From assembly GCA_964408485.1 (NCBI GenBank), contig CAYOZJ010000002.1, forward strand, positions 5,235 through 69,234: a stretch of DNA of 64,000 nucleotides, given 5' to 3'. Every line of letters begins with the position of its first letter. Positions within the stretch are counted from its first letter, which is position 1. This document shows, piece by piece, positions 1 to 64,000 of this stretch. The translations under genes were made by a program, and so were the position numbers. This stretch comes from an uncultured Gammaproteobacteria bacterium (GTDB lineage Bacteria; Patescibacteriota; Microgenomatia; Levybacterales; UBA12049). A model generated the notes under the pieces. It ran no database searches and was not told where the DNA came from. It worked only from the letters and a program-made list of their open reading frames with translations.

Positions 1-642
1 AGTGAGAAAAAATCCCTTCTTTTTGAAGGAGCACAGGGAATGTATCTGGATAATGATTGGGGAACCTATCCTTTTGTCACTGCATCAAATGTATTAACCG
101 GCGCAAGTAATGCAGGAGCTGGCATTCCACCAATAAAAGATACAAAAATAATTGGTATTGTAAAAGCATATACAACTCGCGTTGGTGGCGGGCCATTTCC
201 AACAGAATTAGAAAATGCAGACGGTGAAAAACTGCGGCAAGTTGGGCATGAATTTGGTACGACAACAGGAAGAGCAAGAAGGTGTGGCTGGTTTGACGCA
301 GAACTCATTCGCTTTGCTGCACAAATTAATGGATTTACCAGTATTGCCATTACCAAATTAGATGTACTTGATACATTTACTACAATAAAAATTTGTACTG
401 GATACCGATATAAAAATAAACCTGTGCATTATTACGACCTATCTGCCGAGCAGCTTTTTGACGCAAAACCCGTATATAAGACAGTTAAGGGCTGGAATAG
501 TCCAACCAAAGGTATTACTGATTTTTCCAAACTTCCAAAACTAGCAAAGGACTACATAAAAGAATTAGAAAAGCTCACCAGCGTACCCGTGAGCCTTATC
601 TCAACAGGACCAGAAAGAGAAGCAATTATTTCTAGGTCATGA
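1..642 (+). CDS. purA: adenylosuccinate synthetase, C-terminal portion (5' end cut by window edge)
   Basis: Frame continues from nt 1 (SEKKSLLFEGAQGMYLD...). Contains the GTTTGRARRCGWFD motif typical of PurA. Stop overlaps the purB start (ATGA). Confidence 0.85.
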   Translation, partial: SEKKSLLFEGAQGMYLDNDWGTYPFVTASNVLTGASNAGAGIPPIKDTKIIGIVKAYTTRVGGGPFPTELENADGEKLRQVGHEFGTTTGRARRCGWFDAELIRFAAQINGFTSIAITKLDVLDTFTTIKICTGYRYKNKPVHYYDLSAEQLFDAKPVYKTVKGWNSPTKGITDFSKLPKLAKDYIKELEKLTSVPVSLISTGPEREAIISRS

Positions 643-2048
643 AAGACTCCTTTGATTACTCCACGTATCTCTCCCCTTTTACCATACGCTATGGATCTAA
701 AGAAATGCGATCTATCTGGTCTGAGGAGAATAGACGTATGCTTTGGAGGAAAGTCTGGGTTGCGCTAGCTAAAGCCGAATATAATGCAGGACTTATTAAC
801 AAAAAAGAATTAGCAGATATTATCTCCCACAAAGATGACATAGATATTGCAAAATCAAGAAAACGAGAGGAAAAAGTGTACCACGAGCTTATGTCTGAGA
901 TTCAGATTTTTTCTGAACAGTGTAAAATTGGTGGAGGAAAAATTCACCTAGGGGCAACGTCGACAGATATTTTAGACAATGCAACAGCACTGCAAGTACA
1001 TGAGTCTCTCATGCTAACAAAGAAAAATCTTAAACAAGTCCTTGCACTTTTTGCAGAAAAAATAAAGCAATACGAAAATACAGTCTGCATTGGTTACACC
1101 CATTTGCAGCCTGCAGAACCCACAACCTTGGGGTACAGATTTGCTTTTTATGCGCAGGATTTACTCTTGGACTTACAGACTCTTGAAAAACTTGAGCCAC
1201 TTATTAAGGGAAAAGGATTAAAAGGCGCTGTAGGAACTTCTGCAAGTTTTGAAGTACTTCTCAAAGATTCCAAAACATCTCCCGAGGAGTTGGAAAAAGA
1301 TTTTTTGGAAGAATTAGGAATTGATGCTGTTACCATTGCCAATCAAACATACCCAAGAAAAATGGATCTGCTTGTTGTTGAACTTTTAGCAAATATTGCA
1401 ACGAGTATTCATAAATTTTGTTTTGATTATCGAATTCTTCAGAGTCCGTTGTACGGCGAGTGGATGGAAAAGAGAAATTCTGAGCGCGTTGGGTCTAGTG
1501 CAATGCCGTTTAAAAGAAATCCAGATAGAGCAGAAAAAGTATGCTCCCTTTGTCGCTACGCGTCAGGATTTTTAACAGTTGCGTGGAGCAATCCTGCCAA
1601 CAGTCTCCTTGAAAGAACTCTTGATGACTCAGCATCGCAACGCCTTTTCTTACCCGAAGCTTTTTTGGCAATTGATGATTGTCTAAAAAATACAAAGATT
1701 CTTCTAGAAAATCTTGAGGTAAATACTTCTGCTGTTGAAAGAAATCTTTATACCTTTGGTCAATTTAGCGCAACCGAACCACTACTTATGGAGCTTGTTA
1801 GGAAAGGCGCAAATAGACAAGAAATGCACGAGATTATTAAATCAGCAAGCATGCAAGTCTGGCAGGCAAAAGAGATAGGACAAAATCTTTCCTTGTTTGA
1901 GATTTTAGGAAAAAACAAAATAATACTTTCTTATTTGTCTGCTAAAGAACTTCACCAATACGCATCCCCTACTTCTCATATTGGCTTGGCAAAAAAGCGG
2001 ACAAAAGCATTTCTTAGACAACTTGACAAATCAAGACATGACAAGTAA
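639..2048 (+). CDS. purB: adenylosuccinate lyase (fumarate-lyase superfamily)
   Basis: 469 aa. The N-terminus (MKDSFDYSTYLSPF...RYGSKEMRSIWSEENR) and GATSTDILDNATALQ match PurB-type lyases. Translationally coupled to purA. Confidence 0.85.
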   Translation: MKDSFDYSTYLSPFTIRYGSKEMRSIWSEENRRMLWRKVWVALAKAEYNAGLINKKELADIISHKDDIDIAKSRKREEKVYHELMSEIQIFSEQCKIGGGKIHLGATSTDILDNATALQVHESLMLTKKNLKQVLALFAEKIKQYENTVCIGYTHLQPAEPTTLGYRFAFYAQDLLLDLQTLEKLEPLIKGKGLKGAVGTSASFEVLLKDSKTSPEELEKDFLEELGIDAVTIANQTYPRKMDLLVVELLANIATSIHKFCFDYRILQSPLYGEWMEKRNSERVGSSAMPFKRNPDRAEKVCSLCRYASGFLTVAWSNPANSLLERTLDDSASQRLFLPEAFLAIDDCLKNTKILLENLEVNTSAVERNLYTFGQFSATEPLLMELVRKGANRQEMHEIIKSASMQVWQAKEIGQNLSLFEILGKNKIILSYLSAKELHQYASPTSHIGLAKKRTKAFLRQLDKSRHDK

Positions 2049-2299
2049 CGTAAAGTAATGAAAACATCAGAATCAGAAGGAACAGGAAGACTCTATATGT
2101 CAGACAGGTTAAGGGAAACACTCCAGAAATTAGCTCGTGATGGTCGCAGACATGGAGATTCATTAGCGATTGGTCAAGCAGAAACGGCGTTAGGTCAATC
2201 AACAGGAACATCAGTCCCAAAAAACAAGAGAAACAAACCAACAGTAAAACTTTCATAAATCTTCTTTTCAACAGTAATTTTCTTTAGTATTCTTTAAAT

Positions 2300-3820
2300 A
2301 TGCTTGCAAAAGTTATATCTGCGGCACTTGTTGGACTCGATAGCGTACCTATTGAAGTAGAGGTAGATATTGCTTCCCAAGGACTTCCTTCTTTCACTAT
2401 TGTTGGACTTCCGGATGAGGCTGTACGAGAAGCGAGAGAAAGAGTCCGATCTGCTTTAAAAAATTCAGGAGCAGATTTCCCTGCAAAAAGAATTACCGTT
2501 AATCTAGCTCCTGCTGATTTGCCAAAAGAAGGACCCAACTATGACTTGCCTATTGCCTTGGGCATTCTTATTGCATCTGGCCAATTACCCAATCTAGAAA
2601 AAAGCAGCATGGTACTTGGTGAATTAGCACTCGACGGAAGTGTGAGAAAAAGTCATGGCATTTTATCCCATGCACTTCTTGCAAGAGAAAAACATATCGA
2701 GCAACTATTCATTCCAACGCTCAATGCCGAGGAAGCATCCTGTATTGCAGGAATTGCTCTTTTCCCTGTGGATAACTTGGGGATATTAATGCGTCACGTC
2801 ATGGGACAAAGTCTTATTTCAGCTTATCCCTACAAGCCAATTGATACGTCCTCCTTTACCAAAAACTTTGACCACGACCTGCAGGATATTCAGGGTCAGG
2901 AAAAAGCAAAAAGAGCACTGGAAATTGCTGCGGCTGGTGGGCATAACATTCTTATGAAAGGACCTCCAGGAAGTGGCAAGACACTTCTTGCCCGAACATT
3001 AGCTTCTATTTTACCAACGCTTACTTTTCCGGAAGTTTTGGAATTAACGAAAATTTATAGTGCTACTGGCCTTAATCAAGATGGATTTGTGACAATTCGG
3101 CCTTTCAGAAGTCCCCACCATACAACATCTGCAATTGCTATTATTGGTGGCGGAAGCTATCCCAAGCCTGGAGAAATTTCTCTGGCCCATAGAGGAGTAT
3201 TATTTTTAGACGAACTTCCAGAATTCCCACGCATTGTTCTTGAATCACTCAGACAACCAATAGAAGATGGTGTTGTTACCATAGCTCGTGCTCAAGGAAG
3301 AGTTACTTTTCCTGCGAAAGCAATGATTATTGCGGCGCAAAACCCTTGTCCATGTGGATATCTTGGGGATAACTCGCGTGTATGTACCTGTAGCCCTGCG
3401 CAAATTATTCGCTATCAAAAGAAAATCTCTGGCCCACTTTTGGACAGAATTGATATCCATATTGAAGTTCCAAAAGTAGAAACAGGTAAATTAACTGCTC
3501 AACAGAAAGGAGAAAGCTCTGACTTAGTTAGAAACAGAGTCCAAAAAGCACGAGATAAGCAAACCACTCGATTTATCGGTACTCCTCTTTCAAGCAATGC
3601 AGACATGGACAGTAAAGACATAAAATTGTTCTGTGAACTTAATCAAGAATGTTTGGATATTCTCAAACGCGCAGTTGATATGTTTCATTTGTCTGCAAGA
3701 AGTTATTATCGAATAATCAAACTTGCCAGGACTATTGCAGATTTGGAAGAGAGTGATGAAATTAAACAAGAATATATTGCAGAAGCTTTACAATACAGAC
3801 CAAAACAAAACAGTTTATAA
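2300..3820 (+). CDS. comM: YifB/ComM family Mg-chelatase-like AAA+ ATPase
   Basis: 506 aa. YifB N-terminal domain (LVGLDSVPIEVEVDI...GLPDEAVREARERVRSAL), Walker A GPPGSGKT, Walker B LFLDELPEF and a C-terminal MCM-like region. Confidence 0.8.
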   Translation: MLAKVISAALVGLDSVPIEVEVDIASQGLPSFTIVGLPDEAVREARERVRSALKNSGADFPAKRITVNLAPADLPKEGPNYDLPIALGILIASGQLPNLEKSSMVLGELALDGSVRKSHGILSHALLAREKHIEQLFIPTLNAEEASCIAGIALFPVDNLGILMRHVMGQSLISAYPYKPIDTSSFTKNFDHDLQDIQGQEKAKRALEIAAAGGHNILMKGPPGSGKTLLARTLASILPTLTFPEVLELTKIYSATGLNQDGFVTIRPFRSPHHTTSAIAIIGGGSYPKPGEISLAHRGVLFLDELPEFPRIVLESLRQPIEDGVVTIARAQGRVTFPAKAMIIAAQNPCPCGYLGDNSRVCTCSPAQIIRYQKKISGPLLDRIDIHIEVPKVETGKLTAQQKGESSDLVRNRVQKARDKQTTRFIGTPLSSNADMDSKDIKLFCELNQECLDILKRAVDMFHLSARSYYRIIKLARTIADLEESDEIKQEYIAEALQYRPKQNSL

Positions 3821-3832
3821 CTCACTGAGGCT

Positions 3833-4156
3833 CTATTTACTTGAATCGGGTTGTTCAGAGAATCTCCAACGACCACCAAATCTTTTCCCCGTTGTAACTT
3901 CTCCTGAAGAGATTTCTTCTCCTCGTTGACCCTGAGCATCGAGAAGATACATTGAAGTAGATCCATCTCCCGCAACCATTTGAATTCCCTCTCCAGTTAC
4001 TTTTGTACCATCTGCTGTAACTGCTACAGCACTGCCTGGATATGAAGCTACAACTACTTTTTTAGCTCTACCTCTTGGTGAAAGAACCGCATAGCCCGTA
4101 TCGGGCAATTGTCTACCAAATGCTTTTAGACCGTAATCAACTCTTATAACTGACAT
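3833..4156 (-). CDS. hypothetical protein (Gly-rich, 107 aa)
   Basis: ORF only; no recognisable motif. Confidence 0.2.
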   Translation of the reverse strand: MSVIRVDYGLKAFGRQLPDTGYAVLSPRGRAKKVVVASYPGSAVAVTADGTKVTGEGIQMVAGDGSTSMYLLDAQGQRGEEISSGEVTTGKRFGGRWRFSEQPDSSK

Positions 4157-4214
4157 GATTGGTATTATAGTATGAAAATATTTTCAAGTCAACTCTACTG
4201 ATGCTCCATGGAGA

Positions 4215-4655
4215 TTATTCAAATGTGTGAAGACCCATGAGTTTTCTCATTTTCGCATCAATAACACGTTGTCCAACAGTCACGTCATGACGCGTCTGGG
4301 GAGATAAATTTAATTTAAGAATTTCCCTTGGCCCAAACCATTTACAAATTTTCCCGTCGCGAGATTGAGCAAGCGCTGTTTTAAGACTGGTTACCGGTGC
4401 ATAGGTAATAGAATAATTTTTACTCGCGTCTTCATTAAGATACGTATAGACTTCTTGAATTGTCTTAATAACAAGCTTTAATTGAAGGGTATTGCGAATA
4501 AGATCAGCAAATGTTGTTGCAGGATTGGCATCTTCTTCTACTTCTTCTGATTCAAAAAGAGACCAAGAAGGACTTATGGACTGGATTTGCTGCAGGAGAA
4601 TTTGATTACTAGGCTCGTGGTAGAGAAATCCGCTTACGTATAAACCTTTATGCAT
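4215..4655 (-). CDS. hypothetical protein (146 aa)
   Basis: ORF with good coding appearance; no motif recognised. Confidence 0.3.
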   Translation of the reverse strand: MHKGLYVSGFLYHEPSNQILLQQIQSISPSWSLFESEEVEEDANPATTFADLIRNTLQLKLVIKTIQEVYTYLNEDASKNYSITYAPVTSLKTALAQSRDGKICKWFGPREILKLNLSPQTRHDVTVGQRVIDAKMRKLMGLHTFE

Positions 4656-4973
4656 TCATCTCTACTATAGCACAAACCTGGCTAAGAAGTACGAAATGAA
4701 TTACTATAAACATTCTTTCTTGCCATTTTCTTACATTCAGCTTATAATAACTTCACTATGACAGATAAATTACATTGGACATCTCGTGGTACCGCGTATG
4801 CAAGTAAAGGAAACGTTGTTCGCCCTCGCATAGGATGGAATGGTCCAAGGATAAGGCCAATTGATTTTGGGAGAGTAGATTTTGCAGCAGATGAACCAGT
4901 TGATCAATCTAGACTACCAAATAATGTTGATGCTGCATTTGCTTCTCCTAGAAAAAAACGATTTGTGCCTGAT

Positions 4974-5987
4974 TTAGGATAACTTTCCCTTCCCTTTTTT
5001 ACCCAAATGTTCGTACGCAGTATCTGTAACCATTCTTCCTCTGGATGTTTTTTTAAGAAATCCCAACTGCATGAGAAATGGCTCAATCATATCCTCAAGG
5101 GTATTGCTGTCCTCAGAAAGAGTGGATGCAAGCGTTTCTATACCAACTGGTCCACCATTATGAAAGTCTATAATTGTTGTTAGGAAGCGAATATCTGATT
5201 TATCAAGTCCTTTGTTATCAATTTCTAGCATAGTTAACACTTCATGGATAATTCCATCTGTCACCTTCCCTTTTCCTTTAACCTGAGCAAAATCCCGAGC
5301 ACGTTTGAGAAGCTTAAGAGCAATACGAGGCGTACCCCGAGACCTTTTAGAGATTTCCTTAAGACTCTCTTTATCTATTTCCATTTCCATTTTCTCACTT
5401 GCCCTTTGAATAATTTTTTCGAGCTCTAAAGGAGAGTAGAATTCAAGTCTATGTGTAAGACCAAATCTGTCCCGCAAAGGACTAGAGAGCGCTCCTGCTT
5501 TGGTTGTTGCACCAATAATAGTAAACTGTGGTAAATCAAGCCGTAGAGTACGTGCTGCAGGTCCTTTCCCTATGACTATGTCTAAGGCATAATCTTCCAT
5601 TGCCGGATACAATACTTCCTCAACTACTTTGTTGAGTCTATGAATTTCATCAATAAAAAGGATGTCTCCTTTTTCCAGATTTGTCAGAATTGCTGCCAAA
5701 TCTCCTGCTCGCTCTATTGCAGGACCAGATGTTACACGAATATTAGCTCCCATTTCCTTCGCAATTAAATGAGCAAGAGTTGTCTTTCCAAGACCAGGAG
5801 GTCCGTATAAAAGTACATGCTCTACTGCTTCCTCCCGCTTTTTTGCAGCCTGAATCGCAATAAGGAGTGCTTCTTTAACTGTTTCTTGTCCAAAAAATTC
5901 ATCCCAATTACCTGCGCGAAGACTAACCAGTAGCTTTTCTTCTTCGGGAGTTGATTCTAATTCTTTTTCAATAAGTGGCTCACTCAT
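4974..5987 (-). CDS. ruvB: Holliday junction branch-migration helicase RuvB
   Basis: 337 aa. Walker [13 protein letters not shown], Walker [11 protein letters not shown] and the RuvB C-terminal winged helix. Confidence 0.9.
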
Positions 5988-6098
5988 ATATACTCCTTGT
6001 CATTCTGGCTTGTCAGCGCCGCTTCGGCGAAGCAAGTACTGAATCGAGTAAATCTAGATCCTGGATGCGCTACGCTTACCAGGATGACAGATAAACTG

Positions 6099-6662
6099 TC
6101 ATTTTCCAAGGTATTTTAGCGCTAATTTTATTTTTTCCTCTGTTGTCTTCCCTTTTTCTCCAACTTCTCTCACTGCTTTACGTGCTTCATCTGTATTAAA
6201 TCCAAATTGTGTTAATGCGCTAACCACATCTGACTCTCCTTCTGCTAAATCTAGCTCTTCCACAGCTCCCAATTTATTCTTTAGCTCAATAATAATTTTT
6301 TGTGCATTCTTTTTACCTAGTCGCGGTACTCCAGTAAAAAAGTCCACATCTGCCTTTCGAATTGCCTGCAAAATCTCGTCTTTTTTACCTAAGGCAAATA
6401 CGTTAATTGCTGTTTTTGGCCCAACTCCATTGACACTAATTAATAGCTCAAACAGCTCAAGAGATGCTTCGTCTTCAAATCCATAGAGCTCAAGCGCATC
6501 TTCCCGAACATGAGTATGAATATACACAGTCAAAGAATCTCCAATATGAAACTTTTGCAAAATATCATGCGATCCGTAGACTTTATATCCAACCCCATTT
6601 ACATCAATCAGAAGATATGGATCATGTCGAGAAAGAAGTTTGCCGGACAGATAGCCAATCAT
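6099..6662 (-). CDS. ruvA: Holliday junction DNA-binding protein RuvA
   Basis: 187 aa. MIGYLSGKL...IDVNGVGYKV N-terminus and HhH motifs (GVGPKTA). Confidence 0.85.
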   Translation of the reverse strand: MIGYLSGKLLSRHDPYLLIDVNGVGYKVYGSHDILQKFHIGDSLTVYIHTHVREDALELYGFEDEASLELFELLISVNGVGPKTAINVFALGKKDEILQAIRKADVDFFTGVPRLGKKNAQKIIIELKNKLGAVEELDLAEGESDVVSALTQFGFNTDEARKAVREVGEKGKTTEEKIKLALKYLGK

Positions 6663-6674
6663 AAAGTTATTCGA

Positions 6675-7232
6675 TTATAACACGAAGGGAATGAGCATTT
6701 TTGTGCGTAATTGATAGTCTGTATATTTCTTTCCAAAATGCGCTACAAGCAGTGTTTCTTCCTTCTTTGCTTGAAGAAAAAATGGGATAAAGAAAAAAAG
6801 AAAAGATATCCATAACCAACTTCCCATAAGAAGTTCCATTCCTACATAACTCACAACAAATCCCGCGTAGATAGGATGACGAACAATTTTATATACACCG
6901 CTTGTTACTAATTTTTGTTTTGGCGTTACTCGGGAAGCTGCAGCATATACCCATAGATTGCCCAACTGTCTCTTTGCAGCAAATGCTCCCACTACACCAA
7001 TAACGACCAATAAAAACCCCGCAACAACTACCCATATATCCTGGTGCATTGGAAAAATATTTTTCTTACCAAAAAGCTGGGTGGCAATAAGAAAAAGCAA
7101 AAACGCTTCTGCACATTGAGAAAATACTACCCATTTCCATTTTTTCTCTTGAATGGTAAGCGATAACCCGATCCAATAAGAAAAGCGGAGAAAAAGAAGA
7201 ATAAATCCTGTAACTTGCAATAATTCACGCAT
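6675..7232 (-). CDS. isoprenylcysteine carboxyl methyltransferase (ICMT)/phospholipid methyltransferase-like membrane protein
   Basis: 185 aa polytopic protein. The C-terminal RHPIYAGF...E motif is characteristic of the ICMT/PEMT family. Inserted between ruvA and ruvC. Confidence 0.5.
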   Translation of the reverse strand: MRELLQVTGFILLFLRFSYWIGLSLTIQEKKWKWVVFSQCAEAFLLFLIATQLFGKKNIFPMHQDIWVVVAGFLLVVIGVVGAFAAKRQLGNLWVYAAASRVTPKQKLVTSGVYKIVRHPIYAGFVVSYVGMELLMGSWLWISFLFFFIPFFLQAKKEETLLVAHFGKKYTDYQLRTKMLIPFVL

Positions 7233-7701
7233 ACTTTTTACTCACCGCATGAGTAAGGGCAACTGCTAATGCATCAGCTGTATCGTCTGGCTTTGGAACC
7301 TCTGCTAATTTAAGCTGCAGCTTTACCATTTGCCCAACTTGTTTTTTATCTGCCTTACCATATCCTGTTACTGCAGATTTTACCTGTGATGGTGTATACA
7401 CAAAAACATCAAGATTTTTCTGTGATGCTGCCAATAACACCACTCCCCTTGCCTGTCCGACGCTAAATGCAGTAGATACATTTTTGGCAAAAAAAAGGTC
7501 TTCAATAGAGAGCGTATCAGGCTTATATTCATCGATAATCCGGCACACCTCATCATAAATGGCATAAAGCCTACCGGGAATATCTGATTTTGGCTCTGTT
7601 TCTACACACCCAAACCCATACACTTTAAAAGATACTCCTGATTTTTCTATAACTCCCCATCCCATTCTTCCAATACCAGGATCTATGCCTAAAATCTTCA
7701 T
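7225..7701 (-). CDS. ruvC: crossover junction endodeoxyribonuclease RuvC
   Basis: 158 aa. MKILGIDPGIGRMGWGV, catalytic Asp/Glu positions and the RuvC resolvase fold. Confidence 0.9.
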   Translation of the reverse strand: MKILGIDPGIGRMGWGVIEKSGVSFKVYGFGCVETEPKSDIPGRLYAIYDEVCRIIDEYKPDTLSIEDLFFAKNVSTAFSVGQARGVVLLAASQKNLDVFVYTPSQVKSAVTGYGKADKKQVGQMVKLQLKLAEVPKPDDTADALAVALTHAVSKKYA

Positions 7702-7795
7702 AAAACGTAAAACTAAAAGTGAAAAACTAAAAATAAAAGCACTTTATTTTACGCTTTGCGCTTAACACTTTTAGCTTACTTATACTAACGTACAT

Positions 7796-7824
7796 TTGCA
7801 TTCAAAACAAGCTTAACGTATAAT
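7796..7824 (+). promoter_or_regulatory. sigma70-like promoter for rplY (TTGCAT-17-TATAAT), 7 nt before ATG (leaderless-type)
   Basis: -35 TTGCAT at 7796..7801, a 17-bp spacer, -10 TATAAT at 7819..7824, and ATG at 7832. Confidence 0.4.
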
Positions 7825-7831
7825 AGCTTTT

Positions 7832-8536
7832 ATGAAGAGAACTAGCCTCCCAGTTGCCAAAAGAAGTGTCTTTGGCAAGAAAGTAAAAAAACTCCGAAAA
7901 TCTGGTACTCTTCCTGGTAATGTATACGGCAAAGAATTAAAATCTATTGCTGTTGAAATGCCAACAAAGGAATTTTTAGCTGTATTTAAAGAAGCAGGAC
8001 ATTCTGGCGTTGTTGACTTAAAATTAGGTGAGGAAGTTATTCCAACTCTCGTCCATGAAGTAACATACGATCATATTAATGATATTCCACTTCATGTTGA
8101 TTTCTATAAAGTTAACCTTAAAGAAAAAGTAAAAGCAACCGTACCCGTTGTCCTGATTGGCGAACCTACAGCTGTTACTGAAAAACTTGGACTTTTGCTC
8201 CAAAACTTAAATGAAGTTGAAGTTGAGGCTCTTCCTACAGACTTACCTGAAAAAATTGAAATTGATGTTACCCACTTGGCGCAAGTTGGCGATATGGTAA
8301 AAGTTGCAGACATGAAAGTTGCAGGAGATGTAGCTATTATGGCTGACATGGAGCAAGAAGTTGCCAAAATTGCAGAGCTCGTGAGTAAAGAGGCAGAAGA
8401 ACAAGCAGCAGCAGAAGCAGCTGAGGCCGAAGCAGCAAGTACAGAAGGCGGAGAAGCGCCAGCAGAAGGCGAAACAGCAGGACAAGAATCAGGAGAAGCT
8501 CCTGCAGAACCTGCAGCTGAAGAGAAAAAAGAATAA
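7832..8536 (+). CDS. rplY: 50S ribosomal protein L25/general stress protein Ctc, with acidic Ala/Glu-rich C-terminal tail
   Basis: 234 aa. The N-terminal L25 fold (RSVFGKKVKKLRKSGTLPGNVYG...) and the Ctc-type β-barrel C-domain. The tail is low complexity (EAEEQAAAEAAEAEAAS...). Confidence 0.8.
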   Translation: MKRTSLPVAKRSVFGKKVKKLRKSGTLPGNVYGKELKSIAVEMPTKEFLAVFKEAGHSGVVDLKLGEEVIPTLVHEVTYDHINDIPLHVDFYKVNLKEKVKATVPVVLIGEPTAVTEKLGLLLQNLNEVEVEALPTDLPEKIEIDVTHLAQVGDMVKVADMKVAGDVAIMADMEQEVAKIAELVSKEAEEQAAAEAAEAEAASTEGGEAPAEGETAGQESGEAPAEPAAEEKKE

Positions 8537-8626
8537 CCTCATCCTTTACCTTCTAACCTCCGAGCTAATTCCTGACGCATTTCTTTAAGAGAAAATCCAC
8601 TGGATTTTGACTCTCTTTTTAGAAGT

Positions 8627-9112
8627 TTAAATGAAGTTTTTAATAATTGGGCTCACTAGAGCAGTAAAATCTTTTGCGTACATTGCTATTGAAAATCGCC
8701 TATCGCCTGCATTAAAAACAATTTTCTCATTCTTAAGAAGAGTCGCATCTACATACACATCCAGACCAAATAGATTGCCAAATGGTGGTACGCCTCCAGG
8801 CACTACGCCATTGGTAATTCTGTATACTTCGTCTTGCGTTGCAAATCGTATTTCCTTTGCATCGGTCACTGATTTTACCCTGCTACTAGATAGTCTTCTA
8901 TCTCCAGGCAAAACACACATAATAAATTTCTTTTCTCCATTTCTCAACTTTGCTTTGAGAATGAGTGCTTTTGCACCTTGGGAAATTGAGTATCCATGAC
9001 GAAGCTTGGCTGCCTCCTCACTTGTCCGCACTTCCTCATGCTCAAACGTTTCATACCAAACTCCTTTTTCTCTTAAGAGCTCTTGAATTGCTGTAACCAA
9101 TTGGTGATACAT
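8627..9112 (-). CDS. YbaK/ProX-family aminoacyl-tRNA deacylase (trans-editing)
   Basis: Start moved to the Met at 9112 so it does not overlap the upstream gene. YbaK-like core (…LPGDRRLSSSRVKSV…GGVPPFG…). There is a 1-nt gap to the upstream CDS, so the two are likely co-transcribed. Confidence 0.6.
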   Translation of the reverse strand: MYHQLVTAIQELLREKGVWYETFEHEEVRTSEEAAKLRHGYSISQGAKALILKAKLRNGEKKFIMCVLPGDRRLSSSRVKSVTDAKEIRFATQDEVYRITNGVVPGGVPPFGNLFGLDVYVDATLLKNEKIVFNAGDRRFSIAMYAKDFTALVSPIIKNFI

Positions 9113-9113
9113 A

Positions 9114-9602
9114 TTATTTTTGAATAAATCTGGCTGTTTTAACGCTTTTTCGACACTTTTCCCATGGAAAGATTTTCCCACTCATTGCAATATACACACC
9201 TTTTCCTAAAAAATCTATTGCCCCCACTGCGATTCCAATATTAAATGGTGCATCTGAATCCAGAAATCGCTCAGGAATAAGTGCCCCAGTAAGAACAATT
9301 GTCTTTTTCAGACCACATAAAACTTCTGCCGTTTGCACCATGGTGTCTGTTCCATGTGTAATAATAATCTTTTCTATGCTACTTTTCTCACATACTTTTC
9401 TGATTTTCTCTCTGTCTTTTTGTGTTATATCTAAGCTATCTTTTTGTAAAAGTGGCACAATTTCATAGCTAAATCCAGGTTTCACTATTTTTAGAACTCT
9501 CTTAACAGCAGGGTCAGCTATCTCGAATGCATAGCTTTTTATTTTCTTGGGGTAATCTTTATCGATTGTCCCACCTGTTTGAATAAATAATATTTTTGCC
9601 AT
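9114..9602 (-). CDS. L-asparaginase/glutaminase family protein, N-terminal catalytic domain only (162 aa)
   Basis: FIQTGGTIDKDY (TGGTI threonine motif) and IITHGTDTM (HGTDT motif) are asparaginase N-domain signatures. The C-terminal domain is absent. Confidence 0.6.
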   Translation of the reverse strand: MAKILFIQTGGTIDKDYPKKIKSYAFEIADPAVKRVLKIVKPGFSYEIVPLLQKDSLDITQKDREKIRKVCEKSSIEKIIITHGTDTMVQTAEVLCGLKKTIVLTGALIPERFLDSDAPFNIGIAVGAIDFLGKGVYIAMSGKIFPWEKCRKSVKTARFIQK

Positions 9603-9646
9603 AAAAAAATCCCTTCCACATTACCTGCTTTGGTAATATGTAAGGG
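9603..9646 (-). terminator. intrinsic terminator immediately 5' of the asparaginase-like ORF (attenuator of the T-box-like leader)
   Basis: Minus strand reads CCCTTACATATTACC-AAAGCA-GGTAATGTGGAAGGG, a 15-bp stem with one mismatch, followed by ATTTTTTT and then ATG. Confidence 0.6.
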
Positions 9647-9798
9647 CGTATTATCGCTGTACCACCTTACTTTTATCTCAAGTGCTCCGTTACCGACACA
9701 CTTTTGTTCTATTACGGGAACTTCCCGACTGGTTCTATTTATCCCGCTCAGCGGGACGTTCTTCCAGTTAGCTCCGGACGTTACTCCATCTTCGCTCT
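9603..9798 (-). promoter_or_regulatory. putative T-box riboswitch leader (tRNA-sensing transcription attenuator)
   Basis: Promoter TTGACA (9828..9833)-17-TATACT (9805..9810) lies on the minus strand, followed by a roughly 190-nt leader. The T-box-like sequence AAGUAAGGUGGUACAGCG (9655..9672) matches 15 of 18 positions of the AAUUAGGGUGGNACCGCG consensus. GUAAGG can pair with CCUUAC, the 5' half of the terminator (antiterminator helix A1). The 7-nt bulge UGGUACA matches the canonical UGGNACC. Confidence 0.4.
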
Positions 9799-9835
9799 TG
9801 TTATAGTATAGCTTTTAAGAAAATGGCTGTCAAAC

Positions 9836-10348
9836 TCATAAAAATTCAAGTTTTTTCGCAGGTTCGTAATTAGGATCAATTCGTAACGCCTTACCTAAGT
9901 ATTCTTTTTCTTTCCCTCTATCCCCTAATCGATATGCCAAAACAGCAGCCTGAAAATATGCGTCCCTATATCCTGGATATTTTTGCGCAACACTTTCCCA
10001 TGTCTGCATTTGGCTATTTAATGTCTGTCTTTGTGCTACAACCTGCCGCAAATCATTACTTTTTTCAATTAAACCAATTATCTGCCAGAGCGAGACAACC
10101 CCAAGAATACTAATAAAGGCAATAAGAAGAATGGTCTTTGGAGAAAAGGTAAGATTTGATAAGGATTCGGGAATGTTACGGGGAATATTCGGTAATTTAA
10201 TCTTCTTAGACTGCTCTTTTGGAAAAGGCTGCACATTTGTTTCCTCTACTAAAATAACTTGAGCTCGTTTAATATATTTTCCCCGAGGTTTTCCCGACTT
10301 TTTACCGACCCTTTCATTATTCTTGGTAAAGAAGCGCTTTTTAGCCAT
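9836..10348 (-). CDS. membrane-anchored TPR-like repeat protein (hypothetical)
   Basis: 170 aa. Basic N-terminus, one TM helix (ILLIAFISILGVVSLWQIIGLI) and a C-terminal TPR-like helix pair (AYFQAAVLAYRLGD...ALRIDPNYEPA). Confidence 0.4.
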   Translation of the reverse strand: MAKKRFFTKNNERVGKKSGKPRGKYIKRAQVILVEETNVQPFPKEQSKKIKLPNIPRNIPESLSNLTFSPKTILLIAFISILGVVSLWQIIGLIEKSNDLRQVVAQRQTLNSQMQTWESVAQKYPGYRDAYFQAAVLAYRLGDRGKEKEYLGKALRIDPNYEPAKKLEFL

Positions 10349-10357
10349 GAATCTATT

Positions 10358-12628
10358 CTATGCTTTTGGCCAAGAAGTGACAATAAGAGGCTTATCTGAT
10401 ACTTTCATTTGGGAATAAATCTCCTCTGTTACAAACGGCATAAATGGGTGCAAGAGCTCTAAAATAGTTATATAGATATTCGCAAGTACTGTGTAGGAAT
10501 TCTCATCCACCCTTTCTTTTACTTCTTCTATGTACTTATCTGCAAATGTGTGCCAAGCAAATTCATAAAGCCTTTCTGCTGCTAAATTGAATTGATATTT
10601 TTCTAAATATTGAGTGATTTCTCGCACAAATGTTTTTGTCTCCTCAACCATATCTTTATCTGCCTGAGAAACAGCAAACGAACTTAATTCATGCAGCTCA
10701 ATTTTCTTTAGCTCTCCCATTCCTTCTGGTTTTTTCATTTCCAAAAATCTGGCCATATTCCACAGCTTATTGGTAAATTTTCGTGCAGCGTCAAGTTTTG
10801 CATAACTCATTGCCTGGTCATTTCCAAGTCCTGTCCCATATACCAAAGCAAATCGCACGCTATCTGCGCCATACTGATCGGCAACTTCCAACGGATTAAC
10901 AACATTTCCCTTTGATTTACTCATTTTCTTACCCAACGGATCATTTACGAGTCCGTGGAGCACAACATCTCGAAACGGAACGGTCTTTTTAAGTTTTTCT
11001 ATGTCTGTTTCGTGCTTACCGTTAGCAACATAAAGTCCAAGCAAAAGCATACGGGAAACCCATGCGCGCAAAATATCATATCCTGTCTCCATAACCGATG
11101 TTGGATAGAATTTTTCAAAATCTCCAGGCTTACTTGTTCTGAGCGTTACGTACGGCCATTGACCTGAAGAAAACCACGTGTCAAAGGTATCTGTTTCTGG
11201 TAAATACTGCTTACCCTTTTCTTTTTGATCTTCAAAAACAACTTTGGCTGTAATTGGCGCAACGATAGCCTGAAGTCCTGAAAGAATTTCCTCAAATGAA
11301 TGCCTCTCGAGTGCTTCCTCAAGCGTCCCTTTTGTGTGCCGTTTTTCTTTATTAATGAATGAAACAGTAAATTCTTTTGGAGAATGCACCTCATACCATA
11401 CAGGAATTTGAATTCCCCAGACATTTTGTCTAGAAATATTCCAGTCCCTAAGTCCGCCGTACCATTGCTTAAGTATTGTCACAAAATTCTGTGGATATAT
11501 TTTAACCAATCCACTATTTACTGCCTTTTCTGCATTCTCAATAAGTGGCTTTACTTTTACATACCATTGTTCAAGAGGAAGTGGTTCTAAAACAGTTTTA
11601 CATTTGTAACAAATCTTGATAACCATATGGTGCGGTTCTGTTTTTTCTAGAAGTTTTGCCTCCTCTAAGCGTTTAACAATTTCTGTTCGTGCTTGCTTTA
11701 CATAAAGCCCGTCTAAAATTCCCTTTGTATTTACCATTTTCCCATCGAATCCAATAATTGGCGGGTAGGATAATTTGTGTTTTTTTGCTATATCAAAATC
11801 ATTAAAATCATGAGCGGGAGTTACTTTTACTGCGCCCGATCCAAACTTAGGGTCCACATAATCATCTGCAATAATAGGAATCTCTCTTTCAACAAATGGT
11901 AAAATAACAGTTTTACCAACAAGTTTTTTGTATCTCTCGTCTGTTGGATTTACCATTACCGCTACATCTCCTACAAACGTTTCTGGGCGAGTAGTAGCAA
12001 TAGTAATAAATCCGCCATCTTTTAAAGGAAACTTTATGTAATACAAAACTCCTTCTCTTTCCTCACTTACTGCTTCCAGATCTGAAAAAGATGTTCCATC
12101 TCGTGTACAATAATTAACTAATCGATAATCGCGGTAAATAAGCCCATCGTTATACATTTTACGGAATGTATCCTTAACAATTTCAACAATATCTGGATCT
12201 AAAGTAAATTTTTCTCTACTCCAATCTAGTGAAAATCCAAGTCTTTTAAGTTGTTTTTGAATTCCTCCCCTATTTTCCTGTACATACTCCCAGATATGCT
12301 TAAAAAGTTCGTCGCGGGAAAAATCAAAGCGGGACTTTCCATCAAGTTGTAATTTTTTTTCATATACAAATTGTGTTTCTGTTCCTGCATGATCTGTGCC
12401 TGGCAACCAAAGTGCACTATCTCCAAGCATTCGATGGTAACGGATAAGAATATCTTCGACAACAAACATTGCATGACCAAAATGCAAATCTCCATTGGCA
12501 TTAGGAGGAGGAAGAATAATTGAATACGGTTTTCCATCAGGATTTGTCTCAGGCTGAAAGTATCCACCCTCTTCCCAATTTTTATAGATTTTTTCCTCTA
12601 CTAATGTATGGTCATATACTTTTTCCAT
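10358..12628 (-). CDS. valS: valine--tRNA ligase
   Basis: Class I HIGH (PPPNANGDLHFGHAM) and KMSKS (KMSKSKGN) motifs. RDWNISRQNVWGIQIPVWY matches the ValRS editing-domain junction. The start is set at the second ATG (MEKVYD), which sits 6 nt after a TATAAT. The ORF tracker extends to 12646. Confidence 0.85.
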   Translation of the reverse strand: MEKVYDHTLVEEKIYKNWEEGGYFQPETNPDGKPYSIILPPPNANGDLHFGHAMFVVEDILIRYHRMLGDSALWLPGTDHAGTETQFVYEKKLQLDGKSRFDFSRDELFKHIWEYVQENRGGIQKQLKRLGFSLDWSREKFTLDPDIVEIVKDTFRKMYNDGLIYRDYRLVNYCTRDGTSFSDLEAVSEEREGVLYYIKFPLKDGGFITIATTRPETFVGDVAVMVNPTDERYKKLVGKTVILPFVEREIPIIADDYVDPKFGSGAVKVTPAHDFNDFDIAKKHKLSYPPIIGFDGKMVNTKGILDGLYVKQARTEIVKRLEEAKLLEKTEPHHMVIKICYKCKTVLEPLPLEQWYVKVKPLIENAEKAVNSGLVKIYPQNFVTILKQWYGGLRDWNISRQNVWGIQIPVWYEVHSPKEFTVSFINKEKRHTKGTLEEALERHSFEEILSGLQAIVAPITAKVVFEDQKEKGKQYLPETDTFDTWFSSGQWPYVTLRTSKPGDFEKFYPTSVMETGYDILRAWVSRMLLLGLYVANGKHETDIEKLKKTVPFRDVVLHGLVNDPLGKKMSKSKGNVVNPLEVADQYGADSVRFALVYGTGLGNDQAMSYAKLDAARKFTNKLWNMARFLEMKKPEGMGELKKIELHELSSFAVSQADKDMVEETKTFVREITQYLEKYQFNLAAERLYEFAWHTFADKYIEEVKERVDENSYTVLANIYITILELLHPFMPFVTEEIYSQMKVSDKPLIVTSWPKA

Positions 12629-12643
12629 ATTTTTATTATATCC

Positions 12644-12673
12644 CAAAAATGAAAAAACCGCCTAGGAGGCGGT
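12644..12673 (-). terminator. intrinsic terminator between the regulator gene and valS
   Basis: Minus strand reads ACCGCCTCCTAGGCGGT, a 6-7 bp stem with a 3-nt loop, followed by TTTTTTCATTTTT. Confidence 0.5.
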
Positions 12674-12762
12674 TGTACATGATGTAACCGCCTTCCCTAA
12701 GAAGCAACGACTACAACGACAACTTGTTTTATCATACATGCATTATACTTCAAAAGAAGTTT

Positions 12763-14064
12763 TTAAACAATTAACTTATATCCTCTGGTCCTTACAGTCA
12801 CAATTTCCATATTCCCCATTTTCTTTAATTTCCCCCTAACCCGTGCAACAAGCCTATCTACAGACCAGTCAGAAACACCGTACTCTTTATATTCCGGCCA
12901 CACAATTTCAACAATTTTTTCTCTATCTACTACTTGGTTAGGAAATTTCTTTAGGAGTTCAAAAAGCATATGCTCTTTTTTACTAAATTCAATCACACTC
13001 TCATCAAGACGTTTCTTTCCGCTTCCTTCAACAAAAAGTTCAAACAATGGACTAAAAAGTCTTACTCTCCCCTTTTCCTCCATGACAAATCCTGTATTCC
13101 ACAGATACTTTCCAGCTTCTCTTTCTGCCTCACTAATCTTTCTTTCTTCATATACCTTTTTGGCAATATCCTGCTCCTGACGAGTCAAGCTTTCCCATAA
13201 TTCCTCTGACTGAAGTGCCACCCGCTCATCTGCCTCTATTGCCGCAACAACATCTTCCTCCAAAAGTATCTTTTTCTTGAGTGACAGTTCATGCAACACA
13301 ACAAGAGATAACTGCAGATACTGCGCGTGGCCTCCAGACAGATCGATAATAAGCTGTCTCAGAGGCAATGGAACAGAAAGATCATACTTGTCTGCAAGTG
13401 TTGTAAAAAGAGTATCCATGTCTCTTGTCTCTGCAGGATGCAGATACATGGTTGTAGCAAAAGAGGACATATTTTGCTTTGGGAAAGTGTCTGGCGCAAG
13501 CACATCAAGTTCTCTATAAGAAGTAAAGACATACGAAAGTTTTTGATTTGTTGCGTCCTGCAATGCATGGAGATTGTTTAGAAATCCAGGATTTACTGCA
13601 TCTTTAAGGCGATCAAATCGAAGAAGAAAAATAGTAGGATAAATTTGTGCCTTAACAAGCTCAGCGAGAGACTCTCGTACGCCGTCGAATGTTAGAAATG
13701 CATCTCCTGACTGAATGCTTGCAACAAAGAGGTCGTTAATTTTTTGTTTTATTTTTGTATCCAGAAGTGTATTTTCTACTGCATCAACTAGTCGCTTAAA
13801 GGTGAGTCGCCAAAAAGGAAAGATTTCTCGTTCTATCAAATTGTTCAAGTCAACGGGAATAAAAAGATTTTTTCCATCTTGTGGCAAATAGAGCCTTCGA
13901 ATGTCTTTGTGGTAAAGGAAAAACCTGAGAAAATTACTAATGCCAACTCGCTTCATACCCAACAACTGCACGCTTTGTCTGTGTTGAATATGTGTCCCTA
14001 AAACTTTTGCGTCTTTCTCGCGAAAAAGTAATGGGTACTGCATTTCTGTGACATTTGCTTCCAT
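12763..14064 (-). CDS. transcriptional regulator with C-terminal OmpR/PhoB-type winged-helix DNA-binding domain and an N-terminal degenerate P-loop-like domain. Paralog of 38397..39764.
   Basis: The C-terminus (LFELLKKFPNQVVDREKIVEIVWPE...SVDRLVARVRGKL...IVTVRTRGYKL) is a trans_reg_C-type wHTH. The N-terminus (SVQLLGMKRVGISNFLRF) aligns to SLQLISLPGAGRNFVLNL of the paralog. It is Walker-A-like but lacks the Lys. Confidence 0.5.
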   Translation of the reverse strand: MEANVTEMQYPLLFREKDAKVLGTHIQHRQSVQLLGMKRVGISNFLRFFLYHKDIRRLYLPQDGKNLFIPVDLNNLIEREIFPFWRLTFKRLVDAVENTLLDTKIKQKINDLFVASIQSGDAFLTFDGVRESLAELVKAQIYPTIFLLRFDRLKDAVNPGFLNNLHALQDATNQKLSYVFTSYRELDVLAPDTFPKQNMSSFATTMYLHPAETRDMDTLFTTLADKYDLSVPLPLRQLIIDLSGGHAQYLQLSLVVLHELSLKKKILLEEDVVAAIEADERVALQSEELWESLTRQEQDIAKKVYEERKISEAEREAGKYLWNTGFVMEEKGRVRLFSPLFELFVEGSGKKRLDESVIEFSKKEHMLFELLKKFPNQVVDREKIVEIVWPEYKEYGVSDWSVDRLVARVRGKLKKMGNMEIVTVRTRGYKLIV

Positions 14065-14177
14065 GTTGGGGCTATTATAGCTTTTTTACCTTTTATTTAC
14101 CAATTTGCTTTGTCTGGGAAAAGTCAGAACACTTATCTTGTCAGACTTATTGAATTCAACTATACTGACACTACTCT

Positions 14178-15206
14178 ATGCCTAACGATAATCTCCTAAC
14201 CACAGTAAAACAGCTTCTCTCACCCGGAAAAGGTCTTCTTGCAGCCGATGAAACAGTAAAAACAACTGACAAGCGCTTTGCGCTTATTCAGTTGGAAAAC
14301 AATGACGTCACGAGGCGAGAATTTCGAGAAATGCTCCTTACCGCAAAAGGTTTGGAACAGTATATTAGCGGCGTTATTCTATTCGATGGAACGATACGTG
14401 ACTCCGTGGATGGAAAATCATTTGTTGATATTCTTAAAGAAGAAAAAATTTTGTCGGGAATAAAGGTCGATCAAGGCCTCTCGCCTACTCCAAATGGTGA
14501 AAATGTAACACTAGGAATTGCAGACCTCGATGCCCGACTAAAAGAATATGTGAGGCTAGGGGCAACGTTTTGCAAATGGCGCTCTCTTTTTCTTGTAGGC
14601 AGCGCAACGCTAACCCCGATTAAATCGGGGCCAACAGACGAGAACATACTAACCAATGCACAAGGAATGACCCAATATGCACTTCTTTGCCAGCAAAATG
14701 GTCTTGTACCAATTGTTGAACCAGAAATTCTTATGGATGGAGACCATACGCGGGAAGAAGCTGGAGCAGTAAGCGAAAAAGTATTAACAGTACTTTTTAA
14801 TGAGTTGGCGAAAGAAAATGTCTACCTTCCAGGACTTATTCTTAAAACAAGTATGGTACTTAAAGGAAAAGAGTCTACACAACCGGAGACTTCTCAAGAT
14901 ATTGCTCAAGCAACTCTTGAGGTATTTAAAAAAGTTTTGCCAAATAATTTGGGTGGTGTTGTTTTCTTGTCCGGCGGACAAAGTGAATTACAAGCAACAG
15001 AAAATCTACAGGCAATTCGTACACTTGACTCTCTTCTCTTCCCCGTTACCTTTTCCTACTCACGCGCCTTGGAAGAAGGTGCCATAAAAGTCTGGCAAGG
15101 AAAACGGGAAAATATCCCCACAGCACAAGCAGTACTCCTTCACCGCGCAGAAATGAATAGCCTTGCATCGTTGGGTAAATACACTCCAGATTTAGAAAAT
15201 AACTAA
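14178..15206 (+). CDS. fba: fructose-bisphosphate aldolase, class I
   Basis: 342 aa. The GKGLLAADETVKT N-terminal signature of class I FBA and the Schiff-base lysine region. Confidence 0.85.
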   Translation: MPNDNLLTTVKQLLSPGKGLLAADETVKTTDKRFALIQLENNDVTRREFREMLLTAKGLEQYISGVILFDGTIRDSVDGKSFVDILKEEKILSGIKVDQGLSPTPNGENVTLGIADLDARLKEYVRLGATFCKWRSLFLVGSATLTPIKSGPTDENILTNAQGMTQYALLCQQNGLVPIVEPEILMDGDHTREEAGAVSEKVLTVLFNELAKENVYLPGLILKTSMVLKGKESTQPETSQDIAQATLEVFKKVLPNNLGGVVFLSGGQSELQATENLQAIRTLDSLLFPVTFSYSRALEEGAIKVWQGKRENIPTAQAVLLHRAEMNSLASLGKYTPDLENN

Positions 15207-15224
15207 ACATGCTATAATGCGCAT

Positions 15225-16418
15225 ATGATCGCACATGGACTAAATATTCCAACAATTGAAGATGAACCAATTATTGGTAAAACAGTTTTGGTCAGGGTTG
15301 ATTTTGATGTTTCCTTTAAATCACTCCATAAAATAGCCGACGATACGCGTCTTCGAGAGTCCTTAGCAACCATTCTCTATTTACTCAAACACCGCAACAA
15401 GTTAATTCTTGTCTCAAAACTCAATAGACCTGAGAAGCGGGATAAAGATCATTCTATGCACTTAGTTGCAGCACGCCTTAAGCACTATCTTCCGTTACAT
15501 AAAATTACTGTTGTTGATGATTTTTTGGATCCAAAAGAAAAATCTATTTTTGAAAAACAACAACCTCATGAAGTGTTACTTTTGGAAAACATTCGGTTTT
15601 ATAAAGGTGAGAAAGAAAATGACCAAGATTTTGCCAAAAAATTAGCGTCTCTTGCAGATGTCTATGTTGTTGACGCGTTTGCCATGATGCATAGAAAAGA
15701 AGCAAGTATCGTCAGTGTCCCAAAATATCTTCCCAGTTTTGCAGGACTCCTCTTGGCAAAAGAAGTTGCATCAATTGCAAAAGTCTTAAAGCACCCAGAA
15801 AAACCATTTATTGCAATTGTTGGAGGAGCAAAGATTCCAGATAAACTAGCGTTTTTAAGTAAGCTTATTCAAATTGCAGACTACTTACTTATTGGCGGAG
15901 GGATTGCTAACACATTTCTTTTCGCAAAAGAAGTTGAAATCGGAGAAAGTTTAGTGGATAAAACACAAGTAGAGCAAGTAAAAAAACTTATTGCATTGGC
16001 CAAAAAAGAGAAAACAGAGATTGTTTTGCCAACAGATTTTATTGGTGTTAAAAAAGGGAAAAAGGACGAGCGCGCTGAAAAAGCAGACGATATATCCAAG
16101 GACTTTGAAATTTATGATATCGGTCCTGAAACGTGGGCTCTTTTTGGCAACATAATTAGCAAAGCAAAAACAATTGTGTGGAATGGTCCGATGGGAAAAA
16201 TTGAAGAGGAACGATTTGCTCGCGGTACTGATTTCGTCTATTACTCTATTGCTGACAATGATCAAGCATATTCATTAGTTGGTGGAGGTGATACATTGGC
16301 TGCAATTTCTAAAGAAGAATATTTAGATAAAATAACACATATCTCAACCGGCGGCGGCGCAATGCTCGAATTTATAGAAAATGGAACCCTTCCAGGGTTA
16401 CAAGCCCTCAAAAAATAA
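15225..16418 (+). CDS. pgk: phosphoglycerate kinase
   Basis: 397 aa. The N-terminal substrate-binding region (GKTVLVRVDFDV), WNGPMGKIEEERFA and ISTGGGAMLEF. TATAAT lies 6 nt upstream of the ATG. Confidence 0.9.
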   Translation: MIAHGLNIPTIEDEPIIGKTVLVRVDFDVSFKSLHKIADDTRLRESLATILYLLKHRNKLILVSKLNRPEKRDKDHSMHLVAARLKHYLPLHKITVVDDFLDPKEKSIFEKQQPHEVLLLENIRFYKGEKENDQDFAKKLASLADVYVVDAFAMMHRKEASIVSVPKYLPSFAGLLLAKEVASIAKVLKHPEKPFIAIVGGAKIPDKLAFLSKLIQIADYLLIGGGIANTFLFAKEVEIGESLVDKTQVEQVKKLIALAKKEKTEIVLPTDFIGVKKGKKDERAEKADDISKDFEIYDIGPETWALFGNIISKAKTIVWNGPMGKIEEERFARGTDFVYYSIADNDQAYSLVGGGDTLAAISKEEYLDKITHISTGGGAMLEFIENGTLPGLQALKK

Positions 16419-16438
16419 TCCTCTGCTATAATAGCTTT

Positions 16439-17140
16439 ATGGCAACAAAAGAACATGCACAGCAAATATTTGCTGCATTAAAATCCCACTACCCTCATGC
16501 AACAATGATACTTACCTGGGAAAATAATTTTGAACTTCTCGTTGCCATTATTCTCTCTGCACAATGTACTGACGTCAAGGTAAATGAGGTAACGACAAGA
16601 ATCTTTCCAAAATACAAAAAAGAATTTTCCAACTTTGCATCACATTACGCCAACTATACACGAATTGACTTACCAAAAGAACAAATTACAGAACTCGTTA
16701 ATTTCGCGCATGTCCCCTTAGCAGAACTCGAACAAGATATTAAATCAACAGGCTTTTATCACAACAAAGCAAAATCAGTGCAAAATGCAGCAAAGAAAGT
16801 TTTAGAAACTTTTAATGGCATTCTTCCTCGCTCTATTGCCGAGCTAACAACAATTCCTGGTGTTGGTCGAAAAACAGCAAATGTTTTCTTAACTAATGCC
16901 TACCACATCGATGAAGGCATTGCCGTTGACACTCATGTTATAAAGCAATCTCTTGCATTAGGTCTGACAAAAGAAAAGACTCCTGAAAAAATAGAACAAG
17001 ATTTAATGAACTTGTTTCCCAAGAGTCAATGGCACCAGCTTACTTATATGCTTATTGAACATGGAAGAAATATGAGAAAAAAACTTTCTGATAGAAAAGT
17101 TTGTGGAAAATCTGATTGTATCCTTTGTTCCAATAGATAA
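16439..17140 (+). CDS. nth: endonuclease III / HhH-GPD DNA glycosylase
   Basis: 233 aa. The HhH-GPD motif (LPGVGRKTANVFL...D) and a Cys cluster at the C-terminus. TATAAT lies 6 nt upstream of the ATG. Confidence 0.75.
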   Translation: MATKEHAQQIFAALKSHYPHATMILTWENNFELLVAIILSAQCTDVKVNEVTTRIFPKYKKEFSNFASHYANYTRIDLPKEQITELVNFAHVPLAELEQDIKSTGFYHNKAKSVQNAAKKVLETFNGILPRSIAELTTIPGVGRKTANVFLTNAYHIDEGIAVDTHVIKQSLALGLTKEKTPEKIEQDLMNLFPKSQWHQLTYMLIEHGRNMRKKLSDRKVCGKSDCILCSNR

Positions 17141-17167
17141 CCATTGCTATATTCTTAAATTATTATA

Positions 17168-18013
17168 TTGCTAAACATTATGAGAAATAATAATTCAACA
17201 ATTCAACAATTTAGCAATCAAGTCTTACCTCTATTCTTAACTGCTATTACCTGCCTTGGTCTTATTCTTCTTTTGCTTAGTTTTATCTATGTACTAAATC
17301 TCTTTCCTCTTGCGGACAAAATTATTCTACAACTTCGCATTGCTGATATTCTTGTTGGACTGACAATTTATCTAAAGACTTCAGTTGATTTTGCCTTATT
17401 TATTGGTAATTTGATGAGCAAATATACAGGCGTAAAAAATCGTATTGCAATAGAAATAGGGACAGCTGTGGGTAACGCGCTGGGAACAATTTTTGTCTTA
17501 ACGATTTGGACGTTTTTTAAAGAAGTGCCAATTCTTATGATTATTATGATTTTACTTGCATCACTTGTCTTGTTTACACTTGCTGAGGAGGGACTTGAAG
17601 AATTTGTAACTCTCCACCCCAAAACATTATTTGCCAAACTACTATACCTACTTAAACGTTTTAATAGACTCTTCTCCCCTGTTTTAAAATTTATTATTCC
17701 TCACGCAACAACAGATACCAAGCTTCACAAGACATTTCTATCACTTTTATTATTTTCCTTAAGCATTCCTCTTATTTTAGGGTTGGATGATTTTGCCGGA
17801 TATATTCCGCTTTTTAATATTGTTAATGTGTTTGGATTTGCCGTTGGCGTATTTGTCGGACATATGATTTTAAATTTGGCACTTTTTGCATCTCCTCGTA
17901 TAACAATAAAGATTGTTAAACAACCAGTTATTGCACTTTTGGGAAGTTTTGCATTTATTGGCATTGCTCTATGGGGAGTATGTGAGGCAATAAAAATTCT
18001 TCAAACACTCTAG
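17168..18013 (+). CDS. polytopic membrane protein (hypothetical)
   Basis: 281 aa with at least 7 predicted TM helices; no motif recognised. Confidence 0.4.
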   Translation: MLNIMRNNNSTIQQFSNQVLPLFLTAITCLGLILLLLSFIYVLNLFPLADKIILQLRIADILVGLTIYLKTSVDFALFIGNLMSKYTGVKNRIAIEIGTAVGNALGTIFVLTIWTFFKEVPILMIIMILLASLVLFTLAEEGLEEFVTLHPKTLFAKLLYLLKRFNRLFSPVLKFIIPHATTDTKLHKTFLSLLLFSLSIPLILGLDDFAGYIPLFNIVNVFGFAVGVFVGHMILNLALFASPRITIKIVKQPVIALLGSFAFIGIALWGVCEAIKILQTL

Positions 18014-20656
18014 TTACTTCTTGGCAAATGACGCAGTAATCACTGTGTCTTTCGCTACAGACAGAGAGTACGACAATGTCTCTGAACCACTGACGAGCGG
18101 GATTGTACCGTCCAAAAATTCTACCTGTTGGGGCAGATCCATTTGTAAGTCGTACGGTATTACATCTACCCCTGCTTGCTTCCATACAACAAGTGAGTAG
18201 GTTTGTTTTTGATTTGTTAGAGAGAAGGCATGAGGAATGCTATACTTCACTTCCACAGAAAGCGTACTGCTTGGATCAATCCTTGTCATAAATCCATAGA
18301 CTTCTTTTCCTGCTTCTGTTTCGTGATTTACTTCAAGACCTTTTGGGGCAACAAATGTTTTTGCCTCATATATCTTAGGGTCTGTGATAGCTGGAATAAT
18401 ATGCTGGTCAACATTATTAATCGAAATAGCATTAACTAAGGCTCCTTGTGGAAGAAGTAAGCGCATATAATTAATGTATGGTCCGCCTGGCCAGGACGCA
18501 TTGGACGTATTTTGATATGTGATAATTGCTTTTTCCACCACATCACCATTTTCTTCAACTACTACACTATGCGAAAGGCGCCGGGAGATAAATGCATTCA
18601 CTTTATTTACCCCCAAATTTGCTTCCACCACTCCAAGAAAGTCATTAAAGGACGTGCTGGTTTTTATACGCTGGTCTTGCAAAGAATTAGACAAATTATT
18701 TAATGTGAATGGTTGCTGGGTTAATAAATCGGAAAAACTCACCAATATATGTTTTCCATCTATCATCTGCATGATTTGCCCAAGCAGTATCGATGTATTT
18801 ATTGTCTTTTGTTTTTGTAGTTTTTCTAAAAGCGCCGTAGCAAATGCTCTCAGAAAATCTTTTTTTTGTGTTGAGCCAGGAAAAAAATTCCTCTCTGCGT
18901 GTTGCTCTGTCAACTCAAAAAAGTTATCTGCTGTCACGCTTTGGTTGTATGATGGAACATACACATTTCCTACCGCTTGCAGGAGTCCCTTCATTGCAGT
19001 TAAATCTACACTACCAACACCATCTACTCTCTCGCCTGTCTCAAGTGACAACATATGCGCTGCTATTTCTCCATCTTTGGTAAAGTCTGGGTCAAAATTG
19101 CTGTCACGAAGGTACAGGTGGACAAGCGGAATATATCGTCTAATTGCAAAAGGTGGCTCAACATGTCCAGCCAATTGACCATCTGCATCATACACATCAT
19201 GGACAACAAAATCTTTTATTGCCCCATTATGTAGATGAAGCAATCCATATGACCCAATAAATCCCCCACCCGGGCGAAGTTCCATGTTGTTTTGGAAAAG
19301 GATAAGATACGACCTATCCCCTGCTATTCCTAATGCTTGCGGCAACTCATCAATAACACTACCCAATGCTGCAACAATACTTCGTGCATTGATAAAATCT
19401 GTTTTGTATTTCGTAGGAATGTCATCAAGTGATATTTCCTGAAGACTGCTCTGTATTTGCTTTGTTTGTGCAACGATGACATCGCTGTCTGTCTGAGGAG
19501 AAAGGGTTTTACCTAAAAGAATTTTTTGCGTGGAGTCAGCAATACGCACCCCACTCTCTGCAATATGAGAAAGTTTTTCAAATAGATATATCTTTTTCTG
19601 AATATCCAAAACAGTCTTGCCCTGCCCAATCGCACTTGCTTCTATCTCAAGAATTCCCAATGCGCCTTTTGCTAACAATATATTTTGCTCTGCTGCTTGT
19701 ATCTTTTGTAGGGCAAGCTGCGTATTGCCGCTTCTCACATCGCTCATTCCATTTACCAAAAGAAAATATCCCACTCCCCCACTTCCGAGCGCAACGCCAA
19801 TGGGAAGAAAAATTAAGCAAAGGAAAAAATAAAAAACGTAAAAAAGCGGAAAGATATTCTTTTTCTTTTTACTCTTTTTTGGAAAAACAACACTAGCCTC
19901 TTTCTTAACACTTCTAAGATCCTTTGCAAAAATATGTTTGTATTCTTCTTGCAGTTTACTTGTTGCGTCATATTGAAGAAAAGCTGCGTGGTGAGTATAC
20001 AATGCTTCTTGCATTTGTTCTGTATCCGATGAAAAATCAATGGCTAGATCAGGGTCAATTTTTTGCAAACCGTGGGCAATACTTAATGCGGTTACTGCAT
20101 GGTTTGGACCAACAAAAACCTCCCCATTTCCTTTTCCGTGCAGAGCAATTTCTGCAATCTTTGCTATAGCATCGGCAAACAATACTGGATACCAACGATG
20201 AAGTCCCATGTTGGGAAGTTGAATGCGCTTGTTTTGTTTTGCATGAGAAAGAAAGGTATTGAGCGACGATGACACTCCTTGACCAAAGATATCCCCAACA
20301 ACAAAAATTGTTACGCTGTCTTTTATCTCTGGCAATACTTCCCTTTCCTCTTCTTTTAGGATAAGAAAAAACTCTGCGTGTTGCTCGCGTGATTTTTGTA
20401 GTAACGGATCAAGAAGGTGCTCTTCTTTTTTGCTCCAAATAAAAAATATTTTCTGATATACCCCATCAGGAATCTGTGGCAATGGAGGAAGATACGGAAC
20501 ATATACTGTGTCTTTCTCGCTCTCGATTGTTTCCTTAGATACAACAACAATGGTTGCGTGCTGCGCTAACTGATCGGACAAAAGGTTGGCAAATTGATTA
20601 TCTTTATCAATGACGAGAAAAAGGGGCTTACCAAAAGGTATTCGGGCAGAATCCAT
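18014..20656 (-). CDS. DUF4012-domain membrane protein (cell-surface polysaccharide associated)
   Basis: About 880 aa. Has an N-terminal cytoplasmic domain and a central TM helix. The large extracytoplasmic domain carries the RPGGGFIGSYG motif typical of DUF4012. The start is probably the internal Met at 20656, which avoids overlap with rnhA. Confidence 0.55.
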   Translation of the reverse strand: MDSARIPFGKPLFLVIDKDNQFANLLSDQLAQHATIVVVSKETIESEKDTVYVPYLPPLPQIPDGVYQKIFFIWSKKEEHLLDPLLQKSREQHAEFFLILKEEEREVLPEIKDSVTIFVVGDIFGQGVSSSLNTFLSHAKQNKRIQLPNMGLHRWYPVLFADAIAKIAEIALHGKGNGEVFVGPNHAVTALSIAHGLQKIDPDLAIDFSSDTEQMQEALYTHHAAFLQYDATSKLQEEYKHIFAKDLRSVKKEASVVFPKKSKKKKNIFPLFYVFYFFLCLIFLPIGVALGSGGVGYFLLVNGMSDVRSGNTQLALQKIQAAEQNILLAKGALGILEIEASAIGQGKTVLDIQKKIYLFEKLSHIAESGVRIADSTQKILLGKTLSPQTDSDVIVAQTKQIQSSLQEISLDDIPTKYKTDFINARSIVAALGSVIDELPQALGIAGDRSYLILFQNNMELRPGGGFIGSYGLLHLHNGAIKDFVVHDVYDADGQLAGHVEPPFAIRRYIPLVHLYLRDSNFDPDFTKDGEIAAHMLSLETGERVDGVGSVDLTAMKGLLQAVGNVYVPSYNQSVTADNFFELTEQHAERNFFPGSTQKKDFLRAFATALLEKLQKQKTINTSILLGQIMQMIDGKHILVSFSDLLTQQPFTLNNLSNSLQDQRIKTSTSFNDFLGVVEANLGVNKVNAFISRRLSHSVVVEENGDVVEKAIITYQNTSNASWPGGPYINYMRLLLPQGALVNAISINNVDQHIIPAITDPKIYEAKTFVAPKGLEVNHETEAGKEVYGFMTRIDPSSTLSVEVKYSIPHAFSLTNQKQTYSLVVWKQAGVDVIPYDLQMDLPQQVEFLDGTIPLVSGSETLSYSLSVAKDTVITASFAKK

Positions 20657-20663
20657 GCTTCTA

Positions 20664-21095
20664 TTATATTGAAGAAGCGAGATACTTGTCCAACGCAAGG
20701 TTAACCTGTGAATCTGCTATGAAATTTTGCTCCCTGGGAACATGAACAAACACGAAGGGGACTGCGAGCTCTTGCTGCAGCAGTCTTACCTGATCAAATA
20801 ATACTCTAATTTGTGGATGTTTTACTTTATAGATTCCGCTCAACTGCCTACAGGCCAGCTGAGAATCCATGCGGCACTCGATCTCCGAAATTCCATCAAA
20901 AGATTCTCTGTTGCGCATAATCCAGGAAAGTGCCTCAATAATTGCCGTATATTCTGCATAATTATTTGTTTGAATGCCTAAATACGTACCAAAACGCGTT
21001 AACTCCTTACTTTGATCAATTGCAATATATATGCCTGATGCTGCAGGCCCTGGATTGCCACGAGATCCTCCGTCGGTATATGTAATAATTTTCAT
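20664..21095 (-). CDS. rnhA: ribonuclease HI
   Basis: 143 aa. ITYTDGGSRGNPGPAASG and the DEDD catalytic residue pattern of RNase H. Confidence 0.8.
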   Translation of the reverse strand: MKIITYTDGGSRGNPGPAASGIYIAIDQSKELTRFGTYLGIQTNNYAEYTAIIEALSWIMRNRESFDGISEIECRMDSQLACRQLSGIYKVKHPQIRVLFDQVRLLQQELAVPFVFVHVPREQNFIADSQVNLALDKYLASSI

Positions 21096-22315
21096 AGTTT
21101 GATAAAAAGAAGTGAGATAAGCATTATAGCGAGTATGAGCGTTTCTGAAAATCCCGTAATTAGTGCTGATGCAACATAAGAATAGTGAGGAATAAAAAGA
21201 ACATTAAGTAAAATGTTTAAAATAAGTGACGCCGCATAAAGAATAGCTAAAAAGCTTTGCTTTTTCTTTGTAATAAAAATCCATTGTAAAATATTTGTTG
21301 CAAAAAAGATTGGAAGAGATAAAGATAAAATGCGAAGTGGCAGAACGGATGGCAGGAAGTCTTGCTTTACCAATGCAATAAAAGGAGAGAGGTACCAAAC
21401 AAATGGAATAAGAATGCACCCAAGAAAAAAGAAGATTGCAGTGTATAGACTTATATTTTTTCTTTGAATTCGGGAATTTTTTTCCAGGCCAAGAAGGATT
21501 GGATAGAGAGAGTTTGACAAAAATAGGGGCAATGCAATAAGAAAATCAAAGAACTTGTATGCAAAGTCATAAACACCAACGTCGTGTGACTTTTGAAAAA
21601 GGGACAACAAAATCATGTCAACTCGAAAATAAAAAAGATTTAAAAAAAGAAGGAGTGTTAGGGGAAGCGTTGCAAAGAAAAGTTTTTTAGAAAAAACAAA
21701 AGAGGGAAGTGTGATGGTAATATTTTGTTTAACAAAATACCAACTAACTCCTCCCTCTAAAAATCCCCCAACCAAATATCCAACAATAATCCATAGAAAG
21801 GGAAGCTGTAATGCAACGGTTGCGATAACGATACCAAGCGTAACAAGAGAGCTTATCAGCGTTGCTTTTGTTGCATTACTGTACGCAAGATTCTGTTGGA
21901 AAAATGCACCACATGAATAGACTACAGCTCTTGAGAAAAAAGACAAAGAAAAAAGAATAATACCCAATTTTACAACAGGGGAATACCCACTTGTTGCAGC
22001 CTGACTAAAGGGGAGAATGAATGTCAAAAGACAAATACTAACAAAAAGAAGAGACGAGAGAAGTAGTCGAAAAGACAATAGATCTGAGAAACGTTGCTCA
22101 TGCTTATCAAATTGCAAAAAGATAGCATTAGCCCCTAAATCAATCCCTAAGTAAAACAGCCCTACAAGTGCAGTTATTTTTGCCAAGTCTGAGTAACCTG
22201 CTATTCCTACATATCGAGCAATAAGAAGTGTGATAATAAATCCTGCGCCACTTGAGATAACGCGAGAGAGTACTTGAGAGGACGTATTGGTCAAAACAGC
22301 TTTCAGTATGTTCAC
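21092..22315 (-). CDS. polysaccharide biosynthesis protein / Wzx-like oligosaccharide flippase (MOP superfamily)
   Basis: 407 aa with 12 or more TM segments and flippase-like topology. Sits in an operon with an O-antigen-ligase-like gene and the DUF4012 gene. Confidence 0.45.
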   Translation of the reverse strand: MNILKAVLTNTSSQVLSRVISSGAGFIITLLIARYVGIAGYSDLAKITALVGLFYLGIDLGANAIFLQFDKHEQRFSDLLSFRLLLSSLLFVSICLLTFILPFSQAATSGYSPVVKLGIILFSLSFFSRAVVYSCGAFFQQNLAYSNATKATLISSLVTLGIVIATVALQLPFLWIIVGYLVGGFLEGGVSWYFVKQNITITLPSFVFSKKLFFATLPLTLLLFLNLFYFRVDMILLSLFQKSHDVGVYDFAYKFFDFLIALPLFLSNSLYPILLGLEKNSRIQRKNISLYTAIFFFLGCILIPFVWYLSPFIALVKQDFLPSVLPLRILSLSLPIFFATNILQWIFITKKKQSFLAILYAASLILNILLNVLFIPHYSYVASALITGFSETLILAIMLISLLFIKL

Positions 22316-23667
22316 TCTTGTATTGTAGCAGAGGTTTGGATTTTACGGATAATAAGTCCAATAACCAGCGCGAAAAGAAGTTGTCCTTGCTGAAGTGTCA
22401 AAAAATAATGGTCAAAAAACCCTGTAAAAAGAATGACAAAAAGACAAAGAAGTAAAAGGAGTATTTTATTTTTCTCTTTTACGGGAGAGGTGCGCCATAC
22501 ATGAAAAAGTCGACGCATCATAGTAGCGAGAAAACATAAAAATAAAATGAGTCCACCGATTCCTGTTTCCGCAGCAATAAGTAAGTAGATGTTATGCACC
22601 GGCTGGAGAATAAGTCCATTTTTGGCAAAGAAAGGAAGTGATGGGATAAAATTTCCCAAACCAACACCAAAGAAAGGGCGAGCAAAAATCATTGCGAAGG
22701 CATTGATTGCTAAAAGAGAGCGCTCCTGAAACGACTGATCTAAGGAGAAAGTAAGAGCTCGCTGGAGAAAGGGTTGGAAAAAAACTGATGCAAGCAGCAA
22801 TGTTGTCAAAACACCAAGTGCAGCAGAAAGCACAAATTTTTCTATCCTCTCTCGAAACGTAACCACAAGAATGATTGCGCCAACCAAAACCCATGAAACA
22901 ATAGCAACTCTACCAAGAGTGAGGGCTAGACTCATTGTTCCACACACTAACGACACTATAATCAGAATCCGCTGGAAAGAGGTCTTCCTGGACAGGAAAT
23001 AAGGAATGAGAAGCATAGCAACGACAAGATATCCGGCAAGCATATTTGGGTGCGAAAACGTTCCATATGGACGGAGGATTAGCTGCCCACCAACAGAAGC
23101 GTTGGCAATTCCTGGAGTTGTCCCTGAAAATGCACGCTCACCAAGAAAATAAAATAACCCCCCCAATGATCCTTGGTGAATAGTCTGAACAATTGAGAGA
23201 ATGCTCTCAAAGATAGCGCTCCCTGCAAAAAGTGTCCCTAGAATAACTGGTTTTGCCTTACTATGAACCGCGTACCACACAAGAAAACTAAGCTCAAGAA
23301 ACTTAAGAAGCATGTACCACCCAACCATTGGAGAGTAAGAGAGAGAAATACCTACTGAGAGAACCAAGACAAGCAAAGAAAAGAACGGATGAAAAGAAAT
23401 CCTTTTTTTCAAAACAGTAATAATAAAAAGAAAAATAAGAAGAATATCCGTTATGTAAAGGGTGGGGGAGAGGTAATCTATTCGCTGACCTAAAACATAA
23501 GAAAAATCAAACCAAAAATGCTTACCGAATTGTGTAGGGAGGAGAAAAATAAGAAGGTAAAAGAAAATGGAATCCAAATTCTTAACGAGGCTTAACAACC
23601 AATACTCTATCCCTGCCTTCACCCATTGACTCTGTTGTAACTTCACCATCATCTTGCAAGAGAACAT
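22312..23667 (-). CDS. O-antigen ligase/polymerase-like polytopic membrane protein
   Basis: 451 aa, multi-TM with a large loop. The annotated 5' end overlaps jag by 86 nt, so the true start is likely internal or non-ATG. Confidence 0.4.
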   Translation of the reverse strand: MFSCKMMVKLQQSQWVKAGIEYWLLSLVKNLDSIFFYLLIFLLPTQFGKHFWFDFSYVLGQRIDYLSPTLYITDILLIFLFIITVLKKRISFHPFFSLLVLVLSVGISLSYSPMVGWYMLLKFLELSFLVWYAVHSKAKPVILGTLFAGSAIFESILSIVQTIHQGSLGGLFYFLGERAFSGTTPGIANASVGGQLILRPYGTFSHPNMLAGYLVVAMLLIPYFLSRKTSFQRILIIVSLVCGTMSLALTLGRVAIVSWVLVGAIILVVTFRERIEKFVLSAALGVLTTLLLASVFFQPFLQRALTFSLDQSFQERSLLAINAFAMIFARPFFGVGLGNFIPSLPFFAKNGLILQPVHNIYLLIAAETGIGGLILFLCFLATMMRRLFHVWRTSPVKEKNKILLLLLCLFVILFTGFFDHYFLTLQQGQLLFALVIGLIIRKIQTSATIQE

Positions 23668-24028
23668 GCACTTCGCGCCGTTCCCAAGGCTTAAGACTTA
23701 AAGAGATTCCTGTATTCTGACTTAAAGCCTGCTCCTTAGCCTGCATTGCTAAGTTCTTGAGGTATTCTACACGATTTTTCTTATAATCTCCAACTTCAAC
23801 ACTCACTCTGACAAATTCGCCCAACTCTTTTGAAGCAACAAGAGAAAGAATTGTCTGAAATGACTCAAGCGTTTCCCCATGATAGCCAATAAGCATACCA
23901 CCATCTTCTGTCTCTACAACAACCTGAAGCATGTCCTCTGCAGGAGATACGGCAACATTGCCGCTTACCCCCAAAAGAGAAAGAAGTTTTTCTGCTGTTT
24001 CTTTAACTACTTGTGCTTGTTTTTCCAT
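23582..24028 (-). CDS. jag: Jag/KhpB RNA-binding protein (KH + R3H domains)
   Basis: 148 aa. The R3H-like C-terminus and its position immediately downstream of yidC form the canonical yidC-jag pair. Confidence 0.7.
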   Translation of the reverse strand: MEKQAQVVKETAEKLLSLLGVSGNVAVSPAEDMLQVVVETEDGGMLIGYHGETLESFQTILSLVASKELGEFVRVSVEVGDYKKNRVEYLKNLAMQAKEQALSQNTGISLSLKPWERREVHVLLQDDGEVTTESMGEGRDRVLVVKPR

Positions 24029-24894
24029 TATTTTCTCCTTACTTTATCAACCCATTCGGTCAAGCCGCCTAAGCCTGAGATTTGATACTGCTGCAGTATA
24101 CCAAAAATCGTAAACGTATTCCAGTATAAAGACAGCCCCAAAGGAAGTGTCCAGGAAAAGATAGCAATCATTGCAGGGAAAATATACAAAGACTGAGACT
24201 GAAATGCTGTTGCAAAATCATCTTCCTTTTTAACTTCCGCAACCAAGGCTTTGCTTCCACTTGCTTTAGCATCTTTTTCAACGCCTTTAATTTTCTCCTC
24301 AAAGCTCTGAAACATCATCTTTGACTGAATAAGCTGCAAAACCCCTGTTACTACTGGGATTAAAACGATTGCAAATACACCCAATTGGAATACATGACCT
24401 GGTGTTAAGCCAAGAGGAAGCCCAAAAAAGCTTGTATCCCACATATGAGTAAGTTTAAGGCCAGGGAAGTAGAGGGAGCCATTTACATAATTTAGCACGT
24501 GTTTTGCATCTGTTTTTACTATTTCCTGAAGTACTCCGTACAACGACCAGATAAGGGGAAGCTGGACCAAAAGTGGCAAGCACCCTGCAACAGGGTTAAC
24601 TCCATGCTCTTTGTAGAGTTTCATTGTTTCTGTCTGAAGGCGGGTTGCATCATTTTTGTGGATTTCTTTTAATTTATTTAAGTGAGGTGTTAGTTTTTGC
24701 ATTTTTTGAGACGTTTTGAGCTGAGAACCAATGAGTGGGAAGAGCAGCAAGCGAAAAAGTGCAGTCAAAATAATAATAGAAAAACCCAATGCATATGGCA
24801 CGTGAATCATTACCAACCCCTGATAAATCGCAACAAGTACATTAATAATGGGATGAACAAGAAGTAAATTAAAAAATTGAAAGAAAATGTTCAT
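24028..24894 (-). CDS. yidC: membrane protein insertase YidC/Oxa1 family (short Gram-positive-type)
   Basis: 288 aa, 5 TM. Conserved region KMQKL.P....L...YKEHGVNP..GCLPLL.Q.P. Confidence 0.85.
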   Translation of the reverse strand: MNIFFQFFNLLLVHPIINVLVAIYQGLVMIHVPYALGFSIIILTALFRLLLFPLIGSQLKTSQKMQKLTPHLNKLKEIHKNDATRLQTETMKLYKEHGVNPVAGCLPLLVQLPLIWSLYGVLQEIVKTDAKHVLNYVNGSLYFPGLKLTHMWDTSFFGLPLGLTPGHVFQLGVFAIVLIPVVTGVLQLIQSKMMFQSFEEKIKGVEKDAKASGSKALVAEVKKEDDFATAFQSQSLYIFPAMIAIFSWTLPLGLSLYWNTFTIFGILQQYQISGLGGLTEWVDKVRRK

Positions 24895-25125
24895 TTATTT
24901 TTGAAGCATTACGGGTAGAGAGCTTACAAATGGCTGGCAATATAAAAGTCTTAGTATTGATTTTGCTGTCCCAACTAATATTCCGTCTCGCTCAATATGT
25001 ATTCTAGCATACTCCGAGCATGTTGGCGAGTAGCGACACGCATGTCGCACTCCCATGAGCTGATGCAGAAAAGGAGAAAGGACATGCTGATAAAACGACA
25101 AGATAAGAAGCATAATACGTTTCAT
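24895..25125 (-). CDS. yidD: membrane protein insertion efficiency factor YidD
   Basis: Start at the internal Met (MKRIML...). YQHVLSPFL....CRY.PTCSEYA is the YidD signature. Confidence 0.75.
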   Translation of the reverse strand: MKRIMLLILSFYQHVLSPFLHQLMGVRHACRYSPTCSEYARIHIERDGILVGTAKSILRLLYCQPFVSSLPVMLQK

Positions 25126-25445
25126 AATGATAATTTTGCAAAAATATTGTTTATTTTTTCTTCCAACTGCATCCTTTCTATGTCCTTTATCTGTGGGTGA
25201 AGAATAAAGAGCACATCGTACCCTTTTCCTTTCTCCAACCATTGCTGCTCAATAACAGATCGAAAAACACGCTTGAGCCTATTTCTCACAGTCGCTCTTT
25301 TATCTATGGTTTTTGCCACAATAAATCCATATCGATTGTAATCAAGGTTATTTTTTTGCACTTTGGCAGAAAACACGCTGTCTTTAAAAAAGTGGGCATT
25401 GGTAAAGATAATAGAGGAGGGGAGTCTGAATTTTCTTGATAACAT
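25122..25445 (-). CDS. rnpA: ribonuclease P protein component
   Basis: 107 aa. Basic residues, a KRAT.RNRLKR-type motif, and position between rpmH and yidD. Confidence 0.8.
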   Translation of the reverse strand: MLSRKFRLPSSIIFTNAHFFKDSVFSAKVQKNNLDYNRYGFIVAKTIDKRATVRNRLKRVFRSVIEQQWLEKGKGYDVLFILHPQIKDIERMQLEEKINNIFAKLSL

Positions 25446-25582
25446 TACACAGTAAGACTATGTCTACCTTCAGCTCGTCGTCTTTTTAAGACTTTCCGAC
25501 CATTATGGCTATCCATTCGAGCTAAAAATCCATGCTTCTTTCGAGACTTCACTGGCTTGGTGGTACGAATTCCTTTTTTCAT
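25445..25582 (-). CDS. rpmH: 50S ribosomal protein L34
   Basis: 45 aa from the internal Met. [45 protein letters not shown] matches the L34 consensus (…THGFRARM…GRKVL.RRR.KGR). Confidence 0.85.
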
Positions 25583-25638
25583 GTATGTATAGTATAGCAA
25601 ATAGTGAGTGCGTTTGTCTAATGTTAGCCTTTGATCTC

Positions 25639-25668
25639 TTGACAAAAAGTTATCCACATTGCTACAGT
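25639..25668 (+). promoter_or_regulatory. dnaA promoter with embedded perfect DnaA box (TTATCCACA at 25650..25658)
   Basis: TTGACA at 25639..25644. TTATCCACA in the spacer. TACAGT-like -10 at 25663..25668. dnaA ATG at 25679. Confidence 0.5.
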
Positions 25669-25678
25669 TGCAGCTACC

Positions 25679-27019
25679 ATGACGCAACCGCTAGACGCTA
25701 TTTGGACCACTGTTTTGTCGGGAATAGAAAAAGAAGTATCTCGAGCTAATTTTTTGACTCTTTTCAAGCAAACTGCACTCATTTCTTTTGATGAGGGGAT
25801 CGCAACCGTTGCCGCACCCTCAACAATGGTTATTGACCTTCTCCAGAAGCGTTTCTTACCAATCATAAAACTTGCCTTAGAAAAAGAATTCAAACAAGAC
25901 GTAGATGTACTTTTTGTTACAAAAACCTTTACCTCTTCTCAAAAAGAGCAAGACACACCGCTTTTTACAAATACTCAGACTACGACCAAACCTCTCATCG
26001 GTCATTTACCCCGAGTAAGACCCGATTTTACCTTTGAAACACTTGCTGTCTCGGACTCAAACCGCTTAGCATACGAATCTTCCAGAAATGTTGCTAAAAA
26101 TCCTGGCAAATCATATAACCCGCTTTTTATTTACGGTCCTGTGGGAGTAGGCAAAACCCACCTTATGCAAGCAGTCGCTAACGAGGTTTATTCACAAAAT
26201 CCCGACAACAAAATCATTTACATAACGAGTGAAGAATTTACCAATGAAGTGGTTGAGGCAATTCGCTCCAATGACACAGCTAAAATGAAGAGGCGTTTCC
26301 GCTCGGCTAATTTGCTTATCATTGACGACGTGCAATTTATCGCAGGAAAAGATAGGGTCCAAGAAGAGCTGTTTCATACTTTTAATAGCCTTATTGACGG
26401 CGGGGCACAAATTGTATTGTCATCAGACAGACCGCCAAGCGAAATCAAAAAGCTTGAAGCGCGACTTTCGTCTCGTTTTGCAGGCGGACTGACTGTTGAC
26501 GTTGAGGCACCGGATTTTGAATTGCGAACAGCAATTGTTTTAAAAAAAGCAGAAAAGGTTGGCTTTGCCATATCGATTGACGCAGCAAAAATTTTAGCTG
26601 AAAAAGAGCAAGACGTGAGATCTCTTGAGGGGATGCTCCTTCGTGTTGCAACACTTTCCAAGGGGGGAGACCTACATGAAAGCGAAATTCGTCGCATGCT
26701 GGGTTCTGCAGATCTGGACAACAAAACTCATGCAATTCATGCAGACGACCTGATTGATGCAATATGTCAATTTTATAATGTCAAAACAACGCAGCTAAAG
26801 GGACCGAAGAGGGACGCTTCGCTTGTTAAAGCTCGTCAAATTGCCATGTATCTTCTTAAGCACGAATTGGGTCTTACGCTTGTTGAAATAGGAAATATCT
26901 TGGGTGGACGGGACCATACCACCGTAATGCACGGTGTGGATAAGATGGCACATCTTGTGGAAAAGAAGGGATTTTTGTCTGAGGAAATTGTGGGGATAAA
27001 AAACAGGATTAGGGGATAA
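25679..27019 (+). CDS. dnaA: chromosomal replication initiator DnaA
   Basis: 446 aa. Walker [11 protein letters not shown], Walker [10 protein letters not shown], and the C-terminal DNA-binding signature KARQIAMYL...TL.EIG...GGRDHTTV.H. Confidence 0.95.
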
Positions 27020-27163
27020 TATGTGTACTAGAAGATTTGACCAAAGCTATCAACATATTATCCCAAGAGTTGTCCACATGGTTATCCACACAAAATCCGT
27101 GGCTGCTCCGTTGCTTTTTTCCACATTTCCCGATACACTACAACAACTACAAATATTTATTAT
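27020..27163. promoter_or_regulatory. putative oriC (dnaA-dnaN spacer with clustered DnaA boxes plus an AT-rich tract)
   Basis: TTGTCCACA at 27070..27078, TTATCCACA at 27082..27090 and TTTTCCACA at 27117..27125, all in the same orientation. An AT-rich stretch at 27126..27163 is a candidate DNA-unwinding element. Confidence 0.55.
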
Positions 27164-28258
27164 ATGAAAGTAACTATACTGGCAGAAAACCTTCAAAAGA
27201 AATTATCATTTGCCAATAAGGCAATCTCTACGAGAAATCAATTACCTATACTTTCCCATGTCCTTCTTGAAGCAAAAGGAGAGAGACTCATTATTAGCAG
27301 TACGGATTTAGAAATTGGAATAGAAACATCTCTTCCAGCAACTATTGAAGAAGAAGGAGCAACAACAGTACCAGCAAAGCTTTTTCTAGAATTAGTTAAC
27401 TCTCTTCCTCAAGATAAAATAATACTTACTACAGTGGACGGCTCATTAGAAATAACGAGTAAAAAAACAAAATCTCTTTTCCAAACAACCCCAAAAGACG
27501 AATTCCCTTTATTGTACGAAGAAAAAGGGGAGAAGGTTGCTGTTTTTACGAGAGGTAATATGAAGACAACATTTGGAAAAATCCTTTTTGCAGCAAGTAA
27601 TGAGACAACCCGCCCCGCACTCTCAGGAATTCTTTTTCAGAAAATGATAGATAAATTTCTTATTGTTGCAACAGATGGATATAGACTTTCTCTTGATGAG
27701 ATGCCTGAATCTGGAAAACAATCATTCGAAAAGCTTCTTATCCCAGCACGAATCTTACGTGAGGCAATGGGTGTTTTTGAGGACGGGGAAACAGACTTAT
27801 ATCTTTCAAGTAAAAACAATCAAATTATCTTTGAGCAAGAAGACACGCTTCTTGTTGGAAGAACAATTGATGCGACATTTCCAAATTTCGAAAAAGTAAT
27901 CCCAACCGATAGTGCAAGTGTTGCAGTGATAGATAAAGAAGAACTTTTAAAAGCAGTAAAACTTTGTGCGATTTTTGCCCGTGAGTCAGCAAATATTATT
28001 ACCCTTTCACTTTTGCGAGAAAAAATAGTTGTGAGTGCAAAATCTCCATCGCTTGGAGAGAATACAGTAGATGTAGAAGCGTCTCTTACAGGTGAGGAGA
28101 ATCAAATAGCCTTTAATGCACGATATCTTCTTGAGGCACTATCTAATATTCCGGAGAATGAGATAAATTTTTCTATGACAGGGCCATTAAATCCTGGGGT
28201 TTTCCGCATTCAGGGAAACATTAATTTTCTTCACTTGATTATGCCCATTAGGACATAA
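27164..28258 (+). CDS. dnaN: DNA polymerase III beta subunit (sliding clamp)
   Basis: 364 aa with a three-domain clamp. MKVTILAENLQKKL...ISTRNQLPILSHVLLEA. Confidence 0.9.
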   Translation: MKVTILAENLQKKLSFANKAISTRNQLPILSHVLLEAKGERLIISSTDLEIGIETSLPATIEEEGATTVPAKLFLELVNSLPQDKIILTTVDGSLEITSKKTKSLFQTTPKDEFPLLYEEKGEKVAVFTRGNMKTTFGKILFAASNETTRPALSGILFQKMIDKFLIVATDGYRLSLDEMPESGKQSFEKLLIPARILREAMGVFEDGETDLYLSSKNNQIIFEQEDTLLVGRTIDATFPNFEKVIPTDSASVAVIDKEELLKAVKLCAIFARESANIITLSLLREKIVVSAKSPSLGENTVDVEASLTGEENQIAFNARYLLEALSNIPENEINFSMTGPLNPGVFRIQGNINFLHLIMPIRT

Positions 28259-28259
28259 T

Positions 28260-28970
28260 TTATTGATACCGTATATCAAGTTTTTGAATTTCCTCATCGG
28301 TTAAACTAAGAGAGTGAAGCCAGGAAAGAAAATCACCTTTCCCGCTTGCTGCTTTCTGCGTAACAGTAAAGAAAAAGCTTCCACCTTCAGAATCAGAAAA
28401 GTCTGAAGTTACAGAAAAGCTGTCTGAATCGTAAGGCGTGTATGTTGCTAAATAAACATCTGGATAATTTTTTCGTTGTTCGCTGTCGGCGGTGGTCTGG
28501 AGATGATCATACTCTTGGGAAAGAGGAGCTACAGAATTGGATGAATTTCCTGTTGCAAACGTGCCAGTGAAGATAATATTGCCATCTTGGTCGAGAAACG
28601 AATAAGTATAAATTGTGTTGATATCAAGAGGTTGGGAAAATGCAATGATTATCTGATTGTTAGTTACTGTTGGCACAGATTCGATACTAGGATATATATT
28701 AAATGTTATGCCCGGCACAGGTTGGCTGAAGTTAGCTTTGATAGATGCGTTTGATAGAACGTTTTCTTCCTTGTCTTTCGGGGAAATGGATACTAAATGA
28801 ACAGAACTATTGATAATAGAGTTTGGTGCACTGATAGGTGTGGGCGTTGGAAGTGAGGACGGAAAAGGATTAAGTTGCGACTTCTGTCCTAAGCTGAAAA
28901 TCACCAAGCAAATGATGATGAGTATGACAATACTGCTAATAAGTATTAATTTCTTCATTGTTTTCTCCAC
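28260..28970 (-). CDS. signal-anchored secreted/surface protein (hypothetical), last gene of the T4SS-like operon
   Basis: 236 aa. N-terminal TM/signal (KKLILISSIVILIIICLVIF), a Pro/Thr linker and a β-rich ectodomain. Confidence 0.4.
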   Translation of the reverse strand: MEKTMKKLILISSIVILIIICLVIFSLGQKSQLNPFPSSLPTPTPISAPNSIINSSVHLVSISPKDKEENVLSNASIKANFSQPVPGITFNIYPSIESVPTVTNNQIIIAFSQPLDINTIYTYSFLDQDGNIIFTGTFATGNSSNSVAPLSQEYDHLQTTADSEQRKNYPDVYLATYTPYDSDSFSVTSDFSDSEGGSFFFTVTQKAASGKGDFLSWLHSLSLTDEEIQKLDIRYQ

Positions 28971-30136
28971 CAGCCTAAAATATTTGCCCCACGCCCTAGA
29001 TTGTCATTTAAGTTAGTCCATCGAAACCACGTAACGCCATGGCGATAATTTGCTTCAACCACACGAATAGTAAACTCATTACCCTGAACAGTTACAACAG
29101 TGGCAATATGTCCTGGGTCTGATCGCCCAGTGCTTCCATAGATAATTATATCCCCTGGAGCAATCGCTCCCCCAGCTTGATTTATTTTACTTGTTGTACA
29201 ACCACCAACGCGATATGGATTACAGATAAAGCTATATCCGGCTTGTCTATGGCCAGAGTTCATGGAGTACCATTGAAAAACACTTCCCACATTCCCTGGG
29301 AATACTGGCCAACCCAGTAAGTGTTGCGCAGACCAAATAAATTGTCCGCACTGAAAATTCGGGTATGTGGCATTAAGGTTGTTTTTAAATGATTGTGGAA
29401 TATTTAGATTTCTGACACAAGATGGATATGGTGCATGTGCGCCACCACCTTCACAAGTAAGAATTTGATTAACTGCATTAACCAATCCACCAAGAGAGCC
29501 AGATGGGACAGGGATTCCTCCAGATCCTCCGGCGTCTTGTGGCGGATTTCCAATAGCAATATCAAGAGACTGTATGGTTTTGTATGTAATTTGTTTAATT
29601 GGGGTGGGGAAAACTTGTTTGCCTTGCGTTGGTGACGGTAAGAGGGCACAAAAACTCAATGGGAAATCTTGTCCGGCTTGGTCTGGATTAGCAAAAGATG
29701 GTGTTTGCACAATAATATTAAGCCTGCACGCTTCTTCGGGAGAAATATGAAGTAGGGTAAGGATGTTTTGTTCGGCAATTCCTCTCGTCGTATCGAACGG
29801 TCCAGTAATAGTAACAAGAAATTGATTTGAGCCGGGTAAATAAACAATTCGATACTCATCCTTATCTGCTAATGCACGGTCTCCTTCGGGATCAAAGGGA
29901 GTTGTGGATTGATAAAAATTATCTGTTGTGACCCCATCAATTGTTATCGTATTTCCTGTGGGAATAGGGGCCGTAGTAGGATGAGTAACAGGAAAAAGTG
30001 GCTCAACAGGTGTGGGGGTAACAGTGTTGCTTGGCGTTGGTACCGATTTTTTGGGAAGATATAAAAAACCAACAACAAGCAGAATAGCAATAAAAAGAAG
30101 CCCACCAATAAGTAATCGAATCTTTGTCATATGCAT
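28955..30136 (-). CDS. membrane-anchored CHAP-domain peptidoglycan amidase/peptidase
   Basis: 393 aa. N-terminal TM anchor. The C-terminal CHAP signature has the catalytic Cys (NFQCGQFIWSAQH) and His (DPGHIATVVTV). Confidence 0.6.
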   Translation of the reverse strand: MHMTKIRLLIGGLLFIAILLVVGFLYLPKKSVPTPSNTVTPTPVEPLFPVTHPTTAPIPTGNTITIDGVTTDNFYQSTTPFDPEGDRALADKDEYRIVYLPGSNQFLVTITGPFDTTRGIAEQNILTLLHISPEEACRLNIIVQTPSFANPDQAGQDFPLSFCALLPSPTQGKQVFPTPIKQITYKTIQSLDIAIGNPPQDAGGSGGIPVPSGSLGGLVNAVNQILTCEGGGAHAPYPSCVRNLNIPQSFKNNLNATYPNFQCGQFIWSAQHLLGWPVFPGNVGSVFQWYSMNSGHRQAGYSFICNPYRVGGCTTSKINQAGGAIAPGDIIIYGSTGRSDPGHIATVVTVQGNEFTIRVVEANYRHGVTWFRWTNLNDNLGRGANILGWWRKQ

Positions 30137-30145
30137 ATTATATAG

Positions 30146-32284
30146 TTAGAAACACTTTCCTTTCTCAGCATGCCAGGGACCGTCCCAATTATTGCCTGCC
30201 GAGCGATAGAGACTTACTGCTGCTTTTACGTTGTTGGTTGGATTTTTCATAAAATTTGCGCAGCTATTTTCAAGGGATTGGTTTGCAATTTTGCATATAC
30301 CAGAACTATAACTAATGTTTTGGGCACACGACCTGGATACTAGGTCTCCATGTGCTAAAAGATTTATTTGAAATAAACCCACACTATAGTCTTTTGTCCC
30401 GCCTCGCAGACATGCACTATTAATAATTCCCGGATCTCCGCCGCTTTCGTGTTTGCAGATGCAACTTGCTACTGTTCCTTCTTTCTGTCCGCCAAAAAAT
30501 GGAGCAAGCGCTGTTGGACTACAGGAGCCTGATGCAAGCACAGGTTGACCTACTCGTACCGCACCAGTCGTATTAGCAGTTGTGGATTGATTTAGCCCAG
30601 GCGGTCCGCTCCCAAGTGCGTAGGCTGCAGTGATTTGGTTGTGAAGAATAATATCTTTTTCAGTGGGCGTTAGTGTTACATTAAATTCCCAGTGCTTATT
30701 AGATGCCGTTGAGTTAGGTAGGGGGGTATTTGCATCAAGATTCCAAGTAATGGAGTTGCCAGTCAACACGTGTTGTCCTGTAATACTATTTGCAACAATA
30801 GTGGCAGTCGTGGGAATTTGATCCGTTATAACCAACGAGTACTGGCCTGTGTAGTTAATATCAATGAGATATTTAATATTTTGTCCATTTAAATACGTTG
30901 TTTTGCCAGACGGGTCAGTAGTAAGGGTGAGAGTGAGCCCGGGAATTGGCGCAGTTCCTCCAGAGGGAGGGGGCGTATTAGAGAGAAGGATAATAATAAA
31001 TGCAGCAGCAAGTATAAGACCTAAGATTATTACAACTGCAACGAGAATAATGATAATGCCCAAAAGTACCTCTGGATCAATACCAAGCAGTAGAGCTAAT
31101 CCCTCAAAGCCACCTTGTCTTGCTGCAGCTCCTGCCACTAGCTCCTCTCCTTTTCTTGTTGTGTTTGCCAACTTTCTTCCTTCTCTTCCAGCATTTCTCA
31201 CTGCGTTGCCTGCTTGATTGACGAGTTGTCCTGTGCGACCATTTTGTTTTTGTTGTGTCGAACCCTGAAAGCTTCTTTGGGGAATTGCTTCCGGCTGCTG
31301 TTGAGAATAGTTTGCATGCTCAATTGCCGTATGAACGGTGTCTTCATACCCTTCATCAATTGTTGTGTTGTACGAAAAACCATACCTACCAAATTGTCTT
31401 ACTGCATCGTCGAGTGCAACTGATTGCCATTGATTGTCAAACGCCGTTCCAAGTCGTTGTAGTGCTAAGGAACGCATTGCGTCTGTCTGATCTGCATTTT
31501 GCGGTTGACCCCGAAGTGCTGCTTTTATGCTCTCGGCATTATATTGTTCTGTTTTTCGTTGGTTAAGAAGTTCTTGTGATTGATTACGTAATGCTTCGTC
31601 TGAAAGTGCCATGTTTTGGGTTTGCAGAAGCGGTGCAAGACGCGCATTGCCCTGTTTGCTTAGCTCGTCCAATTGTTGGGTAAGATCTTTTTTGTCTGCA
31701 TACAAGGATTGCGCTTGTGCCTGAAGTATTTTGTATTGATTTCCTAAAATTCCCGCAGCACTTAAATGAGTTCGGTAGAAATTTTCAATTGCGTCAGGAA
31801 GATCCTTCTCCGAGGTTGTGTCGAGAAGATGCTTAAAAGCATTAATCGTAGCAATTTTTTGCGTTTGCTTCAGTTTTTCGCTAGCTATATCTTTTGGATC
31901 CGGTCTACTGCTTCCGCCACCGTGATTTTCGGACTTTTTGGGAAGAATGCTCGCAAGCGTAGATGTTTGAGGTGGAGGAGTTTCTTGATTTGATACGGGT
32001 CCTGAAGTAGTAGGTGCGCTAAGGGGCTTACCCCATGCTAAAGCTTCTTCGAAAGTATTCTTTTCATCTCTTTCTAAGGAAAAAGGGTGCTCTTTGCCGT
32101 ATTCTTCAGCATACGCATGAATAAGCTCTCGGGCTAAGCGAGGAAAATTTTCATTATCATTAAGTCTTGCTGCTTGGCGTAATTCCTGAAGTCGGTCAAA
32201 AAGCTCTCGATTTCCCGCCCGTGCAGTTCGATCGAGAAATGCATAAAAACCATCCCACGTATTTGGAGCGTGATCATTGTCCAT
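30146..32284 (-). CDS. large bitopic protein with C-terminal VirB1/IagB-type lytic transglycosylase (SLT) domain
   Basis: 712 aa. A roughly 400-aa cytoplasmic N-domain without a P-loop, one TM (LGIIIILVAVVIILGLILAAAFIIIL) and an extracellular repeat region. The C-terminus carries CKHESGGDPGIINSA...GTKDYSVGLFQINLL, which matches the ES…DYGLMQIN signature of VirB1/IagB lytic transglycosylases. Confidence 0.6.
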   Translation of the reverse strand: MDNDHAPNTWDGFYAFLDRTARAGNRELFDRLQELRQAARLNDNENFPRLARELIHAYAEEYGKEHPFSLERDEKNTFEEALAWGKPLSAPTTSGPVSNQETPPPQTSTLASILPKKSENHGGGSSRPDPKDIASEKLKQTQKIATINAFKHLLDTTSEKDLPDAIENFYRTHLSAAGILGNQYKILQAQAQSLYADKKDLTQQLDELSKQGNARLAPLLQTQNMALSDEALRNQSQELLNQRKTEQYNAESIKAALRGQPQNADQTDAMRSLALQRLGTAFDNQWQSVALDDAVRQFGRYGFSYNTTIDEGYEDTVHTAIEHANYSQQQPEAIPQRSFQGSTQQKQNGRTGQLVNQAGNAVRNAGREGRKLANTTRKGEELVAGAAARQGGFEGLALLLGIDPEVLLGIIIILVAVVIILGLILAAAFIIILLSNTPPPSGGTAPIPGLTLTLTTDPSGKTTYLNGQNIKYLIDINYTGQYSLVITDQIPTTATIVANSITGQHVLTGNSITWNLDANTPLPNSTASNKHWEFNVTLTPTEKDIILHNQITAAYALGSGPPGLNQSTTANTTGAVRVGQPVLASGSCSPTALAPFFGGQKEGTVASCICKHESGGDPGIINSACLRGGTKDYSVGLFQINLLAHGDLVSRSCAQNISYSSGICKIANQSLENSCANFMKNPTNNVKAAVSLYRSAGNNWDGPWHAEKGKCF

Positions 32285-32287
32285 AGG

Positions 32288-34078
32288 CTATTTTGCGCTC
32301 TGTCCGGTCTCTGTTGGTGACAAGCTGGCATGCTGGTTTTGCATTTTTTGAAGTTCTTCTGGATCTGAGGTAATAATATTATGCTCAAAAGGTGCAGCAA
32401 CAATTTGAATGGCAACGTGATTCTGTCCTGCAAAGAAGAGTCCTTGGCCAACACCGGATGAGAGAAGCATTTGTCTTTCGCCATCAGATAGATAGAATGT
32501 TTTCGCGACCGTGTCAATTTCTGAGGTACTCTGCTTTAAAAGAATCTGTATAGAGCTGTTAGAAAGAATTGCGCGACCATAATCACTTGAAAGGAAATCT
32601 TGTACGTCTTGAGTCGCTGTAGTGAGTCCTAGATAGTATTTACGAGCCCTTTTGGCAATGCTGTACATAAAGGATGCAGAATCTTCATGTTTCATTAAGT
32701 ACCATGCCTCATCAACAATAAGTAAGCGTTTTTTTAAAGATTTTCTGACACGAGTCCACACAAAGTCTAAGAGAATATGCATTGCAATGGGTCTAAGTTC
32801 GTCTTCCAAGTCCCGAAGAGAAAAAATCGTGAGAGGATTTGTGATATTGAAATTCGATTGTTGGTTAAAAATGCCAGAAAGACTGCCGGTGACAAATTTT
32901 TCCAAACGGAGGGCAATGTTTTGTGCTATTGGATCCTGTGTTTTTACTAATCTCTGATACAAATCCTGCAAAATAGGAGGCGTTTTTGTCTGGCTTGCCG
33001 GATCTGCAGTAATTCCCTTATCTGCATATGTTTCAACAAGTGCTCTGTCCAAAATTGCATCTTCAGCAGGATTAACTGCACCAAGCATGATTTTTAAAAG
33101 TGCTCGGATAGAAAGGATCTTAAGTCCTAATTCGTTTTCTCCTTCTTCATAGACTCCTGATAAGTCAAATGGATTAATTCTCACAGGACTTGTTGCTGAG
33201 AAATTCAAATATTCTCCCCCTAAGCTCTCTGCGAGCTTGCCGTATTCACTTTCAGGATCAACAACAATAACTTCTGTCCCAAACATAAATTGGCGCATGA
33301 TTTCAAGCTTAATGCTAAAGGATTTACCTGATCCTGATTTTCCAAAAACAACTTCGTTAGCATTCTCTAAAGAGTATCTGTCAAAAATAATAAGTGAGCC
33401 ATTTTGTTGATTTACGCCGTACAAAATGCCTTTGTCTTGCGTTAAGGTAGCAGAGGTAAAAGGAAATGTCGATGCGAGACTAGATGTGTCCATGTTGCGT
33501 GTAATCGACAATTTGTCTTGTCCAATCGGTAGCGTTGTTTTAAATCCCTCCTCCATCTGAAGCGTTGCTGGTTTTGCTGTTACTAAAAGAGAGGAGAGCG
33601 TGCTGGTCAATTTTTTAGTTGCTTGTTCTAGTTCTGCGCTGTCTGTTGATGAGAGGGCAATGTAAAGACTAAATTGAAAAAACCGTTCTATTCCTTTTGC
33701 CAATTCTGCCTGGAGTCCAAGGGCGTCAGAAAGTGCTGCTGCAACTTTGGGATTTTCTGGTTTCCCTTTTTCTTCATCGCTTGACATTGTTGCTTCCATC
33801 TCGGCGATTTTGCGCTTTAAATTAGACAACACATCATCAGTAAAAATTGGATAGACAAACATACTAATTGCTAGAGAGTGATCAAAATCAATAACAGGGG
33901 ATAGCCACCCGACTGATACATATCGAGGGTAGCCAGAAACAAAAAATGTTCTGTAGAAATGATTACCGACACGAATCGTCTTAAAGTCTACCTCAACTTT
34001 TGTTGGGGCAATAGCATCTGCTGCATTGCCGGCTCCCTCAATAGATACTTCTTTAGATTTTTTAGTAAAAAGCGCCAT
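32288..34078 (-). CDS. virB4: VirB4/TrbE/CagE-family type IV secretion ATPase
   Basis: 596 aa. Walker A VFGKSGSGKSF, Walker B LLIVDEAWYLM, and the GLTTATQDVQDFL motif. Short, Gram-positive-like length. Confidence 0.85.
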   Translation of the reverse strand: MALFTKKSKEVSIEGAGNAADAIAPTKVEVDFKTIRVGNHFYRTFFVSGYPRYVSVGWLSPVIDFDHSLAISMFVYPIFTDDVLSNLKRKIAEMEATMSSDEEKGKPENPKVAAALSDALGLQAELAKGIERFFQFSLYIALSSTDSAELEQATKKLTSTLSSLLVTAKPATLQMEEGFKTTLPIGQDKLSITRNMDTSSLASTFPFTSATLTQDKGILYGVNQQNGSLIIFDRYSLENANEVVFGKSGSGKSFSIKLEIMRQFMFGTEVIVVDPESEYGKLAESLGGEYLNFSATSPVRINPFDLSGVYEEGENELGLKILSIRALLKIMLGAVNPAEDAILDRALVETYADKGITADPASQTKTPPILQDLYQRLVKTQDPIAQNIALRLEKFVTGSLSGIFNQQSNFNITNPLTIFSLRDLEDELRPIAMHILLDFVWTRVRKSLKKRLLIVDEAWYLMKHEDSASFMYSIAKRARKYYLGLTTATQDVQDFLSSDYGRAILSNSSIQILLKQSTSEIDTVAKTFYLSDGERQMLLSSGVGQGLFFAGQNHVAIQIVAAPFEHNIITSDPEELQKMQNQHASLSPTETGQSAK

Positions 34079-34080
34079 AA

Positions 34081-34671
34081 TTATTCGCTATATACATCAT
34101 GAAAAAGTTTTACCAATTCTGCTCCTGTAATAATCCGTGCACGAAGATTCATTCGGTCGATTTGAGAGAGAAGGCTTTCTGCTTTTGTCTTGAGTCCTGC
34201 ATGCGCCCTGATGAAGAAGTCATCAAGATTATCACTTCCCATTTTTGCAACTCCACCAATACCTTCTTCTAGAAGGGAGTAAGAAATAACAAAAAAGAAT
34301 TGTTTATCTAGGACTGTTGTTGATGTAACTAAGTCTTTAACAAACGATTGATATTGAAGAATGTCTTGGGAAAGCTTAGGGTTATTGGCTTTTTGGGAAG
34401 CAATGCCTAAGGAGTCGATATATGGGAGAATATTGACTTGTTTGCTACGCATGACAATTTGTACAGGGAAAGAAAGAGAATTAAGAAGTCCTGCGTAACC
34501 ATATACTTTCGCGTCCTGTTCCTCGCTTGATAAAAGGGCAAAATTTACTGCCTGGAGCTCGATAAGTAGGCAGGCATTGCCTCCTTTCATCAAAACAGTA
34601 TCCTCTCGAATGTCCAGGACTTCGGTAAAGGATTGCGTTGATTTTGCGTGATGTTGGGCAGCTTGTTTCAT
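34081..34671 (-). CDS. hypothetical cytoplasmic protein, co-transcribed upstream of virB4 (2-nt gap)
   Basis: About 197 aa from the internal Met; no motif. Could be a separately encoded VirB4 N-terminal or accessory domain (inference). Confidence 0.35.
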   Translation of the reverse strand: MKQAAQHHAKSTQSFTEVLDIREDTVLMKGGNACLLIELQAVNFALLSSEEQDAKVYGYAGLLNSLSFPVQIVMRSKQVNILPYIDSLGIASQKANNPKLSQDILQYQSFVKDLVTSTTVLDKQFFFVISYSLLEEGIGGVAKMGSDNLDDFFIRAHAGLKTKAESLLSQIDRMNLRARIITGAELVKLFHDVYSE

Positions 34672-34672
34672 A

Positions 34673-35848
34673 TTATCCAAAGAGCTCTTTGCGCAAATCT
34701 TCCCGTGCGTCAATTGAGATAACCTCAAGTGGTTGGAGAATGTCTCCAATTGCTTGGAGTTCTATTGTGTCAAAGCGCTGTTTGCTGTTAGGGTCTTCGA
34801 AGGTAAGCGTGTATGTGCCGTTGATAACAGGCGTTGCGGAAGCAAATTGTCCTAATGGATTTGTTTTAAAAGCTCGTACTGGATTTTCATCTTTATCTTT
34901 TACTTCAATTAAAATATTTGGTAGCACATTACCTCTAGGGTCTTTAACAACGCCGCAAATAAGATTGGGAGTATCGCTGACAAAAGGAGCACCTACTATT
35001 TTTGATTGCCCTGGTGCTACTTGCCTTACGTTTTCAGTAATCTTTGGCGTAGGAGCGCTAGACGGCGTAAATACCTGTTGGGGCTTTTGCGATAGCTGCT
35101 TTTGGAGCTCAAGTAGTTTTGTCTCAAGTTCTTGTTTTTGGGCACGAATTGATTGAAGCTGAGATTCTAAGTCGCCCACTTTTTCATGGGCCTCTTCGGC
35201 TTCTTTTTGGTCATGCGCCGCTCCTTCTTGTTGTTTTGCTGCAGCAATTTCTTTTGCCAAATCCACCGCCTCTTTACTTAGCTCTTGCTGATTTGTTTCT
35301 TCGTTTGTTGTGTTGCTTTGCGCGGAAACTGGGGCAATGGGCGTGCTTGCAAGTTGTATGGTAGGTATCTCTTGAGGTTTTTGCTCTTCAAAAAGCTTCT
35401 GGAAGGAAGTGCTGTCAACAGGCGTTACTAGTTGCACTTTTTCTTCCTTTTCTTCTCTCTTTTCCTCTTTTTTTTCCGGTTGATTGTCTACTGTTGTGGT
35501 TGGGGTAGGTGCATCATCAGATGATTTATACGTATATTGTGTTGGCGAGAAAACAGCCTTAAAGAAGTAAAAGATCATGCTGTCTGCTGGTCGTCCAGCA
35601 AGTGGGATAAAAGCCAAAATAACCCCAGAACCTGCAAAAAAAACAATAAGCGGCAGTTTTATGAGAATAAAAACAGGAAGAGACAGACTTATCCATGCCA
35701 ATACAACACCTGCGGCAAGGTAAGCAAATTGCTTAATGGTCATATCGCCAATTAAGCGAAATTGAAATCCTGTAACATCTTGTGGAATAGGATGATTATC
35801 CATATAAAAAAGTGTATGACGTGAAAAATCCCATTGCAACCCTTTCAA
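34673..35848 (-). CDS. T4SS-associated bitopic membrane protein: VirB3-like TM hairpin, coiled coil, and C-terminal β-sandwich domain
   Basis: 391 aa. N-terminal PIPQDVTGFQFRLIGDMT followed by two TM helices gives a VirB3/TrbD-like topology. A Glu/Lys/Gln-rich coiled coil follows. The C-terminus resembles a carboxypeptidase-regulatory-like β-sandwich (GVVKDPRGNVLPNILIEVKD...NGTYTLTFE). Confidence 0.35.
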   Translation of the reverse strand: MKGLQWDFSRHTLFYMDNHPIPQDVTGFQFRLIGDMTIKQFAYLAAGVVLAWISLSLPVFILIKLPLIVFFAGSGVILAFIPLAGRPADSMIFYFFKAVFSPTQYTYKSSDDAPTPTTTVDNQPEKKEEKREEKEEKVQLVTPVDSTSFQKLFEEQKPQEIPTIQLASTPIAPVSAQSNTTNEETNQQELSKEAVDLAKEIAAAKQQEGAAHDQKEAEEAHEKVGDLESQLQSIRAQKQELETKLLELQKQLSQKPQQVFTPSSAPTPKITENVRQVAPGQSKIVGAPFVSDTPNLICGVVKDPRGNVLPNILIEVKDKDENPVRAFKTNPLGQFASATPVINGTYTLTFEDPNSKQRFDTIELQAIGDILQPLEVISIDAREDLRKELFG

Positions 35849-35912
35849 AATAGATCACCCTCGTGGCTACAGGACGCGTGAAAAAAAATAAAAAAAATGC
35901 AATACTAAAGTC

Positions 35913-36569
35913 ATGCCACTTTCTCTTTTTGTTGGGATCCTTATTATTCTTTTTTTACTCTCCCGCCGGGTTACCCGCTTGCTCTCGCATTTATTTGTTC
36001 GTCTTTTCCGCAGTCAGCACGCAGCGATCTATGCATTGTCTTTTATTTTTCTTCCTGGGGTTGTTTTGCATGAACTGTCACATTTGCTTTTGGCAAATAT
36101 TCTTTTTGTTCCAACAGGAGAGGTCGAATTTTTTCCAGAGATTCAAGGGGATCAAGTAAAAATGGGAAGTGTTGCTATTGCTCGCACAGACCCTTTACGA
36201 AGATTTCTTGTTGGTGTTGCACCGGTTATTGGAGGATTGGGTATTATTCTTTTAGCATCAACATATCTTTTTACCACACTTCTTTCTTGGCAAAGTTTAG
36301 TACTTTTTTACATAATTTTTGAAATAGCAAATACAATGTTTTCCAGCAGTAAAGACATGGAGGGAGCAGTAGGACTTCTTATTGGTCTTGCAGCGCTGAG
36401 TATTTTGCTACAATTTCTTGGTCTGCCATTATGGCAAGTGGTGATTCAGTTTCTGGGGAATGAATTCGTAAACAGCATTCTTATTAGAATGAATTTATTT
36501 TTGCTTTTAGCGCTGGGGCTTGACGTCTTTCTCGTGCTTCTTTTTGAAGGAATTGCCAGACTAAAGTAA
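35913..36569 (+). CDS. membrane-embedded HExxH zinc-metallopeptidase-like protein (DUF3267-like)
   Basis: 218 aa, 5-6 TM. HELSH lies within the GVVLHELSHLLLANI helix. It is the only plus-strand gene inside the minus-strand T4SS-like cluster, and it is adjacent to the pilin genes. Confidence 0.4.
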   Translation: MPLSLFVGILIILFLLSRRVTRLLSHLFVRLFRSQHAAIYALSFIFLPGVVLHELSHLLLANILFVPTGEVEFFPEIQGDQVKMGSVAIARTDPLRRFLVGVAPVIGGLGIILLASTYLFTTLLSWQSLVLFYIIFEIANTMFSSSKDMEGAVGLLIGLAALSILLQFLGLPLWQVVIQFLGNEFVNSILIRMNLFLLLALGLDVFLVLLFEGIARLK

Positions 36570-36890
36570 CTACTGACATGTTCCAAATCCAAACGAAAGA
36601 ATGCACGTGACTCCTGTAATGCCCGCAACAAGACCGATAATAAAAAATGAAAGAAGGACAATGATGAGACCGATAATGGCATAGGTGACAATATTTTTTG
36701 CTTCTTCAACGCCCTTGCCTCCACCGGAGGTTATATATTTAATGCTTGCAAAAAGAAGCATAAAAAGAGAAGCAAGCCCCACAAGATAAATAGCCGCACC
36801 TACTCCAATTCGGTATAGCGGAATAATGCAGGAAAGTGTTGGAATACCATTTACTACGCAGTCTTGACCATTAACAATCCATGAACTCAT
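36570..36890 (-). CDS. VirB2/TrbC-like pilin candidate (paralog 1 of 4)
   Basis: 106 aa with two hydrophobic helices flanking the ASIKYITSGGGKGVEEAKNIVTYAIIGLII core. Conserved with the other three paralogs. Confidence 0.5.
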   Translation of the reverse strand: MSSWIVNGQDCVVNGIPTLSCIIPLYRIGVGAAIYLVGLASLFMLLFASIKYITSGGGKGVEEAKNIVTYAIIGLIIVLLSFFIIGLVAGITGVTCILSFGFGTCQ

Positions 36891-36931
36891 ATATGTAGCC
36901 TATCAGAGAGAAAATAAGAAAACAAGAGAAG

Positions 36932-37327
36932 TTACCTTGTTAATGTAGGGAGCGTAAGATTAAATAGACTTACACCAACAAACAAGTTAAGAACAAAGTT
37001 GACGATGAGATAAGAAAGAAAAATAATAACAAGGCCAACAACAGCTGCCACTATTGTTTCGCGTGCTTTGTTAACGCCTTCTTTTTCTCCTTGAGACGTA
37101 AGCCACTTGACGCCGCCAAGAATCAAGAAAACTAATGCCAGCATGGCGGCAACAACAAAAACAAAATTAATTGCATTACCGATTACTTTATTTAAATCAG
37201 AGGCTCCAAGACAAAGAGCGCTAAAGTTACCAGGGGGACATGCATTAATGTTAACATCTGCAAATGCAATAGGAGCAAGAAATGCAGAAAGACTGAGCGT
37301 GCCGATTGAGGCAAATAATTTCTTCAT
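36932..37327 (-). CDS. VirB2/TrbC-like pilin candidate (paralog 2; Sec signal peptide)
   Basis: 131 aa. Signal peptide ...APIAFA|DV. Core LILGGVKWLTSQGEKEGVNKARETIVAAVVGLVIIFLSYLIV. Confidence 0.55.
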   Translation of the reverse strand: MKKLFASIGTLSLSAFLAPIAFADVNINACPPGNFSALCLGASDLNKVIGNAINFVFVVAAMLALVFLILGGVKWLTSQGEKEGVNKARETIVAAVVGLVIIFLSYLIVNFVLNLFVGVSLFNLTLPTLTR

Positions 37328-37367
37328 TGACTCTATCGTAGAAACAATTCTTTATCTTGTCAAGTCG

Positions 37368-37706
37368 CTAGTTGCCAAGAAGATGTACGCCAAACGTGAA
37401 ACCAATGAAGTTAATAATAAAAAATGACAAAAGAGCGAGAATAAGGCCGACAATCGCATATTGGATTGTTTTTTGTGCACCCTCCAACTGCTTTTTGTCT
37501 CCTTGAGACGTAATCCATTTTATTCCCCCAAACATAATAAAGAAAAATGAAAGTAAGATTACTGCAACAAATATGCTAATAATGACAAAAGAAACAATGC
37601 TTTGGATCGAGTTATTGTTCATGAGATTGCGTATTTGATTGGGAACGAGCACAGGATAGGTTGCTGGTTCATCTGGGTTGCCAATAACAAGAGCAAGATA
37701 CCTCAT
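37368..37706 (-). CDS. VirB2/TrbC-like pilin candidate (paralog 3)
   Basis: Start at the internal Met (37706). Core IMFGGIKWITSQGDKKQLEGAQKTIQYAIVGLILALLSFFII. Confidence 0.5.
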   Translation of the reverse strand: MRYLALVIGNPDEPATYPVLVPNQIRNLMNNNSIQSIVSFVIISIFVAVILLSFFFIMFGGIKWITSQGDKKQLEGAQKTIQYAIVGLILALLSFFIINFIGFTFGVHLLGN

Positions 37707-37707
37707 A

Positions 37708-38355
37708 TTATTTCCTAAAACCTGGAATTTGGAGAATATCAACGCCAATAAATTGCAAGATAACCACAGAGAAGATGATAAATATTAACCCAACAATTGC
37801 AGCAGTTAGTCTTTCCCTTGCTTCTTTTACTTTTTCAGGATTACCCTGTGACGTAATCATTTGGTATCCTGCAGCAATAACAAGAAGAATCGCAACCCCC
37901 CCGGAAAGTCCAAGAAGAATACCAAAGGTGCTTTTTACGAATCCCGCAACGGTTGTTTGAATGGGTCCAAAAGCAGTATCAACGCTTGCACATGTTCCAT
38001 TGGCATAGGTTTTGCATGGCGGAGCTAAGTATGGTGATGGTGAAGGGGGAATGGGTTTATTTTTATCTTTTGGCTCACAGCAATAGCCCGAACCCAAGAA
38101 GCCGCATTTTGGAACACATGGGCCAGTATCCCACAGGAATAAGCCACACCTACTACTTGTTCCATATTTGTATGAAGCATTAGGGGCTCCGTTAATAGTG
38201 CAGTTGTCACCCGGTTTTGGATTAGAAGCATTGGCATCTTGCGGCTGAGCGTTGCAATAGTTTGGATAATTACAGTCAGCCTGTACGTTTCCTAATGTGG
38301 CAAGGGTTAGGCAGAAGAAAACAAAGATAAAGACTCCTATTTTGAAGAATTTCAT
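37708..38355 (-). CDS. Cys-rich ectodomain fused to a VirB2/TrbC-like pilin module (paralog 4)
   Basis: Signal peptide MKFFKIGVFIFVFFCLTLATLGNVQA. A roughly 110-aa domain carries about 12 Cys (DCNYPNYCN...CGFLGSGYCCEP...). The C-terminus reads GYQMITSQGNPEKVKEARERLTAAIVGLIFIIFSVVIL. Confidence 0.5.
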   Translation of the reverse strand: MKFFKIGVFIFVFFCLTLATLGNVQADCNYPNYCNAQPQDANASNPKPGDNCTINGAPNASYKYGTSSRCGLFLWDTGPCVPKCGFLGSGYCCEPKDKNKPIPPSPSPYLAPPCKTYANGTCASVDTAFGPIQTTVAGFVKSTFGILLGLSGGVAILLVIAAGYQMITSQGNPEKVKEARERLTAAIVGLIFIIFSVVILQFIGVDILQIPGFRK

Positions 38356-38396
38356 ATATCTATCGTCCCACATGCTATCTTTGATTGTCAAGAAAA

Positions 38397-39764
38397 TTAT
38401 TGCTCGAATCGTATCCCTCTGCCTTTAACAGTGAGAATATGGATAGGTTTTGTGGGATCCTCTTCAATTTTCTTTCGAAGACGTAAGATGAGTTGGTCAA
38501 GTGCTTGCTCACTTACTCCAGATTGTGTTTTTGTGTCTGACCAAACAGTAGTAATAATTGTTTCTCGGTCAACAATGGTTCCTTGTTGTTTGAGAAGAAG
38601 TCGAAGTAAGCGAAACTCAGAAAACGTAAGCGTATCGGAGATAGGTTGTTCATCCTGATTGATTGTATTTGTTGATTCATCAAGCACAATTTTTGTAGAT
38701 ATATGTTTTGTGCTTTCTGTTTTTACATATTGTGCAAAAAGAGGAATGGTAATTTTTTGATTGTGAATAAGTCCAACGCTTTGAAGGAATTCGCTGGGGA
38801 GAGGGCAGTTGCCATTCTTGCAAAGCATGAGCATATCTTGTCTCTCATCTGGCGTTAGGAAGAGCCACAATTCCTTCAGTACTCCTTGGATGCCCTTTGT
38901 TCTGAGAAGAGATTTTTCAGTAGCACCGGCAAGAAGCGCTTCAAGCCCAAGCTTAGTGAGTTTGCCATGCCAGCCGGTAAGTGCAAGAAGCTTTTCAATG
39001 TATGACTCTGGTAATTTTTTCCCTGCAAGTTTTTCTAAGTAACGTAGGCGAAAGTCAAACCCAATGCGATCTTCAAGCTGTAGATAGATTGTGTTGTCCA
39101 CAACAAATTCATAAAAATCAGAAAAGATTTCTGGTTCAAGCATATCCTCCAGAGGACGTGTCGATGAGAAGACAATGGAAAAGGCATATTTTGCTCTGCT
39201 GCGAATGCTTCGCAAATTGTTAAAAAATTCTTCACTTGCCTGAGGGACAAAGGTTTCAAACCGGTCAAATAAAAAAATAATATGTAATTTTTTCTCAAGA
39301 GTTAGGTAATCAAATGCATCTTTAAGCTTCTGAAACAAAACCAACTCATCGTTATACGAAAGTGCTTCCTTAAAAAGCTTGTCTACCATTAAAAACTCTT
39401 CTTCTTTGCGTCTCTCATGCAGGCTAGATGCAAGCTCAAGAAAGAAGAATTTCATTATGTCAAAAAGAGACCTGTTTTTGATTTCTGAGAAATGAATTAA
39501 AACAAAATGATAGACCTCCTGCTTTGCCTCTCCTACATGGTGAATTCGTATATTTCTGTTATACGTTAATAAATTCAAGACAAAATTTCTTCCGGCTCCA
39601 GGCAGCGAGATAAGCTGAAGAGATTTACCAGCGTTAATTGCAGAAAAGATTTCTCCGATTTCTTTCTCGCGGGTAGTTGCCGGATAAAGAGATTCTAAGC
39701 GCTCCGCTTCATAATTGACTATTGAAGAGTGATTATTGACAATTGACCTGGATTTATTTTTCAT
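38397..39764 (-). CDS. transcriptional regulator, C-terminal OmpR/PhoB-type wHTH with N-terminal degenerate P-loop-like domain. Sits immediately upstream of the pilin genes on the same strand.
   Basis: 455 aa. The C-terminus (FSEFRLLRLLLKQQGTIVDRETIITTVWSD...ALDQLILRLRKKI...ILTVKGRGIRF) is a trans_reg_C wHTH. The N-terminal SLQLISLPGAGRNFVLNLL is paralogous to 12763..14064. Confidence 0.5.
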   Translation of the reverse strand: MKNKSRSIVNNHSSIVNYEAERLESLYPATTREKEIGEIFSAINAGKSLQLISLPGAGRNFVLNLLTYNRNIRIHHVGEAKQEVYHFVLIHFSEIKNRSLFDIMKFFFLELASSLHERRKEEEFLMVDKLFKEALSYNDELVLFQKLKDAFDYLTLEKKLHIIFLFDRFETFVPQASEEFFNNLRSIRSRAKYAFSIVFSSTRPLEDMLEPEIFSDFYEFVVDNTIYLQLEDRIGFDFRLRYLEKLAGKKLPESYIEKLLALTGWHGKLTKLGLEALLAGATEKSLLRTKGIQGVLKELWLFLTPDERQDMLMLCKNGNCPLPSEFLQSVGLIHNQKITIPLFAQYVKTESTKHISTKIVLDESTNTINQDEQPISDTLTFSEFRLLRLLLKQQGTIVDRETIITTVWSDTKTQSGVSEQALDQLILRLRKKIEEDPTKPIHILTVKGRGIRFEQ

Positions 39765-40116
39765 AGCTATTGCCCTTCGCTGTTTTAATAGAACTCACGA
39801 ATATCTTTACGATTTGAATTCCTTCATCAATCAAAATATCAAACTTTTTCCTCAATGACGGATTTATCTCAGCAAGCAGATCAAGCCAATAGACAGTTTC
39901 ATGTGCTTCCTTGCGACAAATATTTATTATATGTGTGAAGTCTAACTTTGTGTCTGCAAATATGGCCTCAGCATAGTTAGCTCCTATTGACGATACCGAT
40001 CTTATGAGCTGTTTTGCGAAAACAATGTTTTCCTGAGTTTTTGGAAGACTTCTTAATAAGAAAATAGTTTCTAGAACAAATTTTTTAATTCTTCCAGACA
40101 GCTCCTTACTTGTCAT
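39754..40116 (-). CDS. four-helix-bundle protein (23S rRNA intervening-sequence protein family)
   Basis: 120 aa. SIGANYAEA resembles the hallmark motif of the family (…SVGANIAEG…). Confidence 0.5.
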   Translation of the reverse strand: MTSKELSGRIKKFVLETIFLLRSLPKTQENIVFAKQLIRSVSSIGANYAEAIFADTKLDFTHIINICRKEAHETVYWLDLLAEINPSLRKKFDILIDEGIQIVKIFVSSIKTAKGNSYEK

Positions 40117-40147
40117 AGTTACTTAATCATAATTTTTAACCTTTAAT

Positions 40148-40201
40148 TAGTCAATTTATCCTATGGTCAATAATCAATTGTAAATAATAAATAGTCAATT
40201 T
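40148..40201. repeat. direct repeats TAGTCAATTT x2 (40148..40157, 40192..40201) in the divergent promoter region
   Basis: Two exact 10-mers 44 bp apart, with a related GTCAATAATCAATT between them. Candidate operator sites. Confidence 0.35.
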
Positions 40202-40262
40202 CGTAATGGTTTTGTGAGGTAAATATCAAGGAAAAATCTTGAGTTAATTCTACAATACGCTC

Positions 40263-43200
40263 ATGAGTAATGCAGAATTGACACCAACTGGAGGAAGCAG
40301 GTACGATGGATATATGAGTGCAGGTACATCAACAGCCACAGCAGAAAGACCATCATCCTACCAAAGCGATGTAGCCCCAGCGCCGGTAAGTGAAGCAACA
40401 GCATCGCTTAAGGCAAATGCAGACACTGGGAGAGAAACTGGTGTGGAGCCTATTTCTGCTAAAACAGATGCGCTGCCGGAATTGACAGAAAGAGTAAACA
40501 AAGAGGGAAGAAGAAATCTTACCAGTAATGAGCTAATAAAAGTTGCAAATACTGTCCAAGGAAAGGCTTCGGCAGGAGATGTGATGGCTGATGCCGATTT
40601 TGTGTCGAATGCAGCAAAAATTCTTATTTATAATATTGAGTCTGATGTTGCAAATCACAATACAAATCAAGTCATGCTTGCAGAGTTTAAAGCCAACAAG
40701 ATTCCTGAGGCAGCAAAAGAGCTTGCAGAGGCAATAACAGTAATTAAAGCAAACGGTCAGCTAACGGAAAATGAAGATACAGGTGACAGATGGGAGAGAA
40801 TTAAACAGCAAGCGGGCCGTATTGCTGATTTGGCAAAGACGATCTCTTCGTATTATGAAAGAGCAAAACTTTCCAGAGAATATGACGATCCATTTAGGCA
40901 GGTTGTCTCATTTGAAGAATTGATGACCAGATTTAATATTACGCTTGATGATGATCGCTTTAAGTCGGGTGGGGACTTTTCTCTTATCGACATTAATGAA
41001 TATGAAGATCAATTTGGACGGCAAATGTCCGATGAAACAGCACATCCAGAAAATTTCTACCGCTGGGTTATGGAGCGGGCAGAGTTTTACCATGACTTTG
41101 ATCCCATGGCGCCGGTTGATCTTTTTCAAGGAATGTACATCGTAGCAGGCTCAAGAAAAATTCCTATGTATGAAATGTTAGTTGATTTTAATTCATACTT
41201 TGCTCACCGGGTAAAAACAAAAGGAGAGTTAAAGGTTTTGGAATCAGATTTGGATCGTGCAGAAAAAGCAGGAACATATGAGTCAATGGCAGTAATAGAA
41301 GGGGGGAGAGAGGTCTTAAAAACGGATCCTTATGATCAGAAAGCGCTTGGTCGTTACAAAAATGTTGAGATTATTGATGAGGAAACGGGTGAGAAGAAGA
41401 CTGTAGATGTATATGTTAGTCCAGTTCCTGAAGAAGATCAGGAAAGGCATGTACGAGTTTTGCCAGTGTATTACTACAACGATAAAGGTAAGCTTATGCC
41501 AGTGCGAGAATGGTTGCAAAGTAAAGAACAGTGGGACACAATTCCGCCAAAAGATCCAAGAGCAAAAGAATTTGAAAATGCGCAGGAAGAAATTATGTAT
41601 CAGCTATGGCTTCAGACAAAAAGTCATAATGCAGACGTGAATTATCGACAAAAGGGTATGCCAAGTGAGACTCCATTAAAAGACGTTATGGCAGAAATTT
41701 ACAGTGATAATATTTGGACACGTACGCATCGAAGAATTGCTGGCATTTTAGACATGCCTGCCTCAACGTATAGAGGTGACGTAGATGAAAATGGCAAGCC
41801 CATTAACGAAGCTGCAATGAAGTGGAAAGGCAAAGATATAGGACAAGGAACTTTGGGAAAAGCATTCCAGAGGTCTTTAGCTGCGTATTATCATATTGCA
41901 GAAGCAAATGCAGAGTATAACAAATACAATACTGAAGGATTTAATCCCTTTTTTAACATATTAGAAAGACGGGCAAATGAGGGAAAAGGAGAACTTGAAG
42001 TAAATGGAGGAGAGATTTTTTACAAAGCACTTATTGGGAGACTTCTTACAAATAAAGATGATACTCAATTCGATGAAGGGAACTTAAGCTATAGATTCGA
42101 TAAAAAACATCCAGAAAGTAGTTTTGTAGAGGCTGAATTTTTGGCAGAAATTAATAATATTCGCGTCCCAATAAAAGACGGTACAACGCGAGCGAGATTT
42201 GCTTGGGAAAAAGCAGAATTGGCAGATTTGCTTATGCATAATCGCGCAGATTTTTTGACCACCTCAAACGAGGGAAGAAGTAGGTCTATAACGTCAGGAG
42301 CTCTCGCAGAAGTGGAAAGAATAATACGTGAAAGATACGCAGAAAAAAGAGATGAAAACGGAAATGTTATTCAGGTAGCAAATAGAGAAAGGTTGCAACA
42401 ATTACAAATATTTCTTGACTCATTTAATAAGTCAAATAATTCAGATCAAAGAAGAGGAGATTTTCTTGATATGGTGAAAAAAAGGGTTAGACCAGGTAGT
42501 AGTGAGAGTGATGTTGATGCGTATAATAGGACAGAAAAAGCTTTCAGGGACGATGCTTCGCTAAAAAACCTTTCAGGTTTTGCTGTTGCCATGTTTGTTA
42601 GGTCATTTGATGGAAATAAGGATTTTACTGCCGGTATTAATCCGTATGAGAATATTCGCTATTCCTTAGATGCAAGAGAATTAATGCGAGGCGCAATGCG
42701 CGATACAATTTCCTACACAGAAAAGTTAGACGATCATGATGCATTGTGGGCAGAGGAATGGGCATATACCTTCACATTCCATACTGGCATTTCAGCAAGA
42801 AATGATATGCAGGGAATTGGGCATGATGCATGGTCGAAAGTAATCAATACAGAATTTTACCGTTTGCGTCAGTCTGGCGGTGGTAATTATTTGGGGAATA
42901 AAGATAATTTATATGGTATTCATCGGCTTGGGACTGACTTTTGGCAAGGATTAAAGGTGCGAGAGAAAGGATCAAATGAATACGGGAAAAATTTGTATGA
43001 AATTCTTGTTGGTTTAGAAAATGTAACGGATTCAAAAGGGAACGTAATAGGTCATAGAATGAATCTAAATAAAGATGTGAAAAAATTTGAATTTGCAGGA
43101 AATGCAATGCGCCAATTCTATGCGGATCATGTAAGTCATGCTGTTGATATGTTTATTGATATTACTCAAAAGCAGGAATTTAACCTGGATAAATTACTGC

Positions 43201-43838
43201 ATAGAGATCAATTGGGACGAATGACATGGAATAATGAAGAAATGCAGAAAATGATTGATTCAACATGGAAACATATGCGATATGGTTTTGATAATAATGG
43301 ATTTTTGTATGACAATACTGTCTACGGGTGGCTGTATGACGAGACTATTAATGCTCATGGTCAAGTATCACGAAAGCCTCACTTTGGCTTTATGACACTT
43401 CGGGAGTCTATGTTTAGTAAAAAAGTACGTGAAATGGGAATGTATAACAGGCATGATGTGTCGGGTTGGGCTGCAAATCAATACAAATCAAAAATGGGAC
43501 GTAATGTTTTTGCATACCTTATTGCAGCGCAGCTTCGCGAGCATACACGAATGGCAGGGGGGTATAAACTTTATTCTGCAGAAGATGTTGAACACATTGC
43601 TCATGCATTCATGGAGTATGCCGCTCGTGTGATGCAGGGACAAGATGGTGAGGCGATTGTGCTATCTGGATTCTTTACGCCAGAGGAAATGATGAAGATC
43701 TTGGTAACAGGCCACGCAATTCTCTGGGCGCTCTGGATGCGTGAATATAGAGATGCATTCACAGGAGGATTCTTGTTTGGTTTTTTTGAAGCATTAGGCC
43801 TTGTCATGAAACAAGCAGGGGCAGGAATAAAGTTTTAA
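40263..43838 (+). CDS. very large hypothetical protein (1191 aa), no P-loop, no TM, no signal peptide
   Basis: Long uninterrupted ORF with typical codon usage; no family motif recognised. Embedded in the T4SS-like locus and convergent with the VirB6-like gene. Confidence 0.5.
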   Translation: MSNAELTPTGGSRYDGYMSAGTSTATAERPSSYQSDVAPAPVSEATASLKANADTGRETGVEPISAKTDALPELTERVNKEGRRNLTSNELIKVANTVQGKASAGDVMADADFVSNAAKILIYNIESDVANHNTNQVMLAEFKANKIPEAAKELAEAITVIKANGQLTENEDTGDRWERIKQQAGRIADLAKTISSYYERAKLSREYDDPFRQVVSFEELMTRFNITLDDDRFKSGGDFSLIDINEYEDQFGRQMSDETAHPENFYRWVMERAEFYHDFDPMAPVDLFQGMYIVAGSRKIPMYEMLVDFNSYFAHRVKTKGELKVLESDLDRAEKAGTYESMAVIEGGREVLKTDPYDQKALGRYKNVEIIDEETGEKKTVDVYVSPVPEEDQERHVRVLPVYYYNDKGKLMPVREWLQSKEQWDTIPPKDPRAKEFENAQEEIMYQLWLQTKSHNADVNYRQKGMPSETPLKDVMAEIYSDNIWTRTHRRIAGILDMPASTYRGDVDENGKPINEAAMKWKGKDIGQGTLGKAFQRSLAAYYHIAEANAEYNKYNTEGFNPFFNILERRANEGKGELEVNGGEIFYKALIGRLLTNKDDTQFDEGNLSYRFDKKHPESSFVEAEFLAEINNIRVPIKDGTTRARFAWEKAELADLLMHNRADFLTTSNEGRSRSITSGALAEVERIIRERYAEKRDENGNVIQVANRERLQQLQIFLDSFNKSNNSDQRRGDFLDMVKKRVRPGSSESDVDAYNRTEKAFRDDASLKNLSGFAVAMFVRSFDGNKDFTAGINPYENIRYSLDARELMRGAMRDTISYTEKLDDHDALWAEEWAYTFTFHTGISARNDMQGIGHDAWSKVINTEFYRLRQSGGGNYLGNKDNLYGIHRLGTDFWQGLKVREKGSNEYGKNLYEILVGLENVTDSKGNVIGHRMNLNKDVKKFEFAGNAMRQFYADHVSHAVDMFIDITQKQEFNLDKLLHRDQLGRMTWNNEEMQKMIDSTWKHMRYGFDNNGFLYDNTVYGWLYDETINAHGQVSRKPHFGFMTLRESMFSKKVREMGMYNRHDVSGWAANQYKSKMGRNVFAYLIAAQLREHTRMAGGYKLYSAEDVEHIAHAFMEYAARVMQGQDGEAIVLSGFFTPEEMMKILVTGHAILWALWMREYRDAFTGGFLFGFFEALGLVMKQAGAGIKF

Positions 43839-45647
43839 CTATTTATTAAGACCTGGTTCGTTTTCTCCAGCAAGTTTTCTCATCTTACCAAATGGCGTAG
43901 GGATATTCATAAACCACTTTCGCAATCCTCCTTCACTCAAGCCTCGCACAGTATCTTGATGTCTGGTAAGTCTTTTCCATGGCTGACTGACAATACTACT
44001 GTATGCTTGGGTTCCTTGAGCCAACATTTGTCCAACTCCTGGTAAGTATTTAATATCCGGAGCCTTTAGAGCGTCTTGAAGCATGGTGAGCGCTTGAGGT
44101 AGAAGCAAGATAATGCCAAACCCAATAAGCGGTCCCATAAATTGACTTACCCCATTTGGGACACCAATAAGAGGTGGAACAAAGCCTGTTTTACTTTGCA
44201 GATAGACATCTGAAATAACTCGTCCGAGTAAAATAATACCTATTGCATAGGGAAAAACAAGGCTATACGCAAGCAAGTGACGAAGCCAATTGTCAAAGTT
44301 AATAGAAGTACCGGGTAATACGCCAAGCAAAATAAAGAACGGTCCTAATATCGCATAGAGGAGGAAAAGAACATATGATTTTAAAAGCGAAAAGTACATG
44401 CGAAGAAGCGCGAAAAGAAGCGCAAAAGCAAAAATAAAGAAAGCAACAATACCAGCAATACTGGATATGCCATCAGTAAAGCCGTTTTTAATACATGATA
44501 CTAAGGGTGAATCGGCGGCATTTGTTGCGAGCTGAACAGCTCCAGCAACATGATTGCCAAAAATAAGGTTAGCAACTGCACCGAAATTGCCCAGAATTGG
44601 CTGTGCAACAGCATTTCCTATTGCTTGGGGAACCGAAGCGGGAAGAGCCAAAACCCTTAGCGGAAGAGGAAGGAAGCCGAATGCTCCCTGGCTTCCCAAT
44701 AATTGTTGAGGTGCATTACCAATTGATCCCAAAAAGCAAGGAATAATGCCAGGAAGTGCCATCCAGCCTGCATTTTGCACAAGAGCCTGAGCGAGTCCGA
44801 CATTTATGTCGTAAATTGATGCGGCAGGTTGTACAATCATTCCCAAAATGCCACCTGTATAGACAGTGTCCAGAAATGTAATAGGATTGGTAGAGATATT
44901 TGCTGTCATCAACGCAGGTTGCAGCGCTGGATCAAGTGTTGAAAAAAGATTAATAGTAATAAATGTCGCAAGCCACATAATATCGATAACAAATCCGGCA
45001 ATTGCATAAGAAAATGTTACAAGAATCAATGCGACAATAATCTTTGGAATCTGATTTTCAATTGTCATAACTGTACGTGGATCTATTTTTGCCCGAAGCA
45101 TAATCGCAAATCCCACAACAACAAAAACAATAACAAATAATAAGTATGCAACATTGCGAAATGCAAGCCAAAGCTTCATAACTGGTGCCAACTGATCAAA
45201 TCCTGTGCCTGATGCTGCATTTGCACTTTTTACTGCGCCAAAATTTCCTGCAACATAGCTGACATAATTACCAACATGGAATTGTGGCGGACTGAAAAGA
45301 AGAGCAATGCCAGAGTTGGTGAGACCGAGAAGACCTTGATTTGTTGTTGTAGCGCGAGTTAACTGTCCTGTTTTGGAATTGTACCCAAGACATCCTTGCT
45401 GAGGACTGGTGACATCTCGTCCATCGATTGCACAACTTGCAAAAGAGAGAAATCCCCACATGACGCCTTGTGCTAGATTGCTTACCGTTGGGGCAACAGT
45501 ATTGTCAAAAGAGTTTGTTGCGGTTTGAGTATTAACTGGAATTTCTTGTTGGGCATAAACCTTGGAAGGTAAAAAGGAATAGACACTAGATAGTATAAGA
45601 AGCAAAAGTACGCCAATTGCACTAAAAAACCGGGCAGAAAAATGCAT
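43839..45647 (-). CDS. polytopic membrane protein, VirB6/TrbL-like candidate
   Basis: 602 aa. Signal peptide, a roughly 120-aa extracytoplasmic N-domain, then 7 or more TM helices with Gly/Ala-rich loops. Architecture and locus context fit a VirB6-type channel component; there is no diagnostic motif. Confidence 0.35.
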   Translation of the reverse strand: MHFSARFFSAIGVLLLLILSSVYSFLPSKVYAQQEIPVNTQTATNSFDNTVAPTVSNLAQGVMWGFLSFASCAIDGRDVTSPQQGCLGYNSKTGQLTRATTTNQGLLGLTNSGIALLFSPPQFHVGNYVSYVAGNFGAVKSANAASGTGFDQLAPVMKLWLAFRNVAYLLFVIVFVVVGFAIMLRAKIDPRTVMTIENQIPKIIVALILVTFSYAIAGFVIDIMWLATFITINLFSTLDPALQPALMTANISTNPITFLDTVYTGGILGMIVQPAASIYDINVGLAQALVQNAGWMALPGIIPCFLGSIGNAPQQLLGSQGAFGFLPLPLRVLALPASVPQAIGNAVAQPILGNFGAVANLIFGNHVAGAVQLATNAADSPLVSCIKNGFTDGISSIAGIVAFFIFAFALLFALLRMYFSLLKSYVLFLLYAILGPFFILLGVLPGTSINFDNWLRHLLAYSLVFPYAIGIILLGRVISDVYLQSKTGFVPPLIGVPNGVSQFMGPLIGFGIILLLPQALTMLQDALKAPDIKYLPGVGQMLAQGTQAYSSIVSQPWKRLTRHQDTVRGLSEGGLRKWFMNIPTPFGKMRKLAGENEPGLNK

Positions 45648-45696
45648 ATTTCCAGTGTGGAAGATTTTAAAAGGAAAGTCAAGATTAATGAGATAA

Positions 45697-45721
45697 ATCT
45701 AGCGGAGAGGACGGGATTCGG
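45697..45721 (-). repeat. 25-nt direct repeat duplicating the 3' end of tRNA-Ser(GGA) plus 7 nt of 3' flank
   Basis: AATCTAGCGGAGAGGACGGGATTCG at 45697..45721 is identical to 45805..45829, which overlaps the 3' end of the intact tRNA. The copies are 108 bp apart. The intervening segment contains an inverted copy CGGGATTCG/CGAATCCCG. Confidence 0.5.
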
Positions 45722-45810
45722 TCACAAGTTGTCGCTGCGGCGACCCTCGCGATCCCGCCTCCCTCGCTTTGCTCAGTCCGGCATTCGAATCCCGAGAATT
45801 AATAATCTAG

Positions 45811-45898
45811 CGGAGAGGACGGGATTCGAACCCGTGATGCTCTTGCGAACATACACGCTTTCCAAGCGTGCGCACTAGACCAACTATGCGACCTCTCC
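45811..45898 (-). tRNA. tRNA-Ser (anticodon GGA)
   Basis: Hand-folded. Acceptor GGAGAGG/CCTCTCC+G, anticodon arm CACGC-TTGGAAA-GCGTG, a long variable arm, T-loop TTCGAAT. No encoded CCA. Confidence 0.8.
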
Positions 45899-45908
45899 TT
45901 GTCGAAAA

Positions 45909-46337
45909 CTACATTATCTGTTTTATTTTCTGTTGTGCTTCTTGCCAGACCTTTTTGTCTCCTGTAAATGTTAATCTTTTTTCTACTTCAATTTCTGGTA
46001 GCCATTCAACCTTTTCCATTTCCCATCCATGATCTGCTACATCTCCGGACTCGTATCTCATTAGAAAATATTGAACTCGTTTGTGGCGTTTTTCCCCTTC
46101 GAAACTATACCAAAAGGCAATTGGAGACAGTTTTTCTAAAATCTTACCGGTTATTCCTGTTTCTTCCTGTACCTCTCGAATTGCTGCTTCTTCCGGTGTC
46201 TCGCCCTGAATAGTATCTCCAACATGACCTTTTGGGAAAACCCATCCATGATGTCCCGAATGCTGAGAAACAAGAATGGTCATATTGCCATTTTGTAACC
46301 AAAAAACTATTCCTCCAGCTGAAAATTCTTCTTTCAT
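45909..46337 (-). CDS. NUDIX hydrolase
   Basis: 142 aa. NUDIX box GHVGDTIQGETPEEAAIREVQEETGI. Confidence 0.8.
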   Translation of the reverse strand: MKEEFSAGGIVFWLQNGNMTILVSQHSGHHGWVFPKGHVGDTIQGETPEEAAIREVQEETGITGKILEKLSPIAFWYSFEGEKRHKRVQYFLMRYESGDVADHGWEMEKVEWLPEIEVEKRLTFTGDKKVWQEAQQKIKQIM

Positions 46338-46424
46338 TATCAGTATTCTAAAAGGTAAATATCAAGAAAATAGCCTTAATATATCCTAGAATAGCCTTGC
46401 TATTATACCGTATTTATATTTAGC

Positions 46425-46913
46425 TTGCAGGAAGGAATGAAAATGAATTATAGTAACAATATGGATATGCAAGAAGAAGTGAAGCTAGTGGAGAAAGAAT
46501 TGGTTGAGCTTATTATCGAGCACCTTAAGGTGAATCGTATTGCTGTGGAGACTGCTCGTCAGCAAGCAAAGGATTTTTTAGCACTTTTACCAATCAATGA
46601 TCAGAAAGATTTACTTAGCAAACTAAAAGGACTTTCTGAGAAATATGAAGAAGCAAAAGAAGTGTATGCTGTGGAAATTGGAAAAGTGTATGAAGGAGCA
46701 CGTATACAGGCACTTGGGCAAATGAGAAATTATATTCAAGCGGGCAACATGGATGCAGCAATTGCAGCTGCAAAATCTCTTTACCCGCAAAAACAAGAAG
46801 ATCAACAGCAACCAGGGGAATCATCAGCCCCAGTTGTAAATCAGCAAGATGCTCAGCAAGTTCCAACGCAAGAAATAAGCGTTCAGCAATTAGAACAGAA
46901 AGGAAGTGCTTAA
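46425..46913 (+). CDS. hypothetical coiled-coil protein
   Basis: 162 aa, helical, Gln-rich C-terminus. Overlaps the next ORF by 8 nt. Confidence 0.4.
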   Translation: MQEGMKMNYSNNMDMQEEVKLVEKELVELIIEHLKVNRIAVETARQQAKDFLALLPINDQKDLLSKLKGLSEKYEEAKEVYAVEIGKVYEGARIQALGQMRNYIQAGNMDAAIAAAKSLYPQKQEDQQQPGESSAPVVNQQDAQQVPTQEISVQQLEQKGSA

Positions 46914-48909
46914 GATGTCACCTACTAACGCAAGGGCTGGTAGCGACGGCTCCTCTGGTCCTATTGGTGGGCCGAGTGGCCCAGAAGCCTCTGGAGCTTG
47001 GCAGGGACATAAGCCTATTCGTGGTCCAGAAGATGCAGCAACAGTACTGGGTAGGTTAGGTAAACCAAAAGATACGAGTGGTAATATACTGGATCCGCTA
47101 GCAGAGAAAAAGGTAGCACAGGAAACACAAGATGTACTAGTTGGTCCTCCTGCAAATCCTCAGGGAGCATTAGGAAAATTAGCTGTTGCAACAGGATTTC
47201 CTCAAGATACTCTTGCAGTGATGCATGAGGCTAATGGTGTTGACCCATTTAAGGAGTCAGAATCAGAATCAATCCCTGAACAAGCACCTACTGATTTGCC
47301 ACAGTCTGCTGAGGGGGTGCAGCAGGCAAATCCAATGTGGCCAACAAATGAACCACTGGTGCAGGCAGAGGCTGCAAGAACCCAAGCGAATGTGAGTCAG
47401 CCTGCAGAAGTAGTCGCACCCACTGATGCTGTCTCAGATCAAGCAGATACACATACGCCCACAACAGACGAGTTATCAGAGCAGAGATATCAAAAAACAC
47501 TAGAACAGGTTCGAGTTCTTGCAAAAGACAAGCAGGAGGAGGCATTGCTCCCTCTGATGAGAGCAAATCCACAACATGCACAGGAACTTAGTCAAGAGTT
47601 TGGAGTACAAGTACCAACAGATTTAGTGCAAGAATTGCAGCAGCAACAGTTGAGTGCAGTAGATACTTCTGATGTTTCTGTAGATACTACCCGAGCCTCT
47701 TTAGAGCCAGCAGCGGAATTAGAACAAAATGGGGAAGCAACAGAATCAGATACGAATACAAATACCCCTGATATGGCAGCTCCATTACCTCAACCTGCAA
47801 GTCCCGATGTTCCTGGACCTGATAATACAGATATACAAAAACATCTAGACAAGAGTGAAGATTATCAGAAGGCTCTAAAAGAATTTGAAACAATAGAAAA
47901 AGATACGCCAGATACTGTAAAACAAATTGCAGATATGCCCACAGAGGCGTCTGACCCAAAAGATCACCCCTTTAAAGAAATAAATGAAAAAGATGGGGAG
48001 ATAAATGCATTATCTCCAGAGCAAAAAAAACTCTACGATCAATTCGTTAATGTGCGTGAGTACATAGAGCAAGTTAAAAACGAAGCAGCATTGGATGTGG
48101 AAGAAGCAGGAATAGATAGCTTACCAGCAGAGCAGCAAGCTAATGCGCGACGCGATGTTGAAGCAAGGAGAAGAGAGTCAAGACAAAAATCATATCTTCA
48201 ACGAAATGCACGGTACCAGGATCTTCAAAGAAAATGGCGAACACTTGAGCAAAGAGCGTTAAGTGATACGTATGGTATGAGCGTAAGCGATCTTAGGGAT
48301 CTTGCTGTTAAAAATTGGAGCAGCCTTTCTCCTACGGAAAAGCATTTATTTGGCGGAGATACCGATGAGGCAAAAAAAGCATTTCAAAAATATCAACGTG
48401 ACAAGAGCGATATGAATAAAGCAGAAGGTAATGCAAAAGTTCAAGTCTTTAATGAAAGACGCGATAAGGAAAATCATAAAGAAGATGGAACAGCCTATTC
48501 AACAGATCCTAAAAAAAGAGATGAAGAGGTGCGAGAGGAAATGAAAAAAGAGTCGAGATTCTTAGGGGAGGAAAAAGATCTAGGAAGAATACGAAGATTT
48601 ATGCAGGATTTTGGTCAGGGAGTAGATCATTGGTTTGGAAAAGCCGAGATGGATGAGCACGGAAAGCAAGCAATAGGATACGTAAAGCGATTATATGGTC
48701 AGTACGGATGGAGAGGGCTTTTTTCTCAAGAATCTGATGCAAAGAATCTGCGTAAGCTTGCAATGGAAGAAGCAGGAGAATGGGCAACGCGTTGGGGTTT
48801 GAGAAAAATTCCTCTATTCCTCCTGACAATGGGACTTTTCTGGCTTGTTTTACCTATGGTTTACGGAAAAGCACTCGAGATTACCAAACCATTCGGTGGT
48901 AATGGCTAG
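46906..48909 (+). CDS. hypothetical acidic low-complexity protein with C-terminal TM anchor (tail-anchored)
   Basis: 667 aa. Pro/Glu/Gln-rich. The final 30 aa (IPLFLLTMGLFWLVLPMVYG) form a hydrophobic helix. Confidence 0.4.
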   Translation: MLKMSPTNARAGSDGSSGPIGGPSGPEASGAWQGHKPIRGPEDAATVLGRLGKPKDTSGNILDPLAEKKVAQETQDVLVGPPANPQGALGKLAVATGFPQDTLAVMHEANGVDPFKESESESIPEQAPTDLPQSAEGVQQANPMWPTNEPLVQAEAARTQANVSQPAEVVAPTDAVSDQADTHTPTTDELSEQRYQKTLEQVRVLAKDKQEEALLPLMRANPQHAQELSQEFGVQVPTDLVQELQQQQLSAVDTSDVSVDTTRASLEPAAELEQNGEATESDTNTNTPDMAAPLPQPASPDVPGPDNTDIQKHLDKSEDYQKALKEFETIEKDTPDTVKQIADMPTEASDPKDHPFKEINEKDGEINALSPEQKKLYDQFVNVREYIEQVKNEAALDVEEAGIDSLPAEQQANARRDVEARRRESRQKSYLQRNARYQDLQRKWRTLEQRALSDTYGMSVSDLRDLAVKNWSSLSPTEKHLFGGDTDEAKKAFQKYQRDKSDMNKAEGNAKVQVFNERRDKENHKEDGTAYSTDPKKRDEEVREEMKKESRFLGEEKDLGRIRRFMQDFGQGVDHWFGKAEMDEHGKQAIGYVKRLYGQYGWRGLFSQESDAKNLRKLAMEEAGEWATRWGLRKIPLFLLTMGLFWLVLPMVYGKALEITKPFGGNG

Positions 48910-48911
48910 TG

Positions 48912-48985
48912 CGTCCCCGGGCAGATTTGAACTGCCGATCTTCAGGTTCGGAACCTAATGCTCTATCCAACTAAGCTACGAGGAC
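48912..48985 (-). tRNA. tRNA-Arg (anticodon CCG)
   Basis: Hand-folded. Acceptor GTCCTCG/CGGGGAC+G, anticodon loop TTCCGAA, T-loop TTCAAAT. Confidence 0.75.
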
Positions 48986-48998
48986 AGATATTTGAGGG

Positions 48999-49088
48999 CG
49001 GAGGAGGTGAGATTCGAACTCACGGTATACAAAAACTGCATACGGCGGTTTTCGAAACCGCTGGAATAAACCACTATCCGACTCCTCC
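48999..49088 (-). tRNA. tRNA-Ser (anticodon CGA)
   Basis: Acceptor GGAGGAG/CTCCTCC+G, anticodon arm GCGGT-TTCGAAA-ACCGC, a long variable arm, T-loop TTCGAAT. Confidence 0.8.
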
Positions 49089-49093
49089 CTATG

Positions 49094-49166
49094 CGTGCCC
49101 GAGAGGAATTGAACCTCCGACCGTCAGATCCGCAATCTGATGCTCTATCCGCTGAGCTACGGGCAC
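49094..49166 (-). tRNA. tRNA-Arg (anticodon GCG)
   Basis: Acceptor GTGCCCG/CGGGCAC+G, anticodon arm TCAGA-TTGCGGA-TCTGA, T-loop TTCAATT. Confidence 0.7.
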
Positions 49167-49214
49167 ATGAAAGTAGGAGTATTATACCTGATTTAGACCA
49201 TATGGAGCAAAAGA

Positions 49215-49739
49215 TCACGCTTTTTCCAGTGGAAAATTTTTAGAGAGCCACTCTGCGGATTTTTCCATCATTGTTGGTTTTATATATTCACGGTAGGGAA
49301 GATACTGAAGAAGAATATGTTTTACATGGTCTTCGGTCATATCTCCTAATGTAAGTGTTAATTCTCCTGGAATCATGGCATAGGTGCGAATATGGAGCAC
49401 ATCAACGCCGTTTCTTTTTTTAAAGTAAAAATCGTACAATTCTTCCCATAAGAAAAAATGATCCTCAACCATGATCCCTTCAGTTGAAATACGGTAAAGA
49501 AAATTACTAGGAGGAGTAACCGCAAGAGCAAATGCCAAAAAAGCTAGCGCTGCAACAACGGCCATGAGCGCATATTGAGAAAATAGAAAGAGAATAATTT
49601 CAATAAGAAGGGTAAGTAAAATAAGAGAGCTGTAATAACTTTTTGACTTCTTTTTGTAGGGTCTACCTGGGGCTTTCCACGAAAGAAGGGTCTTTACAGT
49701 ATAGGGATTTAATGGGTGCTCTTGGTGCTTTTCATCCAT
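49215..49739 (-). CDS. membrane protein (hypothetical)
   Basis: 174 aa with 2 TM helices and a basic N-terminus. Confidence 0.4.
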   Translation of the reverse strand: MDEKHQEHPLNPYTVKTLLSWKAPGRPYKKKSKSYYSSLILLTLLIEIILFLFSQYALMAVVAALAFLAFALAVTPPSNFLYRISTEGIMVEDHFFLWEELYDFYFKKRNGVDVLHIRTYAMIPGELTLTLGDMTEDHVKHILLQYLPYREYIKPTMMEKSAEWLSKNFPLEKA

Positions 49740-49780
49740 ATACTTACTGTACTTGAGTGAGGAAATGGAGTCAAGAAGAG

Positions 49781-49867
49781 CGGAGAGGGCGAGATTCGAA
49801 CTCGCGAAGGACTTGCGTCCTTGACTGTTTTCAAGACAGTTGCACTAGTCCACTATGCGACCTCTCC
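49781..49867 (-). tRNA. tRNA-Ser (anticodon TGA)
   Basis: Acceptor GGAGAGG, anticodon arm ACTGT-CTTGAAA-ACAGT, a long variable arm, T-loop TTCGAAT. Confidence 0.8.
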
Positions 49868-49923
49868 AGTAGAAGTATTATATATGAAATAGCCTCGTTT
49901 GACTATCTGGAGAGAGTAAGAGG

Positions 49924-50133
49924 CTACTTTGTTTGCTTAACATTCACATCATAGTGGCTAGGAATATTGACTTGTGGGCTGGATCCCATAAATGAGGAAC
50001 GAAGATACGGAAGAGCGTAGAAAATAAATAAGAGCAAAAAAACAACTAACACAATTACTCCAAGCAAAAATCCCATGCCATTATTGCCTGAGTCTTGAGT
50101 AGAAGCCGGTGTATTTACAATTGTGTCTGTCAT
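49924..50133 (-). CDS. small membrane protein (69 aa, hypothetical)
   Basis: Internal-Met start. The longer tracked ORF overlaps the VIT gene in another frame. One TM helix (GFLLGVIVLVVFLLLFIFYALPYL). Confidence 0.25.
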   Translation of the reverse strand: MTDTIVNTPASTQDSGNNGMGFLLGVIVLVVFLLLFIFYALPYLRSSFMGSSPQVNIPSHYDVNVKQTK

Positions 50134-50246
50134 ATTATATTGCTGTTGTAAAAATCTTAAAAAAGATTGAATTAAAAGTATTATAAGACAAATGTAGATT
50201 ATTGACGTAAAAAAATGATCAATGAATTGTAAGAAAAATAGAAGAA

Positions 50247-50999
50247 TTATCCTTGAATAAACTTGGCAAAGAAGTAGCCAACAAATGCAGCCGACAAGCC
50301 AATAATTACCATTCGGATACCACTCTTCCACCAGCTTCCAACAAGAGAAAGCGCCTGATATGCACCAACACCAAAAAGTGCAATCCCACACACAACAATA
50401 GATAAAATAATTTCTGTTTGGAATGTTTGTGGGACAAAAGAGCTAAAAAAGAAGGGAAGTAAGGGGACAATGCTCCCAATTGCTGTTGTTATACCAACTA
50501 CAGCAGCGCTTCTAAAAATATTTCTCGTTTCAACTTTTTCTATTCCTAGTTCTTCTCGCATCATGGTATCAGTCCAGATTTTTTTGTCTCCAACAATTGT
50601 TGTTACAATTTCTTCCAGCACTTTTCCTGTAAAGCCTTTTGCCTCAAAAATTCTTCGCACTTCTTCTTTTTCCATCTCTGGATACATTTCTATCTCCTTT
50701 TTCTCTTTAATCAGCTCAGCTTCGTAATAGTCGCGTTGAGACTGAGCAGACGTATAGGCAACAGCACCCATGGAAATAGCTTCTGCTGCAGAGGCTGCAA
50801 GGACAGTAAGTACTAAAATATGCGCATTGCCACCAGCTGCAGCAACGCCCAAAACAATCCCTAATGCATTTACCATGCCATCTTGTCCACCTAAGATAAC
50901 ATCGCGAAGTGGATTACCAAATTTATGGTCTTCTTGATGATTTTTATGATGATCAAATGCTTCCTGGGTTGGGCGAAGAAGACTTGCTGGTGTTGGCAT
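50247..50999 (-). CDS. VIT1/CCC1-family iron/manganese transporter
   Basis: 250 aa. ILGGQDGMVNALGIVLGVAAAG and a cytoplasmic metal-binding helical insert (EEVRRIFEAKG...), followed by C-terminal TMs. Confidence 0.75.
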   Translation of the reverse strand: MPTPASLLRPTQEAFDHHKNHQEDHKFGNPLRDVILGGQDGMVNALGIVLGVAAAGGNAHILVLTVLAASAAEAISMGAVAYTSAQSQRDYYEAELIKEKKEIEMYPEMEKEEVRRIFEAKGFTGKVLEEIVTTIVGDKKIWTDTMMREELGIEKVETRNIFRSAAVVGITTAIGSIVPLLPFFFSSFVPQTFQTEIILSIVVCGIALFGVGAYQALSLVGSWWKSGIRMVIIGLSAAFVGYFFAKFIQG

Positions 51000-51017
51000 A
51001 GTGCTAGTATATCACTC

Positions 51018-51581
51018 CTACGCTTTTTGAAAAAACGCAACAAATTCACTATTCCCACCCTTACTGCCCAGAAGAGGAGATTTAACAAAGCCTTTTGCGA
51101 CAACAGGGAATTGGTGTGGAATCTCATCATATACTTTTTTTGCAACCAGCTCTGCCGTGTCTTCTTCTAATTTTCCTTTATGGAGAAGTGATTTGTCTGC
51201 TTCATAATGGGGTTTAATTAATGTAACAATAAGACCATTCTCTTCGAGATTAGCTAATATATTTGGAAGAATTTTTTCTTGCTTAGTCCATGATGTGTCA
51301 TTGGTTATTAAATCCATTTTTTGGGGTAATACAACATGCATAGCATTCGTTTTTTCCATTACAACGACTCGTGGGTCATTGCGAAGTTTCCATGCAAGCT
51401 CACCGTATCCTGTCTCGACAGCGTAGACTTTTTCTGCGCCGCGCTTAAGAAGACAATCAACAAACCCGCCAACACTTGCGCCAAAGTCTGCGCAGGTTAA
51501 TCTTGTGACGTCTATATCAAACTCTTTTAATGCGTAATCTAATTTCTCTCCAGCACGGGATGCAAAGGGTGTAATACTCAT
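51018..51581 (-). CDS. tlyA: TlyA-family (FtsJ-like) rRNA 2'-O-methyltransferase lacking the S4 domain
   Basis: Start at the internal Met (MSITPF...). CADFGASVGGFVDCLL (SAM-binding), AVETGYGELAWKLRNDPRVVVMEKTNA nearly identical to the TlyA consensus. The tracked ORF's longer N-terminus overlaps a tRNA and is rejected. Confidence 0.7.
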   Translation of the reverse strand: MSITPFASRAGEKLDYALKEFDIDVTRLTCADFGASVGGFVDCLLKRGAEKVYAVETGYGELAWKLRNDPRVVVMEKTNAMHVVLPQKMDLITNDTSWTKQEKILPNILANLEENGLIVTLIKPHYEADKSLLHKGKLEEDTAELVAKKVYDEIPHQFPVVAKGFVKSPLLGSKGGNSEFVAFFQKA

Positions 51582-51587
51582 GATGAG

Positions 51588-51672
51588 CGGAGAGGGCGAG
51601 ATTCGAACTCGCGAATCCTTGCGGATCGTTGGTTTAGTAAACCAATGCACTCGGCCACTATGCGACCTCTCC
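51588..51672 (-). tRNA. tRNA-Ser-like with unusual anticodon ACT (ACU)
   Basis: Type II architecture identical to the other Ser tRNAs (acceptor GGAGAGG, long variable arm, TTCGAAT). The anticodon arm TTGGT-TTACTAA-ACCAA gives 34-36 = ACT. Confidence 0.55.
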
Positions 51673-51713
51673 AATAGCTTCATTTTATCATTTTGAGAGA
51701 GGTCTGGGAAGTG

Positions 51714-51800
51714 CGGAGGAGACAGGATTCGAACCTGCGCGAGCCTTACGGCTCAGGGGAATAGCAATCCCCCGCAATGGACCAGCTATGCGACTCCTCC
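51714..51800 (-). tRNA. tRNA-Ser (anticodon GCT)
   Basis: Acceptor GGAGGAG, anticodon arm GGGGA-TTGCTAT-TCCCC, a long variable arm, T-loop TTCGAAT. Confidence 0.8.
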
Positions 51801-51866
51801 GTGAAGTTGATTATAGCGAAGCAAAAGATTCTGGACAAGCCAGAATGACAGCTCTACACTTATTTT

Positions 51867-52568
51867 GTGAGTCTTCTTGATATTCTGTTTCCTAAAAAAT
51901 GTGTTGGGTGCAAAAAGTTTGGAGAATATCTTTGCCCAAATTGTTTTGCTTCCCTTTCTTTTTCTGTAAGTCCAAAATGCTTAGTGTGTAATAAGCCTTG
52001 TTTTGATGGCATGACTCATCCCGGCTGCAAAGGAAAATACACAATAGATGGATACTTTGCTGCTTTAAATTACAAATCAATTCTTAAAAAGCTTATGTAT
52101 CAATTTAAATATGCACCGTATCTAACGGATTTGCAGACTGTTTTGGGAGATTTACTCTATGAGCAAATGATTCAAGAAGAATTGTTTATGAAAATCCTGC
52201 AGCAAAATCCAATTCTTGTTCCAATTCCTCTATCTCGTTCAAAAGAAAGAAAAAGAGGATATAACCACGCAGAAATTCTGGCAAAGAATTTAGGGAAAAA
52301 GCTTGGAATACCTGTACAGAATATTCTCTTAAGAATTAAAGAAACAAAACCACAGTATGGATTAAAAAGGGAAGAGAGGATTCGGAATATAAAGAATGCC
52401 TTTGGCATTCAGAATCATGAATTAAGAATCAAGAATTATGCAAAGAGACCAACAGTATTTTTAGTTGACGATATTGTAACAACAGGGTCAACGCTTTTGG
52501 AAGCTGCAAACGTTTTAAAAAGAAATGGGTTTAGAAAAGTGTATGGGGTTATCCTGGCTCAGGATTAA
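51867..52568 (+). CDS. comFC: competence protein ComFC (phosphoribosyltransferase-domain protein with N-terminal zinc ribbon)
   Basis: 233 aa with a GTG start. LFPKKCVGCKKFGEYLCPNC...CLVC (4-Cys) and the PRTase motif VFLVDDIVTTGSTL. Confidence 0.75.
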   Translation: MSLLDILFPKKCVGCKKFGEYLCPNCFASLSFSVSPKCLVCNKPCFDGMTHPGCKGKYTIDGYFAALNYKSILKKLMYQFKYAPYLTDLQTVLGDLLYEQMIQEELFMKILQQNPILVPIPLSRSKERKRGYNHAEILAKNLGKKLGIPVQNILLRIKETKPQYGLKREERIRNIKNAFGIQNHELRIKNYAKRPTVFLVDDIVTTGSTLLEAANVLKRNGFRKVYGVILAQD

Positions 52569-52569
52569 G

Positions 52570-52794
52570 CTATCTATGAAGTTCTTCATATCGGAGGCCA
52601 TGTTCAAGAGCTTCATTTCCAATATTAGATTTTAATCTTGAATCTTCTGTATTTCTAGCAACAGCACCCAATCTATGTGCCCGAGTAAGGTGAAGCTCAG
52701 CTATTTCATCTTGTTTCATTCCGGCATCACGAAGTATTCTGTCTCCTCTGAGAATTGTCAAACGTTGTTTTTGTACAGTAGTCATATAATTCAA
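52570..52794 (-). CDS. hypothetical small protein (74 aa)
   Basis: ORF only; lies downstream of the tmRNA terminator. Confidence 0.25.
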   Translation of the reverse strand: MNYMTTVQKQRLTILRGDRILRDAGMKQDEIAELHLTRAHRLGAVARNTEDSRLKSNIGNEALEHGLRYEELHR

Positions 52795-52821
52795 AACTCC
52801 CCTTGTGGGGAGTTTTGTTTG
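52795..52821 (-). terminator. intrinsic terminator immediately 3' of tmRNA
   Basis: Minus strand reads AAAACTCCCC-ACAA-GGGGAGTTTTGAA, a 6-bp GC stem followed by a U-tract. Confidence 0.55.
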
Positions 52822-53222
52822 TGGAGATGTCCGGCAGTGAACCGGAGTCCAAGGATATTATCTAAAAATTTCTACAAGCGTAGTCTTTGTAAAAGTGTCG
52901 AAGTATATTTTTCCAAAGACAGAAAGTTATACTCCCAAGGTTATTTGTCCAATAATATAGTAACCAAGTTTATTATTAGTTCTCTTAGCTAAATTAGCCT
53001 AAAGGACTCACTAAGAGAAGTCATCTTTAGACGCCATTACTTTATGCTTATGCAAAAAGTTGGAGTCCAGCATAGGCTGGTCTCACTACTGGCTGAAGGT
53101 CAGCTACTCGCTGAACCTTTATAAATGCTTTTGCATTTATTAGTGATTCTGTTTTACGACTACTTATCAAAGTCGGCTTGCAATTTTTAAAGAACATTTC
53201 TTGTCGAATCAGTTCATCCCCA
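52822..53222 (-). ncRNA. ssrA: tmRNA (ssrA), about 401 nt, directly downstream of smpB
   Basis: The 5' end GGGGATGAACTGATTCGAC matches the tmRNA consensus (GGGG..TGA..GATTCGAC). The 3' end reads GGACTCCGGTTCACTGCCGGACATCTCCA. The acceptor GGGGATG/CATCTCC has the G3·U70 alanine identity pair. The candidate tag frame ends ...PAYAGLQLFA-TAA followed by a second GCA-TAA. Confidence 0.75.
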
Positions 53223-53263
53223 AGAAAATAAATACCTTATTTATCTTATCACGAATACTGATT

Positions 53264-53695
53264 TTAAAGATCCTGTCTCTCAAGTTCTCTTTTTAGGTCA
53301 CGTTGCTTCTTGGATTCCTTCTTTTGATACTGCTTTTTTCCTTTTCCAAGTGCGATTTCCAGCTTGATTAGACTGCCTGTAGTATACATCGAAATAGGCA
53401 CAATTGTCAAGTTGGCTCCGTCCATTTTGTGCCTAAAATTGAGTATTTGGGTCTTGTGGAGAAGGAGTTTTCGGCTACGCCGCTCGTCATATAGCTCCGG
53501 TCTGGCATATTCATAAGGAAAAATAGAGGCGTTAACTAAGTAAGCCTCAGATCCAATTATTCGTACATGTGAGCCTGTCAGATCTGCTCTGCCTGCTCTT
53601 ACAGCCTTAACTTCGGCTCCCAGCAAATTAATGCCAGCCTCGAAGTGGTCTTGCAGGTCGTAATCAAAATTAGCCCGTTTATTGAAAATTCTCAT
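53264..53695 (-). CDS. smpB: SsrA-binding protein SmpB
   Basis: 143 aa. ...NKRANFDY.....EAGI.L.G.EVKA...G...L..S.. and a basic C-terminal tail. Confidence 0.9.
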   Translation of the reverse strand: MRIFNKRANFDYDLQDHFEAGINLLGAEVKAVRAGRADLTGSHVRIIGSEAYLVNASIFPYEYARPELYDERRSRKLLLHKTQILNFRHKMDGANLTIVPISMYTTGSLIKLEIALGKGKKQYQKKESKKQRDLKRELERQDL

Positions 53696-53746
53696 AGCCT
53701 CATGATACTGAAAAAAGTAGTTAAAGTAAAATGATATAATTCTAAA

Positions 53747-54010
53747 ATGAGAAAATTAACGGAGTTAGAACAGGGAAGCGCAAGGGCAGATGAGATAATA
53801 TATTTTCAAACAGGATCAGTCGATGCCGTTATTTCTGTGCATGAAGACGCTTTGAGTAAACAACAAGGACAACCTGGTGGAGAGGCAAAGCGAGCGGTGG
53901 GTTTGCATAGAATGCGACTGCAAAAACTAACTCAAGCTAGAGACGATGGATTTGGACAAAATGGCACAGGACATACTTTTCCTTCAAAGAGATCGAAGCA
54001 GGCTACTTGA
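53747..54010 (+). CDS. hypothetical small protein (87 aa)
   Basis: ORF only. Confidence 0.2.
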   Translation: MRKLTELEQGSARADEIIYFQTGSVDAVISVHEDALSKQQGQPGGEAKRAVGLHRMRLQKLTQARDDGFGQNGTGHTFPSKRSKQAT

Positions 54011-55772
54011 GGTCAAGTTGGTAGACGATACTCCCTGAAAGAAGGTAGAGTTTTTTATTTTTCTCTGAGACATCAATAAAGGTTGTCGTTGCAACGGTTC
54101 CTGAAGAATACTGGGCAACAAAACTTCCATCTTTTTTAAATACCACTATTCGCGAATTTCCTTTATCCACGACATACACATTATCCAAATCTGCGCTTGT
54201 TAGAATTTGTGTTGGATTTTTAAGCGGTGTATCAAGCCCTGTTATAGAAAGACTATCCTGTGCGCCTTTTGTGTATTTAAGCATTGTTCCATCAGATTCC
54301 AAAATCCAAATCGAGCTGTCTATGGAAATAGAGACAGCTTTGGATAAATCAGGCGCAGTACCCGTAAAATACGCTGATTTATTCCCAAATCCACCACTCC
54401 CTGCAACATATTTATCTATCCCGTCTTTAGTATCCAGGACATACATATTGCCAAAATAGGTATCAAAGCCACCAATTTGCTTCCAGTCTGTACCATTAGT
54501 AATAATTTTTTTACTAACATCTGTTTTTTTATCGTACTGCGTGATGGTGGTGTTATCTGCACCATAGAAATTATTTGTGTCTTGGGTAATATACAAACTG
54601 CTATGCTTAGCGGCGAAAGAGAGAAGAGGAGAGGCATTGTCTGCTGCTTTTTGCGCATCAAGAAGCGGCACTTTTTGCGCATCGGTTAGCGTTGTTGTTA
54701 CTTGAGATAATAGTGATTGGATTTGTTTGCGCTCGCTAGATCCTTGAGCAAATTTTTCTTGACCATTTGTGAGCGTCTGCTGGGCTGATTGGAGATCTTC
54801 TATGGCAAGTGTTTTATTTAAGTTAAGAAGTCCTTTTGCTTCGTTATATTTTGTGTTTGCCGGAGTATAAATTGACTGAAAGAGCGCTTCTTGCTTTGCA
54901 GCTTGTTGGCGATTTTGAAATACGAGAATACTTCCGATGAGTACTATACCTAAGATAATTGTTATCGTAAGAAAAAGCTTCTGTCTATGGGAAAAGGCAA
55001 GTTTGGATTGGTGGGGTGCTTCAATAGGTTTTTCAAATCCAGGAAGTGCTGGTTCTGGAGTTGTTGAAACCTCTTTTTCTTCTTCTTTTGGCGTCTCAAT
55101 CACAGGACGCACGGGTGCAGTTGGTTCATCTTCATGATATGAAAAGACAAGTGCTGATGCTCCCCCAATCTGTGCATTATGTACTTTAGGAGCAAAAAGC
55201 TCTGCTAATTCCTCTGCTGTTTTCCCATCAAATGAAGCAGCAAGCTCATCGTGTGAGAAAATTTGTCCAAAGAAGAGTGTATGCAAAAGGACTATGTCCC
55301 CAACTTCTAAGAATCCTGAAACAGATGCGATTTTCTCCTCAGATTCTGGCTTGATTCCTAAGAGCATCCCTAATTTTTCTCCACGTTTGAGTAGTACCCG
55401 TCCTTCACCCGCAATCACCACATACAGGATATTTTTAACAACAGCTGCAACAACAAGTCCAACTTCTACATCCTTTGGGGTTTTGCTTACTGTTGCCTTT
55501 ACTGCATCTTTTACTGTCTCAAGATCTTTGGTTGTTAGAGTAAAGTATTCAGAAACAAGCGTGTCCAAAAGCTCTTTGCCAACGCGCGCTAAGGGAGCTT
55601 TGTCACTTGGAGATTTGGTGCTTACGGAGACAACAGCAGTAAATCCTCCAGCATGGTATGCTTGTGACCATCCAGTATCATTTGCTGATGCAACAATTTT
55701 TCCAACAGTAATTTTGCTTGCCATCTCTTTTATAGTATCACAGTATGACAAGTGTGACGACAATAAGGGCAA
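54003..55772 (-). CDS. bitopic membrane protein with degenerate PP2C-like N-domain (?) and large β-rich ectodomain (hypothetical)
   Basis: 589 aa with a TM near residue 265 (LFLTITIILGIVLIGSILVF). The N-domain shows weak PPM-like motif spacing without metal-binding Asp residues. Confidence 0.35.
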   Translation of the reverse strand: MPLLSSHLSYCDTIKEMASKITVGKIVASANDTGWSQAYHAGGFTAVVSVSTKSPSDKAPLARVGKELLDTLVSEYFTLTTKDLETVKDAVKATVSKTPKDVEVGLVVAAVVKNILYVVIAGEGRVLLKRGEKLGMLLGIKPESEEKIASVSGFLEVGDIVLLHTLFFGQIFSHDELAASFDGKTAEELAELFAPKVHNAQIGGASALVFSYHEDEPTAPVRPVIETPKEEEKEVSTTPEPALPGFEKPIEAPHQSKLAFSHRQKLFLTITIILGIVLIGSILVFQNRQQAAKQEALFQSIYTPANTKYNEAKGLLNLNKTLAIEDLQSAQQTLTNGQEKFAQGSSERKQIQSLLSQVTTTLTDAQKVPLLDAQKAADNASPLLSFAAKHSSLYITQDTNNFYGADNTTITQYDKKTDVSKKIITNGTDWKQIGGFDTYFGNMYVLDTKDGIDKYVAGSGGFGNKSAYFTGTAPDLSKAVSISIDSSIWILESDGTMLKYTKGAQDSLSITGLDTPLKNPTQILTSADLDNVYVVDKGNSRIVVFKKDGSFVAQYSSGTVATTTFIDVSEKNKKLYLLSGSIVYQLDLK

Positions 55773-55963
55773 GTGTGCAGATTCCTAAGAAAAGAACAAA
55801 CGACTGTAAATACGGAAACATATCAGGTTGTGTGACAATCCGGTTCATTGCGCGAATTTGATTTAAGACAACAAAGAGAAATACTGCAACAAGAGACAGC
55901 ATAATGCTAAAGCTTATTTTCAGCAAAATACTTGCACCCTGGGTTTGTAGAAATAAAATCTGC

Positions 55964-56656
55964 TCAGGGCTCATAAAATCTTTTTCCTCCAATCAAATCT
56001 TCAACAATTTCCTCGACCCTATCTGGGTGGGGAAGATTGTGGAATTCAAAATTGTCTAGTGTTCCTGCTGTTTGAATGAGGACAAATCCGTAACCTAGAA
56101 TATTGGGTAAGACGCCTGTTTGGTTATAGCTAACATCCTGGACTAAGGCGAGTTTGGTCTCTGCTACATCTTTAAAAACAATTTGATGAAAATCAATATC
56201 AACAACACGTTTATTGGTAATAAGTGCTGCATTGTAATACCACGTAACAAAATTCACAAATGCATAAATAGCAACTAAAAGATAATAAAACGGGATAATA
56301 ACCAAAATCACATTGAGCGGAGGAATGAGAGTAAGAAATGAATCATGTAAAAAATACAAAACAAGAGGGATAATAAGAAAAATAGCTGTTGTAAAGATCC
56401 ACGGAAAATTAACCCATTGTGATTTTCGAAGAAATACTAACACCTGCTCATCTGGCTCTTGTGTTTGAAACGTTACATTGGATGGCCGCTCACAAAAAGA
56501 GGCAAATAAATGAAGCTTTCCTATCTTGTCATGCATTCGATGCATTTTGTCCATCATTTTTTCCCTTGTTGTGCTTGTTGTTGGTTGAGTTATGGTGGAT
56601 GCATCCTGGGTAGGTTCTTCTGTTGCTTCGGAAAATCGTTGGTCGCGATCACTCAT
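55964..56656 (-). CDS. bacterial PH-domain (bPH_2/YdbS-like) membrane protein
   Basis: 230 aa with two TM helices followed by a bPH-like segment (NKRVVDIDFHQIVFKDVAETKLALVQDV...). Confidence 0.45.
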   Translation of the reverse strand: MSDRDQRFSEATEEPTQDASTITQPTTSTTREKMMDKMHRMHDKIGKLHLFASFCERPSNVTFQTQEPDEQVLVFLRKSQWVNFPWIFTTAIFLIIPLVLYFLHDSFLTLIPPLNVILVIIPFYYLLVAIYAFVNFVTWYYNAALITNKRVVDIDFHQIVFKDVAETKLALVQDVSYNQTGVLPNILGYGFVLIQTAGTLDNFEFHNLPHPDRVEEIVEDLIGGKRFYEP

Positions 56657-56674
56657 AGCTTTATGATATCACAA

Positions 56675-58501
56675 TCAGTGAATTTCTAAGTTATATAAGT
56701 AGCCAACGATTTGAATCTTTGCAGGAGCGCGAAGATTAAAATATTTCCTAAATGTTACTGCGTCAACATCAAAACTTCCTTGGTCGCCTTGCAAGTGCAC
56801 TGTTGACGATTTTCCACTTCCAAAATCTGCATCAACTGACCCACCACTAATTGAAGAGAATGGTGTACGGTATTTTGAAAGCTCAGACTTTACTTTATCA
56901 GGTGACCACATGTCTGGATCTGCAACATCAGGCTGCAAAATATGTGAATCTGCTGACGAATCATTTTGAACAAGAAGAATTGAATTAACAATATCTGCCA
57001 TCTCACTAGACGTCATCCACGCTGTATTGTTGTATTGAGACCTGCCGCCCCAGTCGCAGTAAAACCAGGGAGAATCTTTGTCATATGCATTGCTATTTAA
57101 GCTACTCCAGGAAGTAATAGTGCTTGATGCATCTTGTCCTCTTTTGGTGAATGATGTTGCGGCCCAGCCAATATCGCTAGTTGTAAAAATGTATCCTCCA
57201 TGTGTTGAAGAAAAGTATGCGGCAATAGGATTTCCCCCTTGTACCATAACTTGTCCTGCTGTTGCACTGACTGCGCCGTCCCAATTTCCGCCTTTTGGAT
57301 CGGTTTTGAATACCTGGCAACTTTGTGTTGCACAGATGGATTTTGCACCGTTATTTGTCTCGGCCATTACGTAGGAGCGAGCAGCAATTGCCTGTGCTTT
57401 GAGTGCTGCAGAACCATTGTCTGTCCAACTATCTGGGACTTCATAGATGCGTCTCACATAATCATCTAAGCTTCCTGACCAAATGACATTGCCGCTATCA
57501 TAGCCATTACTGTCATTAACTCGGATTGTTGCGCTCATATTCTGGTATCCATCAAAATTGTAATAGGCATGGAGAATTGCATCGCTATCCTGTCCTGCCT
57601 TTGCCCGCCCTAGTGCGCCGTACTGGTTAAGGCCAACACGATTTGGAACGCCATAACTAAAGAGTCCGAATTCTGTTCCGCCAAATCCAGGACTTTTATA
57701 TGGATTTATATCACTACTACAGCCTCCTCCGGCAATAGCAAAAAGAGGAATATTCAAGCTTCCTAGTTTTGCAGAGAGCAATGATTGCTGTTTGGCAGAT
57801 AAATCCGATATTTGGCTTGAAAGAGTTGCTTGGTACGCTTTAGCTCCCGAGACAATGGTATTCAATTTTGCAGATTGCTCATCAAGACTTGCCTTAAGAG
57901 TGACAAGGCGAGATTTTTCACTTTCCAAGTCTTTTTGTTTTTGCTCTAGTCCTGAAATATTCAAGGCAATATTAGTAATAATCTGTTTGTCAGAATCTGC
58001 TGCGACTTTTTGATACTGAAGAATTTGAGTAATTTCCTGCGCAGAATTGCCGGAAAAGAAAATAAGAATAGGGGAATTGTAGGAGGATTTAATATAGAAA
58101 TTACGAATTGCCTTATTGAGTAAATCTTTTTTTGCATCTAAGTCTTTGTAGCCATTATCAATTTGCAGTTGTTTCGTTGCAACATCTTGCTCAATTTGAC
58201 CAACACGAGCTTTGATTCCTGCAATTTGTGTCTGCATGGAATTGAGTTGAGACTCAAGTGGTCTAGTCGCATTAATGGATTGGTTAAGTGCTGAACTTAA
58301 ATCACTGATCTGTTTTGTGAGTGCGTCAAATGCGTTTTGATCAAAATCATCTGCGTGATTTGGGGTTACAAGAACAAACAATGAAGAAATAATAAAAAGT
58401 GACGTTAAAAGAATACTAAAGAATGTTTTCATGGCAGGGAATAGATTTACTATACCAGAAGTTTGAATCTGGAACAAATAATGGTTGATCGTTTTTCTCA
58501 A
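56675..58501 (-). CDS. SpoIID/LytB-domain protein with N-terminal signal anchor and long coiled coil
   Basis: 608 aa. The C-terminus (GLNQYGALGRAKAGQDSDAILHAYY) resembles the SpoIID/LytB lytic transglycosylase motif (MSQYGA.GMA..G..Y..IL.HYY). The N-terminal half is a Gln/Leu/Lys-rich coiled coil like PcsB-type wall hydrolases. Confidence 0.5.
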   Translation of the reverse strand: MRKTINHYLFQIQTSGIVNLFPAMKTFFSILLTSLFIISSLFVLVTPNHADDFDQNAFDALTKQISDLSSALNQSINATRPLESQLNSMQTQIAGIKARVGQIEQDVATKQLQIDNGYKDLDAKKDLLNKAIRNFYIKSSYNSPILIFFSGNSAQEITQILQYQKVAADSDKQIITNIALNISGLEQKQKDLESEKSRLVTLKASLDEQSAKLNTIVSGAKAYQATLSSQISDLSAKQQSLLSAKLGSLNIPLFAIAGGGCSSDINPYKSPGFGGTEFGLFSYGVPNRVGLNQYGALGRAKAGQDSDAILHAYYNFDGYQNMSATIRVNDSNGYDSGNVIWSGSLDDYVRRIYEVPDSWTDNGSAALKAQAIAARSYVMAETNNGAKSICATQSCQVFKTDPKGGNWDGAVSATAGQVMVQGGNPIAAYFSSTHGGYIFTTSDIGWAATSFTKRGQDASSTITSWSSLNSNAYDKDSPWFYCDWGGRSQYNNTAWMTSSEMADIVNSILLVQNDSSADSHILQPDVADPDMWSPDKVKSELSKYRTPFSSISGGSVDADFGSGKSSTVHLQGDQGSFDVDAVTFRKYFNLRAPAKIQIVGYLYNLEIH

Positions 58502-58519
58502 TTGGTTTAGTATGAAATT

Positions 58520-59488
58520 ATGCAGTTATTTGACGTTGTTACTATTGGGGATGCAATTGTTGATTTACTTGTTAGTGTTCCTGACGATCCACATATTACA
58601 ATTGACGGAAAAAAGGCTGTCATTGATTTGGGAGCTAAAATTCCAGTTGGAGATTCTTCTTTTTCTATTGGGGGTAATGCAACACATGTTGCGATTGGTC
58701 TTTCTCGATTGGGCTTTCGCGTAGCCCTAGCAGCAGAGCTGGGGACAGATGAATTTGCAGAAAAAATACTCAAAGATTTAGACCGCGAGCGTGTATCTAA
58801 AAATTTACTCAAGCAAACACCACAGGCTCTTTCAACATTTACTGTTAGTCTAACATTGGGTAATGATCGGACAACATTTGTCAGGCATATTACACGCGAA
58901 CATATTTTTTCCTTAGACCAGATGCAGGCACAGTGGATTTATTTGACATCAATGGGTGAAGAATGGGAGGAGATGTATAAAAAAACGCTTGAGTTTGTAA
59001 AAGAGACAGGTGTAAAGTTGGCCTTTAATCCCGGAAGCACACAGCTTAAAAAAGGAGTAGATAGTTTTATGAATGTTGTAAAGATGAGTGATGTACTTTT
59101 TGTAAATAAAGAGGAAGCAGAAGAGATGTTATATGGCGAGGTGCTTCCTCCTGAGAAAAAAGAGCAAACAGAGAGCTTACTTTTTAGGTTGCAGCGGATG
59201 GGACCAAAATGCATTGTGATAACCGATGGAGAAAATGGGTCATATGCAATTGATGAAGAATCAAAAGTATATATGCAGGACTCTTTCAAAGAAAAAATAA
59301 CAGAAAAAACAGGAGCAGGCGATGCATTTTCTACAGGATTTTTAGCAGGTATGCTTTCTGGAAAAGACATACAAGAATGTCTCTTGTGGGGAACAGCAGA
59401 TGCAGCAGGAGTAATTAGCAAACACGGTGGGCAAGAGGGTCTTTTGACAAAAGAAGAACTTATTCGTAAGATACAACAGAATCAATGA
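58520..59488 (+). CDS. PfkB-family carbohydrate/nucleoside kinase (ribokinase-like)
   Basis: 322 aa. The N-terminal DVVTIGDAIVDLL and the C-terminal anion hole TGAGDAFSTGFLAG. Confidence 0.75.
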   Translation: MQLFDVVTIGDAIVDLLVSVPDDPHITIDGKKAVIDLGAKIPVGDSSFSIGGNATHVAIGLSRLGFRVALAAELGTDEFAEKILKDLDRERVSKNLLKQTPQALSTFTVSLTLGNDRTTFVRHITREHIFSLDQMQAQWIYLTSMGEEWEEMYKKTLEFVKETGVKLAFNPGSTQLKKGVDSFMNVVKMSDVLFVNKEEAEEMLYGEVLPPEKKEQTESLLFRLQRMGPKCIVITDGENGSYAIDEESKVYMQDSFKEKITEKTGAGDAFSTGFLAGMLSGKDIQECLLWGTADAAGVISKHGGQEGLLTKEELIRKIQQNQ

Positions 59489-60000
59489 AGATTTATTTAG
59501 CAACTGATCACGCAGGCTTCAAGCTTAAAGAAGTTGTCAAAGAATTTTTACTTGGCCAGGATTATGAAGTAGAAGATTGTGGGGCAACCACCTTTGAGAC
59601 ACATGATGATTATCCAGATTTTATTCGCAAAGCCTCAGAAAAGATCTCTGCAAATCCTTTTGACCGTGCAATTATTTTTGGTGGCAATGGACAAGCTGAA
59701 GCACTATTGGCAAATAAGTATCCTCATGTAAAAGCTGTTGTTTTTTACGGTCCAAAAGAACCTACTACTACGGTTGATGCAACGGGAAGAGTAAGCGCAG
59801 ATCCATATGAAATGATTCGTCTTACCCGTGAGCATGATAATAGTAATGTCTTGTCACTTGCTGCGAGATTTTTAACAGATGACGAAGCATTGGAAGCAGT
59901 GAAATTGTGGCTTAAAACACCATTTTCAGAAGATGCGCGGCACGTAAGAAGGTTGGGGAAAATAGAAGATGTAGAAAAGGAGCTGTATGAGCAAAATTAG
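59485..60000 (+). CDS. rpiB: ribose-5-phosphate isomerase B (RpiB/LacAB family)
   Basis: 171 aa. MKIYLATDHAGFKLKE... and a Cys/His active-site pattern. Confidence 0.8.
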   Translation: MKIYLATDHAGFKLKEVVKEFLLGQDYEVEDCGATTFETHDDYPDFIRKASEKISANPFDRAIIFGGNGQAEALLANKYPHVKAVVFYGPKEPTTTVDATGRVSADPYEMIRLTREHDNSNVLSLAARFLTDDEALEAVKLWLKTPFSEDARHVRRLGKIEDVEKELYEQN

Positions 60001-60649
60001 AAACCCACTCCATTTGGAAATTGTCCCTGCACCAGGAACATTCCCTTGGGAGGAGATAGAGAAGAGAATAGAAAGCGTTCTCCCTTTTGCAGAAAGTATT
60101 CACATCGATGTGACTGATGGAAAATTCGTTTCCCAAGTAGTGAGTTTAGATCCAACACCATTTAAAAAATATGCAGGAAGAGTTATTTTGGAAGCACATT
60201 TTATGACAGAAAATCCAATACAATATATAAAATCATTTGCTGATAACGGGTTTACTCGTTTTATTGGTCAAGTTGAGCAAGTGCCCGATATTACGGCGTT
60301 TGTTGCAGAGGCGCAGTTGTATGGAGAAGCAGGACTTGCAGTAGACGGACCAACACAATTATCTGTTTTGGATAATGTAATTCTTGATGATTTGGATGTC
60401 GTGTTGTTGTATACAGGTGAAAAAGCGGGTTTTTCAGGAGCAACAATGCTTCCTGATAGACTACAGAAAGTAATGGAGCTTCGAAAGAAAGACGCATTTC
60501 TTCCAATAGAGATTGATGGAGGTGTAAATGACCAGAATATTCTGCTTGCAAAAGATGCAGGGGTAACGCGCTTTGTGAGTACAGGATTTATTTTTAATGG
60601 CAATGTGGAAGAGAATTATACAAAACTCCAAAACCTTATTGGTCACTAG
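59987..60649 (+). CDS. rpe: ribulose-phosphate 3-epimerase family protein
   Basis: 220 aa TIM barrel. HIDVTDGKFV (compare HVDVMDGHFV) and IEIDGGV near the C-terminus. Confidence 0.65.
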   Translation: MSKIRNPLHLEIVPAPGTFPWEEIEKRIESVLPFAESIHIDVTDGKFVSQVVSLDPTPFKKYAGRVILEAHFMTENPIQYIKSFADNGFTRFIGQVEQVPDITAFVAEAQLYGEAGLAVDGPTQLSVLDNVILDDLDVVLLYTGEKAGFSGATMLPDRLQKVMELRKKDAFLPIEIDGGVNDQNILLAKDAGVTRFVSTGFIFNGNVEENYTKLQNLIGH

Positions 60650-60862
60650 TCAGCCGCTTATCAAAATAAAACGTGACGTTCGTCATCGGTAGCTCATAAT
60701 CCCAAGTGATATTTCCTACTCACTAAGCAAAAGTTACTTTCCAAAATCTAACACGAATGTACATAAGTAACTTTTGATTCAGTTTTATTTTGACTCGCGC
60801 CTGCCTATTACTCATTTGTCATTGATTGGTTTATTGGATTATTTGTATATTTGTTTATTCTC

Positions 60863-63082
60863 CTACTTTGTAGGAGTGGGTGTCCAGGTTGGAATATTCA
60901 TTACGCAGTTGACACTATTTTCTGTCCCTTTAACAAAATATTCATTTTTTCCAAAGCAAGATTTGACAACAACATCATCAGGAATTATCCGAGTAGAATC
61001 TTTTGTGTCTTTTAGCAAGTTACTCATAATTCCATGCCAAATTGGCGCAGCACCAGTAATACCGGATGCTAAATTTTGACTCATTGGACTATTGTCATTA
61101 TTTCCCACCCAGGTAATAACAACAAATTGAGGGGTACTTGCCCCGCTAGAGCTAGTATATCCATCTGTCCAGTTATCACGTTTATTGTCTGTTGTTCCTG
61201 TTTTTACCGAGACAAAATGGTTGTCGATTTTCAAAGGAGAATTGGATCCAAATTCCCAACTTCTTGCAGTATTATCTGCCAAGATATCTGAAAGAATAAA
61301 AGTTACCCCAGGATCCAATACTTTTTGTCCAGACTGATTTGTTTTGGGTTTTTCCTCAAGTGTTGTTCTTTGCGAATCAGTGATTTTAAGAATCGGATTT
61401 AAGTCAATTCTGCTGCCAAGATTTGCTAATGTTCCATATGCTGTTGCCATATCAAGCATAGATACTTCTGCGCTTCCCAACGTAACAGACAGGCCGTAGT
61501 TGCTACTGTCTAACAAATGGGAAATACCCATATTCCGTCCAGTTGCAACAAATGTATCAATGCCAATGCTGTTAAGTGTTTTGACAGCTGGAATATTAAA
61601 GGAATTAGCCAATGCTTGTCTGAGGGTCACTCTTCCATGAAATGCGCCGTCATAATTAACCGGACAATAGGGAGTAGTAAAGCCTGGAAAACAAATTGGG
61701 CTATCATCAATTGAACTTGCTGCTGTTAGTCCTTTTGCAAGCGCAGCAGCATAGGTAACCACTTTTATTGATGATCCAGGTTGGCGAAGAGATGTTGCCA
61801 AATTAACATTGCCCCAATCAGGATTATTGTAGTCAACACTCCCTACCATTGCTAGAATGTCGCCGTTTTTTGGATTCGTTACAACTGCAGCGCCATTGGT
61901 AACATGTAACGCATCATCTTTTCCAATCTCACTTGTTACAACTTGCTGTGCCATGTCTTGTATGGATAGGTCAAGGCTTGTTGTAACAGTAAGTCCTCCT
62001 TTTTCAACAATAGGGAGGCCGTATTTTTGAATAAGTAAATCTTTAATATACATAGCAAAATGAGGTGCATGAAGAGGGGTTTGCGGTTTGGCAAATTGCA
62101 GCTCTTCATTTTTTGCTTTTTGTTCTTCCGTTAATGAAATATATCCGAGATCTCTCATGTGAGACAAGACATCTGCTTGACGCTTTGTCCATAGACCAGG
62201 ATATTGTCCAAACGGACTGTACCTACTTGGGGCTTGAGGAAGTCCTGCTAAGAATGCTGACTCTGCTAAATCTAGCTGACTAACATCTTTGCCAAAATAT
62301 TGATTTGCAGCAGCCTCAACTCCCCATGCAGTGCCCCCGTAGGGGACTTCGTTAAGGTAGAGTTGGAGAATTTCATCTTTTGAGTACATATGTTCTGCCC
62401 AAAATGACAAAACAATTTCTTCAACCTTTCGTTTTATAGATTGTTCTGGAGTAAGAAGTGTTGATTTAATGAGTTGCTGTGTAATTGTTGAGCCTCCTTG
62501 AAAGCTTGTTTTGGACAGATCGGCAAGAAGCGCGCGGGCAATTGCCGCAACATCAAATCCAGGGTTTTTGTAAAAATTTTTATCCTCTATGGCAATTGTT
62601 GCATTTCGCAAATTTTTGGGAATATTTTGGAGCGGTACGATAGTCCTATCCTGGTTGGCATATATGGCATAGAGCAATTTGTGATTTCTATCAAAGATCT
62701 TTGTTGTTTGGGGGACGTTACTTAATGCTAAATTTTTAGGACTCGGGAGGAGAGAAAATAAAGCAATAAGAGAAAGGGGAATGCCAACAAATAAAAAGCA
62801 AAAAACAACACCAATACTAAAGTAACGAATTTTTGTTTTGGCAGGGATATTGTATGAGCGTAAGCGAGAGCGGGGTCTTCTCTGGGGAAGTCCTTTTAGA
62901 AGAAAACCAGTAAGGCCAAGAGATGGAATAAGAAGGAGACGGTAACAAAAATAAAACAATCTCTTGATAAAAGAAAGAAGGAAAAAAACAGCGTCGCCAA
63001 CCGTTATGAAAAATAAAGCAAAGACAAGCAGTAAGCGACTTAGTATCCTCATGTTCCTAAAGTGGACAGGAACTAAGCTCAT
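60863..63082 (-). CDS. class A penicillin-binding protein (glycosyltransferase GT51 + transpeptidase)
   Basis: 739 aa. N-terminal TM. GT51 motifs (IAIEDKNFYKNPGFD, GGSTITQQL). A transpeptidase with KTGTT and a C-terminal extension. Confidence 0.85.
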   Translation of the reverse strand: MSLVPVHFRNMRILSRLLLVFALFFITVGDAVFFLLSFIKRLFYFCYRLLLIPSLGLTGFLLKGLPQRRPRSRLRSYNIPAKTKIRYFSIGVVFCFLFVGIPLSLIALFSLLPSPKNLALSNVPQTTKIFDRNHKLLYAIYANQDRTIVPLQNIPKNLRNATIAIEDKNFYKNPGFDVAAIARALLADLSKTSFQGGSTITQQLIKSTLLTPEQSIKRKVEEIVLSFWAEHMYSKDEILQLYLNEVPYGGTAWGVEAAANQYFGKDVSQLDLAESAFLAGLPQAPSRYSPFGQYPGLWTKRQADVLSHMRDLGYISLTEEQKAKNEELQFAKPQTPLHAPHFAMYIKDLLIQKYGLPIVEKGGLTVTTSLDLSIQDMAQQVVTSEIGKDDALHVTNGAAVVTNPKNGDILAMVGSVDYNNPDWGNVNLATSLRQPGSSIKVVTYAAALAKGLTAASSIDDSPICFPGFTTPYCPVNYDGAFHGRVTLRQALANSFNIPAVKTLNSIGIDTFVATGRNMGISHLLDSSNYGLSVTLGSAEVSMLDMATAYGTLANLGSRIDLNPILKITDSQRTTLEEKPKTNQSGQKVLDPGVTFILSDILADNTARSWEFGSNSPLKIDNHFVSVKTGTTDNKRDNWTDGYTSSSGASTPQFVVITWVGNNDNSPMSQNLASGITGAAPIWHGIMSNLLKDTKDSTRIIPDDVVVKSCFGKNEYFVKGTENSVNCVMNIPTWTPTPTK

Positions 63083-63128
63083 TATATGGTGAGTTTTCAG
63101 GTTTGGAAATATCGCATTCTATATCAAA

Positions 63129-64000
63129 TTAATGAGGTGTTGGTGTTGGGCTTGGATTTGGTGGGGGGCAGGTAAGACAATATTTATCTCCAACTAAATC
63201 TGTTAAAACTGTTTCATCACGGAGTTCTAAGTTATCTGTTTGGCCAGGGTTTGGGGGTCTGCTGGTCGTTTTATCAATAAACATCTTGTCCTGAGCAATG
63301 CTTGCTGATTGCTTGTTTTGTCCTTGAATAAAGTATTCATTTCGTGTTGGACAAGCATTTTGGCCAGGAGTGCTTGGGAAAAGTCCAGTTGCTTGACACA
63401 CTGCCATTTGTACAACATTTGCAGGTCGTTGGGGTTGCTGCGCTTGTTTTTCTTGCAGCAAATAGCTCATAACTGTATGGAAAATTGGTGCTGCGCCTGT
63501 TATGCCACTGGCTAGGCCATTCATGGTTGTATTATCGTTGTTGCCAACCCAGACAGTGACAACAAAATTTGGCGTGTAACCAATGGTCCAATTATCACGA
63601 AAATCATTGGTTGTTCCTGTTTTGGCGGAAACATAATTCTTGGGAAAATACAATGCAGATGCAGGCCCAAATTCCTGAAGACGTGCACCGTTATCGGCTA
63701 AAATATCTGAAATAATAAAAGCAACGCCATCAGGCAGTACTTTCTTGCCAAAAATAGGGCTTTGAGGTGGGGTATAGGACTGTAAAAGATTTCCTTTATT
63801 GTCTTCTACTTTAAGAATTGGATGTAAGTCTATTCGGTACCCACCATTTGCAAAAACACCAAATGCGGTTGTCATATCGAGCATGGTTACTTCTCCTCCT
63901 CCTAGGGTAAGAGATAGTCCGTATTGGTCTGCGTTGTTACTGAGTGAGGAAATGCCCATCTGATGAGCAAGATTCAGTACGTCAGGTACCGTGTCTGCTT
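63129..64000 (-). CDS. class A penicillin-binding protein, C-terminal portion (N-terminus beyond window end). Tandem paralog of 60863..63082.
   Basis: The transpeptidase tail KTGTTNDFRDNWTIGYTP...WVGNNDN...LASGITGAAPIFH is closely parallel to the upstream PBP. The frame is open to nt 64000. Confidence 0.7.
   Translation of the reverse strand, partial: ADTVPDVLNLAHQMGISSLSNNADQYGLSLTLGGGEVTMLDMTTAFGVFANGGYRIDLHPILKVEDNKGNLLQSYTPPQSPIFGKKVLPDGVAFIISDILADNGARLQEFGPASALYFPKNYVSAKTGTTNDFRDNWTIGYTPNFVVTVWVGNNDNTTMNGLASGITGAAPIFHTVMSYLLQEKQAQQPQRPANVVQMAVCQATGLFPSTPGQNACPTRNEYFIQGQNKQSASIAQDKMFIDKTTSRPPNPGQTDNLELRDETVLTDLVGDKYCLTCPPPNPSPTPTPH

Follow-up and report, generated by a model that had tools for sequence, protein, structure and literature searches.

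The gene at positions 30146 to 32284 (minus strand) of the window, by which we mean the whole 64,000-nucleotide stretch of DNA analyzed, encodes a putative peptidoglycan glycosidase that is probably the cell-wall-opening subunit of a chromosomal, MPF-FATA-derived T4SS of the Patescibacteria type. By analogy, this protein is the counterpart of VirB1 in function and of PrgK of plasmid pCF10 in gene position and membrane topology. Two features are particular to the window, judging from the sequence: the catalytic head is of the SLT_3 type and falls outside the PrgK and canonical VirB1 families, and the CHAP enzyme is encoded in a separate gene. The open reading frame was confirmed, and its ATG lies 3 nt past the virB4 stop codon.

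The product is a 712-aa bitopic protein built from four parts, an N-terminal region of ∼395 aa, one transmembrane (TM) helix, a spacer rich in beta structure, and, at the C-terminus, a Cys-rich lysozyme-like domain, which we refer to as the head. There is no signal peptide, the N-terminus being hydrophilic, and the sole hydrophobic stretch (aa 393 to 441) contains a single predicted helix at about aa 404 to 435 (30980..31075, minus strand), preceded in the protein by an Arg/Lys-rich stretch. A hairpin of two TM helices was considered and rejected, as contiguous hydrophobicity extends over just 28 residues, with a single helix predicted. The predicted topology is N-in, C-out, based on the one hydrophobic helix, its Lys/Arg-rich N-terminal flank, and the Cys residues and hydrolase on its C-terminal side. 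All eight Cys residues are in the head and none are in aa 1 to 587, a distribution consistent with an extracytoplasmic head. An AlphaFold2 model of the single full-length sequence (pLDDT, 42.7) is usable for the TM helix only. A word-indexed protein search was uninformative, returning only the protein itself for the full sequence and nothing, not even self, for the N-terminal part and the head.

The lysozyme-like head and its spacer

The head (30149..30538, minus strand; aa 583 to 712) was delineated by Pfam, alignment, and an AlphaFold2 model. It matches PF18896 (SLT_3, "Lysozyme like domain") over aa 604 to 704 with an E value of 1.4e-6 and 29.1 bits, relative to a gathering threshold of 27 bits, and the homologues P0007 and P0012 and the protein of the related genome L006 likewise score above this threshold. 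The motifs HESGGDP and KDYSVGLFQIN begin at aa 612 and 631, respectively. The first contains Glu613 (codon 30446..30448, minus strand), the predicted catalytic residue by motif and alignment, and the second contains Asp632 (codon 30389..30391, minus strand), placed by alignment. Across 38 homologous domains Glu613 is invariant (38/38), as are Ser614, the G, L, Q, and N of GLFQIN, and several Cys residues, and Asp632 is conserved in at least 90%. The preliminary description had proposed a VirB1-type lytic transglycosylase with a catalytic Glu in an ESGG motif embedded in a lysozyme-like fold, and the alignment bears out the Glu.

The fold is similarly supported. The AlphaFold2 model of the head built with the 38-domain alignment has a pLDDT of 95.1 and a pTM of 0.87, and every meaningful Foldseek neighbor is a lysozyme or an SLT, with all scores weak. 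The closest structural matches are phage SLT-domain proteins (E, 3.5e-3; probability, 1.0; TM score, 0.55 to 0.57), and the solved structures recovered are DslA, C-type lysozymes and alpha-lactalbumin, phiKZ gp144, Cj0843, MltF, and Slt (E values of at least 0.07; TM scores, 0.42 to 0.53). In a PDB profile search, the best sequence-profile match among solved structures is to the animal C-type lysozymes (GH22) at a marginal E value of 4e-4, with the ES..N and D-Y-x-G-[LI]-F-Q-I-N motifs of the head aligning with the Glu35 and Asp53 motifs of human lysozyme together with two Cys positions. Both the GH22 enzymes and the head are about 130 aa long with eight Cys residues, but the TM score is only about 0.5 and the phage SLT-domain models give matches of equal or better quality; the GH22 resemblance is at the superfamily level and does not amount to family membership. 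Profile matches and model together confirm assignment of the head to the lysozyme-like superfamily (SLT/GEWL/C-type fold), with the presumptive catalytic Glu retained.

The family part of the VirB1 proposal does not hold. PF01464 (SLT, the canonical VirB1 family; threshold, 21.3 bits) has no match in the window protein at an E value of ≤0.1; among relatives, the L006 protein passes with 23.5 bits and P0004 stays below the threshold with 16.7 bits. A tblastn search of the head against 72,556 plasmids gave no match at an E value of ≤1, and hhalign comparison of the head with PrgK gave a probability of 0.2%. Because only the SLT_3 profile was passed and the tblastn and hhalign comparisons were blank, the head appears VirB1-like in its working but does not belong, by sequence, to either the VirB1/IagB or the PrgK head families. 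The motif pattern ES...N...D.G[LI].QIN is one that we take to resemble that of VirB1/IagB. The VirB1 protein of Agrobacterium and the IagB/IpgF-type enzymes (GAMMA class) share with the head a lysozyme-like fold and a role in opening the wall for a secretion machine. VirB1 proteins, however, are soluble, periplasmic proteins of diderm bacteria, whereas the window protein is TM anchored without a signal peptide and, unlike VirB1, has a Cys-rich head.

The head may be either a lytic transglycosylase, which would release 1,6-anhydroMurNAc by non-hydrolytic cleavage, or a hydrolytic muramidase. The domain of PrgK formerly called SLT proved to be a muramidase (PMC11323569), and the SLT name is therefore no sure guide to the chemistry. 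Within the literature library used, full-text searching for PF18896 found no paper.

Between the TM helix and the head is a putatively extracellular beta-rich spacer (30575..30952, minus strand; about aa 445 to 570) that begins with an IPGLTL motif. We tentatively assign it as a DUF11/Ig-like domain, from a match to TIGR01451 (E, 0.047) and from DUF11 matches in homologues; a spacer profile searched against the PDB gave legume lectins as its best matches, at E values of only ≥0.025. The TM helix and spacer together are the conserved part of the post-virB4 genes of related genomes, as seen in jackhmmer searches.

The N-terminal region

The N-terminal region (31100..32284, minus strand; aa 1 to 395), predicted to be cytoplasmic, is Q/A/E-rich, lacks Cys, is basic near the membrane, and is helical by low-confidence prediction. 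It has no P-loop, and the preliminary description of a large N-terminal region of this kind followed by a single TM helix is borne out by the sequence and the helix prediction. Searches against Pfam and NCBIfam found nothing above noise, and a profile of the N-terminal family found nothing in the PDB (best E, 0.17, to a tail-anchored SNARE). Two scans of metagenome contigs with the N-terminal alignments yielded no confirmed relatives. About nine cluster representatives are homologous to this region, with protein-level coverage of aa 4 to 391.

That the region is an annotation artefact, with the real start just ahead of the TM helix, is extremely improbable, even though some orthologues have only about 40 to 100 aa preceding that helix. 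The 395 codons contain no stops in the coding frame versus 13 to 26 in the other five frames; shuffled N-terminal sequences have a mean of 22.5 stops and never fewer than 7, with not one stop-free sequence in 20,000 shuffles. Codon-position GC is gene-like, and the protein homologues and the position of the ATG relative to virB4 also speak for the long form. The region is truly coding, and a mis-called start codon was rejected on the stop-codon statistics.

The best-conserved block of the N-terminal family (31685..31888, minus strand; aa 133 to 200; alignments A2, A4, and A5) is helical, has the consensus KL..QK.A.L.AF..LL....DLP.AIE.FYRTHLSAAGILGNQY.IL..Q...LY., and is common to the approximately nine representatives whether the head is SLT_3, CHAP, or an unnamed HExxH domain. 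This conservation regardless of head, together with the tight coupling to virB4, would fit the docking on VirB4 suggested in the preliminary description, in the form of a docking or signaling module that binds VirB4 (or TrsD) and couples the state of the ATPase to wall hydrolysis in the manner of VirB10. A recent review states that VirB10 is absent from monoderm T4SSs and that transmembrane signaling is probably the work of a component yet to be identified (PMC12857230). We nonetheless regard such a module as doubtful. Positional orthologues have N-terminal regions of anywhere from about 40 to about 640 aa, and these regions are not homologous between lineages: a second N-terminal family, with a "GSLDDP" motif, sits on the same TM, spacer, and SLT_3 module, but hhalign detects no homology between the two families (probability, 0.1%), and none between this family and the PrgK N-terminus. 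In the closest relative, L001, VirB4 is 89% identical to that of the window and the N-terminal region only 29%, and in L002, with a VirB4 identity of 81%, N-terminal similarity is undetectable. The single-sequence AlphaFold model, at low confidence, also shows no compact fold. This hypervariability argues against a conserved VirB4 interface. The cytoplasmic region would instead be a fast-evolving, lineage-specific helical extension. Its most likely task is tethering or positioning of the enzyme at the inner-membrane complex, by analogy with the function assumed for the intracellular part of PrgK.

The T4SS cluster and post-virB4 genes in related genomes

The gene is part of a chromosomal Patescibacteria-type T4SS cluster that adjoins dnaN/dnaA, in agreement with the T4SS setting initially proposed. 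Immediately upstream are a VirB4-like ATPase (32288..34078, minus strand; 596 aa; NF045971 conju_CD1110; E, 3.6e-125) and a TrsD-like protein (34081..34749, minus strand; 222 aa) that resembles the VirB4 N-terminal domain and matches NF041427 (TrsD) and, over residues 98 to 241, NF045975. A separate TrsD-like ORF is usual in Patescibacteria (PMC12102498), and we therefore rejected the idea that the 222-aa ORF reflects an anomalous split VirB4. Beyond these are a PrgI/VirB3-like membrane protein with a C-terminal CarboxypepD_reg domain (34673..35848, minus strand; 391 aa), an array of four VirB2-like T4SS pilin genes (36570..38391, minus strand; PF18895), and a TrbL/VirB6-like polytopic membrane protein with seven hydrophobic segments (43839..45647, minus strand; 602 aa). 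Clusters of this type have been described in papers from 2023 to 2025, and that of the window fits the way in which Patescibacteria T4SS loci have been described (PMC12102498).

On the other side, starting 9 nt beyond the stop codon of the SLT_3 gene, is the gene for a partner hydrolase (28955..30136, minus strand), a 393-aa protein with a TM anchor (aa 1 to 33), a linker, and a CHAP domain (29048..29368, minus strand; aa 257 to 363; PF05257; E, 2.4e-7; 31.6 bits versus a cutoff of 26). Its candidate catalytic residues Cys263 and His343 are assigned by motif only (NFQC263GQF and GH343IATV), and BLASTP comparison of the protein with PrgK gave nothing significant. Since this neighboring gene encodes a membrane-anchored CHAP protein, the glycosidase and CHAP activities reside on two polypeptides, as had been supposed from the outset. 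The last gene of the operon (28260..28970, minus strand) encodes a 236-aa protein with an N-terminal TM segment and a Big_5 Ig-like domain, and occupies the position of prgL in pCF10. The window also encodes a class A PBP together with a homologue of SpoIID, indicating that the organism makes peptidoglycan and that the machine has a wall of its own to cross.

An ORF of at least 150 aa starts within 260 nt of the virB4 stop codon in 65 of 80 related genomes. The heads of these post-virB4 proteins that Pfam recognizes are mostly peptidoglycan enzymes, namely M23 (11 loci), CHAP (4), SLT_3 (2), and single cases of SLT, glucosaminidase, M15, and an S11/beta-lactamase-like domain, the last in L011. 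From these sequences, the post-virB4 gene of related genomes is best described as a modular anchor, with a hypervariable cytoplasmic part that is non-homologous between lineages and with interchangeable heads (M23, CHAP, SLT_3, and others). The persistence of a bitopic hydrolase-type gene immediately 3′ of virB4 in most of the 80 loci, despite changing sequence and head, makes it very unlikely that the window protein is a housekeeping wall hydrolase for growth or cell separation that merely adjoins the T4SS genes. SLT_3 is also found on many proteins with just an N-terminal signal or anchor plus other domains (at least 55 of the best 150 cluster representatives), as a housekeeping role would predict, but the 3-nt and 9-nt spacings are operon-like and the gene order is the same in pCF10.

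The variety of heads raises the question of whose wall is cut. The post-virB4 proteins diverge far faster than VirB4 (29 to 50% versus 89% identity), and heads differ even between close relatives: L001 and L002 have CHAP fused to the anchor, where the window has SLT_3 with a separate CHAP protein. Head turnover among genomes with VirB4 more than 80% identical seems excessive for opening an organism's own, chemically stable wall. Accordingly, an anchored or released enzyme could attack host peptidoglycan at the contact between epibiont and host, for penetration by the T4SS or its pilus, and heads would be swapped according to the wall chemistry of each host; two reports describe the Patescibacteria T4SS as essential for epibiotic growth and usually without a relaxase (PMC10633639, PMC12102498). 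We consider this host-directed role possible, if rather unlikely, as a spacer of only about 150 residues ties the head to the membrane of the cell itself, the segment joining TM helix and head shows no secretion or cleavage signal, the cell's own wall must be crossed, and PrgK, with the same architecture, acts on the wall of the donor itself (PMC11323569). A broader proposal, which we find distinctly unlikely, is that the Microgenomatia-type post-virB4 gene is a plug-and-play anchor and spacer with exchangeable wall-degrading heads as host-range determinants of the epibiotic lifestyle, and that its cytoplasmic region is a VirB10-like link through which the VirB4/TrsD ATPase gates the activity of the heads. 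The heads named under that proposal are SLT_3, CHAP, M23, the HExxH domain, and the S11-like domain, all of which would be matched to host walls and would not be assembly aids.

Relation to known wall hydrolases and a proposed role

The closest parallel to a subunit opening the cell's own wall is PrgK of Enterococcus faecalis pCF10 (DELTA class). Its gene lies directly 3′ of the virB4 homologue prgJ, which follows prgI, and the protein, like that predicted for the window, combines a lengthy intracellular N-terminus with a single TM helix and extracellular hydrolase domains, including a lysozyme-like catalytic domain that uses a Glu, as proposed for the window head (PMC11323569). The intracellular region of PrgK is 253 aa long and Lys-rich and is followed by a single TM segment (aa 254 to 274), compared with ∼395 aa in the window protein. 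The presence in PrgK of an intracellular domain, a TM helix, and extracellular hydrolases encoded right after virB4 means that the cytoplasmic domain of the window protein is not "extra," contrary to the preliminary description. The extracellular parts differ, in that PrgK carries LytM, muramidase (Pfam Phage_lysozyme2), and CHAP domains on one chain, whereas the window protein has just its spacer and SLT_3, CHAP being carried by a second, separately anchored protein; sequence similarity between the two proteins was detected neither in the head nor in the intracellular part.

TraG of pIP501 (ALPHA class) and Orf14 of Tn916 (BETA class) are also membrane-anchored wall hydrolases of monoderm T4SSs. 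TraG has an SLT-type glycosidase and CHAP on one chain (PMC12857230, PMC12102498), which are split in the window. Intracellular domain length varies between hydrolase classes according to a 2025 review, with that of TraG much shorter than the ∼395 aa of the window protein and the BETA class having none (PMC12857230).

In the role that we propose, the SLT_3 protein would be translated together with VirB4 and inserted in an N-in, C-out orientation, the TM helix holding the spacer and a disulfide-stabilized head beyond the membrane. With Glu613 as the catalytic acid, the head would cut MurNAc-GlcNAc glycan strands locally, at the required crossing point of the machine and its VirB2-like pilus, and the separately anchored CHAP protein would cut peptide stems or cross-links. 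Going by PrgK (PMC11323569) and the Southlakia epibionticum hydrolases (PMC12102498), the protein may also be needed for T4SS function. The substrate, the cooperation with CHAP, and any contact of the cytoplasmic region with VirB4 or TrsD are inferred.

A 2025 survey of Patescibacteria T4SSs reported that recognizable VirB1 homologues are mostly unlinked to virB4 and left open whether other glycosidases stand in for them (PMC12102498). For the Microgenomatia, the window locus and the 80 related loci point to an answer. There the post-virB4 gene encodes a PrgK-like bitopic protein, and in many cases its extracellular head is a peptidoglycan enzyme of a kind missed by VirB1 profiles, SLT_3 included. 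No new kind of machine is revealed, and the intracellular domain has its precedent in PrgK; the post-virB4 hydrolase is a defined target for asking how ultra-small epibionts get through a wall, be it their own or that of the host. An arrangement similar by published description is that of Southlakia epibionticum ML1, which belongs to the class Saccharimonadia, whereas the window is Microgenomatia/Levybacteria-like. As in the window, its Patescibacteria T4SS is chromosomal and includes a pilin array, and the published accounts place peptidase and lysozyme homologues immediately 3′ of virB4 and describe them as essential for epibiotic growth (PMC12102498, PMC10633639).

A lysozyme-type head on the protein encoded after virB4

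The gene that follows virB4 (30146 to 32284, minus strand) codes for a 712-aa protein with a C-terminal SLT_3 domain scoring above Pfam's threshold. Word-indexed protein searches with the whole protein or its parts returned nothing beyond the protein itself, and an exhaustive HMMER search returned 449 relatives at E values of 1e-3 or below among 1.84 billion cluster representatives. Among 38 aligned heads, the ES motif (Glu613 and Ser614), a G-L-x-Q-x-N core, and most cysteines are invariant, and Asp632 is retained in at least 90%. We note that heads with a 'CIC' motif, including that of the window protein, do not have the first conserved cysteine and carry an extra one at alignment position 34. 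An AlphaFold2 model of the head built with this alignment is confident (pLDDT 95.1, pTM 0.87), and its meaningful structural neighbors are all lysozymes or lytic transglycosylases, none of them close (best viral model, E 3.5e-3 and TM 0.57; best solved structures, E of at least 0.07 and TM of at most 0.53). The lysozyme-type C-terminus proposed in the preliminary description thus stands, with the catalytic glutamate present and the motif within a lysozyme-like fold; neither a missing glutamate nor a different fold was found.

In sequence-profile comparisons, animal C-type lysozymes (GH22; E 4e-4) rank as the closest solved proteins, ahead of the bacterial SLTs, with an alignment spanning the Glu35 and Asp53 motifs; the head (30149 to 30538) also resembles them in its length of ∼130 aa and its eight cysteines. 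The head may act as a lytic transglycosylase or as a muramidase; we note that the domain once named SLT in PrgK, the VirB1-like wall hydrolase of Enterococcus faecalis plasmid pCF10, proved to be a muramidase (PMC11323569). A full-text literature search for PF18896 (SLT_3) returned no paper, and in the papers accessible to us we found no description of an SLT_3 head as a VirB1 substitute.

Predicted topology and the N-terminal region

The N-terminal part of the protein is real. Its 395 codons contain no stops, compared with 13 to 26 in the other frames, none of 20,000 shuffles of the region was stop-free, and 3 nt separate the virB4 stop from the ATG. Neither a signal peptide nor a P-loop was found in this part; a single hydrophobic helix (residues ∼404 to 435) is flanked N-terminally by an Arg/Lys-rich stretch, and C-terminal to the helix are all eight cysteines and the wall hydrolase. 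From these placements we infer an N-in, C-out topology with a very probably cytoplasmic N-terminal part, in agreement with the large domain lacking a P-loop and the single transmembrane (TM) helix originally described.

The gene order in pCF10 is prgI, virB4 (prgJ), and prgK, and in the window the hydrolase gene likewise follows virB4. PrgK has a Lys-rich region of 253 aa, one TM helix (residues 254 to 274), and then extracellular domains, and its N-terminal region is described as intracellular, with a length that differs between hydrolase classes (PMC11323569, PMC12857230). In position and topology the 712-aa protein thus corresponds to PrgK, and no sequence relationship to PrgK was found in either the head or the intracellular part. 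For a monoderm type IV secretion system (T4SS) this architecture is not out of the ordinary, and the intracellular domain, earlier taken as an extra feature, has a long equivalent in PrgK itself.

The N-terminal family is small (about nine cluster representatives), with a conserved helical block at residues 133 to 200 (FYRTHLSAAGxLGxQYxIL) and no relatives found in a Pfam search or a profile search of the PDB. Docking of this region on VirB4 had been suggested, yet compared with the related locus L001 the window VirB4 is 89% identical and the N-terminal region only 29%, and compared with L002 (VirB4 81% identical) no N-terminal similarity is detectable. These sequence comparisons do not favor a conserved VirB4 interface; the region may be a tether specific to this lineage, or a contact that co-evolves and is centered on the conserved block.

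Modularity of the gene after virB4

In relatives, the gene that follows virB4 has a modular build. An open reading frame (ORF) of at least 150 aa starts just after virB4 in 65 of 80 related loci. Many encode a protein in which a long hydrophobic helix separates a variable N-terminal part (∼40 to 640 aa ahead of the TM helix) from a C-terminal part that also varies, and the core of the window protein (juxtamembrane segment, TM helix, and spacer) can be recognized in 27 of these loci. Heads recognized by Pfam are usually peptidoglycan enzymes: Peptidase_M23 in 11 loci, CHAP in four, SLT_3 in two, and SLT, glucosaminidase, M15, and S11/beta-lactamase-like in one each. The window N-terminal family carries SLT_3 in the window protein and the cluster representative P0004, CHAP in P0028 (the L001 protein), P0038, and P0126, and an unnamed HExxH domain in P0013 and P0017, and the window-type TM, spacer, and SLT_3 module also occurs behind a second, non-homologous N-terminal family. 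In the papers accessible to us we found no description of a modular anchor with interchangeable heads in Microgenomatia, nor of hypervariable, non-homologous intracellular parts.

In the closest genomes (L001 and L002) the anchor is fused to CHAP and followed by a Big_5 gene, whereas in the window the anchor carries SLT_3 and is followed by a separately anchored CHAP protein and then the Big_5 gene. The catalytic part of the window CHAP protein is 50% identical to the L001 and L002 CHAP. The reported separation of SLT and CHAP is correct, and thus represents one configuration of a locus that is reshuffled rapidly. For a Saccharibacterium, genes for a lysozyme and a peptidase downstream of virB4 are already published, and so are this T4SS type and its location (PMC10633639, PMC12102498).

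The head would cut glycan strands locally and the CHAP partner would cut peptides, together allowing the pilus and channel to pass the wall. The organism has its own wall to cross, since the window codes for a class A PBP as well as a SpoIID homologue. Alternatively, the enzymes may act on the wall of the host, a reading in keeping with the rapid exchange of heads.

We also note a recurrent extracellular domain in P0013, P0014, P0016, and P0017 (HEL[GS]Hxx.FRN, CQLDYGPG, and ECFAD, in that order), which either follows an N-terminal anchor of the window family or precedes SLT_3 in a fusion. Of these, P0013 and P0017 were scanned and gave no Pfam match, and the domain could represent a wall hydrolase head of metallopeptidase type that is not yet described.

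Genomic setting of the T4SS cluster

The window is part of a Patescibacteria (CPR) chromosome, and in a search among species-representative genomes the 80 closest VirB4 relatives are overwhelmingly from Levybacteria, Microgenomates, and unclassified Patescibacteria MAGs. The SLT_3 and other T4SS genes lie at the origin region, with rpmH, rnpA, yidD, yidC, and jag (23582 to 25687, minus strand), dnaA (25679 to 27019, plus strand), and dnaN (27164 to 28258, plus strand). The cluster adjoins dnaN and is encoded on the minus strand, transcribed from a 602-aa TrbL/VirB6-like polytopic protein (43839 to 45647) through four VirB2-like pilins (36570 to 38391), a PrgI/VirB3-like protein (34673 to 35848), a 222-aa TrsD-like protein (34081 to 34749), the 596-aa VirB4 (32288 to 34078), the SLT_3 gene, and the CHAP protein (28955 to 30136) to a small TM protein with a Big_5 domain (28260 to 28970). 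This matches the layout described for Patescibacteria T4SS loci, with a position beside dnaA/dnaN, a separate TrsD protein, and a pilin array (Quinonero-Coronel et al. 2025, PMC12102498). The TrsD-like ORF is equivalent to the VirB4 N-terminal domain and ends 3 nt before the VirB4 ORF, giving the appearance of a split virB4 gene, but a separate TrsD-like ORF is the usual Patescibacteria state (PMC12102498).

The TrbL/VirB6-like protein exceeds the Pfam cut-off (E 1.5e-6; 28.6 bits versus 25.9) and has relatives in 30 of the related loci; VirB6 homologues are scarce in Microgenomatia according to the 2025 survey (PMC12102498). The prgI-like gene and the pilin array flank an opposite-strand gene (35913 to 36569, plus strand) for a 218-aa protein with five hydrophobic segments, a HELSH (HExxH) motif, and no match in a Pfam search, kept at the same place in L002 to L005, L007, and L017 and present also in L050. 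It could be an intramembrane metalloprotease, perhaps with a role in pilin maturation. Two proteins of ∼440 aa (38397 to 39764 and 12763 to 14064, both minus strand) end in an OmpR-type winged-helix domain (Trans_reg_C), preceded by a long N-terminal part without a Pfam match or recognized receiver domain; the first, directly upstream of the pilin array and kept in 26 related loci, could regulate the T4SS. On the opposite strand, separating the VirB6-like gene from the remaining cluster, a 1,191-aa ORF (40263 to 43838, plus strand) that has neither a Pfam match nor a TM segment is weakly conserved (22 to 31% identity) at the same relative position in five related loci. Right beside tRNA-Ser(GCT) (51713 to 51800), ARAGORN places a tRNA-Ser whose anticodon is ACT, with A at position 34 (51587 to 51672, minus strand); this anticodon is unusual for a bacterium, and the prediction could be a miscall or a pseudogene.

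Follow-up and report, generated by a model that had tools for sequence, protein, structure and literature searches.

Tandem arrays of 2-11 VirB2-like pilin genes beside virB4 and dnaA have been published for Patescibacteria, as set out in the searchable text of three papers (PMC12102498, PMC10633639, PMC12857230), and the identity within such arrays is there given as about 25% on average (Quinonero-Coronel et al. 2025, PMC12102498; Wang et al. 2023, PMC10633639). The searchable text of one of these papers furthermore states that the pilin array SEML1_0014-0019 of Southlakia epibionticum is essential (Wang et al. 2023, PMC10633639), and that of another that no adhesin was detected in Patescibacteria T4SSs (PMC12102498), the role of which has been called completely unknown (PMC11665869). 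Cryo-ET of Mycosynbacter has in addition revealed a ~9 nm tube or 'lance', the tip of which carries a 'barb' of unknown composition (PMC11880426).

The locus described here, found in a window of 64 kb (the whole stretch of DNA that was analysed), resembles the published arrays in consisting of tandem divergent PF18895 pilins located by virB4, PrgI and VirB6 and near dnaA, neither a relaxase nor a coupling protein having been seen close by, and differs from them in holding four genes that are 30-47% identical over the aligned modules. The array as such is hence not novel, and since arrays of this kind are already known, automated scans should file it under Patescibacteria T4SS pilin array. To our knowledge, no filament has been demonstrated for any Patescibacteria T4SS, that of the present organism included.

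Gene context of the array

The array sits in a chromosomal T4SS cluster that comprises VirB4 (identified by its TraG P-loop, E 1e-31) 2.5 kb downstream, PrgI/VirB3 0.7 kb downstream and TrbL/VirB6 5.4 kb upstream, together with a TrsD-like protein and SLT_3 and CHAP cell-wall hydrolases. Near the array are also dnaA (25679-27019) and dnaN (27164-28258), and neither a relaxase nor a VirD4 domain was found among the cluster proteins scanned. Tandem pilins by virB4, proximity to dnaA and the lack of a relaxase or coupling protein among the proteins scanned are the traits by which Patescibacteria pilin arrays are recognised in PMC12102498. The order of regulator, four pilins, HExxH protein, PrgI and VirB4 is found again in several assemblies, among them GCA_035457005.1 and GCA_964474445.1. 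To judge from its relatives, the ultrasmall bacterium that carries the array probably belongs in the vicinity of the Microgenomatia or Levybacteria.

The gene directly upstream of the array (38397..39764, minus strand) encodes a protein of 455 aa, the C-terminal part of which is a DNA-binding winged helix of the OmpR/PhoB type (Trans_reg_C, E 2.2e-17); this protein is likely a regulator and keeps its position in four related loci. At the other end, convergent with the array, lies the gene of a 218-aa polytopic membrane protein (35913..36569, plus strand) with the motifs HExxH and N-x7-D-x-E-G. It is syntenic in relatives and has at least 1584 homologs; each of the residues H53, E54, H57, N140, D148, E150 and G151 is retained by 119 or all 120 of the homologs compared, and no Pfam domain is assigned in the 120 matches listed. 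The copy in the window is likewise without a Pfam match, Peptidase_M50 was reached at just E 0.14 by one of four orthologs, and a profile search of the PDB gave nothing. Nonetheless the combination of HExxH and a downstream N-x7-D in separate membrane helices is the motif pattern of site-2 proteases, which makes the protein a candidate intramembrane metalloprotease and a possible pilin-processing factor.

Four paralogs of a two-helix pilin

All four pilin open reading frames are confirmed on the minus strand. The slot-1 pilin P4 (37708..38355, 215 aa) is made up of a predicted signal peptide, a Cys-rich head and a Pro-rich linker, followed by a putative disulfide loop and the pilin stalk with its two helices; the slot-2 pilin P3 (37368..37706, 112 aa) has neither a signal peptide nor Cys; the slot-3 pilin P2 (36932..37327, 131 aa) has a predicted Sec signal peptide (residues 1-23) and a C-x9-C loop; and the slot-4 pilin P1 (36570..36890, 106 aa) is without a signal peptide and has both an N-terminal and a C-terminal C-x9-C loop. 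The starts of P4 and P3 were revised. P4 starts at an ATG (MKFFKIG...), giving 215 aa, and P3 at an ATG that follows 1 nt past the P4 stop, with an AGGAAA ribosome-binding site upstream, and gene calls in public assemblies yield the identical 215-aa and 112-aa products. A 227-aa form of P4 starting from the TTG at 38391 was rejected because this TTG makes up the first three letters of TTGACA, a promoter hexamer that is conserved, and a 126-aa form of P3 starting from a TTG, which overlaps P4, was rejected as well. By the -3/-1 rule, as read from the sequence, the predicted signal peptides end in ...PIAFA before DV in P2, just where the preliminary description had placed a Sec signal, and in ...NVQA before DC in P4; none is recognised in P1 and P3 by this rule and hydropathy.

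The four genes are true paralogs of the PF18895 two-helix pilin. Pairwise BLASTP with composition correction gives E values of 4e-6 to 4e-18 among them, and Smith-Waterman comparison of their last 90 residues places all six pairs above all of 1000 composition-preserving shuffles (z 7.7-21). Hydropathy reveals two hydrophobic helices, the loop between which is conserved as (T)S(Q/G)G...K...A, and across 16 sequences, drawn from four genomes, the polar motif (T)S(Q/G)G...A...A(I/V)(V/I)GL of this loop varies hardly or not at all. In searches with the Pfam family T4SS_pilin (PF18895, curated cut-off 26.6 bits), P2 (E 2.5e-10, 40.7 bits) and P4 (E 8.5e-9, 35.8 bits) are above the cut-off, and P1 (E 1.4e-5, 25.5 bits) and P3 (E 9e-5, 22.9 bits) are slightly under it; the latter two are linked to P2 by BLASTP (E 5e-9 and 4e-18) and have orthologs with precomputed PF18895 matches. 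The preliminary description, in which four VirB2/TrbC-like pilin paralogs were recognised and PF18895 was suggested as their family, is in good agreement with these results. It had also been envisaged there that the shared motif might turn out to be merely compositional. The genes could then be unrelated small membrane or holin-like proteins, and it is true that two-helix hydrophobic proteins draw many weak spurious Pfam matches and that the SLT_3 and CHAP genes place lysozymes nearby. However, such an artefact is refuted by the shuffles, none of which reached the observed score for any pair, by the composition-corrected BLASTP and by the fact that the invariant residues are the polar ones of the loop, and it is likewise at odds with the PF18895 scores of P2 and P4, leaving this explanation with a practically negligible probability.

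The relation of the paralogs to canonical VirB2 appears, by contrast, to be weak at the level of sequence. PF04956 (TrbC/VirB2, curated cut-off 27.9 bits), the second family that had been suggested, does not recognise them, since P2 (18.9 bits, E 0.0018) and P4 (16.1 bits, E 0.013) stay under the cut-off and P1 and P3 give no match. Alignment by hhalign of 16 pilin modules with five VirB2/TrbC proteins (annotated plasmid proteins obtained by a tblastn probe) is in the same register over 61 columns and both helices, and is weak (E 0.016, probability 2.8%). Foldseek with the monomer returned generic helical hairpins only, among them an archaeal conjugation pilin at E 3.4, and profile searches of the PDB with the P4 family and with the 16 pilin modules gave nothing meaningful. 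VirB2/TrbC/TrwL (PF04956) and F TraA do resemble the present pilins in being small, in having a short charged loop between two hydrophobic helices and in belonging to a T4SS cluster, and a Sec signal peptide like theirs is predicted in P2 and P4 only. They differ in that similarity lies under the family thresholds and that the host is here a monoderm, in that one pilin there corresponds to four obligate paralogs here, two of which have no recognisable signal peptide and one of which has a head of ~70 aa, and in that there is no evidence of cyclisation here; furthermore, a disulfide loop before helix 1 is predicted in three of the four paralogs and is absent from canonical VirB2/TrbC/TrwL/TraA. 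All four paralogs also match NCBIfam NF045849 (Mycoplasma ICE, Mbov_0395) weakly, with their alignments in register (E 2.8e-9 to 1e-3, all below the 40-bit cut-off of the family), which fits the proposed MPF-FATA ancestry, although the members of this family are single small proteins without heads. We know of no pilus in the NF045849 family.

Related genomes hold one-to-one orthologs of all four paralogs, arranged as they are here, and each paralog matches its own slot best by far, as exemplified by P2 with E 1e-68 against 1e-7 to 1e-20 elsewhere. Copy number in the clade, which the preliminary description had proposed to examine for variation, is almost always four. Identity between orthologs amounts to 73-79% for P2, 55-63% for P1, with all four Cys kept, and 43-52% for P3, and P2 is thereby the most conserved paralog, exceeding the flanking genes (57-60% for the neighbouring regulator in three related loci). 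Slot-specific features, namely the signal peptide, the Cys loops and the tails, are conserved as well. A search of the region revealed no invertible or long repeats flanking the array, the inverted matches being short and at chance level and the direct repeats reflecting paralogy alone, and a switch mechanism by invertible repeats was rejected on this basis.

These observations bear on the suggestion of the preliminary description that the paralogs form heteropolymeric or switchable subunits, of which the former fits the data and the latter does not. Several tandem divergent virB2-like genes per locus are also found in the T4SSs of Bartonella and Anaplasma, where a part in antigenic or host variation has been proposed for them, and that the present paralogs could be switchable variants of the same sort would be in line with their divergence and with the searchable text of PMC12102498, in which the possibility is raised for Patescibacteria arrays. 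The genes of the present array are however fixed, slot-specific and conserved across genomes, no inverted repeats or recombination cassettes were found, and all six Southlakia pilins are individually essential, all of which makes switching most improbable. One-to-one orthology, fixed order and the lack of invertible repeats thus favour a heteromeric assembly.

Promoter-like sites precede two of the pilin genes. The site before P2 (37335..37363, minus strand; TTGACA-17-TACGAT, 7 nt from the ATG) is found at the same place in ten related loci, 8-13 nt ahead of the slot-3 ATG, and belongs to the only four sites in the 64-kb window, counting both strands, that match strictly. The site before P4 (38362..38391, minus strand; TTGACA-18-GACGAT, 6 nt from the ATG) has a -10 element without the first T and recurs as TTGACA(A)...xACGAT(A) upstream of slot 1 in three related loci and with a degenerate CACCAT in a fourth. 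Across the whole region promoter-like sites are no commoner than in shuffles, and those described are credible because of their conservation across relatives and on no other ground. Neither slot-specific promoters nor an adjacent HExxH membrane protein occur in the searchable text of PMC12102498 and PMC10633639.

The modular head of P4

The precursor of P4 begins with a predicted Sec signal peptide (38278..38355, minus strand, as are the segments that follow; residues 1-26, MKFFKIGVFIFVFFCLTLATLGNVQA, cleaved before D) with K2 and K5 in the n-region, a 17-aa hydrophobic core and V-Q-A at positions -3 to -1, and a Kyte-Doolittle segment likewise covers residues 1-26. The head domain (38062..38277, residues 27-98) has eight conserved Cys (C28, C34, C52, C70, C80, C84, C92 and C93) and the conserved aromatics Y62 and Y64, and is followed by a Pro-rich linker (38017..38061, residues 99-113, NKPIPPSPSPYLAPP) that is variable in length and sequence and of low pLDDT. 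A predicted disulfide loop or collar (37951..38016, residues 114-135), consisting of C114-x7-C122 and then ...TAxGxIxT, precedes the two-helix pilin stalk (37711..37950, residues 136-215), in which a helix, the loop SQGNPEKVKEARERL, a second helix and the tail GVDILQIPGFRK succeed one another. AlphaFold2 predicts the protein with a pLDDT of 79, placing the helices at 136-168 and 173-206 and modelling the collar as short beta strands, and the head model has a pLDDT of 76 and thus moderate confidence. Mean identity in the P4 family is lowest in the signal peptide (28%) and rises over the linker (31%) and the head (42%) to the stalk (75%). In the collar C114, C122, T127 and G130 are invariant, and the loop is kept in headless orthologs.

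A secreted Cys-rich domain N-terminal to the pilin module, as first proposed, is thus indeed present in P4. Its size of roughly 110 aa holds for the ectodomain including linker and loop, the head alone measuring ~70 aa, and the count of about 12 Cys is to be corrected to 11 in the precursor (one in the signal peptide, eight in the head and two in the loop) and 10 in the mature protein. The mature Cys are conserved across relatives, except that one pair, C70/C80, is lost jointly in a subclade. Pairing of the Cys is inferred solely from this joint loss and from the retention of C114/C122 in headless orthologs, which would be in agreement with disulfides C70-C80 and C114-C122. The Cys of P4 could however bind metal instead of forming disulfides. 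Many Patescibacteria are anaerobes, and no open reading frame with a thioredoxin-type CxxC, as expected of a disulfide-forming enzyme, was found in the 64-kb window.

The layout of signal peptide, head, linker, loop and stalk is common to ~30 full-length relatives, and N-terminal extensions are common at the first array position, so P4 is not the one-off fusion that it had seemed to be. The P4 head itself matches nothing in Pfam or the PDB and no viral fold, and was found solely fused to a P4-type stalk, at times as two tandem copies. Its existence outside pilins was not borne out by an exhaustive HMM search, the six matches of which were one spurious repeat protein and otherwise pilin fusions or a truncated gene. 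Among 63 head-bearing homologs there are 24 head classes distinct by BLAST, that of P4 and at least 23 unrelated ones, and when ten head-bearing pilins with lengths of 250-662 aa were scanned against Pfam, PF18895 was the sole family recognised and no known head domain emerged. A further ~36 homologs of the P4 stalk are headless, some of them at slot 1, and the stalks of these reach 78% identity to that of P4, a value within the range of 69-84% for proteins with the same head. Head-bearing pilins are found at the first position of arrays of four to nine genes in Levyibacteriota, Magasanikbacteria and others, and some arrays hold two to four of them. We conclude that P4 combines a conserved stalk with a fast-evolving head that is exchangeable between lineages.

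As had been supposed, canonical VirB2 is without such a fusion, and we are not aware of any description of an adhesin-like module fused to a VirB2-type stalk. Our literature search furthermore found no paper describing modular heads on Patescibacteria pilins; PMC12102498 and PMC10633639 treat the pilins as small, and their searchable text contains neither N-terminal heads nor a fixed one-to-one slot order. The largest pilin of the cultured Southlakia has 185 aa, and a modest extension is present on one pilin only, wherefore large heads are not universal.

Proposed assembly and host recognition

Taken together, we regard it as reasonably probable that the locus, the pilin array of a chromosomal dnaA-proximal Patescibacteria T4SS, gives rise to a heteromeric assembly, with P2 as major subunit and P4 as a minor or tip subunit with a host-binding head. 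The four old and non-redundant paralogs keep fixed slots, and each most likely plays a role of its own in a single heteromeric tube or pilus that would rest on the VirB4/VirB6/VirB3 machine. P4 and P2 would enter the membrane via Sec, with N- and C-termini facing outward and the charged loop cytoplasmic, and P1 and P3, which have short N-tails without a signal peptide, would probably insert directly. Being the best conserved of the paralogs and having a consensus promoter to itself, P2 may be the major building block, and P4 may be a subunit that is minor, initiates assembly or sits at the tip, and that would present its head to the host-cell surface. The head would then be the recognition or adhesion element that is so far missing from Patescibacteria T4SSs, and the tip adhesin surmised in the preliminary description is plausible, even though neither P4 nor the neighbours scanned match a VirB5-type or other adhesin family. 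VirB5/TraC of T-pili and type IV pilins likewise combine a conserved assembly module with a variable exposed target-binding module, and rely on a single specialised subunit encoded beside the major pilin, but there is no relation in sequence or fold and the analogy is a functional one only.

P4 might alternatively be a co-major subunit that displays its head along the entire pilus, like the outer domains of some flagellins. The mean identity of 75% in its stalk is what would be expected with many packing contacts, some arrays hold more than one head-bearing pilin, and outward pilin termini, as seen in solved conjugative pili, would tolerate an N-terminal domain at the surface. On the other hand P2 is more conserved than P4 and owns the consensus promoter, that of P4 being imperfect at -10, and since headless orthologs occupy the same slot, assembly can do without the head; we therefore consider a co-major P4 rather unlikely. 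Still somewhat less probable is that the PF18895 modules form no filament at all and are membrane channel parts or a two-helix anchor, P4 then being a surface-displayed protein that binds, for instance, wall or host glycans. This notion stems from the general lack of pili in monoderm T4SSs, as stated in the searchable text of PMC12102498 and PMC10633639, from the weak similarity to canonical VirB2 and from the weak matches to a family without a known pilus, and one may speculate that the head aromatics Y62 and Y64 would suit sugar binding. However, an anchor would not need as many as four to nine conserved paralogs whose tails differ by slot, published structure searches group the Southlakia pilins with TrbC/VirB2 and DUF4134 (TM about 0.73-0.75), and tubes of ~9 nm have been observed in a related parasite (PMC11880426).

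Returning to the heteromeric assembly with P4 as minor or tip subunit, a tentative and still doubtful extension would be that head-bearing pilins constitute the host-recognition tip or 'barb' of the ~9-nm lance, that the heads set the host, and that the HExxH protein, as protease or assembly factor, matures the pilins without signal peptide. Head-bearing pilins would in this way suggest what the barbed tubes imaged by cryo-ET may be composed of. The T4SS of Patescibacteria is essential for epibiotic growth in the sole species tested, and a conserved stalk with exchangeable, fast-evolving surface heads is a concrete candidate for a determinant of host specificity. Thus, the array as such being known, it is the cysteine-rich head on one of its subunits that may mediate host recognition by these parasites and, if this is true, exchangeable heads would decide which host each epibiont attaches to or penetrates.

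The pilin array and its setting

Four small ORFs follow one another on the minus strand of the window at 36570-38391, as the preliminary description had observed, and the observation holds once two gene starts are corrected. In transcription order the genes are termed P4, P3, P2 and P1, and they occupy slots 1 to 4 of the array. The longest-ORF starts of P4 and P3 were both wrong and have been replaced by downstream ATGs. For P4 the most likely start is the ATG at 38355 (215 aa, MKFFKIG...), the TTG at 38391 being part of a TTGACA hexamer kept upstream of orthologous genes; P3 starts at the ATG at 37706 (112 aa), which lies 1 nt past the P4 stop and has an AGGAAA ribosome-binding site ahead of it. 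In two public assemblies, each with the identical protein, the genes are likewise called at 215 and 112 aa. P2 (36932-37327, minus) and P1 (36570-36890, minus) encode 131 and 106 aa, respectively.

The motif shared by the four proteins reflects real homology and not merely the compositional bias of membrane helices, which the preliminary description had named as the refuting outcome. Paralog pairs align by BLASTP with E-values of 4e-6 to 4e-18 with composition correction on, and when the last 90 residues of each protein are shuffled, so that membrane-helix composition is kept, none of 1000 shuffles reaches the observed score in any pair (z 7.7 to 21). Furthermore, the residues invariant in 16 modules from four genomes are those of a polar loop and small ones (S, G, A, G, L) and not merely hydrophobic, and all four proteins are matched by PF18895 (T4SS_pilin), P2 (40.7 bits) and P4 (35.8 bits) above the cut-off of 26.6 bits and P1 (25.5 bits) and P3 (22.9 bits) just under it. 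The locus is very probably a type IV secretion system (T4SS) pilin array. The proposed VirB2/TrbC-like identity stands as far as PF18895 is concerned, but scores against PF04956 fall under the cut-off of that family; a profile comparison with genuine VirB2/TrbC from annotated plasmids is in register over both helices at an E-value of 0.016 and a probability of 2.8%, Foldseek with the monomer returns generic helical hairpins only, and the Mycoplasma ICE pilin-like family NF045849 is matched weakly in a consistent register. The pilins would therefore work in the manner of VirB2, judged by topology and context, and are members of PF18895, membership of PF04956 proper not being established.

The array (36570-38355, minus) is embedded in a type IV secretion cluster. 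Following dnaA and dnaN (25679-28258, plus) are a Big_5 protein (28260-28970, minus), a CHAP hydrolase (28955-30136, minus), a 712-aa SLT_3 lysozyme-like protein (30146-32284, minus), VirB4 (32288-34078, minus; TraG P-loop, E 1e-31), a TrsD-like protein (34081-34749, minus), a PrgI/VirB3-like protein fused to a CarboxypepD_reg domain (34673-35848, minus) and a conserved 218-aa membrane protein (35913-36569, plus); on the other side of the pilins lie a 455-aa protein with an OmpR-type winged helix (38397-39764, minus), a 1191-aa protein with no Pfam match (40263-43838, plus) and TrbL/VirB6 (43839-45647, minus). The PrgI/VirB3-like protein has a long Glu/Lys/Gln-rich, coiled-coil-like linker ahead of its C-terminal beta-sandwich CarboxypepD_reg domain, an architecture found likewise in the related locus L004. 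The 1191-aa protein, placed between the winged-helix protein and TrbL/VirB6, has orthologs of 1092-1152 aa at the equivalent place in relatives and could be a further component of the T4SS or of the cell surface. A strict match to the consensus promoter at 40278, within its ORF, suggests that the gene in fact begins downstream of the ORF start. A gene of the 23S rRNA intervening-sequence protein family (39754-40116, minus; PF05635, E 1.7e-16) lies upstream of the winged-helix gene, with about 10 nt of overlap at the start of the latter, and the same pair is present in locus L001. Further along, seven tRNA genes (45811-51800, minus) and a tmRNA (52819-53221, minus) are consistent with an ordinary chromosomal region and not with a mobile element. 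In a scan of species-representative genomes the nearest relatives were Patescibacteria MAGs, Levyibacteriota, Microgenomates, Roizmanbacteria, WWE3 and Magasanikbacteria.

Four tandem VirB2-like paralogs are an instance of an already published system, since such arrays have been described in several reports. In a survey of 3,035 Patescibacteria genomes by means of PF18895 and PF04956, Quinonero-Coronel et al. (2025; PMC12102498) found arrays of 25% mean identity that are especially common in Microgenomatia and Saccharimonadia, in T4SS clusters often near dnaA. Six pilin genes (SEML1_0014-0019, 103-185 aa) and the remaining T4SS are essential in Southlakia epibionticum by Tn-seq (Wang et al. 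2023; PMC10633639), and a 2025 review names Patescibacteria pilins as the sole exception to the absence of VirB2 from monoderm T4SSs (PMC12857230).

Exchangeable heads on a conserved stalk

The N-terminal cysteine-rich fusion noted for P4 is real and conserved. The protein comprises a signal peptide (residues 1-26; ...NVQA, with predicted cleavage ahead of DC), a head with 8 Cys (27-98), a proline-rich linker (99-113), a loop C114-x7-C122 followed by TAxGxIxT (114-135) and the two-helix pilin module, here called the stalk (136-215). A search of 5.8 billion clustered proteins gave 99 homologs, 30 of which (besides P4 itself, P0001) align over the full length at 44-63% identity, and in this full-length family all ten mature Cys of P4 are invariant or nearly so. 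C70 and C80 are missing together in three sequences, as expected for a disulfide pair, and C114/C122 are also kept in headless orthologs. AlphaFold2 with the family alignment models the head as small and rich in beta strands, the loop as a beta hairpin and the stalk as two long helices (pLDDT 79 for whole P4 and 76 for the ectodomain alone, residues 27-135). A head-only HMM run against 1.84 billion representatives found just six proteins, namely one spurious repeat protein, one truncated gene and four with the same pilin stalk, two of which bear two tandem heads. The head is a narrowly distributed, pilin-specific extracytoplasmic domain, probably disulfide-bonded, and matches no fold in PDB.

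Pairs drawn from the 31 members of this family are on average 75% identical in the stalk and 42% in the head, a figure that drops to 33% when Cys are left out. About 36 of the 99 homologs have the signal peptide and disulfide loop only (118-152 aa), and in 32 a different N-terminal region of about 80-270 aa is present. When 63 heads were compared with one another by BLAST, they fell into 24 unrelated classes, most of them Cys-rich, and ten examples of up to 662 aa contained no Pfam domain except PF18895. Since headless stalks are up to 78% identical to that of P4 and stalks with other heads up to 71%, where same-head proteins range over 69-84%, heads have been acquired, lost or exchanged over the same span of time in which the stalks diverged. 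The head is quite likely an exposed, variable module. In 46 loci from species-representative genomes, pilins placed first in the array commonly have 100-570 residues before the pilin module, these lengths being upper bounds taken from the longest possible start. Arrays of the Levybacteria-like clade have one such pilin each, and those of Magasanikbacteria, with 5-9 genes, have two to four. Head-bearing pilins are thus not confined to the clade of the window, as they are present in loci L043-L053 (Magasanikbacteria and related MAGs), where the first 2-4 of 5-9 PF18895 genes have N-terminal regions of 135-360 residues; the pilin-module protein at 479-2569 of L051 reaches 696 aa. The fusion is one case of a wider and apparently undescribed pattern in Patescibacteria, in which variable heads on a conserved VirB2-like stalk occupy the first position of the array. 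We found no description of this architecture in the searchable literature; one structure-clustering preprint reports that PF18895 dominates freshwater-specific structure clusters and does not remark on heads.

Slots, promoter-like elements and a proposed major subunit

The preliminary description had proposed that the paralogs are either heteropolymeric or switchable subunits. Related loci L003 (GCA_035457005.1), L004 (GCA_964474445.1) and L006 have the same order of winged-helix gene, four pilins and a convergent 220-aa membrane protein, with PrgI next in the former two and L006 stopping short of it. Each window paralog matches its own slot in related loci far better than any other, P2 for instance matching its own slot of L004 with E 1e-68 and other slots with 1e-7 to 1e-20. 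Traits specific to each slot are conserved as well. Signal peptides are present in slots 1 and 3, the former with a disulfide loop and the latter with a C-x9-C loop; slot 2 lacks Cys and begins with the short conserved sequence M-[KR]-x-[LI]-A-L-x-[VI]-G, and slot 4 is without signal peptide and has Cys pairs at both ends, C-x9-C at the N-terminal one. Copy number hardly varies, with four genes in nearly all complete loci of this clade and five in two, and no inverted repeats or cassettes suggesting DNA switching were found at the array. Fixed slots, stable copy number and the lack of such repeats or cassettes favour a heteromeric assembly, and switchable or antigenically varying copies are not supported. 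An insertion sequence (rve integrase and HTH genes) lies within the pilin array of L007 (6938-8007; GCA_009772455.1), directly behind a 299-aa head-bearing pilin, and the array there is disrupted or reduced. The slot-2 N-terminus (37605-37706, minus, in the window; likewise in L003, L004 and L006) falls short of the length of a Sec signal peptide, leads into a variable segment and may be a processing site.

No protein of the neighbourhood is as conserved as P2, which is 73-79% identical to its orthologs compared with 57-60% for the winged-helix protein and 48-60% for the membrane protein. A consensus-like promoter, TTGACA-17-TACGAT (37335-37363, minus), ends 7 nt ahead of the P2 ATG, and the two strands of the whole window contain just three other strict matches; in 10 related loci the element, mostly TTGACAAG-N15-TACGAT, stands 8-13 nt ahead of the slot-3 ATG and is almost absent from the rest of the locus. 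A similar element (38362-38391, minus), its -10 being weaker (xACGAT), precedes slot 1, slot 2 is translationally coupled to slot 1, and slot 4 has a weak conserved promoter-like element (36897-36925, minus). As the elements of slots 3, 1 and 4 end only 6-13 nt ahead of the ATGs, their mRNAs would be leaderless or near-leaderless; P2 has no obvious ribosome-binding site. We infer that P2 may be made in excess as the main building block, with P4 and P3 minor. The 455-aa winged-helix protein is likely the array regulator; it lies directly upstream of the array in all relatives and has a C-terminal OmpR/PhoB-type winged helix, no receiver domain and about 350 N-terminal residues with no assigned domain.

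The polytopic 218-aa membrane protein at 35913-36569 is likewise syntenic with the array. In the Levybacteria-like clade it converges on the last pilin, and in three Roizmanbacteria loci (L034, L039, L041) it is co-directional with a single pilin whose start it overlaps by 4-8 nt. Its homologs number at least 1584, nearly all of the source-named ones coming from Patescibacteria MAGs, and among the 120 listed no Pfam domain was found; 119-120 of these 120 keep HExxH and N-x7-D-x-E-G, the spacing of which equals that of site-2 proteases. M50 profile matches are not significant, and we speculate that the protein is a candidate pilin-maturation factor, possibly a pilin-processing protease, or an assembly factor.

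A proposed working of the array

By analogy with VirB2-type pilins, Sec export and signal-peptide cleavage would leave the head and both termini outside, the charged loop (...SQGNPEKVKEARERL...) would face the cytoplasm, and the pilins would be drawn out of the membrane into a tube by a VirB4-powered machine. Lacking a signal peptide, P1 and P3 would insert unaided, which is possible for N-tails as short as theirs (about 25-35 residues). P2 would make up most of the structure, and P4, coupled to P3, would be a minor, initiating or tip subunit whose head touches the host surface; a tip location and host binding of the head are a tentative reading, somewhat short of an even chance. F-type conjugative pili are about 8.7 nm wide. 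The proposal fits the 8.6 nm wide conduit seen by cryo-ET in the Patescibacteria parasite Mycosynbacter, which also has 'lances' (9 nm in width by 70 nm in length) tipped with a 'barb' (PMC11880426), and it fits a 2025 survey that found no adhesin for the Patescibacteria T4SS (PMC12102498). For an essential secretion system of unexplained function, the variable heads offer a candidate means of recognising the host that can be put to the test.

Follow-up and report, generated by a model that had tools for sequence, protein, structure and literature searches.

A large gene in a dnaA-proximal T4SS locus

The 64-kb stretch of DNA analyzed here (the window) carries a chromosomal, monoderm-type T4SS locus close to dnaA. 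Immediately upstream of the T4SS cluster lie dnaA and dnaN (25679-28258), followed on the minus strand (28260..38391) by genes for Big_5, CHAP and SLT_3 proteins, VirB4, a TraC/TrsD-like protein, a PrgI(VirB3)-like protein and four VirB2-like pilins (T4SS_pilin); a 218-aa polytopic protein is encoded on the plus strand within the same cluster. Next to it is a regulator-like gene of 455 aa (38397..39764, minus strand), hereafter the partner, which always adjoins the large gene described below. The N-terminal domain of the partner has degenerate Walker-A-like (LPGAGRNF) and Walker-B-like (FLFDRFE) motifs, and its C-terminal domain is an OmpR/PhoB-type winged helix. Between partner and large gene there is a small four-helix-bundle gene of the TIGR02436/23S rRNA IVP family (39754..40116, minus strand), present at the equivalent position in only some other loci, and an AT-rich divergent intergenic region (40117..40262), where all promoter-like hexamers found by a promoter and terminator scan lay on the minus strand, in no excess over chance.

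The large gene itself, which we call BIG and assign to core superfamily G1 (see below), occupies 40263..43838 on the plus strand (1,191 aa; ATG start, TAA stop at 43836-43838). It converges on a gene for a VirB6/TrbL-like polytopic membrane protein of 602 aa (43839..45647, minus strand), and the two stop codons abut, 0 nt apart; the earlier note had described BIG as embedded in a secretion locus and convergent with a VirB6-like gene, and both statements stand. Neither a coupling protein (T4CP) nor a relaxase was found in the window, which agrees with the description of Patescibacterial T4SSs as non-conjugative systems of unknown substrate (PMC12102498, PMC10633639). Cultivated Saccharibacteria need their T4SS to grow on the host; such systems contain no relaxase, and a coupling protein is usually missing from the locus (PMC10633639, PMC12102498, PMC12857230). 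A ComF-like gene was also seen nearby.

Sequence and predicted structure of BIG

No ORF of the window is longer than BIG, as had been noted before (the runner-up has 894 aa), and BIG is confirmed as a real gene. Conservation spans its entire length in nine full-length homologues, and the start codon is supported by the conservation of their N-terminus. The protein has a net charge of -30 (E 8.5%, D 7.0%, R 6.6%, K 6.3%, N 6.0%, Y 4.5%, W 1.5%) and not a single cysteine. In this it equals the cytoplasmic proteins of the window. Those that are exported (pilins, CHAP, SLT) are rich in cysteine, and the absence of cysteine from BIG was therefore dropped as evidence for export.

The N-terminus is polar, without a Sec signal; a Walker A regex (G....GK[ST]) gave zero matches, and relaxase, primase and ATPase motifs are missing, all of which bears out the initial description. 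The protein is free of TM segments insofar as no Kyte-Doolittle (KD) segment reaches 1.8, with the caveat that the extreme C-terminal helix (aa ~1164-1186; KD 1.36 over 19 aa, 1.62 over 17 aa) is hydrophobic, the sole such stretch in BIG. No match was found in Pfam, NCBIfam, PHROGs or PADLOC, PDB sequence and profile searches gave only low-complexity matches to the N-terminal linker, and tblastn against plasmid and phage collections gave zero matches. A housekeeping family, the counter-case reckoned with in the earlier note, was thus absent from the results of all four family libraries and the PDB.

An AlphaFold model built from nine sequences was unusable (pLDDT 50.9), while an input of 72 sequences gave a good one (pLDDT 87, pTM 0.85). 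The fold is mixed alpha/beta, so that the first impression of a helical protein was right only in part, and a Foldseek search with this model returned no match in the PDB or BFVD. Along the gene (all coordinates on the plus strand), an N-terminal signature peptide, MSNAELTPTGGSRYDGYM (aa 1-18; 40263..40316), represents the local version of a family motif, M-K/T-E..(E)LT..x..R-G-D-I-F-M. It leads into a predicted disordered, low-complexity linker (aa 19-85; 40317..40517; pLDDT <50-60 in both models) and a subfamily-specific helical bundle (aa 87-200; 40521..40862). Conserved block A (aa 217-320; 40911..41222; AHPENFYRWVMER..FYHDFDPM) contains N264, W268 and R270, near-invariant family-wide, and is separated by a beta-rich insertion (aa 321-427; 41223..41543), found in the close subfamily only (occupancy 0.1-0.2 in the 72-sequence alignment), from block B (aa 432-600; 41556..42062), with near-invariant E447, Y461, T486, G532 and Y542. 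After a variable, mainly helical region (aa 601-780; 42063..42602) comes block C (aa 781-1166; 42603..43760), hallmark of superfamily G1, which includes the most conserved motif of BIG, GISARNDMQGIGHDAWSKVINTEFYRLRQSGGGNYLGNKDNLYGIHRLG (aa 842-890; 42786..42932). This motif has near-invariant G842, N847, D848, D855, Y866, R867 and G878 and is a candidate active or ligand-binding site. The N-D-x-x-G-x-x-x-D spacing recalls the NSE metal motif of terpene synthases, an idea rejected as no fold match accompanied it, and readings as an HD domain (GHD) or HUH enzyme (HxxH) were discarded because the residues in question vary across the family.

The C-terminal tail (aa 1167-1191; 43761..43835) consists of a Gly-rich linker, a hydrophobic or amphipathic helix and a K-F end, following a pattern common to the family (G..G..x..K); in the AlphaFold model pLDDT declines along the helix (aa 1173-1190). 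The net charge of both the last 30 and the last 50 aa is only +1, and neither an XVIPCD domain (Pfam) nor an Arg/Lys-rich positive tail (charge count) was found in BIG.

A family of large soluble proteins in Patescibacteria

The earlier note had called BIG an orphan, a claim that must be given up. An exhaustive profile search among 1.84 billion representatives retrieved 229 relatives (E<=1e-3), all of them large, soluble and from Patescibacteria. Judged from these sequences, G1 is a hitherto undescribed protein family of ultra-small Patescibacteria with large and soluble members. In other searches, a 27-sequence family profile recovered just the same nine proteins, and a narrow-alignment locus search found four genome loci. 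The hallmark of G1 is the collinear arrangement of blocks A, B and C, including ARND..G.G.D.W.K..NT..YR.RQ, and BIG has all three. Among 138 full-length members (>=750 aa), 136 have zero TM segments and one, P0073, has a single borderline segment.

When 46 diverse members were scanned against Pfam, eight scattered single-member matches appeared (the best, to a DUF, at 7e-5) and no recurrent family. Relaxase (HUH, Rep_trans), TOPRIM and nuclease families appeared neither among these 46 nor in the PDB searches, toxin or trafficking domains (LXG, PAAR, Rhs etc.) were detected neither in BIG nor in the 46, and BIG and these 46 members had zero matches to T4SS-DNA_transf, TraG or FtsK (Pfam, NCBIfam).

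A fixed slot with exchangeable content

The arrangement of regulator-like gene, BIG homologue and convergent VirB6-like gene was kept in 8/8 G1 contexts, down to 24-31% identity. Metagenomic loci were also collected with the partner gene as anchor, counting only those flanked by 3.5 kb or more in each direction, and in 34/34 of them the slot held an ORF of at least 700 aa; it was never empty. In the loci examined, the slot genes encode ~800-1850 aa and always lie between the winged-helix regulator-like gene and the VirB6-like gene. These data come from metagenomic contigs, many independent ones of which agree. BIG is one variant, of the G1 type, filling a fixed slot in the T4SS locus of Microgenomates-type Patescibacteria.

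The content of the slot changes much faster than its surroundings. Between the window and locus L011, identity is 81% for VirB4, 59% for PrgI, 56% for the partner, 39% for VirB6 and 26% for BIG, and the corresponding values for L002 are 80, 53, 59, 42 and 38%; by these figures BIG is the fastest-evolving gene of the locus. Loci with regulator, VirB4 and VirB6 65-94% identical hold large proteins that cannot be aligned. L071 and L074, for instance, have 93% nucleotide identity along a stretch that runs from the opening ~230 nt of the large gene across the intergenic region and the partner into the DNA beyond, and their VirB6 is 81-83% identical; the ~2.5-kb core has essentially no DNA similarity (one 106-nt match at 73%), and the two slot proteins are alignable only over aa 1-168. 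The clade L047/L049/L050/L054/L080 behaves likewise: the partner is 84-88% identical, VirB6 59-82% and VirB4, in three measured pairs among L047, L050 and L080, 84-89%, and in most pairwise comparisons the slot proteins align either nowhere or solely at the N-terminus. VirB6 divergence is equal (64-65%) for either core type, which means that core type does not co-vary with VirB6, and this independence fits a modular "handle plus cargo" design. The stop of the slot gene lies only 0-20 nt from that of the convergent VirB6 gene, and no cognate immunity-like gene was found there, after the variable end. On these alignments, the slot is a hypervariable, exchangeable cassette, swapped among close relatives far faster than the neighboring genes, a behavior that fits a secreted or host-facing factor.

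Core superfamilies and conserved ends

At least two core superfamilies, G1 and G2, were found, with no detectable homology between their cores, and both are interleaved on the partner-gene tree. By hhalign, subgroups G2a and G2b belong together (99.7%). When the G1 and G2 profiles were aligned with the same program, the best-scoring segment was the N-terminal motif (E 2e-4, with a probability of only 45%), and the alignment of the C-terminal tails was weak (E 0.009, probability 4.6%). The two might nevertheless share a fold that escapes profile comparison.

Slot variants often have the short N-terminal motif with a disordered linker. A regex for this motif was positive in 31% of the representatives of G1 and in 72% of the slot proteins of G2/G3; the background was 0.9% in control ORFs and 0.3% in shuffles (an enrichment of ~30- to 200-fold). 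Within the window the motif occurs at a true start only in BIG. A search with the module formed by aa 1-215 of BIG found nothing in other groups, so that the subfamily of the window is linked to them by the N-motif alone. Many variants also have a hydrophobic or amphipathic C-terminal helix, with a mean KD of 0.91 in G1 slot proteins (n=20), 0.99 in G1 representatives and 1.66 in G2 slot proteins, 34% of which reach 1.8; in part of G2 this helix looks like a clear tail anchor.

Possible role of the slot proteins

Between the roles proposed in the earlier note, secretion substrate or effector and cytoplasmic platform both survive. The odds have moved away from a giant scaffold, given that a hypervariable and exchangeable slot shifts them toward a substrate or host-interaction factor. 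We favor the reading that BIG serves the T4SS as a polymorphic substrate or as a module for interaction with the host, with a probability of about 0.4. Counting for it are the conserved ends, the membership of the locus, the rapid divergence, the cassette exchange, the enzyme-like invariant polar residues of the G1 core and a confident model without a known fold. A conserved, putative trafficking end joined to an exchanged variable region is also the combination by which polymorphic toxins and effectors are recognized. Synthesized in the cytoplasm and lacking a Sec signal, BIG would be recognized through its conserved ends, the N-motif on its disordered tether and the C-terminal helix; the T4SS would next present or translocate it. 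The large core would do the work at the host cell, either as an effector enzyme or as a host-specificity module, and would be interchangeable between lineages, the invariant polar cluster of G1 around ARND..G.G.D.W.K...YR.RQ being the predicted catalytic or ligand-binding site.

Several observations count against a substrate. The N-motif is short and regex-positive in only 31% of G1 representatives, and we know of no N-terminal T4SS signal; there is no coupling protein to recruit a cytoplasmic substrate; a compact protein of 130 kDa (pTM 0.85) would need unfolding for transit; and no co-varying immunity-like gene follows the cassette. A broader version, in which G1, G2 and G3 slot proteins would all be cargo or host-specificity determinants, their shared N-terminal peptide (M-K-E..LT..RGDIFM-x-E) a new coupling-protein-free signal and exchange of the whole ~1000-aa core the way in which these epibionts switch or track bacterial hosts, we regard as unlikely.

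A C-terminal hydrophobic helix without a signal peptide, which resembles a tail-anchored cytoplasmic protein, likewise counts against a substrate and suits an alternative that we find plausible, if somewhat unlikely. BIG could be a membrane-tethered cytoplasmic accessory subunit of the T4SS (adaptor, gate or platform), anchored by its C-terminal helix at the inner face near VirB6/VirB4 and docked through its N-motif to an ATPase or TrsD, where it would replace the missing coupling protein or the large hydrophilic domains of an "extended" VirB6. The slot protein is indeed always present and always beside VirB6, lacks a signal peptide, ends in a hydrophobic or amphipathic helix and has few or zero cysteines, like the cytoplasmic proteins of the window, in a locus devoid of T4CP (see also PMC12102498). 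In Southlakia, no soluble giant is encoded separately at the locus, and hydrophilic ARM-like domains of ~250 aa are part of the two VirB6-like proteins SEML1_0011 and SEML1_0013 (PMC10633639 supplement). Together with the Rickettsiales paralogues and TcpH of pCW3, they resemble BIG in being a large hydrophilic mass associated with VirB6; extended VirB6 proteins belong to systems without an outer-membrane complex, and their function is unknown (PMC12857230). However, BIG is separate, soluble and convergently encoded, an orientation that disfavors simple fission from VirB6, no VirB6 homology was detected in it, and members of its family have no VirB6-linking TM domains. With a T4CP (VirD4/TcpA) it would share a membrane-anchored, cytoplasmic, substrate-meeting role that may be vacant in this locus, but BIG has no Walker A/B or other NTPase motif, no FtsK/HerA fold match and no N-terminal TM anchor. 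Unalignable swaps at 84-89% VirB4 identity would, moreover, be abnormal for machine parts, and core type is independent of VirB6.

Exchange at such a rate could also mean that BIG is an unrelated island gene at a recombination hotspot, for example in phage defense or kin discrimination, controlled by the wHTH protein and outside secretion. Large unannotated proteins swapped between near-identical flanks typify defense hotspots, the neighbor is an NTPase-like winged-helix protein, and the mobile-looking four-helix-bundle gene is variably present in the same gap. We consider this improbable, as PADLOC gave zero matches, the slot is occupied in 34/34 loci and no integrase or transposase was seen in it; the N-motif (often) and the C-terminal helix (in many variants) would be unexpected in independent defense systems, and the first ~170 aa survive the swap, which points to one functional class. 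A novel DNA-processing enzyme or non-canonical relaxase, acting with the wHTH protein in a cryptic machine for DNA transfer or uptake, is very improbable: most Patescibacterial T4SS loci have no canonical relaxase and very different ones were left open (PMC12102498), and the G1 core offers invariant Tyr, His, Asp and Arg, a Gly-rich R/K loop, a closely paired predicted DNA-binding partner and a ComF-like gene nearby, but zero HUH, Rep_trans, TOPRIM or nuclease matches were obtained (46 members; PDB), one would not expect non-homologous cores to take the place of an essential DNA-processing enzyme, and a transcription factor is the simpler reading of the wHTH protein.

As a polymorphic substrate or host-interaction module, BIG can be set beside several known systems. 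CagA, of the Helicobacter pylori cag T4SS, is a protein of ~120-145 kDa encoded in the locus, without a signal peptide, with a fold of its own and disordered segments; its sequence relatives are confined to its own lineage, and it shows marked allelic polymorphism. BIG is likewise large, locus-encoded, polymorphic and free of a signal peptide, with a predicted fold of its own, disordered segments and relatives within its own lineage only. The secretion of CagA is proven and involves C- and N-terminal signals, the chaperone CagF and the coupling protein Cag-beta, whereas BIG is a candidate substrate, its locus has no T4CP and it would act on a bacterial target; the two were found to be similar neither in sequence nor by Foldseek. 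Polymorphic toxins and effectors (LXG/T7SS, Rhs, CdiA, MAFB and the XVIPCD effectors of Xanthomonas-type T4SSs) also combine a conserved terminal "handle" with an exchanged region, but they exchange a C-terminal toxin of 100-300 aa, and the BIG slot a whole core of 700-1500 aa. Unlike them, BIG is conserved at both ends, is not followed by an immunity gene and has no known toxin or trafficking domain. TraN variants of F-like plasmids and CagY repeats join a conserved anchor to a variable part that probably sets partner specificity or evades the host. The slot proteins similarly have conserved ends and a part that varies among close relatives; TraN and CagY, however, are Sec-exported envelope proteins, TraN being Cys-rich, and BIG has neither signal peptide nor cysteine.

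Being always present, embedded in the locus, free of a signal peptide, unmatched in predicted fold (PDB/BFVD) and exchanged among near-identical loci with its ends often kept, BIG is a concrete candidate for what the Patescibacterial T4SS handles, and its two peptide handles and set of invariant residues are directly testable. At least two large protein superfamilies, for which Pfam, NCBIfam, PHROGs and PADLOC have no models, are newly defined here, and the slot that they occupy marks diversification at the level of strains among uncultivated lineages of the Microgenomates type.

The big gene and its T4SS locus

The gene under study (40263-43838, plus strand; ATG start, TAA stop) encodes a protein of 1,191 aa that is, as the earlier note had claimed, the longest in the window, the runner-up having 894 aa. 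The gene is real, with a start codon backed by an N-terminus conserved across nine full-length homologues. The product has a net charge of -30 and no cysteines, and it gave no match to Pfam, NCBIfam, PHROGs, or PADLOC. It had also been described as free of P-loop, signal peptide, and transmembrane (TM) segments. Walker A is indeed absent, the N-terminus is polar and therefore lacks a Sec signal, and no hydrophobic segment attains a Kyte-Doolittle (KD) mean of 1.8; the part on TM segments needs a caveat, because the last ~25 residues (GGFLFGFFEALGLVMKQAGAGIKF) form a Gly-rich hydrophobic helix (KD of 1.36 over 19 aa and 1.62 over 17 aa).

The source of the window is a Patescibacterium (CPR), and the identifiable relatives are labeled "Patescibacteria group," one of them belonging to Candidatus Levybacteria (Microgenomates group). 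After dnaA and dnaN (25679-28258), the minus strand carries a monoderm-type type IV secretion system (T4SS) cluster with Big_5, CHAP, SLT_3, VirB4, TraC/TrsD-like, PrgI (VirB3)-like, and four VirB2-like pilin genes. The product of the partner gene (38397-39764, minus strand) has 455 aa and carries an OmpR/PhoB winged helix (wHTH) at its C-terminus; the gene is separated from the big gene by a small four-helix-bundle gene of the TIGR02436/23S rRNA IVP family (39754-40116, minus strand). On the other side lies a VirB6/TrbL-like gene (43839-45647), so that both the T4SS flanking and the convergence with a VirB6-like gene proposed earlier are seen in the gene order. The stop codons of the two convergent genes (TAA and, on the minus strand, TAG; 43836-43841) touch with 0 nt between them and no terminator-like site is present at this junction, so the transcripts would overlap; the gap is 1 to 20 nt in other loci. 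Neither coupling protein nor relaxase genes were found across the entire 64 kb. The locus agrees with what has been published on Patescibacterial T4SSs, which are MPF-FATA-like, with pilin arrays, near dnaA, and without relaxase (PMC12102498). In Saccharibacteria, T4SSs are required for epibiotic growth (PMC10633639; reviewed in PMC12857230). The big protein is not mentioned in any of these three papers.

An undescribed protein family

A word-indexed search with the big protein retrieved only nine proteins (38 to 100% identity). An exhaustive HMMER search of 1.84 billion representatives with the profile of those nine gave 229 proteins at an E value of ≤1e-3 (175 at ≤1e-10 and 80 at ≤1e-30); what the earlier note had called an orphan belongs to a sizeable undescribed family, whose core superfamily we named G1. 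Full-length G1 members (750 to 1,680 aa) have three collinear blocks in common and contain 0 to 6 cysteines in all 138 cases, with TM segments absent from 136. When 46 diverse members were scanned against Pfam, no recurrent family emerged, and there were no matches in plasmid or phage collections. Among 72 members, the near-invariant residues were N264, W268, R270, E447, Y461, T486, G532, Y542, N793, G842, N847, D848, D855, Y866, R867, G878, F944, H956, R1006, Y1007, and H1094, conservation being maximal at aa 841 to 870 (motif GISARNDMQGIGHDAWSKVINTEFYRLRQ).

AlphaFold reached a pLDDT of only 50.9 for the big protein with 9 sequences, but with the 72 G1 members the prediction was confident (pLDDT, 87.0; pTM, 0.85). 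In this model, a disordered N-terminal stretch of ~85 aa is followed by a helical bundle (aa 87 to 200), a mixed alpha/beta region (aa 217 to 427) with block A and a beta insertion peculiar to the subfamily, a long helical region (aa 432 to 780), and an alpha/beta C-terminal region (aa 800 to 1166) that leads to the terminal helix. The G1 core is reminiscent of an enzyme or a ligand-binding protein. No counterpart of the module at aa 1 to 215 was found outside the subfamily of the big protein.

One close homologue (P0008, 45% identity) is truncated at the end of the 5.9-kb contig DASQJJ010000069.1 (locus L005). It was deposited under a Candidatus Eisenbacteria MAG, but the contig was probably misbinned and belongs to a Patescibacterium.

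A fixed position with a fast-diverging occupant

In every readable context of a G1 member, the wHTH gene, the big gene, and the convergent VirB6-like gene were kept, usually with a NUDIX gene next, at big-gene identities of 51, 38, 31, 27, 33, 29, 24, and 26%. The wHTH gene was co-directional with the big gene, 70 to 90 nt upstream, in three of them (L008, L009, and L010). A metagenome scan anchored on the partner gene yielded 80 loci, and all 34 that extend 3.5 kb or more to each side had an ORF of at least 700 aa in the slot between the partner and VirB6-like genes. Where the slot ORF was readable (52 loci), it was divergent from the partner in 40 and co-directional in 12. The slot protein is an obligatory occupant of a fixed position in the T4SS locus; the comparative data are metagenomic contigs throughout.

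The big gene outpaces all its neighbors in divergence and is the fastest-evolving gene at the slot locus. Between the window and L011, identity falls from 81% for VirB4 to 59% for PrgI, 56% for the wHTH protein, 39% for VirB6, and 26% for the big protein; the values for L002 are 80, 53, 59, 42, and 38%. The partner is well conserved, at 43 to 60% identity in loci where the big protein is at 24 to 51%. Divergence is rapid even where the slot allele is retained: in one same-allele pair the slot protein is just 46% identical (partner, 85%; VirB6, 82%), and in another 24% (partner, 77%).

Exchange of core types

Of the 52 slot proteins, just 20 match the G1 profile. Another 30 form G2, whose two BLAST clusters (G2a and G2b) were joined by hhalign with 99.7% probability, and the remaining two are a third type, G3 (1,570 to 1,690 aa). 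These superfamilies are new to all four libraries searched (Pfam, NCBIfam, PHROGs, and PADLOC), which hold no model for them. Profile alignment of G1 with G2 was limited to an N-terminal motif (E value, 2e-4; probability, 45%) and a weak C-terminal tail (E value, 0.009; probability, 4.6%), although the two could share a fold.

We show that the slot is swapped by recombination among divergent, partly non-homologous alleles, often with short conserved ends retained. Core types are interleaved on the partner-gene tree, and VirB6 distance is equal regardless of the accompanying type. Loci L080 (G1), L047 (G2a), and L050 (G2b) are 84 to 85% identical in the partner, 84 to 89% in VirB4, and 64 to 65% in VirB6, yet the slot proteins of L080-L047 and L047-L050 are unalignable and those of L080-L050 align only over the first ~45 to 58 aa. 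L071 and L074 have 93% nucleotide identity along a 2.2-kb stretch that takes in the intergenic region and the partner gene, together with the initial ~230 nt of the slot gene on one side and sequence past the partner on the other, and their VirB6 genes are 81 to 83% identical; in contrast, the ~2.5-kb slot core has essentially no DNA similarity (one 106-nt match at 73%), the proteins aligning only over aa 1 to 168 (60% identity).

The conserved N-terminal end has the consensus MKE..(E)LT....L..RGDIFM.E (MSNAELTPTGGSRYDGYM in the big protein), followed by a Pro/Glu/Gln/Gly-rich linker. Among slot proteins, a regular expression for it matched 5 of the 20 with a G1 core and 23 of the 32 of type G2 or G3; among G1 representatives, it matched 43 of 138. 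The controls gave 2 matches in 233 ORFs and 12 in 3,800 shuffles. Within the window, only the big gene has it at a true start. The motif is short and not universal within G1. Past the linker, some G1 and G2 proteins have an additional 100 to 160 aa in common (e.g., 161 aa at 50% identity). The other common end is a C-terminal helix, hydrophobic or amphipathic, that terminates in a basic end. Part of G2 has a TM-like form of it, most of G1 a Gly-rich amphipathic one, and the subfamily of the big protein a fairly hydrophobic one.

The partner gene

The N-terminal domain of the partner contains degenerate Walker-A-like (LPGxGR[SN]N) and Walker-B-like (FLFDRFE) motifs, and the winged helix alone matches solved structures. 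Most simply, the protein is the transcription factor of the locus; it may also bind the slot protein directly. A paralogue (12763-14064, minus strand; 25% identity) likewise joins a degenerate Walker-A-like domain (G-R-S/N-N, not G-K-S/T) to a C-terminal OmpR-type winged helix, and against curated families this architecture matched only wHTH. The four-helix-bundle gene lies between regulator and big gene in the window and some other loci, and is elsewhere or absent in others; it was recorded also for L016, L028, L036, L037, and L073, and many G2 loci have an unexplained gap of ~500 nt at its spot.

Possible function of the slot protein

Because its presence is constant, its ends are modular, and its exchangeable core does not co-vary with VirB6, the reading that suits the slot protein best is that of a putative T4SS substrate or effector, or of a host-specificity module (probability of roughly 0.4). 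The T4SS would handle it through its ends, and the core would face a variable partner. The main rival, somewhat less probable, is a cytoplasmic adaptor held at the membrane by a tail anchor or an amphipathic tether, which would stand in for the absent coupling protein or for extended-VirB6 hydrophilic domains. In its favor are the C-terminal helix, the missing signal peptide, and a cysteine content like that of cytoplasmic proteins; the exchange of slot alleles speaks against it. In Southlakia, SEML1_0011 and SEML1_0013 are VirB6-like with ARM-like domains, and a separate giant is absent. A defense or kin-recognition island is less likely, given that the slot is never empty, its variants have ends in common, and PADLOC gives no match. 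Also less likely is a cryptic DNA-processing enzyme, since any nuclease or relaxase signal is wholly absent and the core is replaced by non-homologous ones.

When the big protein was compared with the T4CP (type IV coupling protein), relaxase, VirB6, and XVIPCD-effector families, defining features of each were lacking, and no match to known toxin families appeared. As a substrate, effector, or host-specificity module, it would be closest in working to T4SS effectors encoded within their locus (CagA, for example) and to polymorphic effector architectures. It differs from these by the exchange of the entire ~1,000-aa core, by conservation at both ends, and by the lack of an immunity gene after it. 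The slot protein is a T4SS-associated polymorphic protein built from superfamilies without a library model.

Other genes in the window

Within the T4SS cluster, a 218-aa polytopic membrane protein without a Pfam match is encoded on the opposite strand (35913-36569, plus strand) and is kept at 48 to 60% identity in L001, L002, and L011. Downstream of the NUDIX gene are an ORF of ~117 to 162 aa (46425-46913, plus strand), conserved in the same three loci, and one of 667 aa (46906-48909, plus strand) with a single C-terminal TM segment at ~aa 635 and no Pfam, PHROGs, or PADLOC match; the latter has a match in L001 and a 631-aa gene at the equivalent place in L011. Both may be additional locus components. 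A ComF/GntX-like protein (double zinc ribbon and phosphoribosyltransferase; 51867-52568, plus strand) is encoded close to the T4SS region, as likewise recorded for Saccharibacteria (PMC7427843). The 894-aa DUF4012 protein (18014-20698, minus strand) has a weak, sub-threshold match to a coronavirus NSP15 EndoU-like C-terminal domain (E value, 2.8e-4). A tRNA cluster (45810-51800) comprises two tRNA-Arg and five tRNA-Ser (anticodons GGA, CGA, TGA, ACT, and GCT), of which the unusual ACT one (51587-51672) overlaps a probably spurious 221-aa ORF, and a tmRNA is found at 52819-53221.
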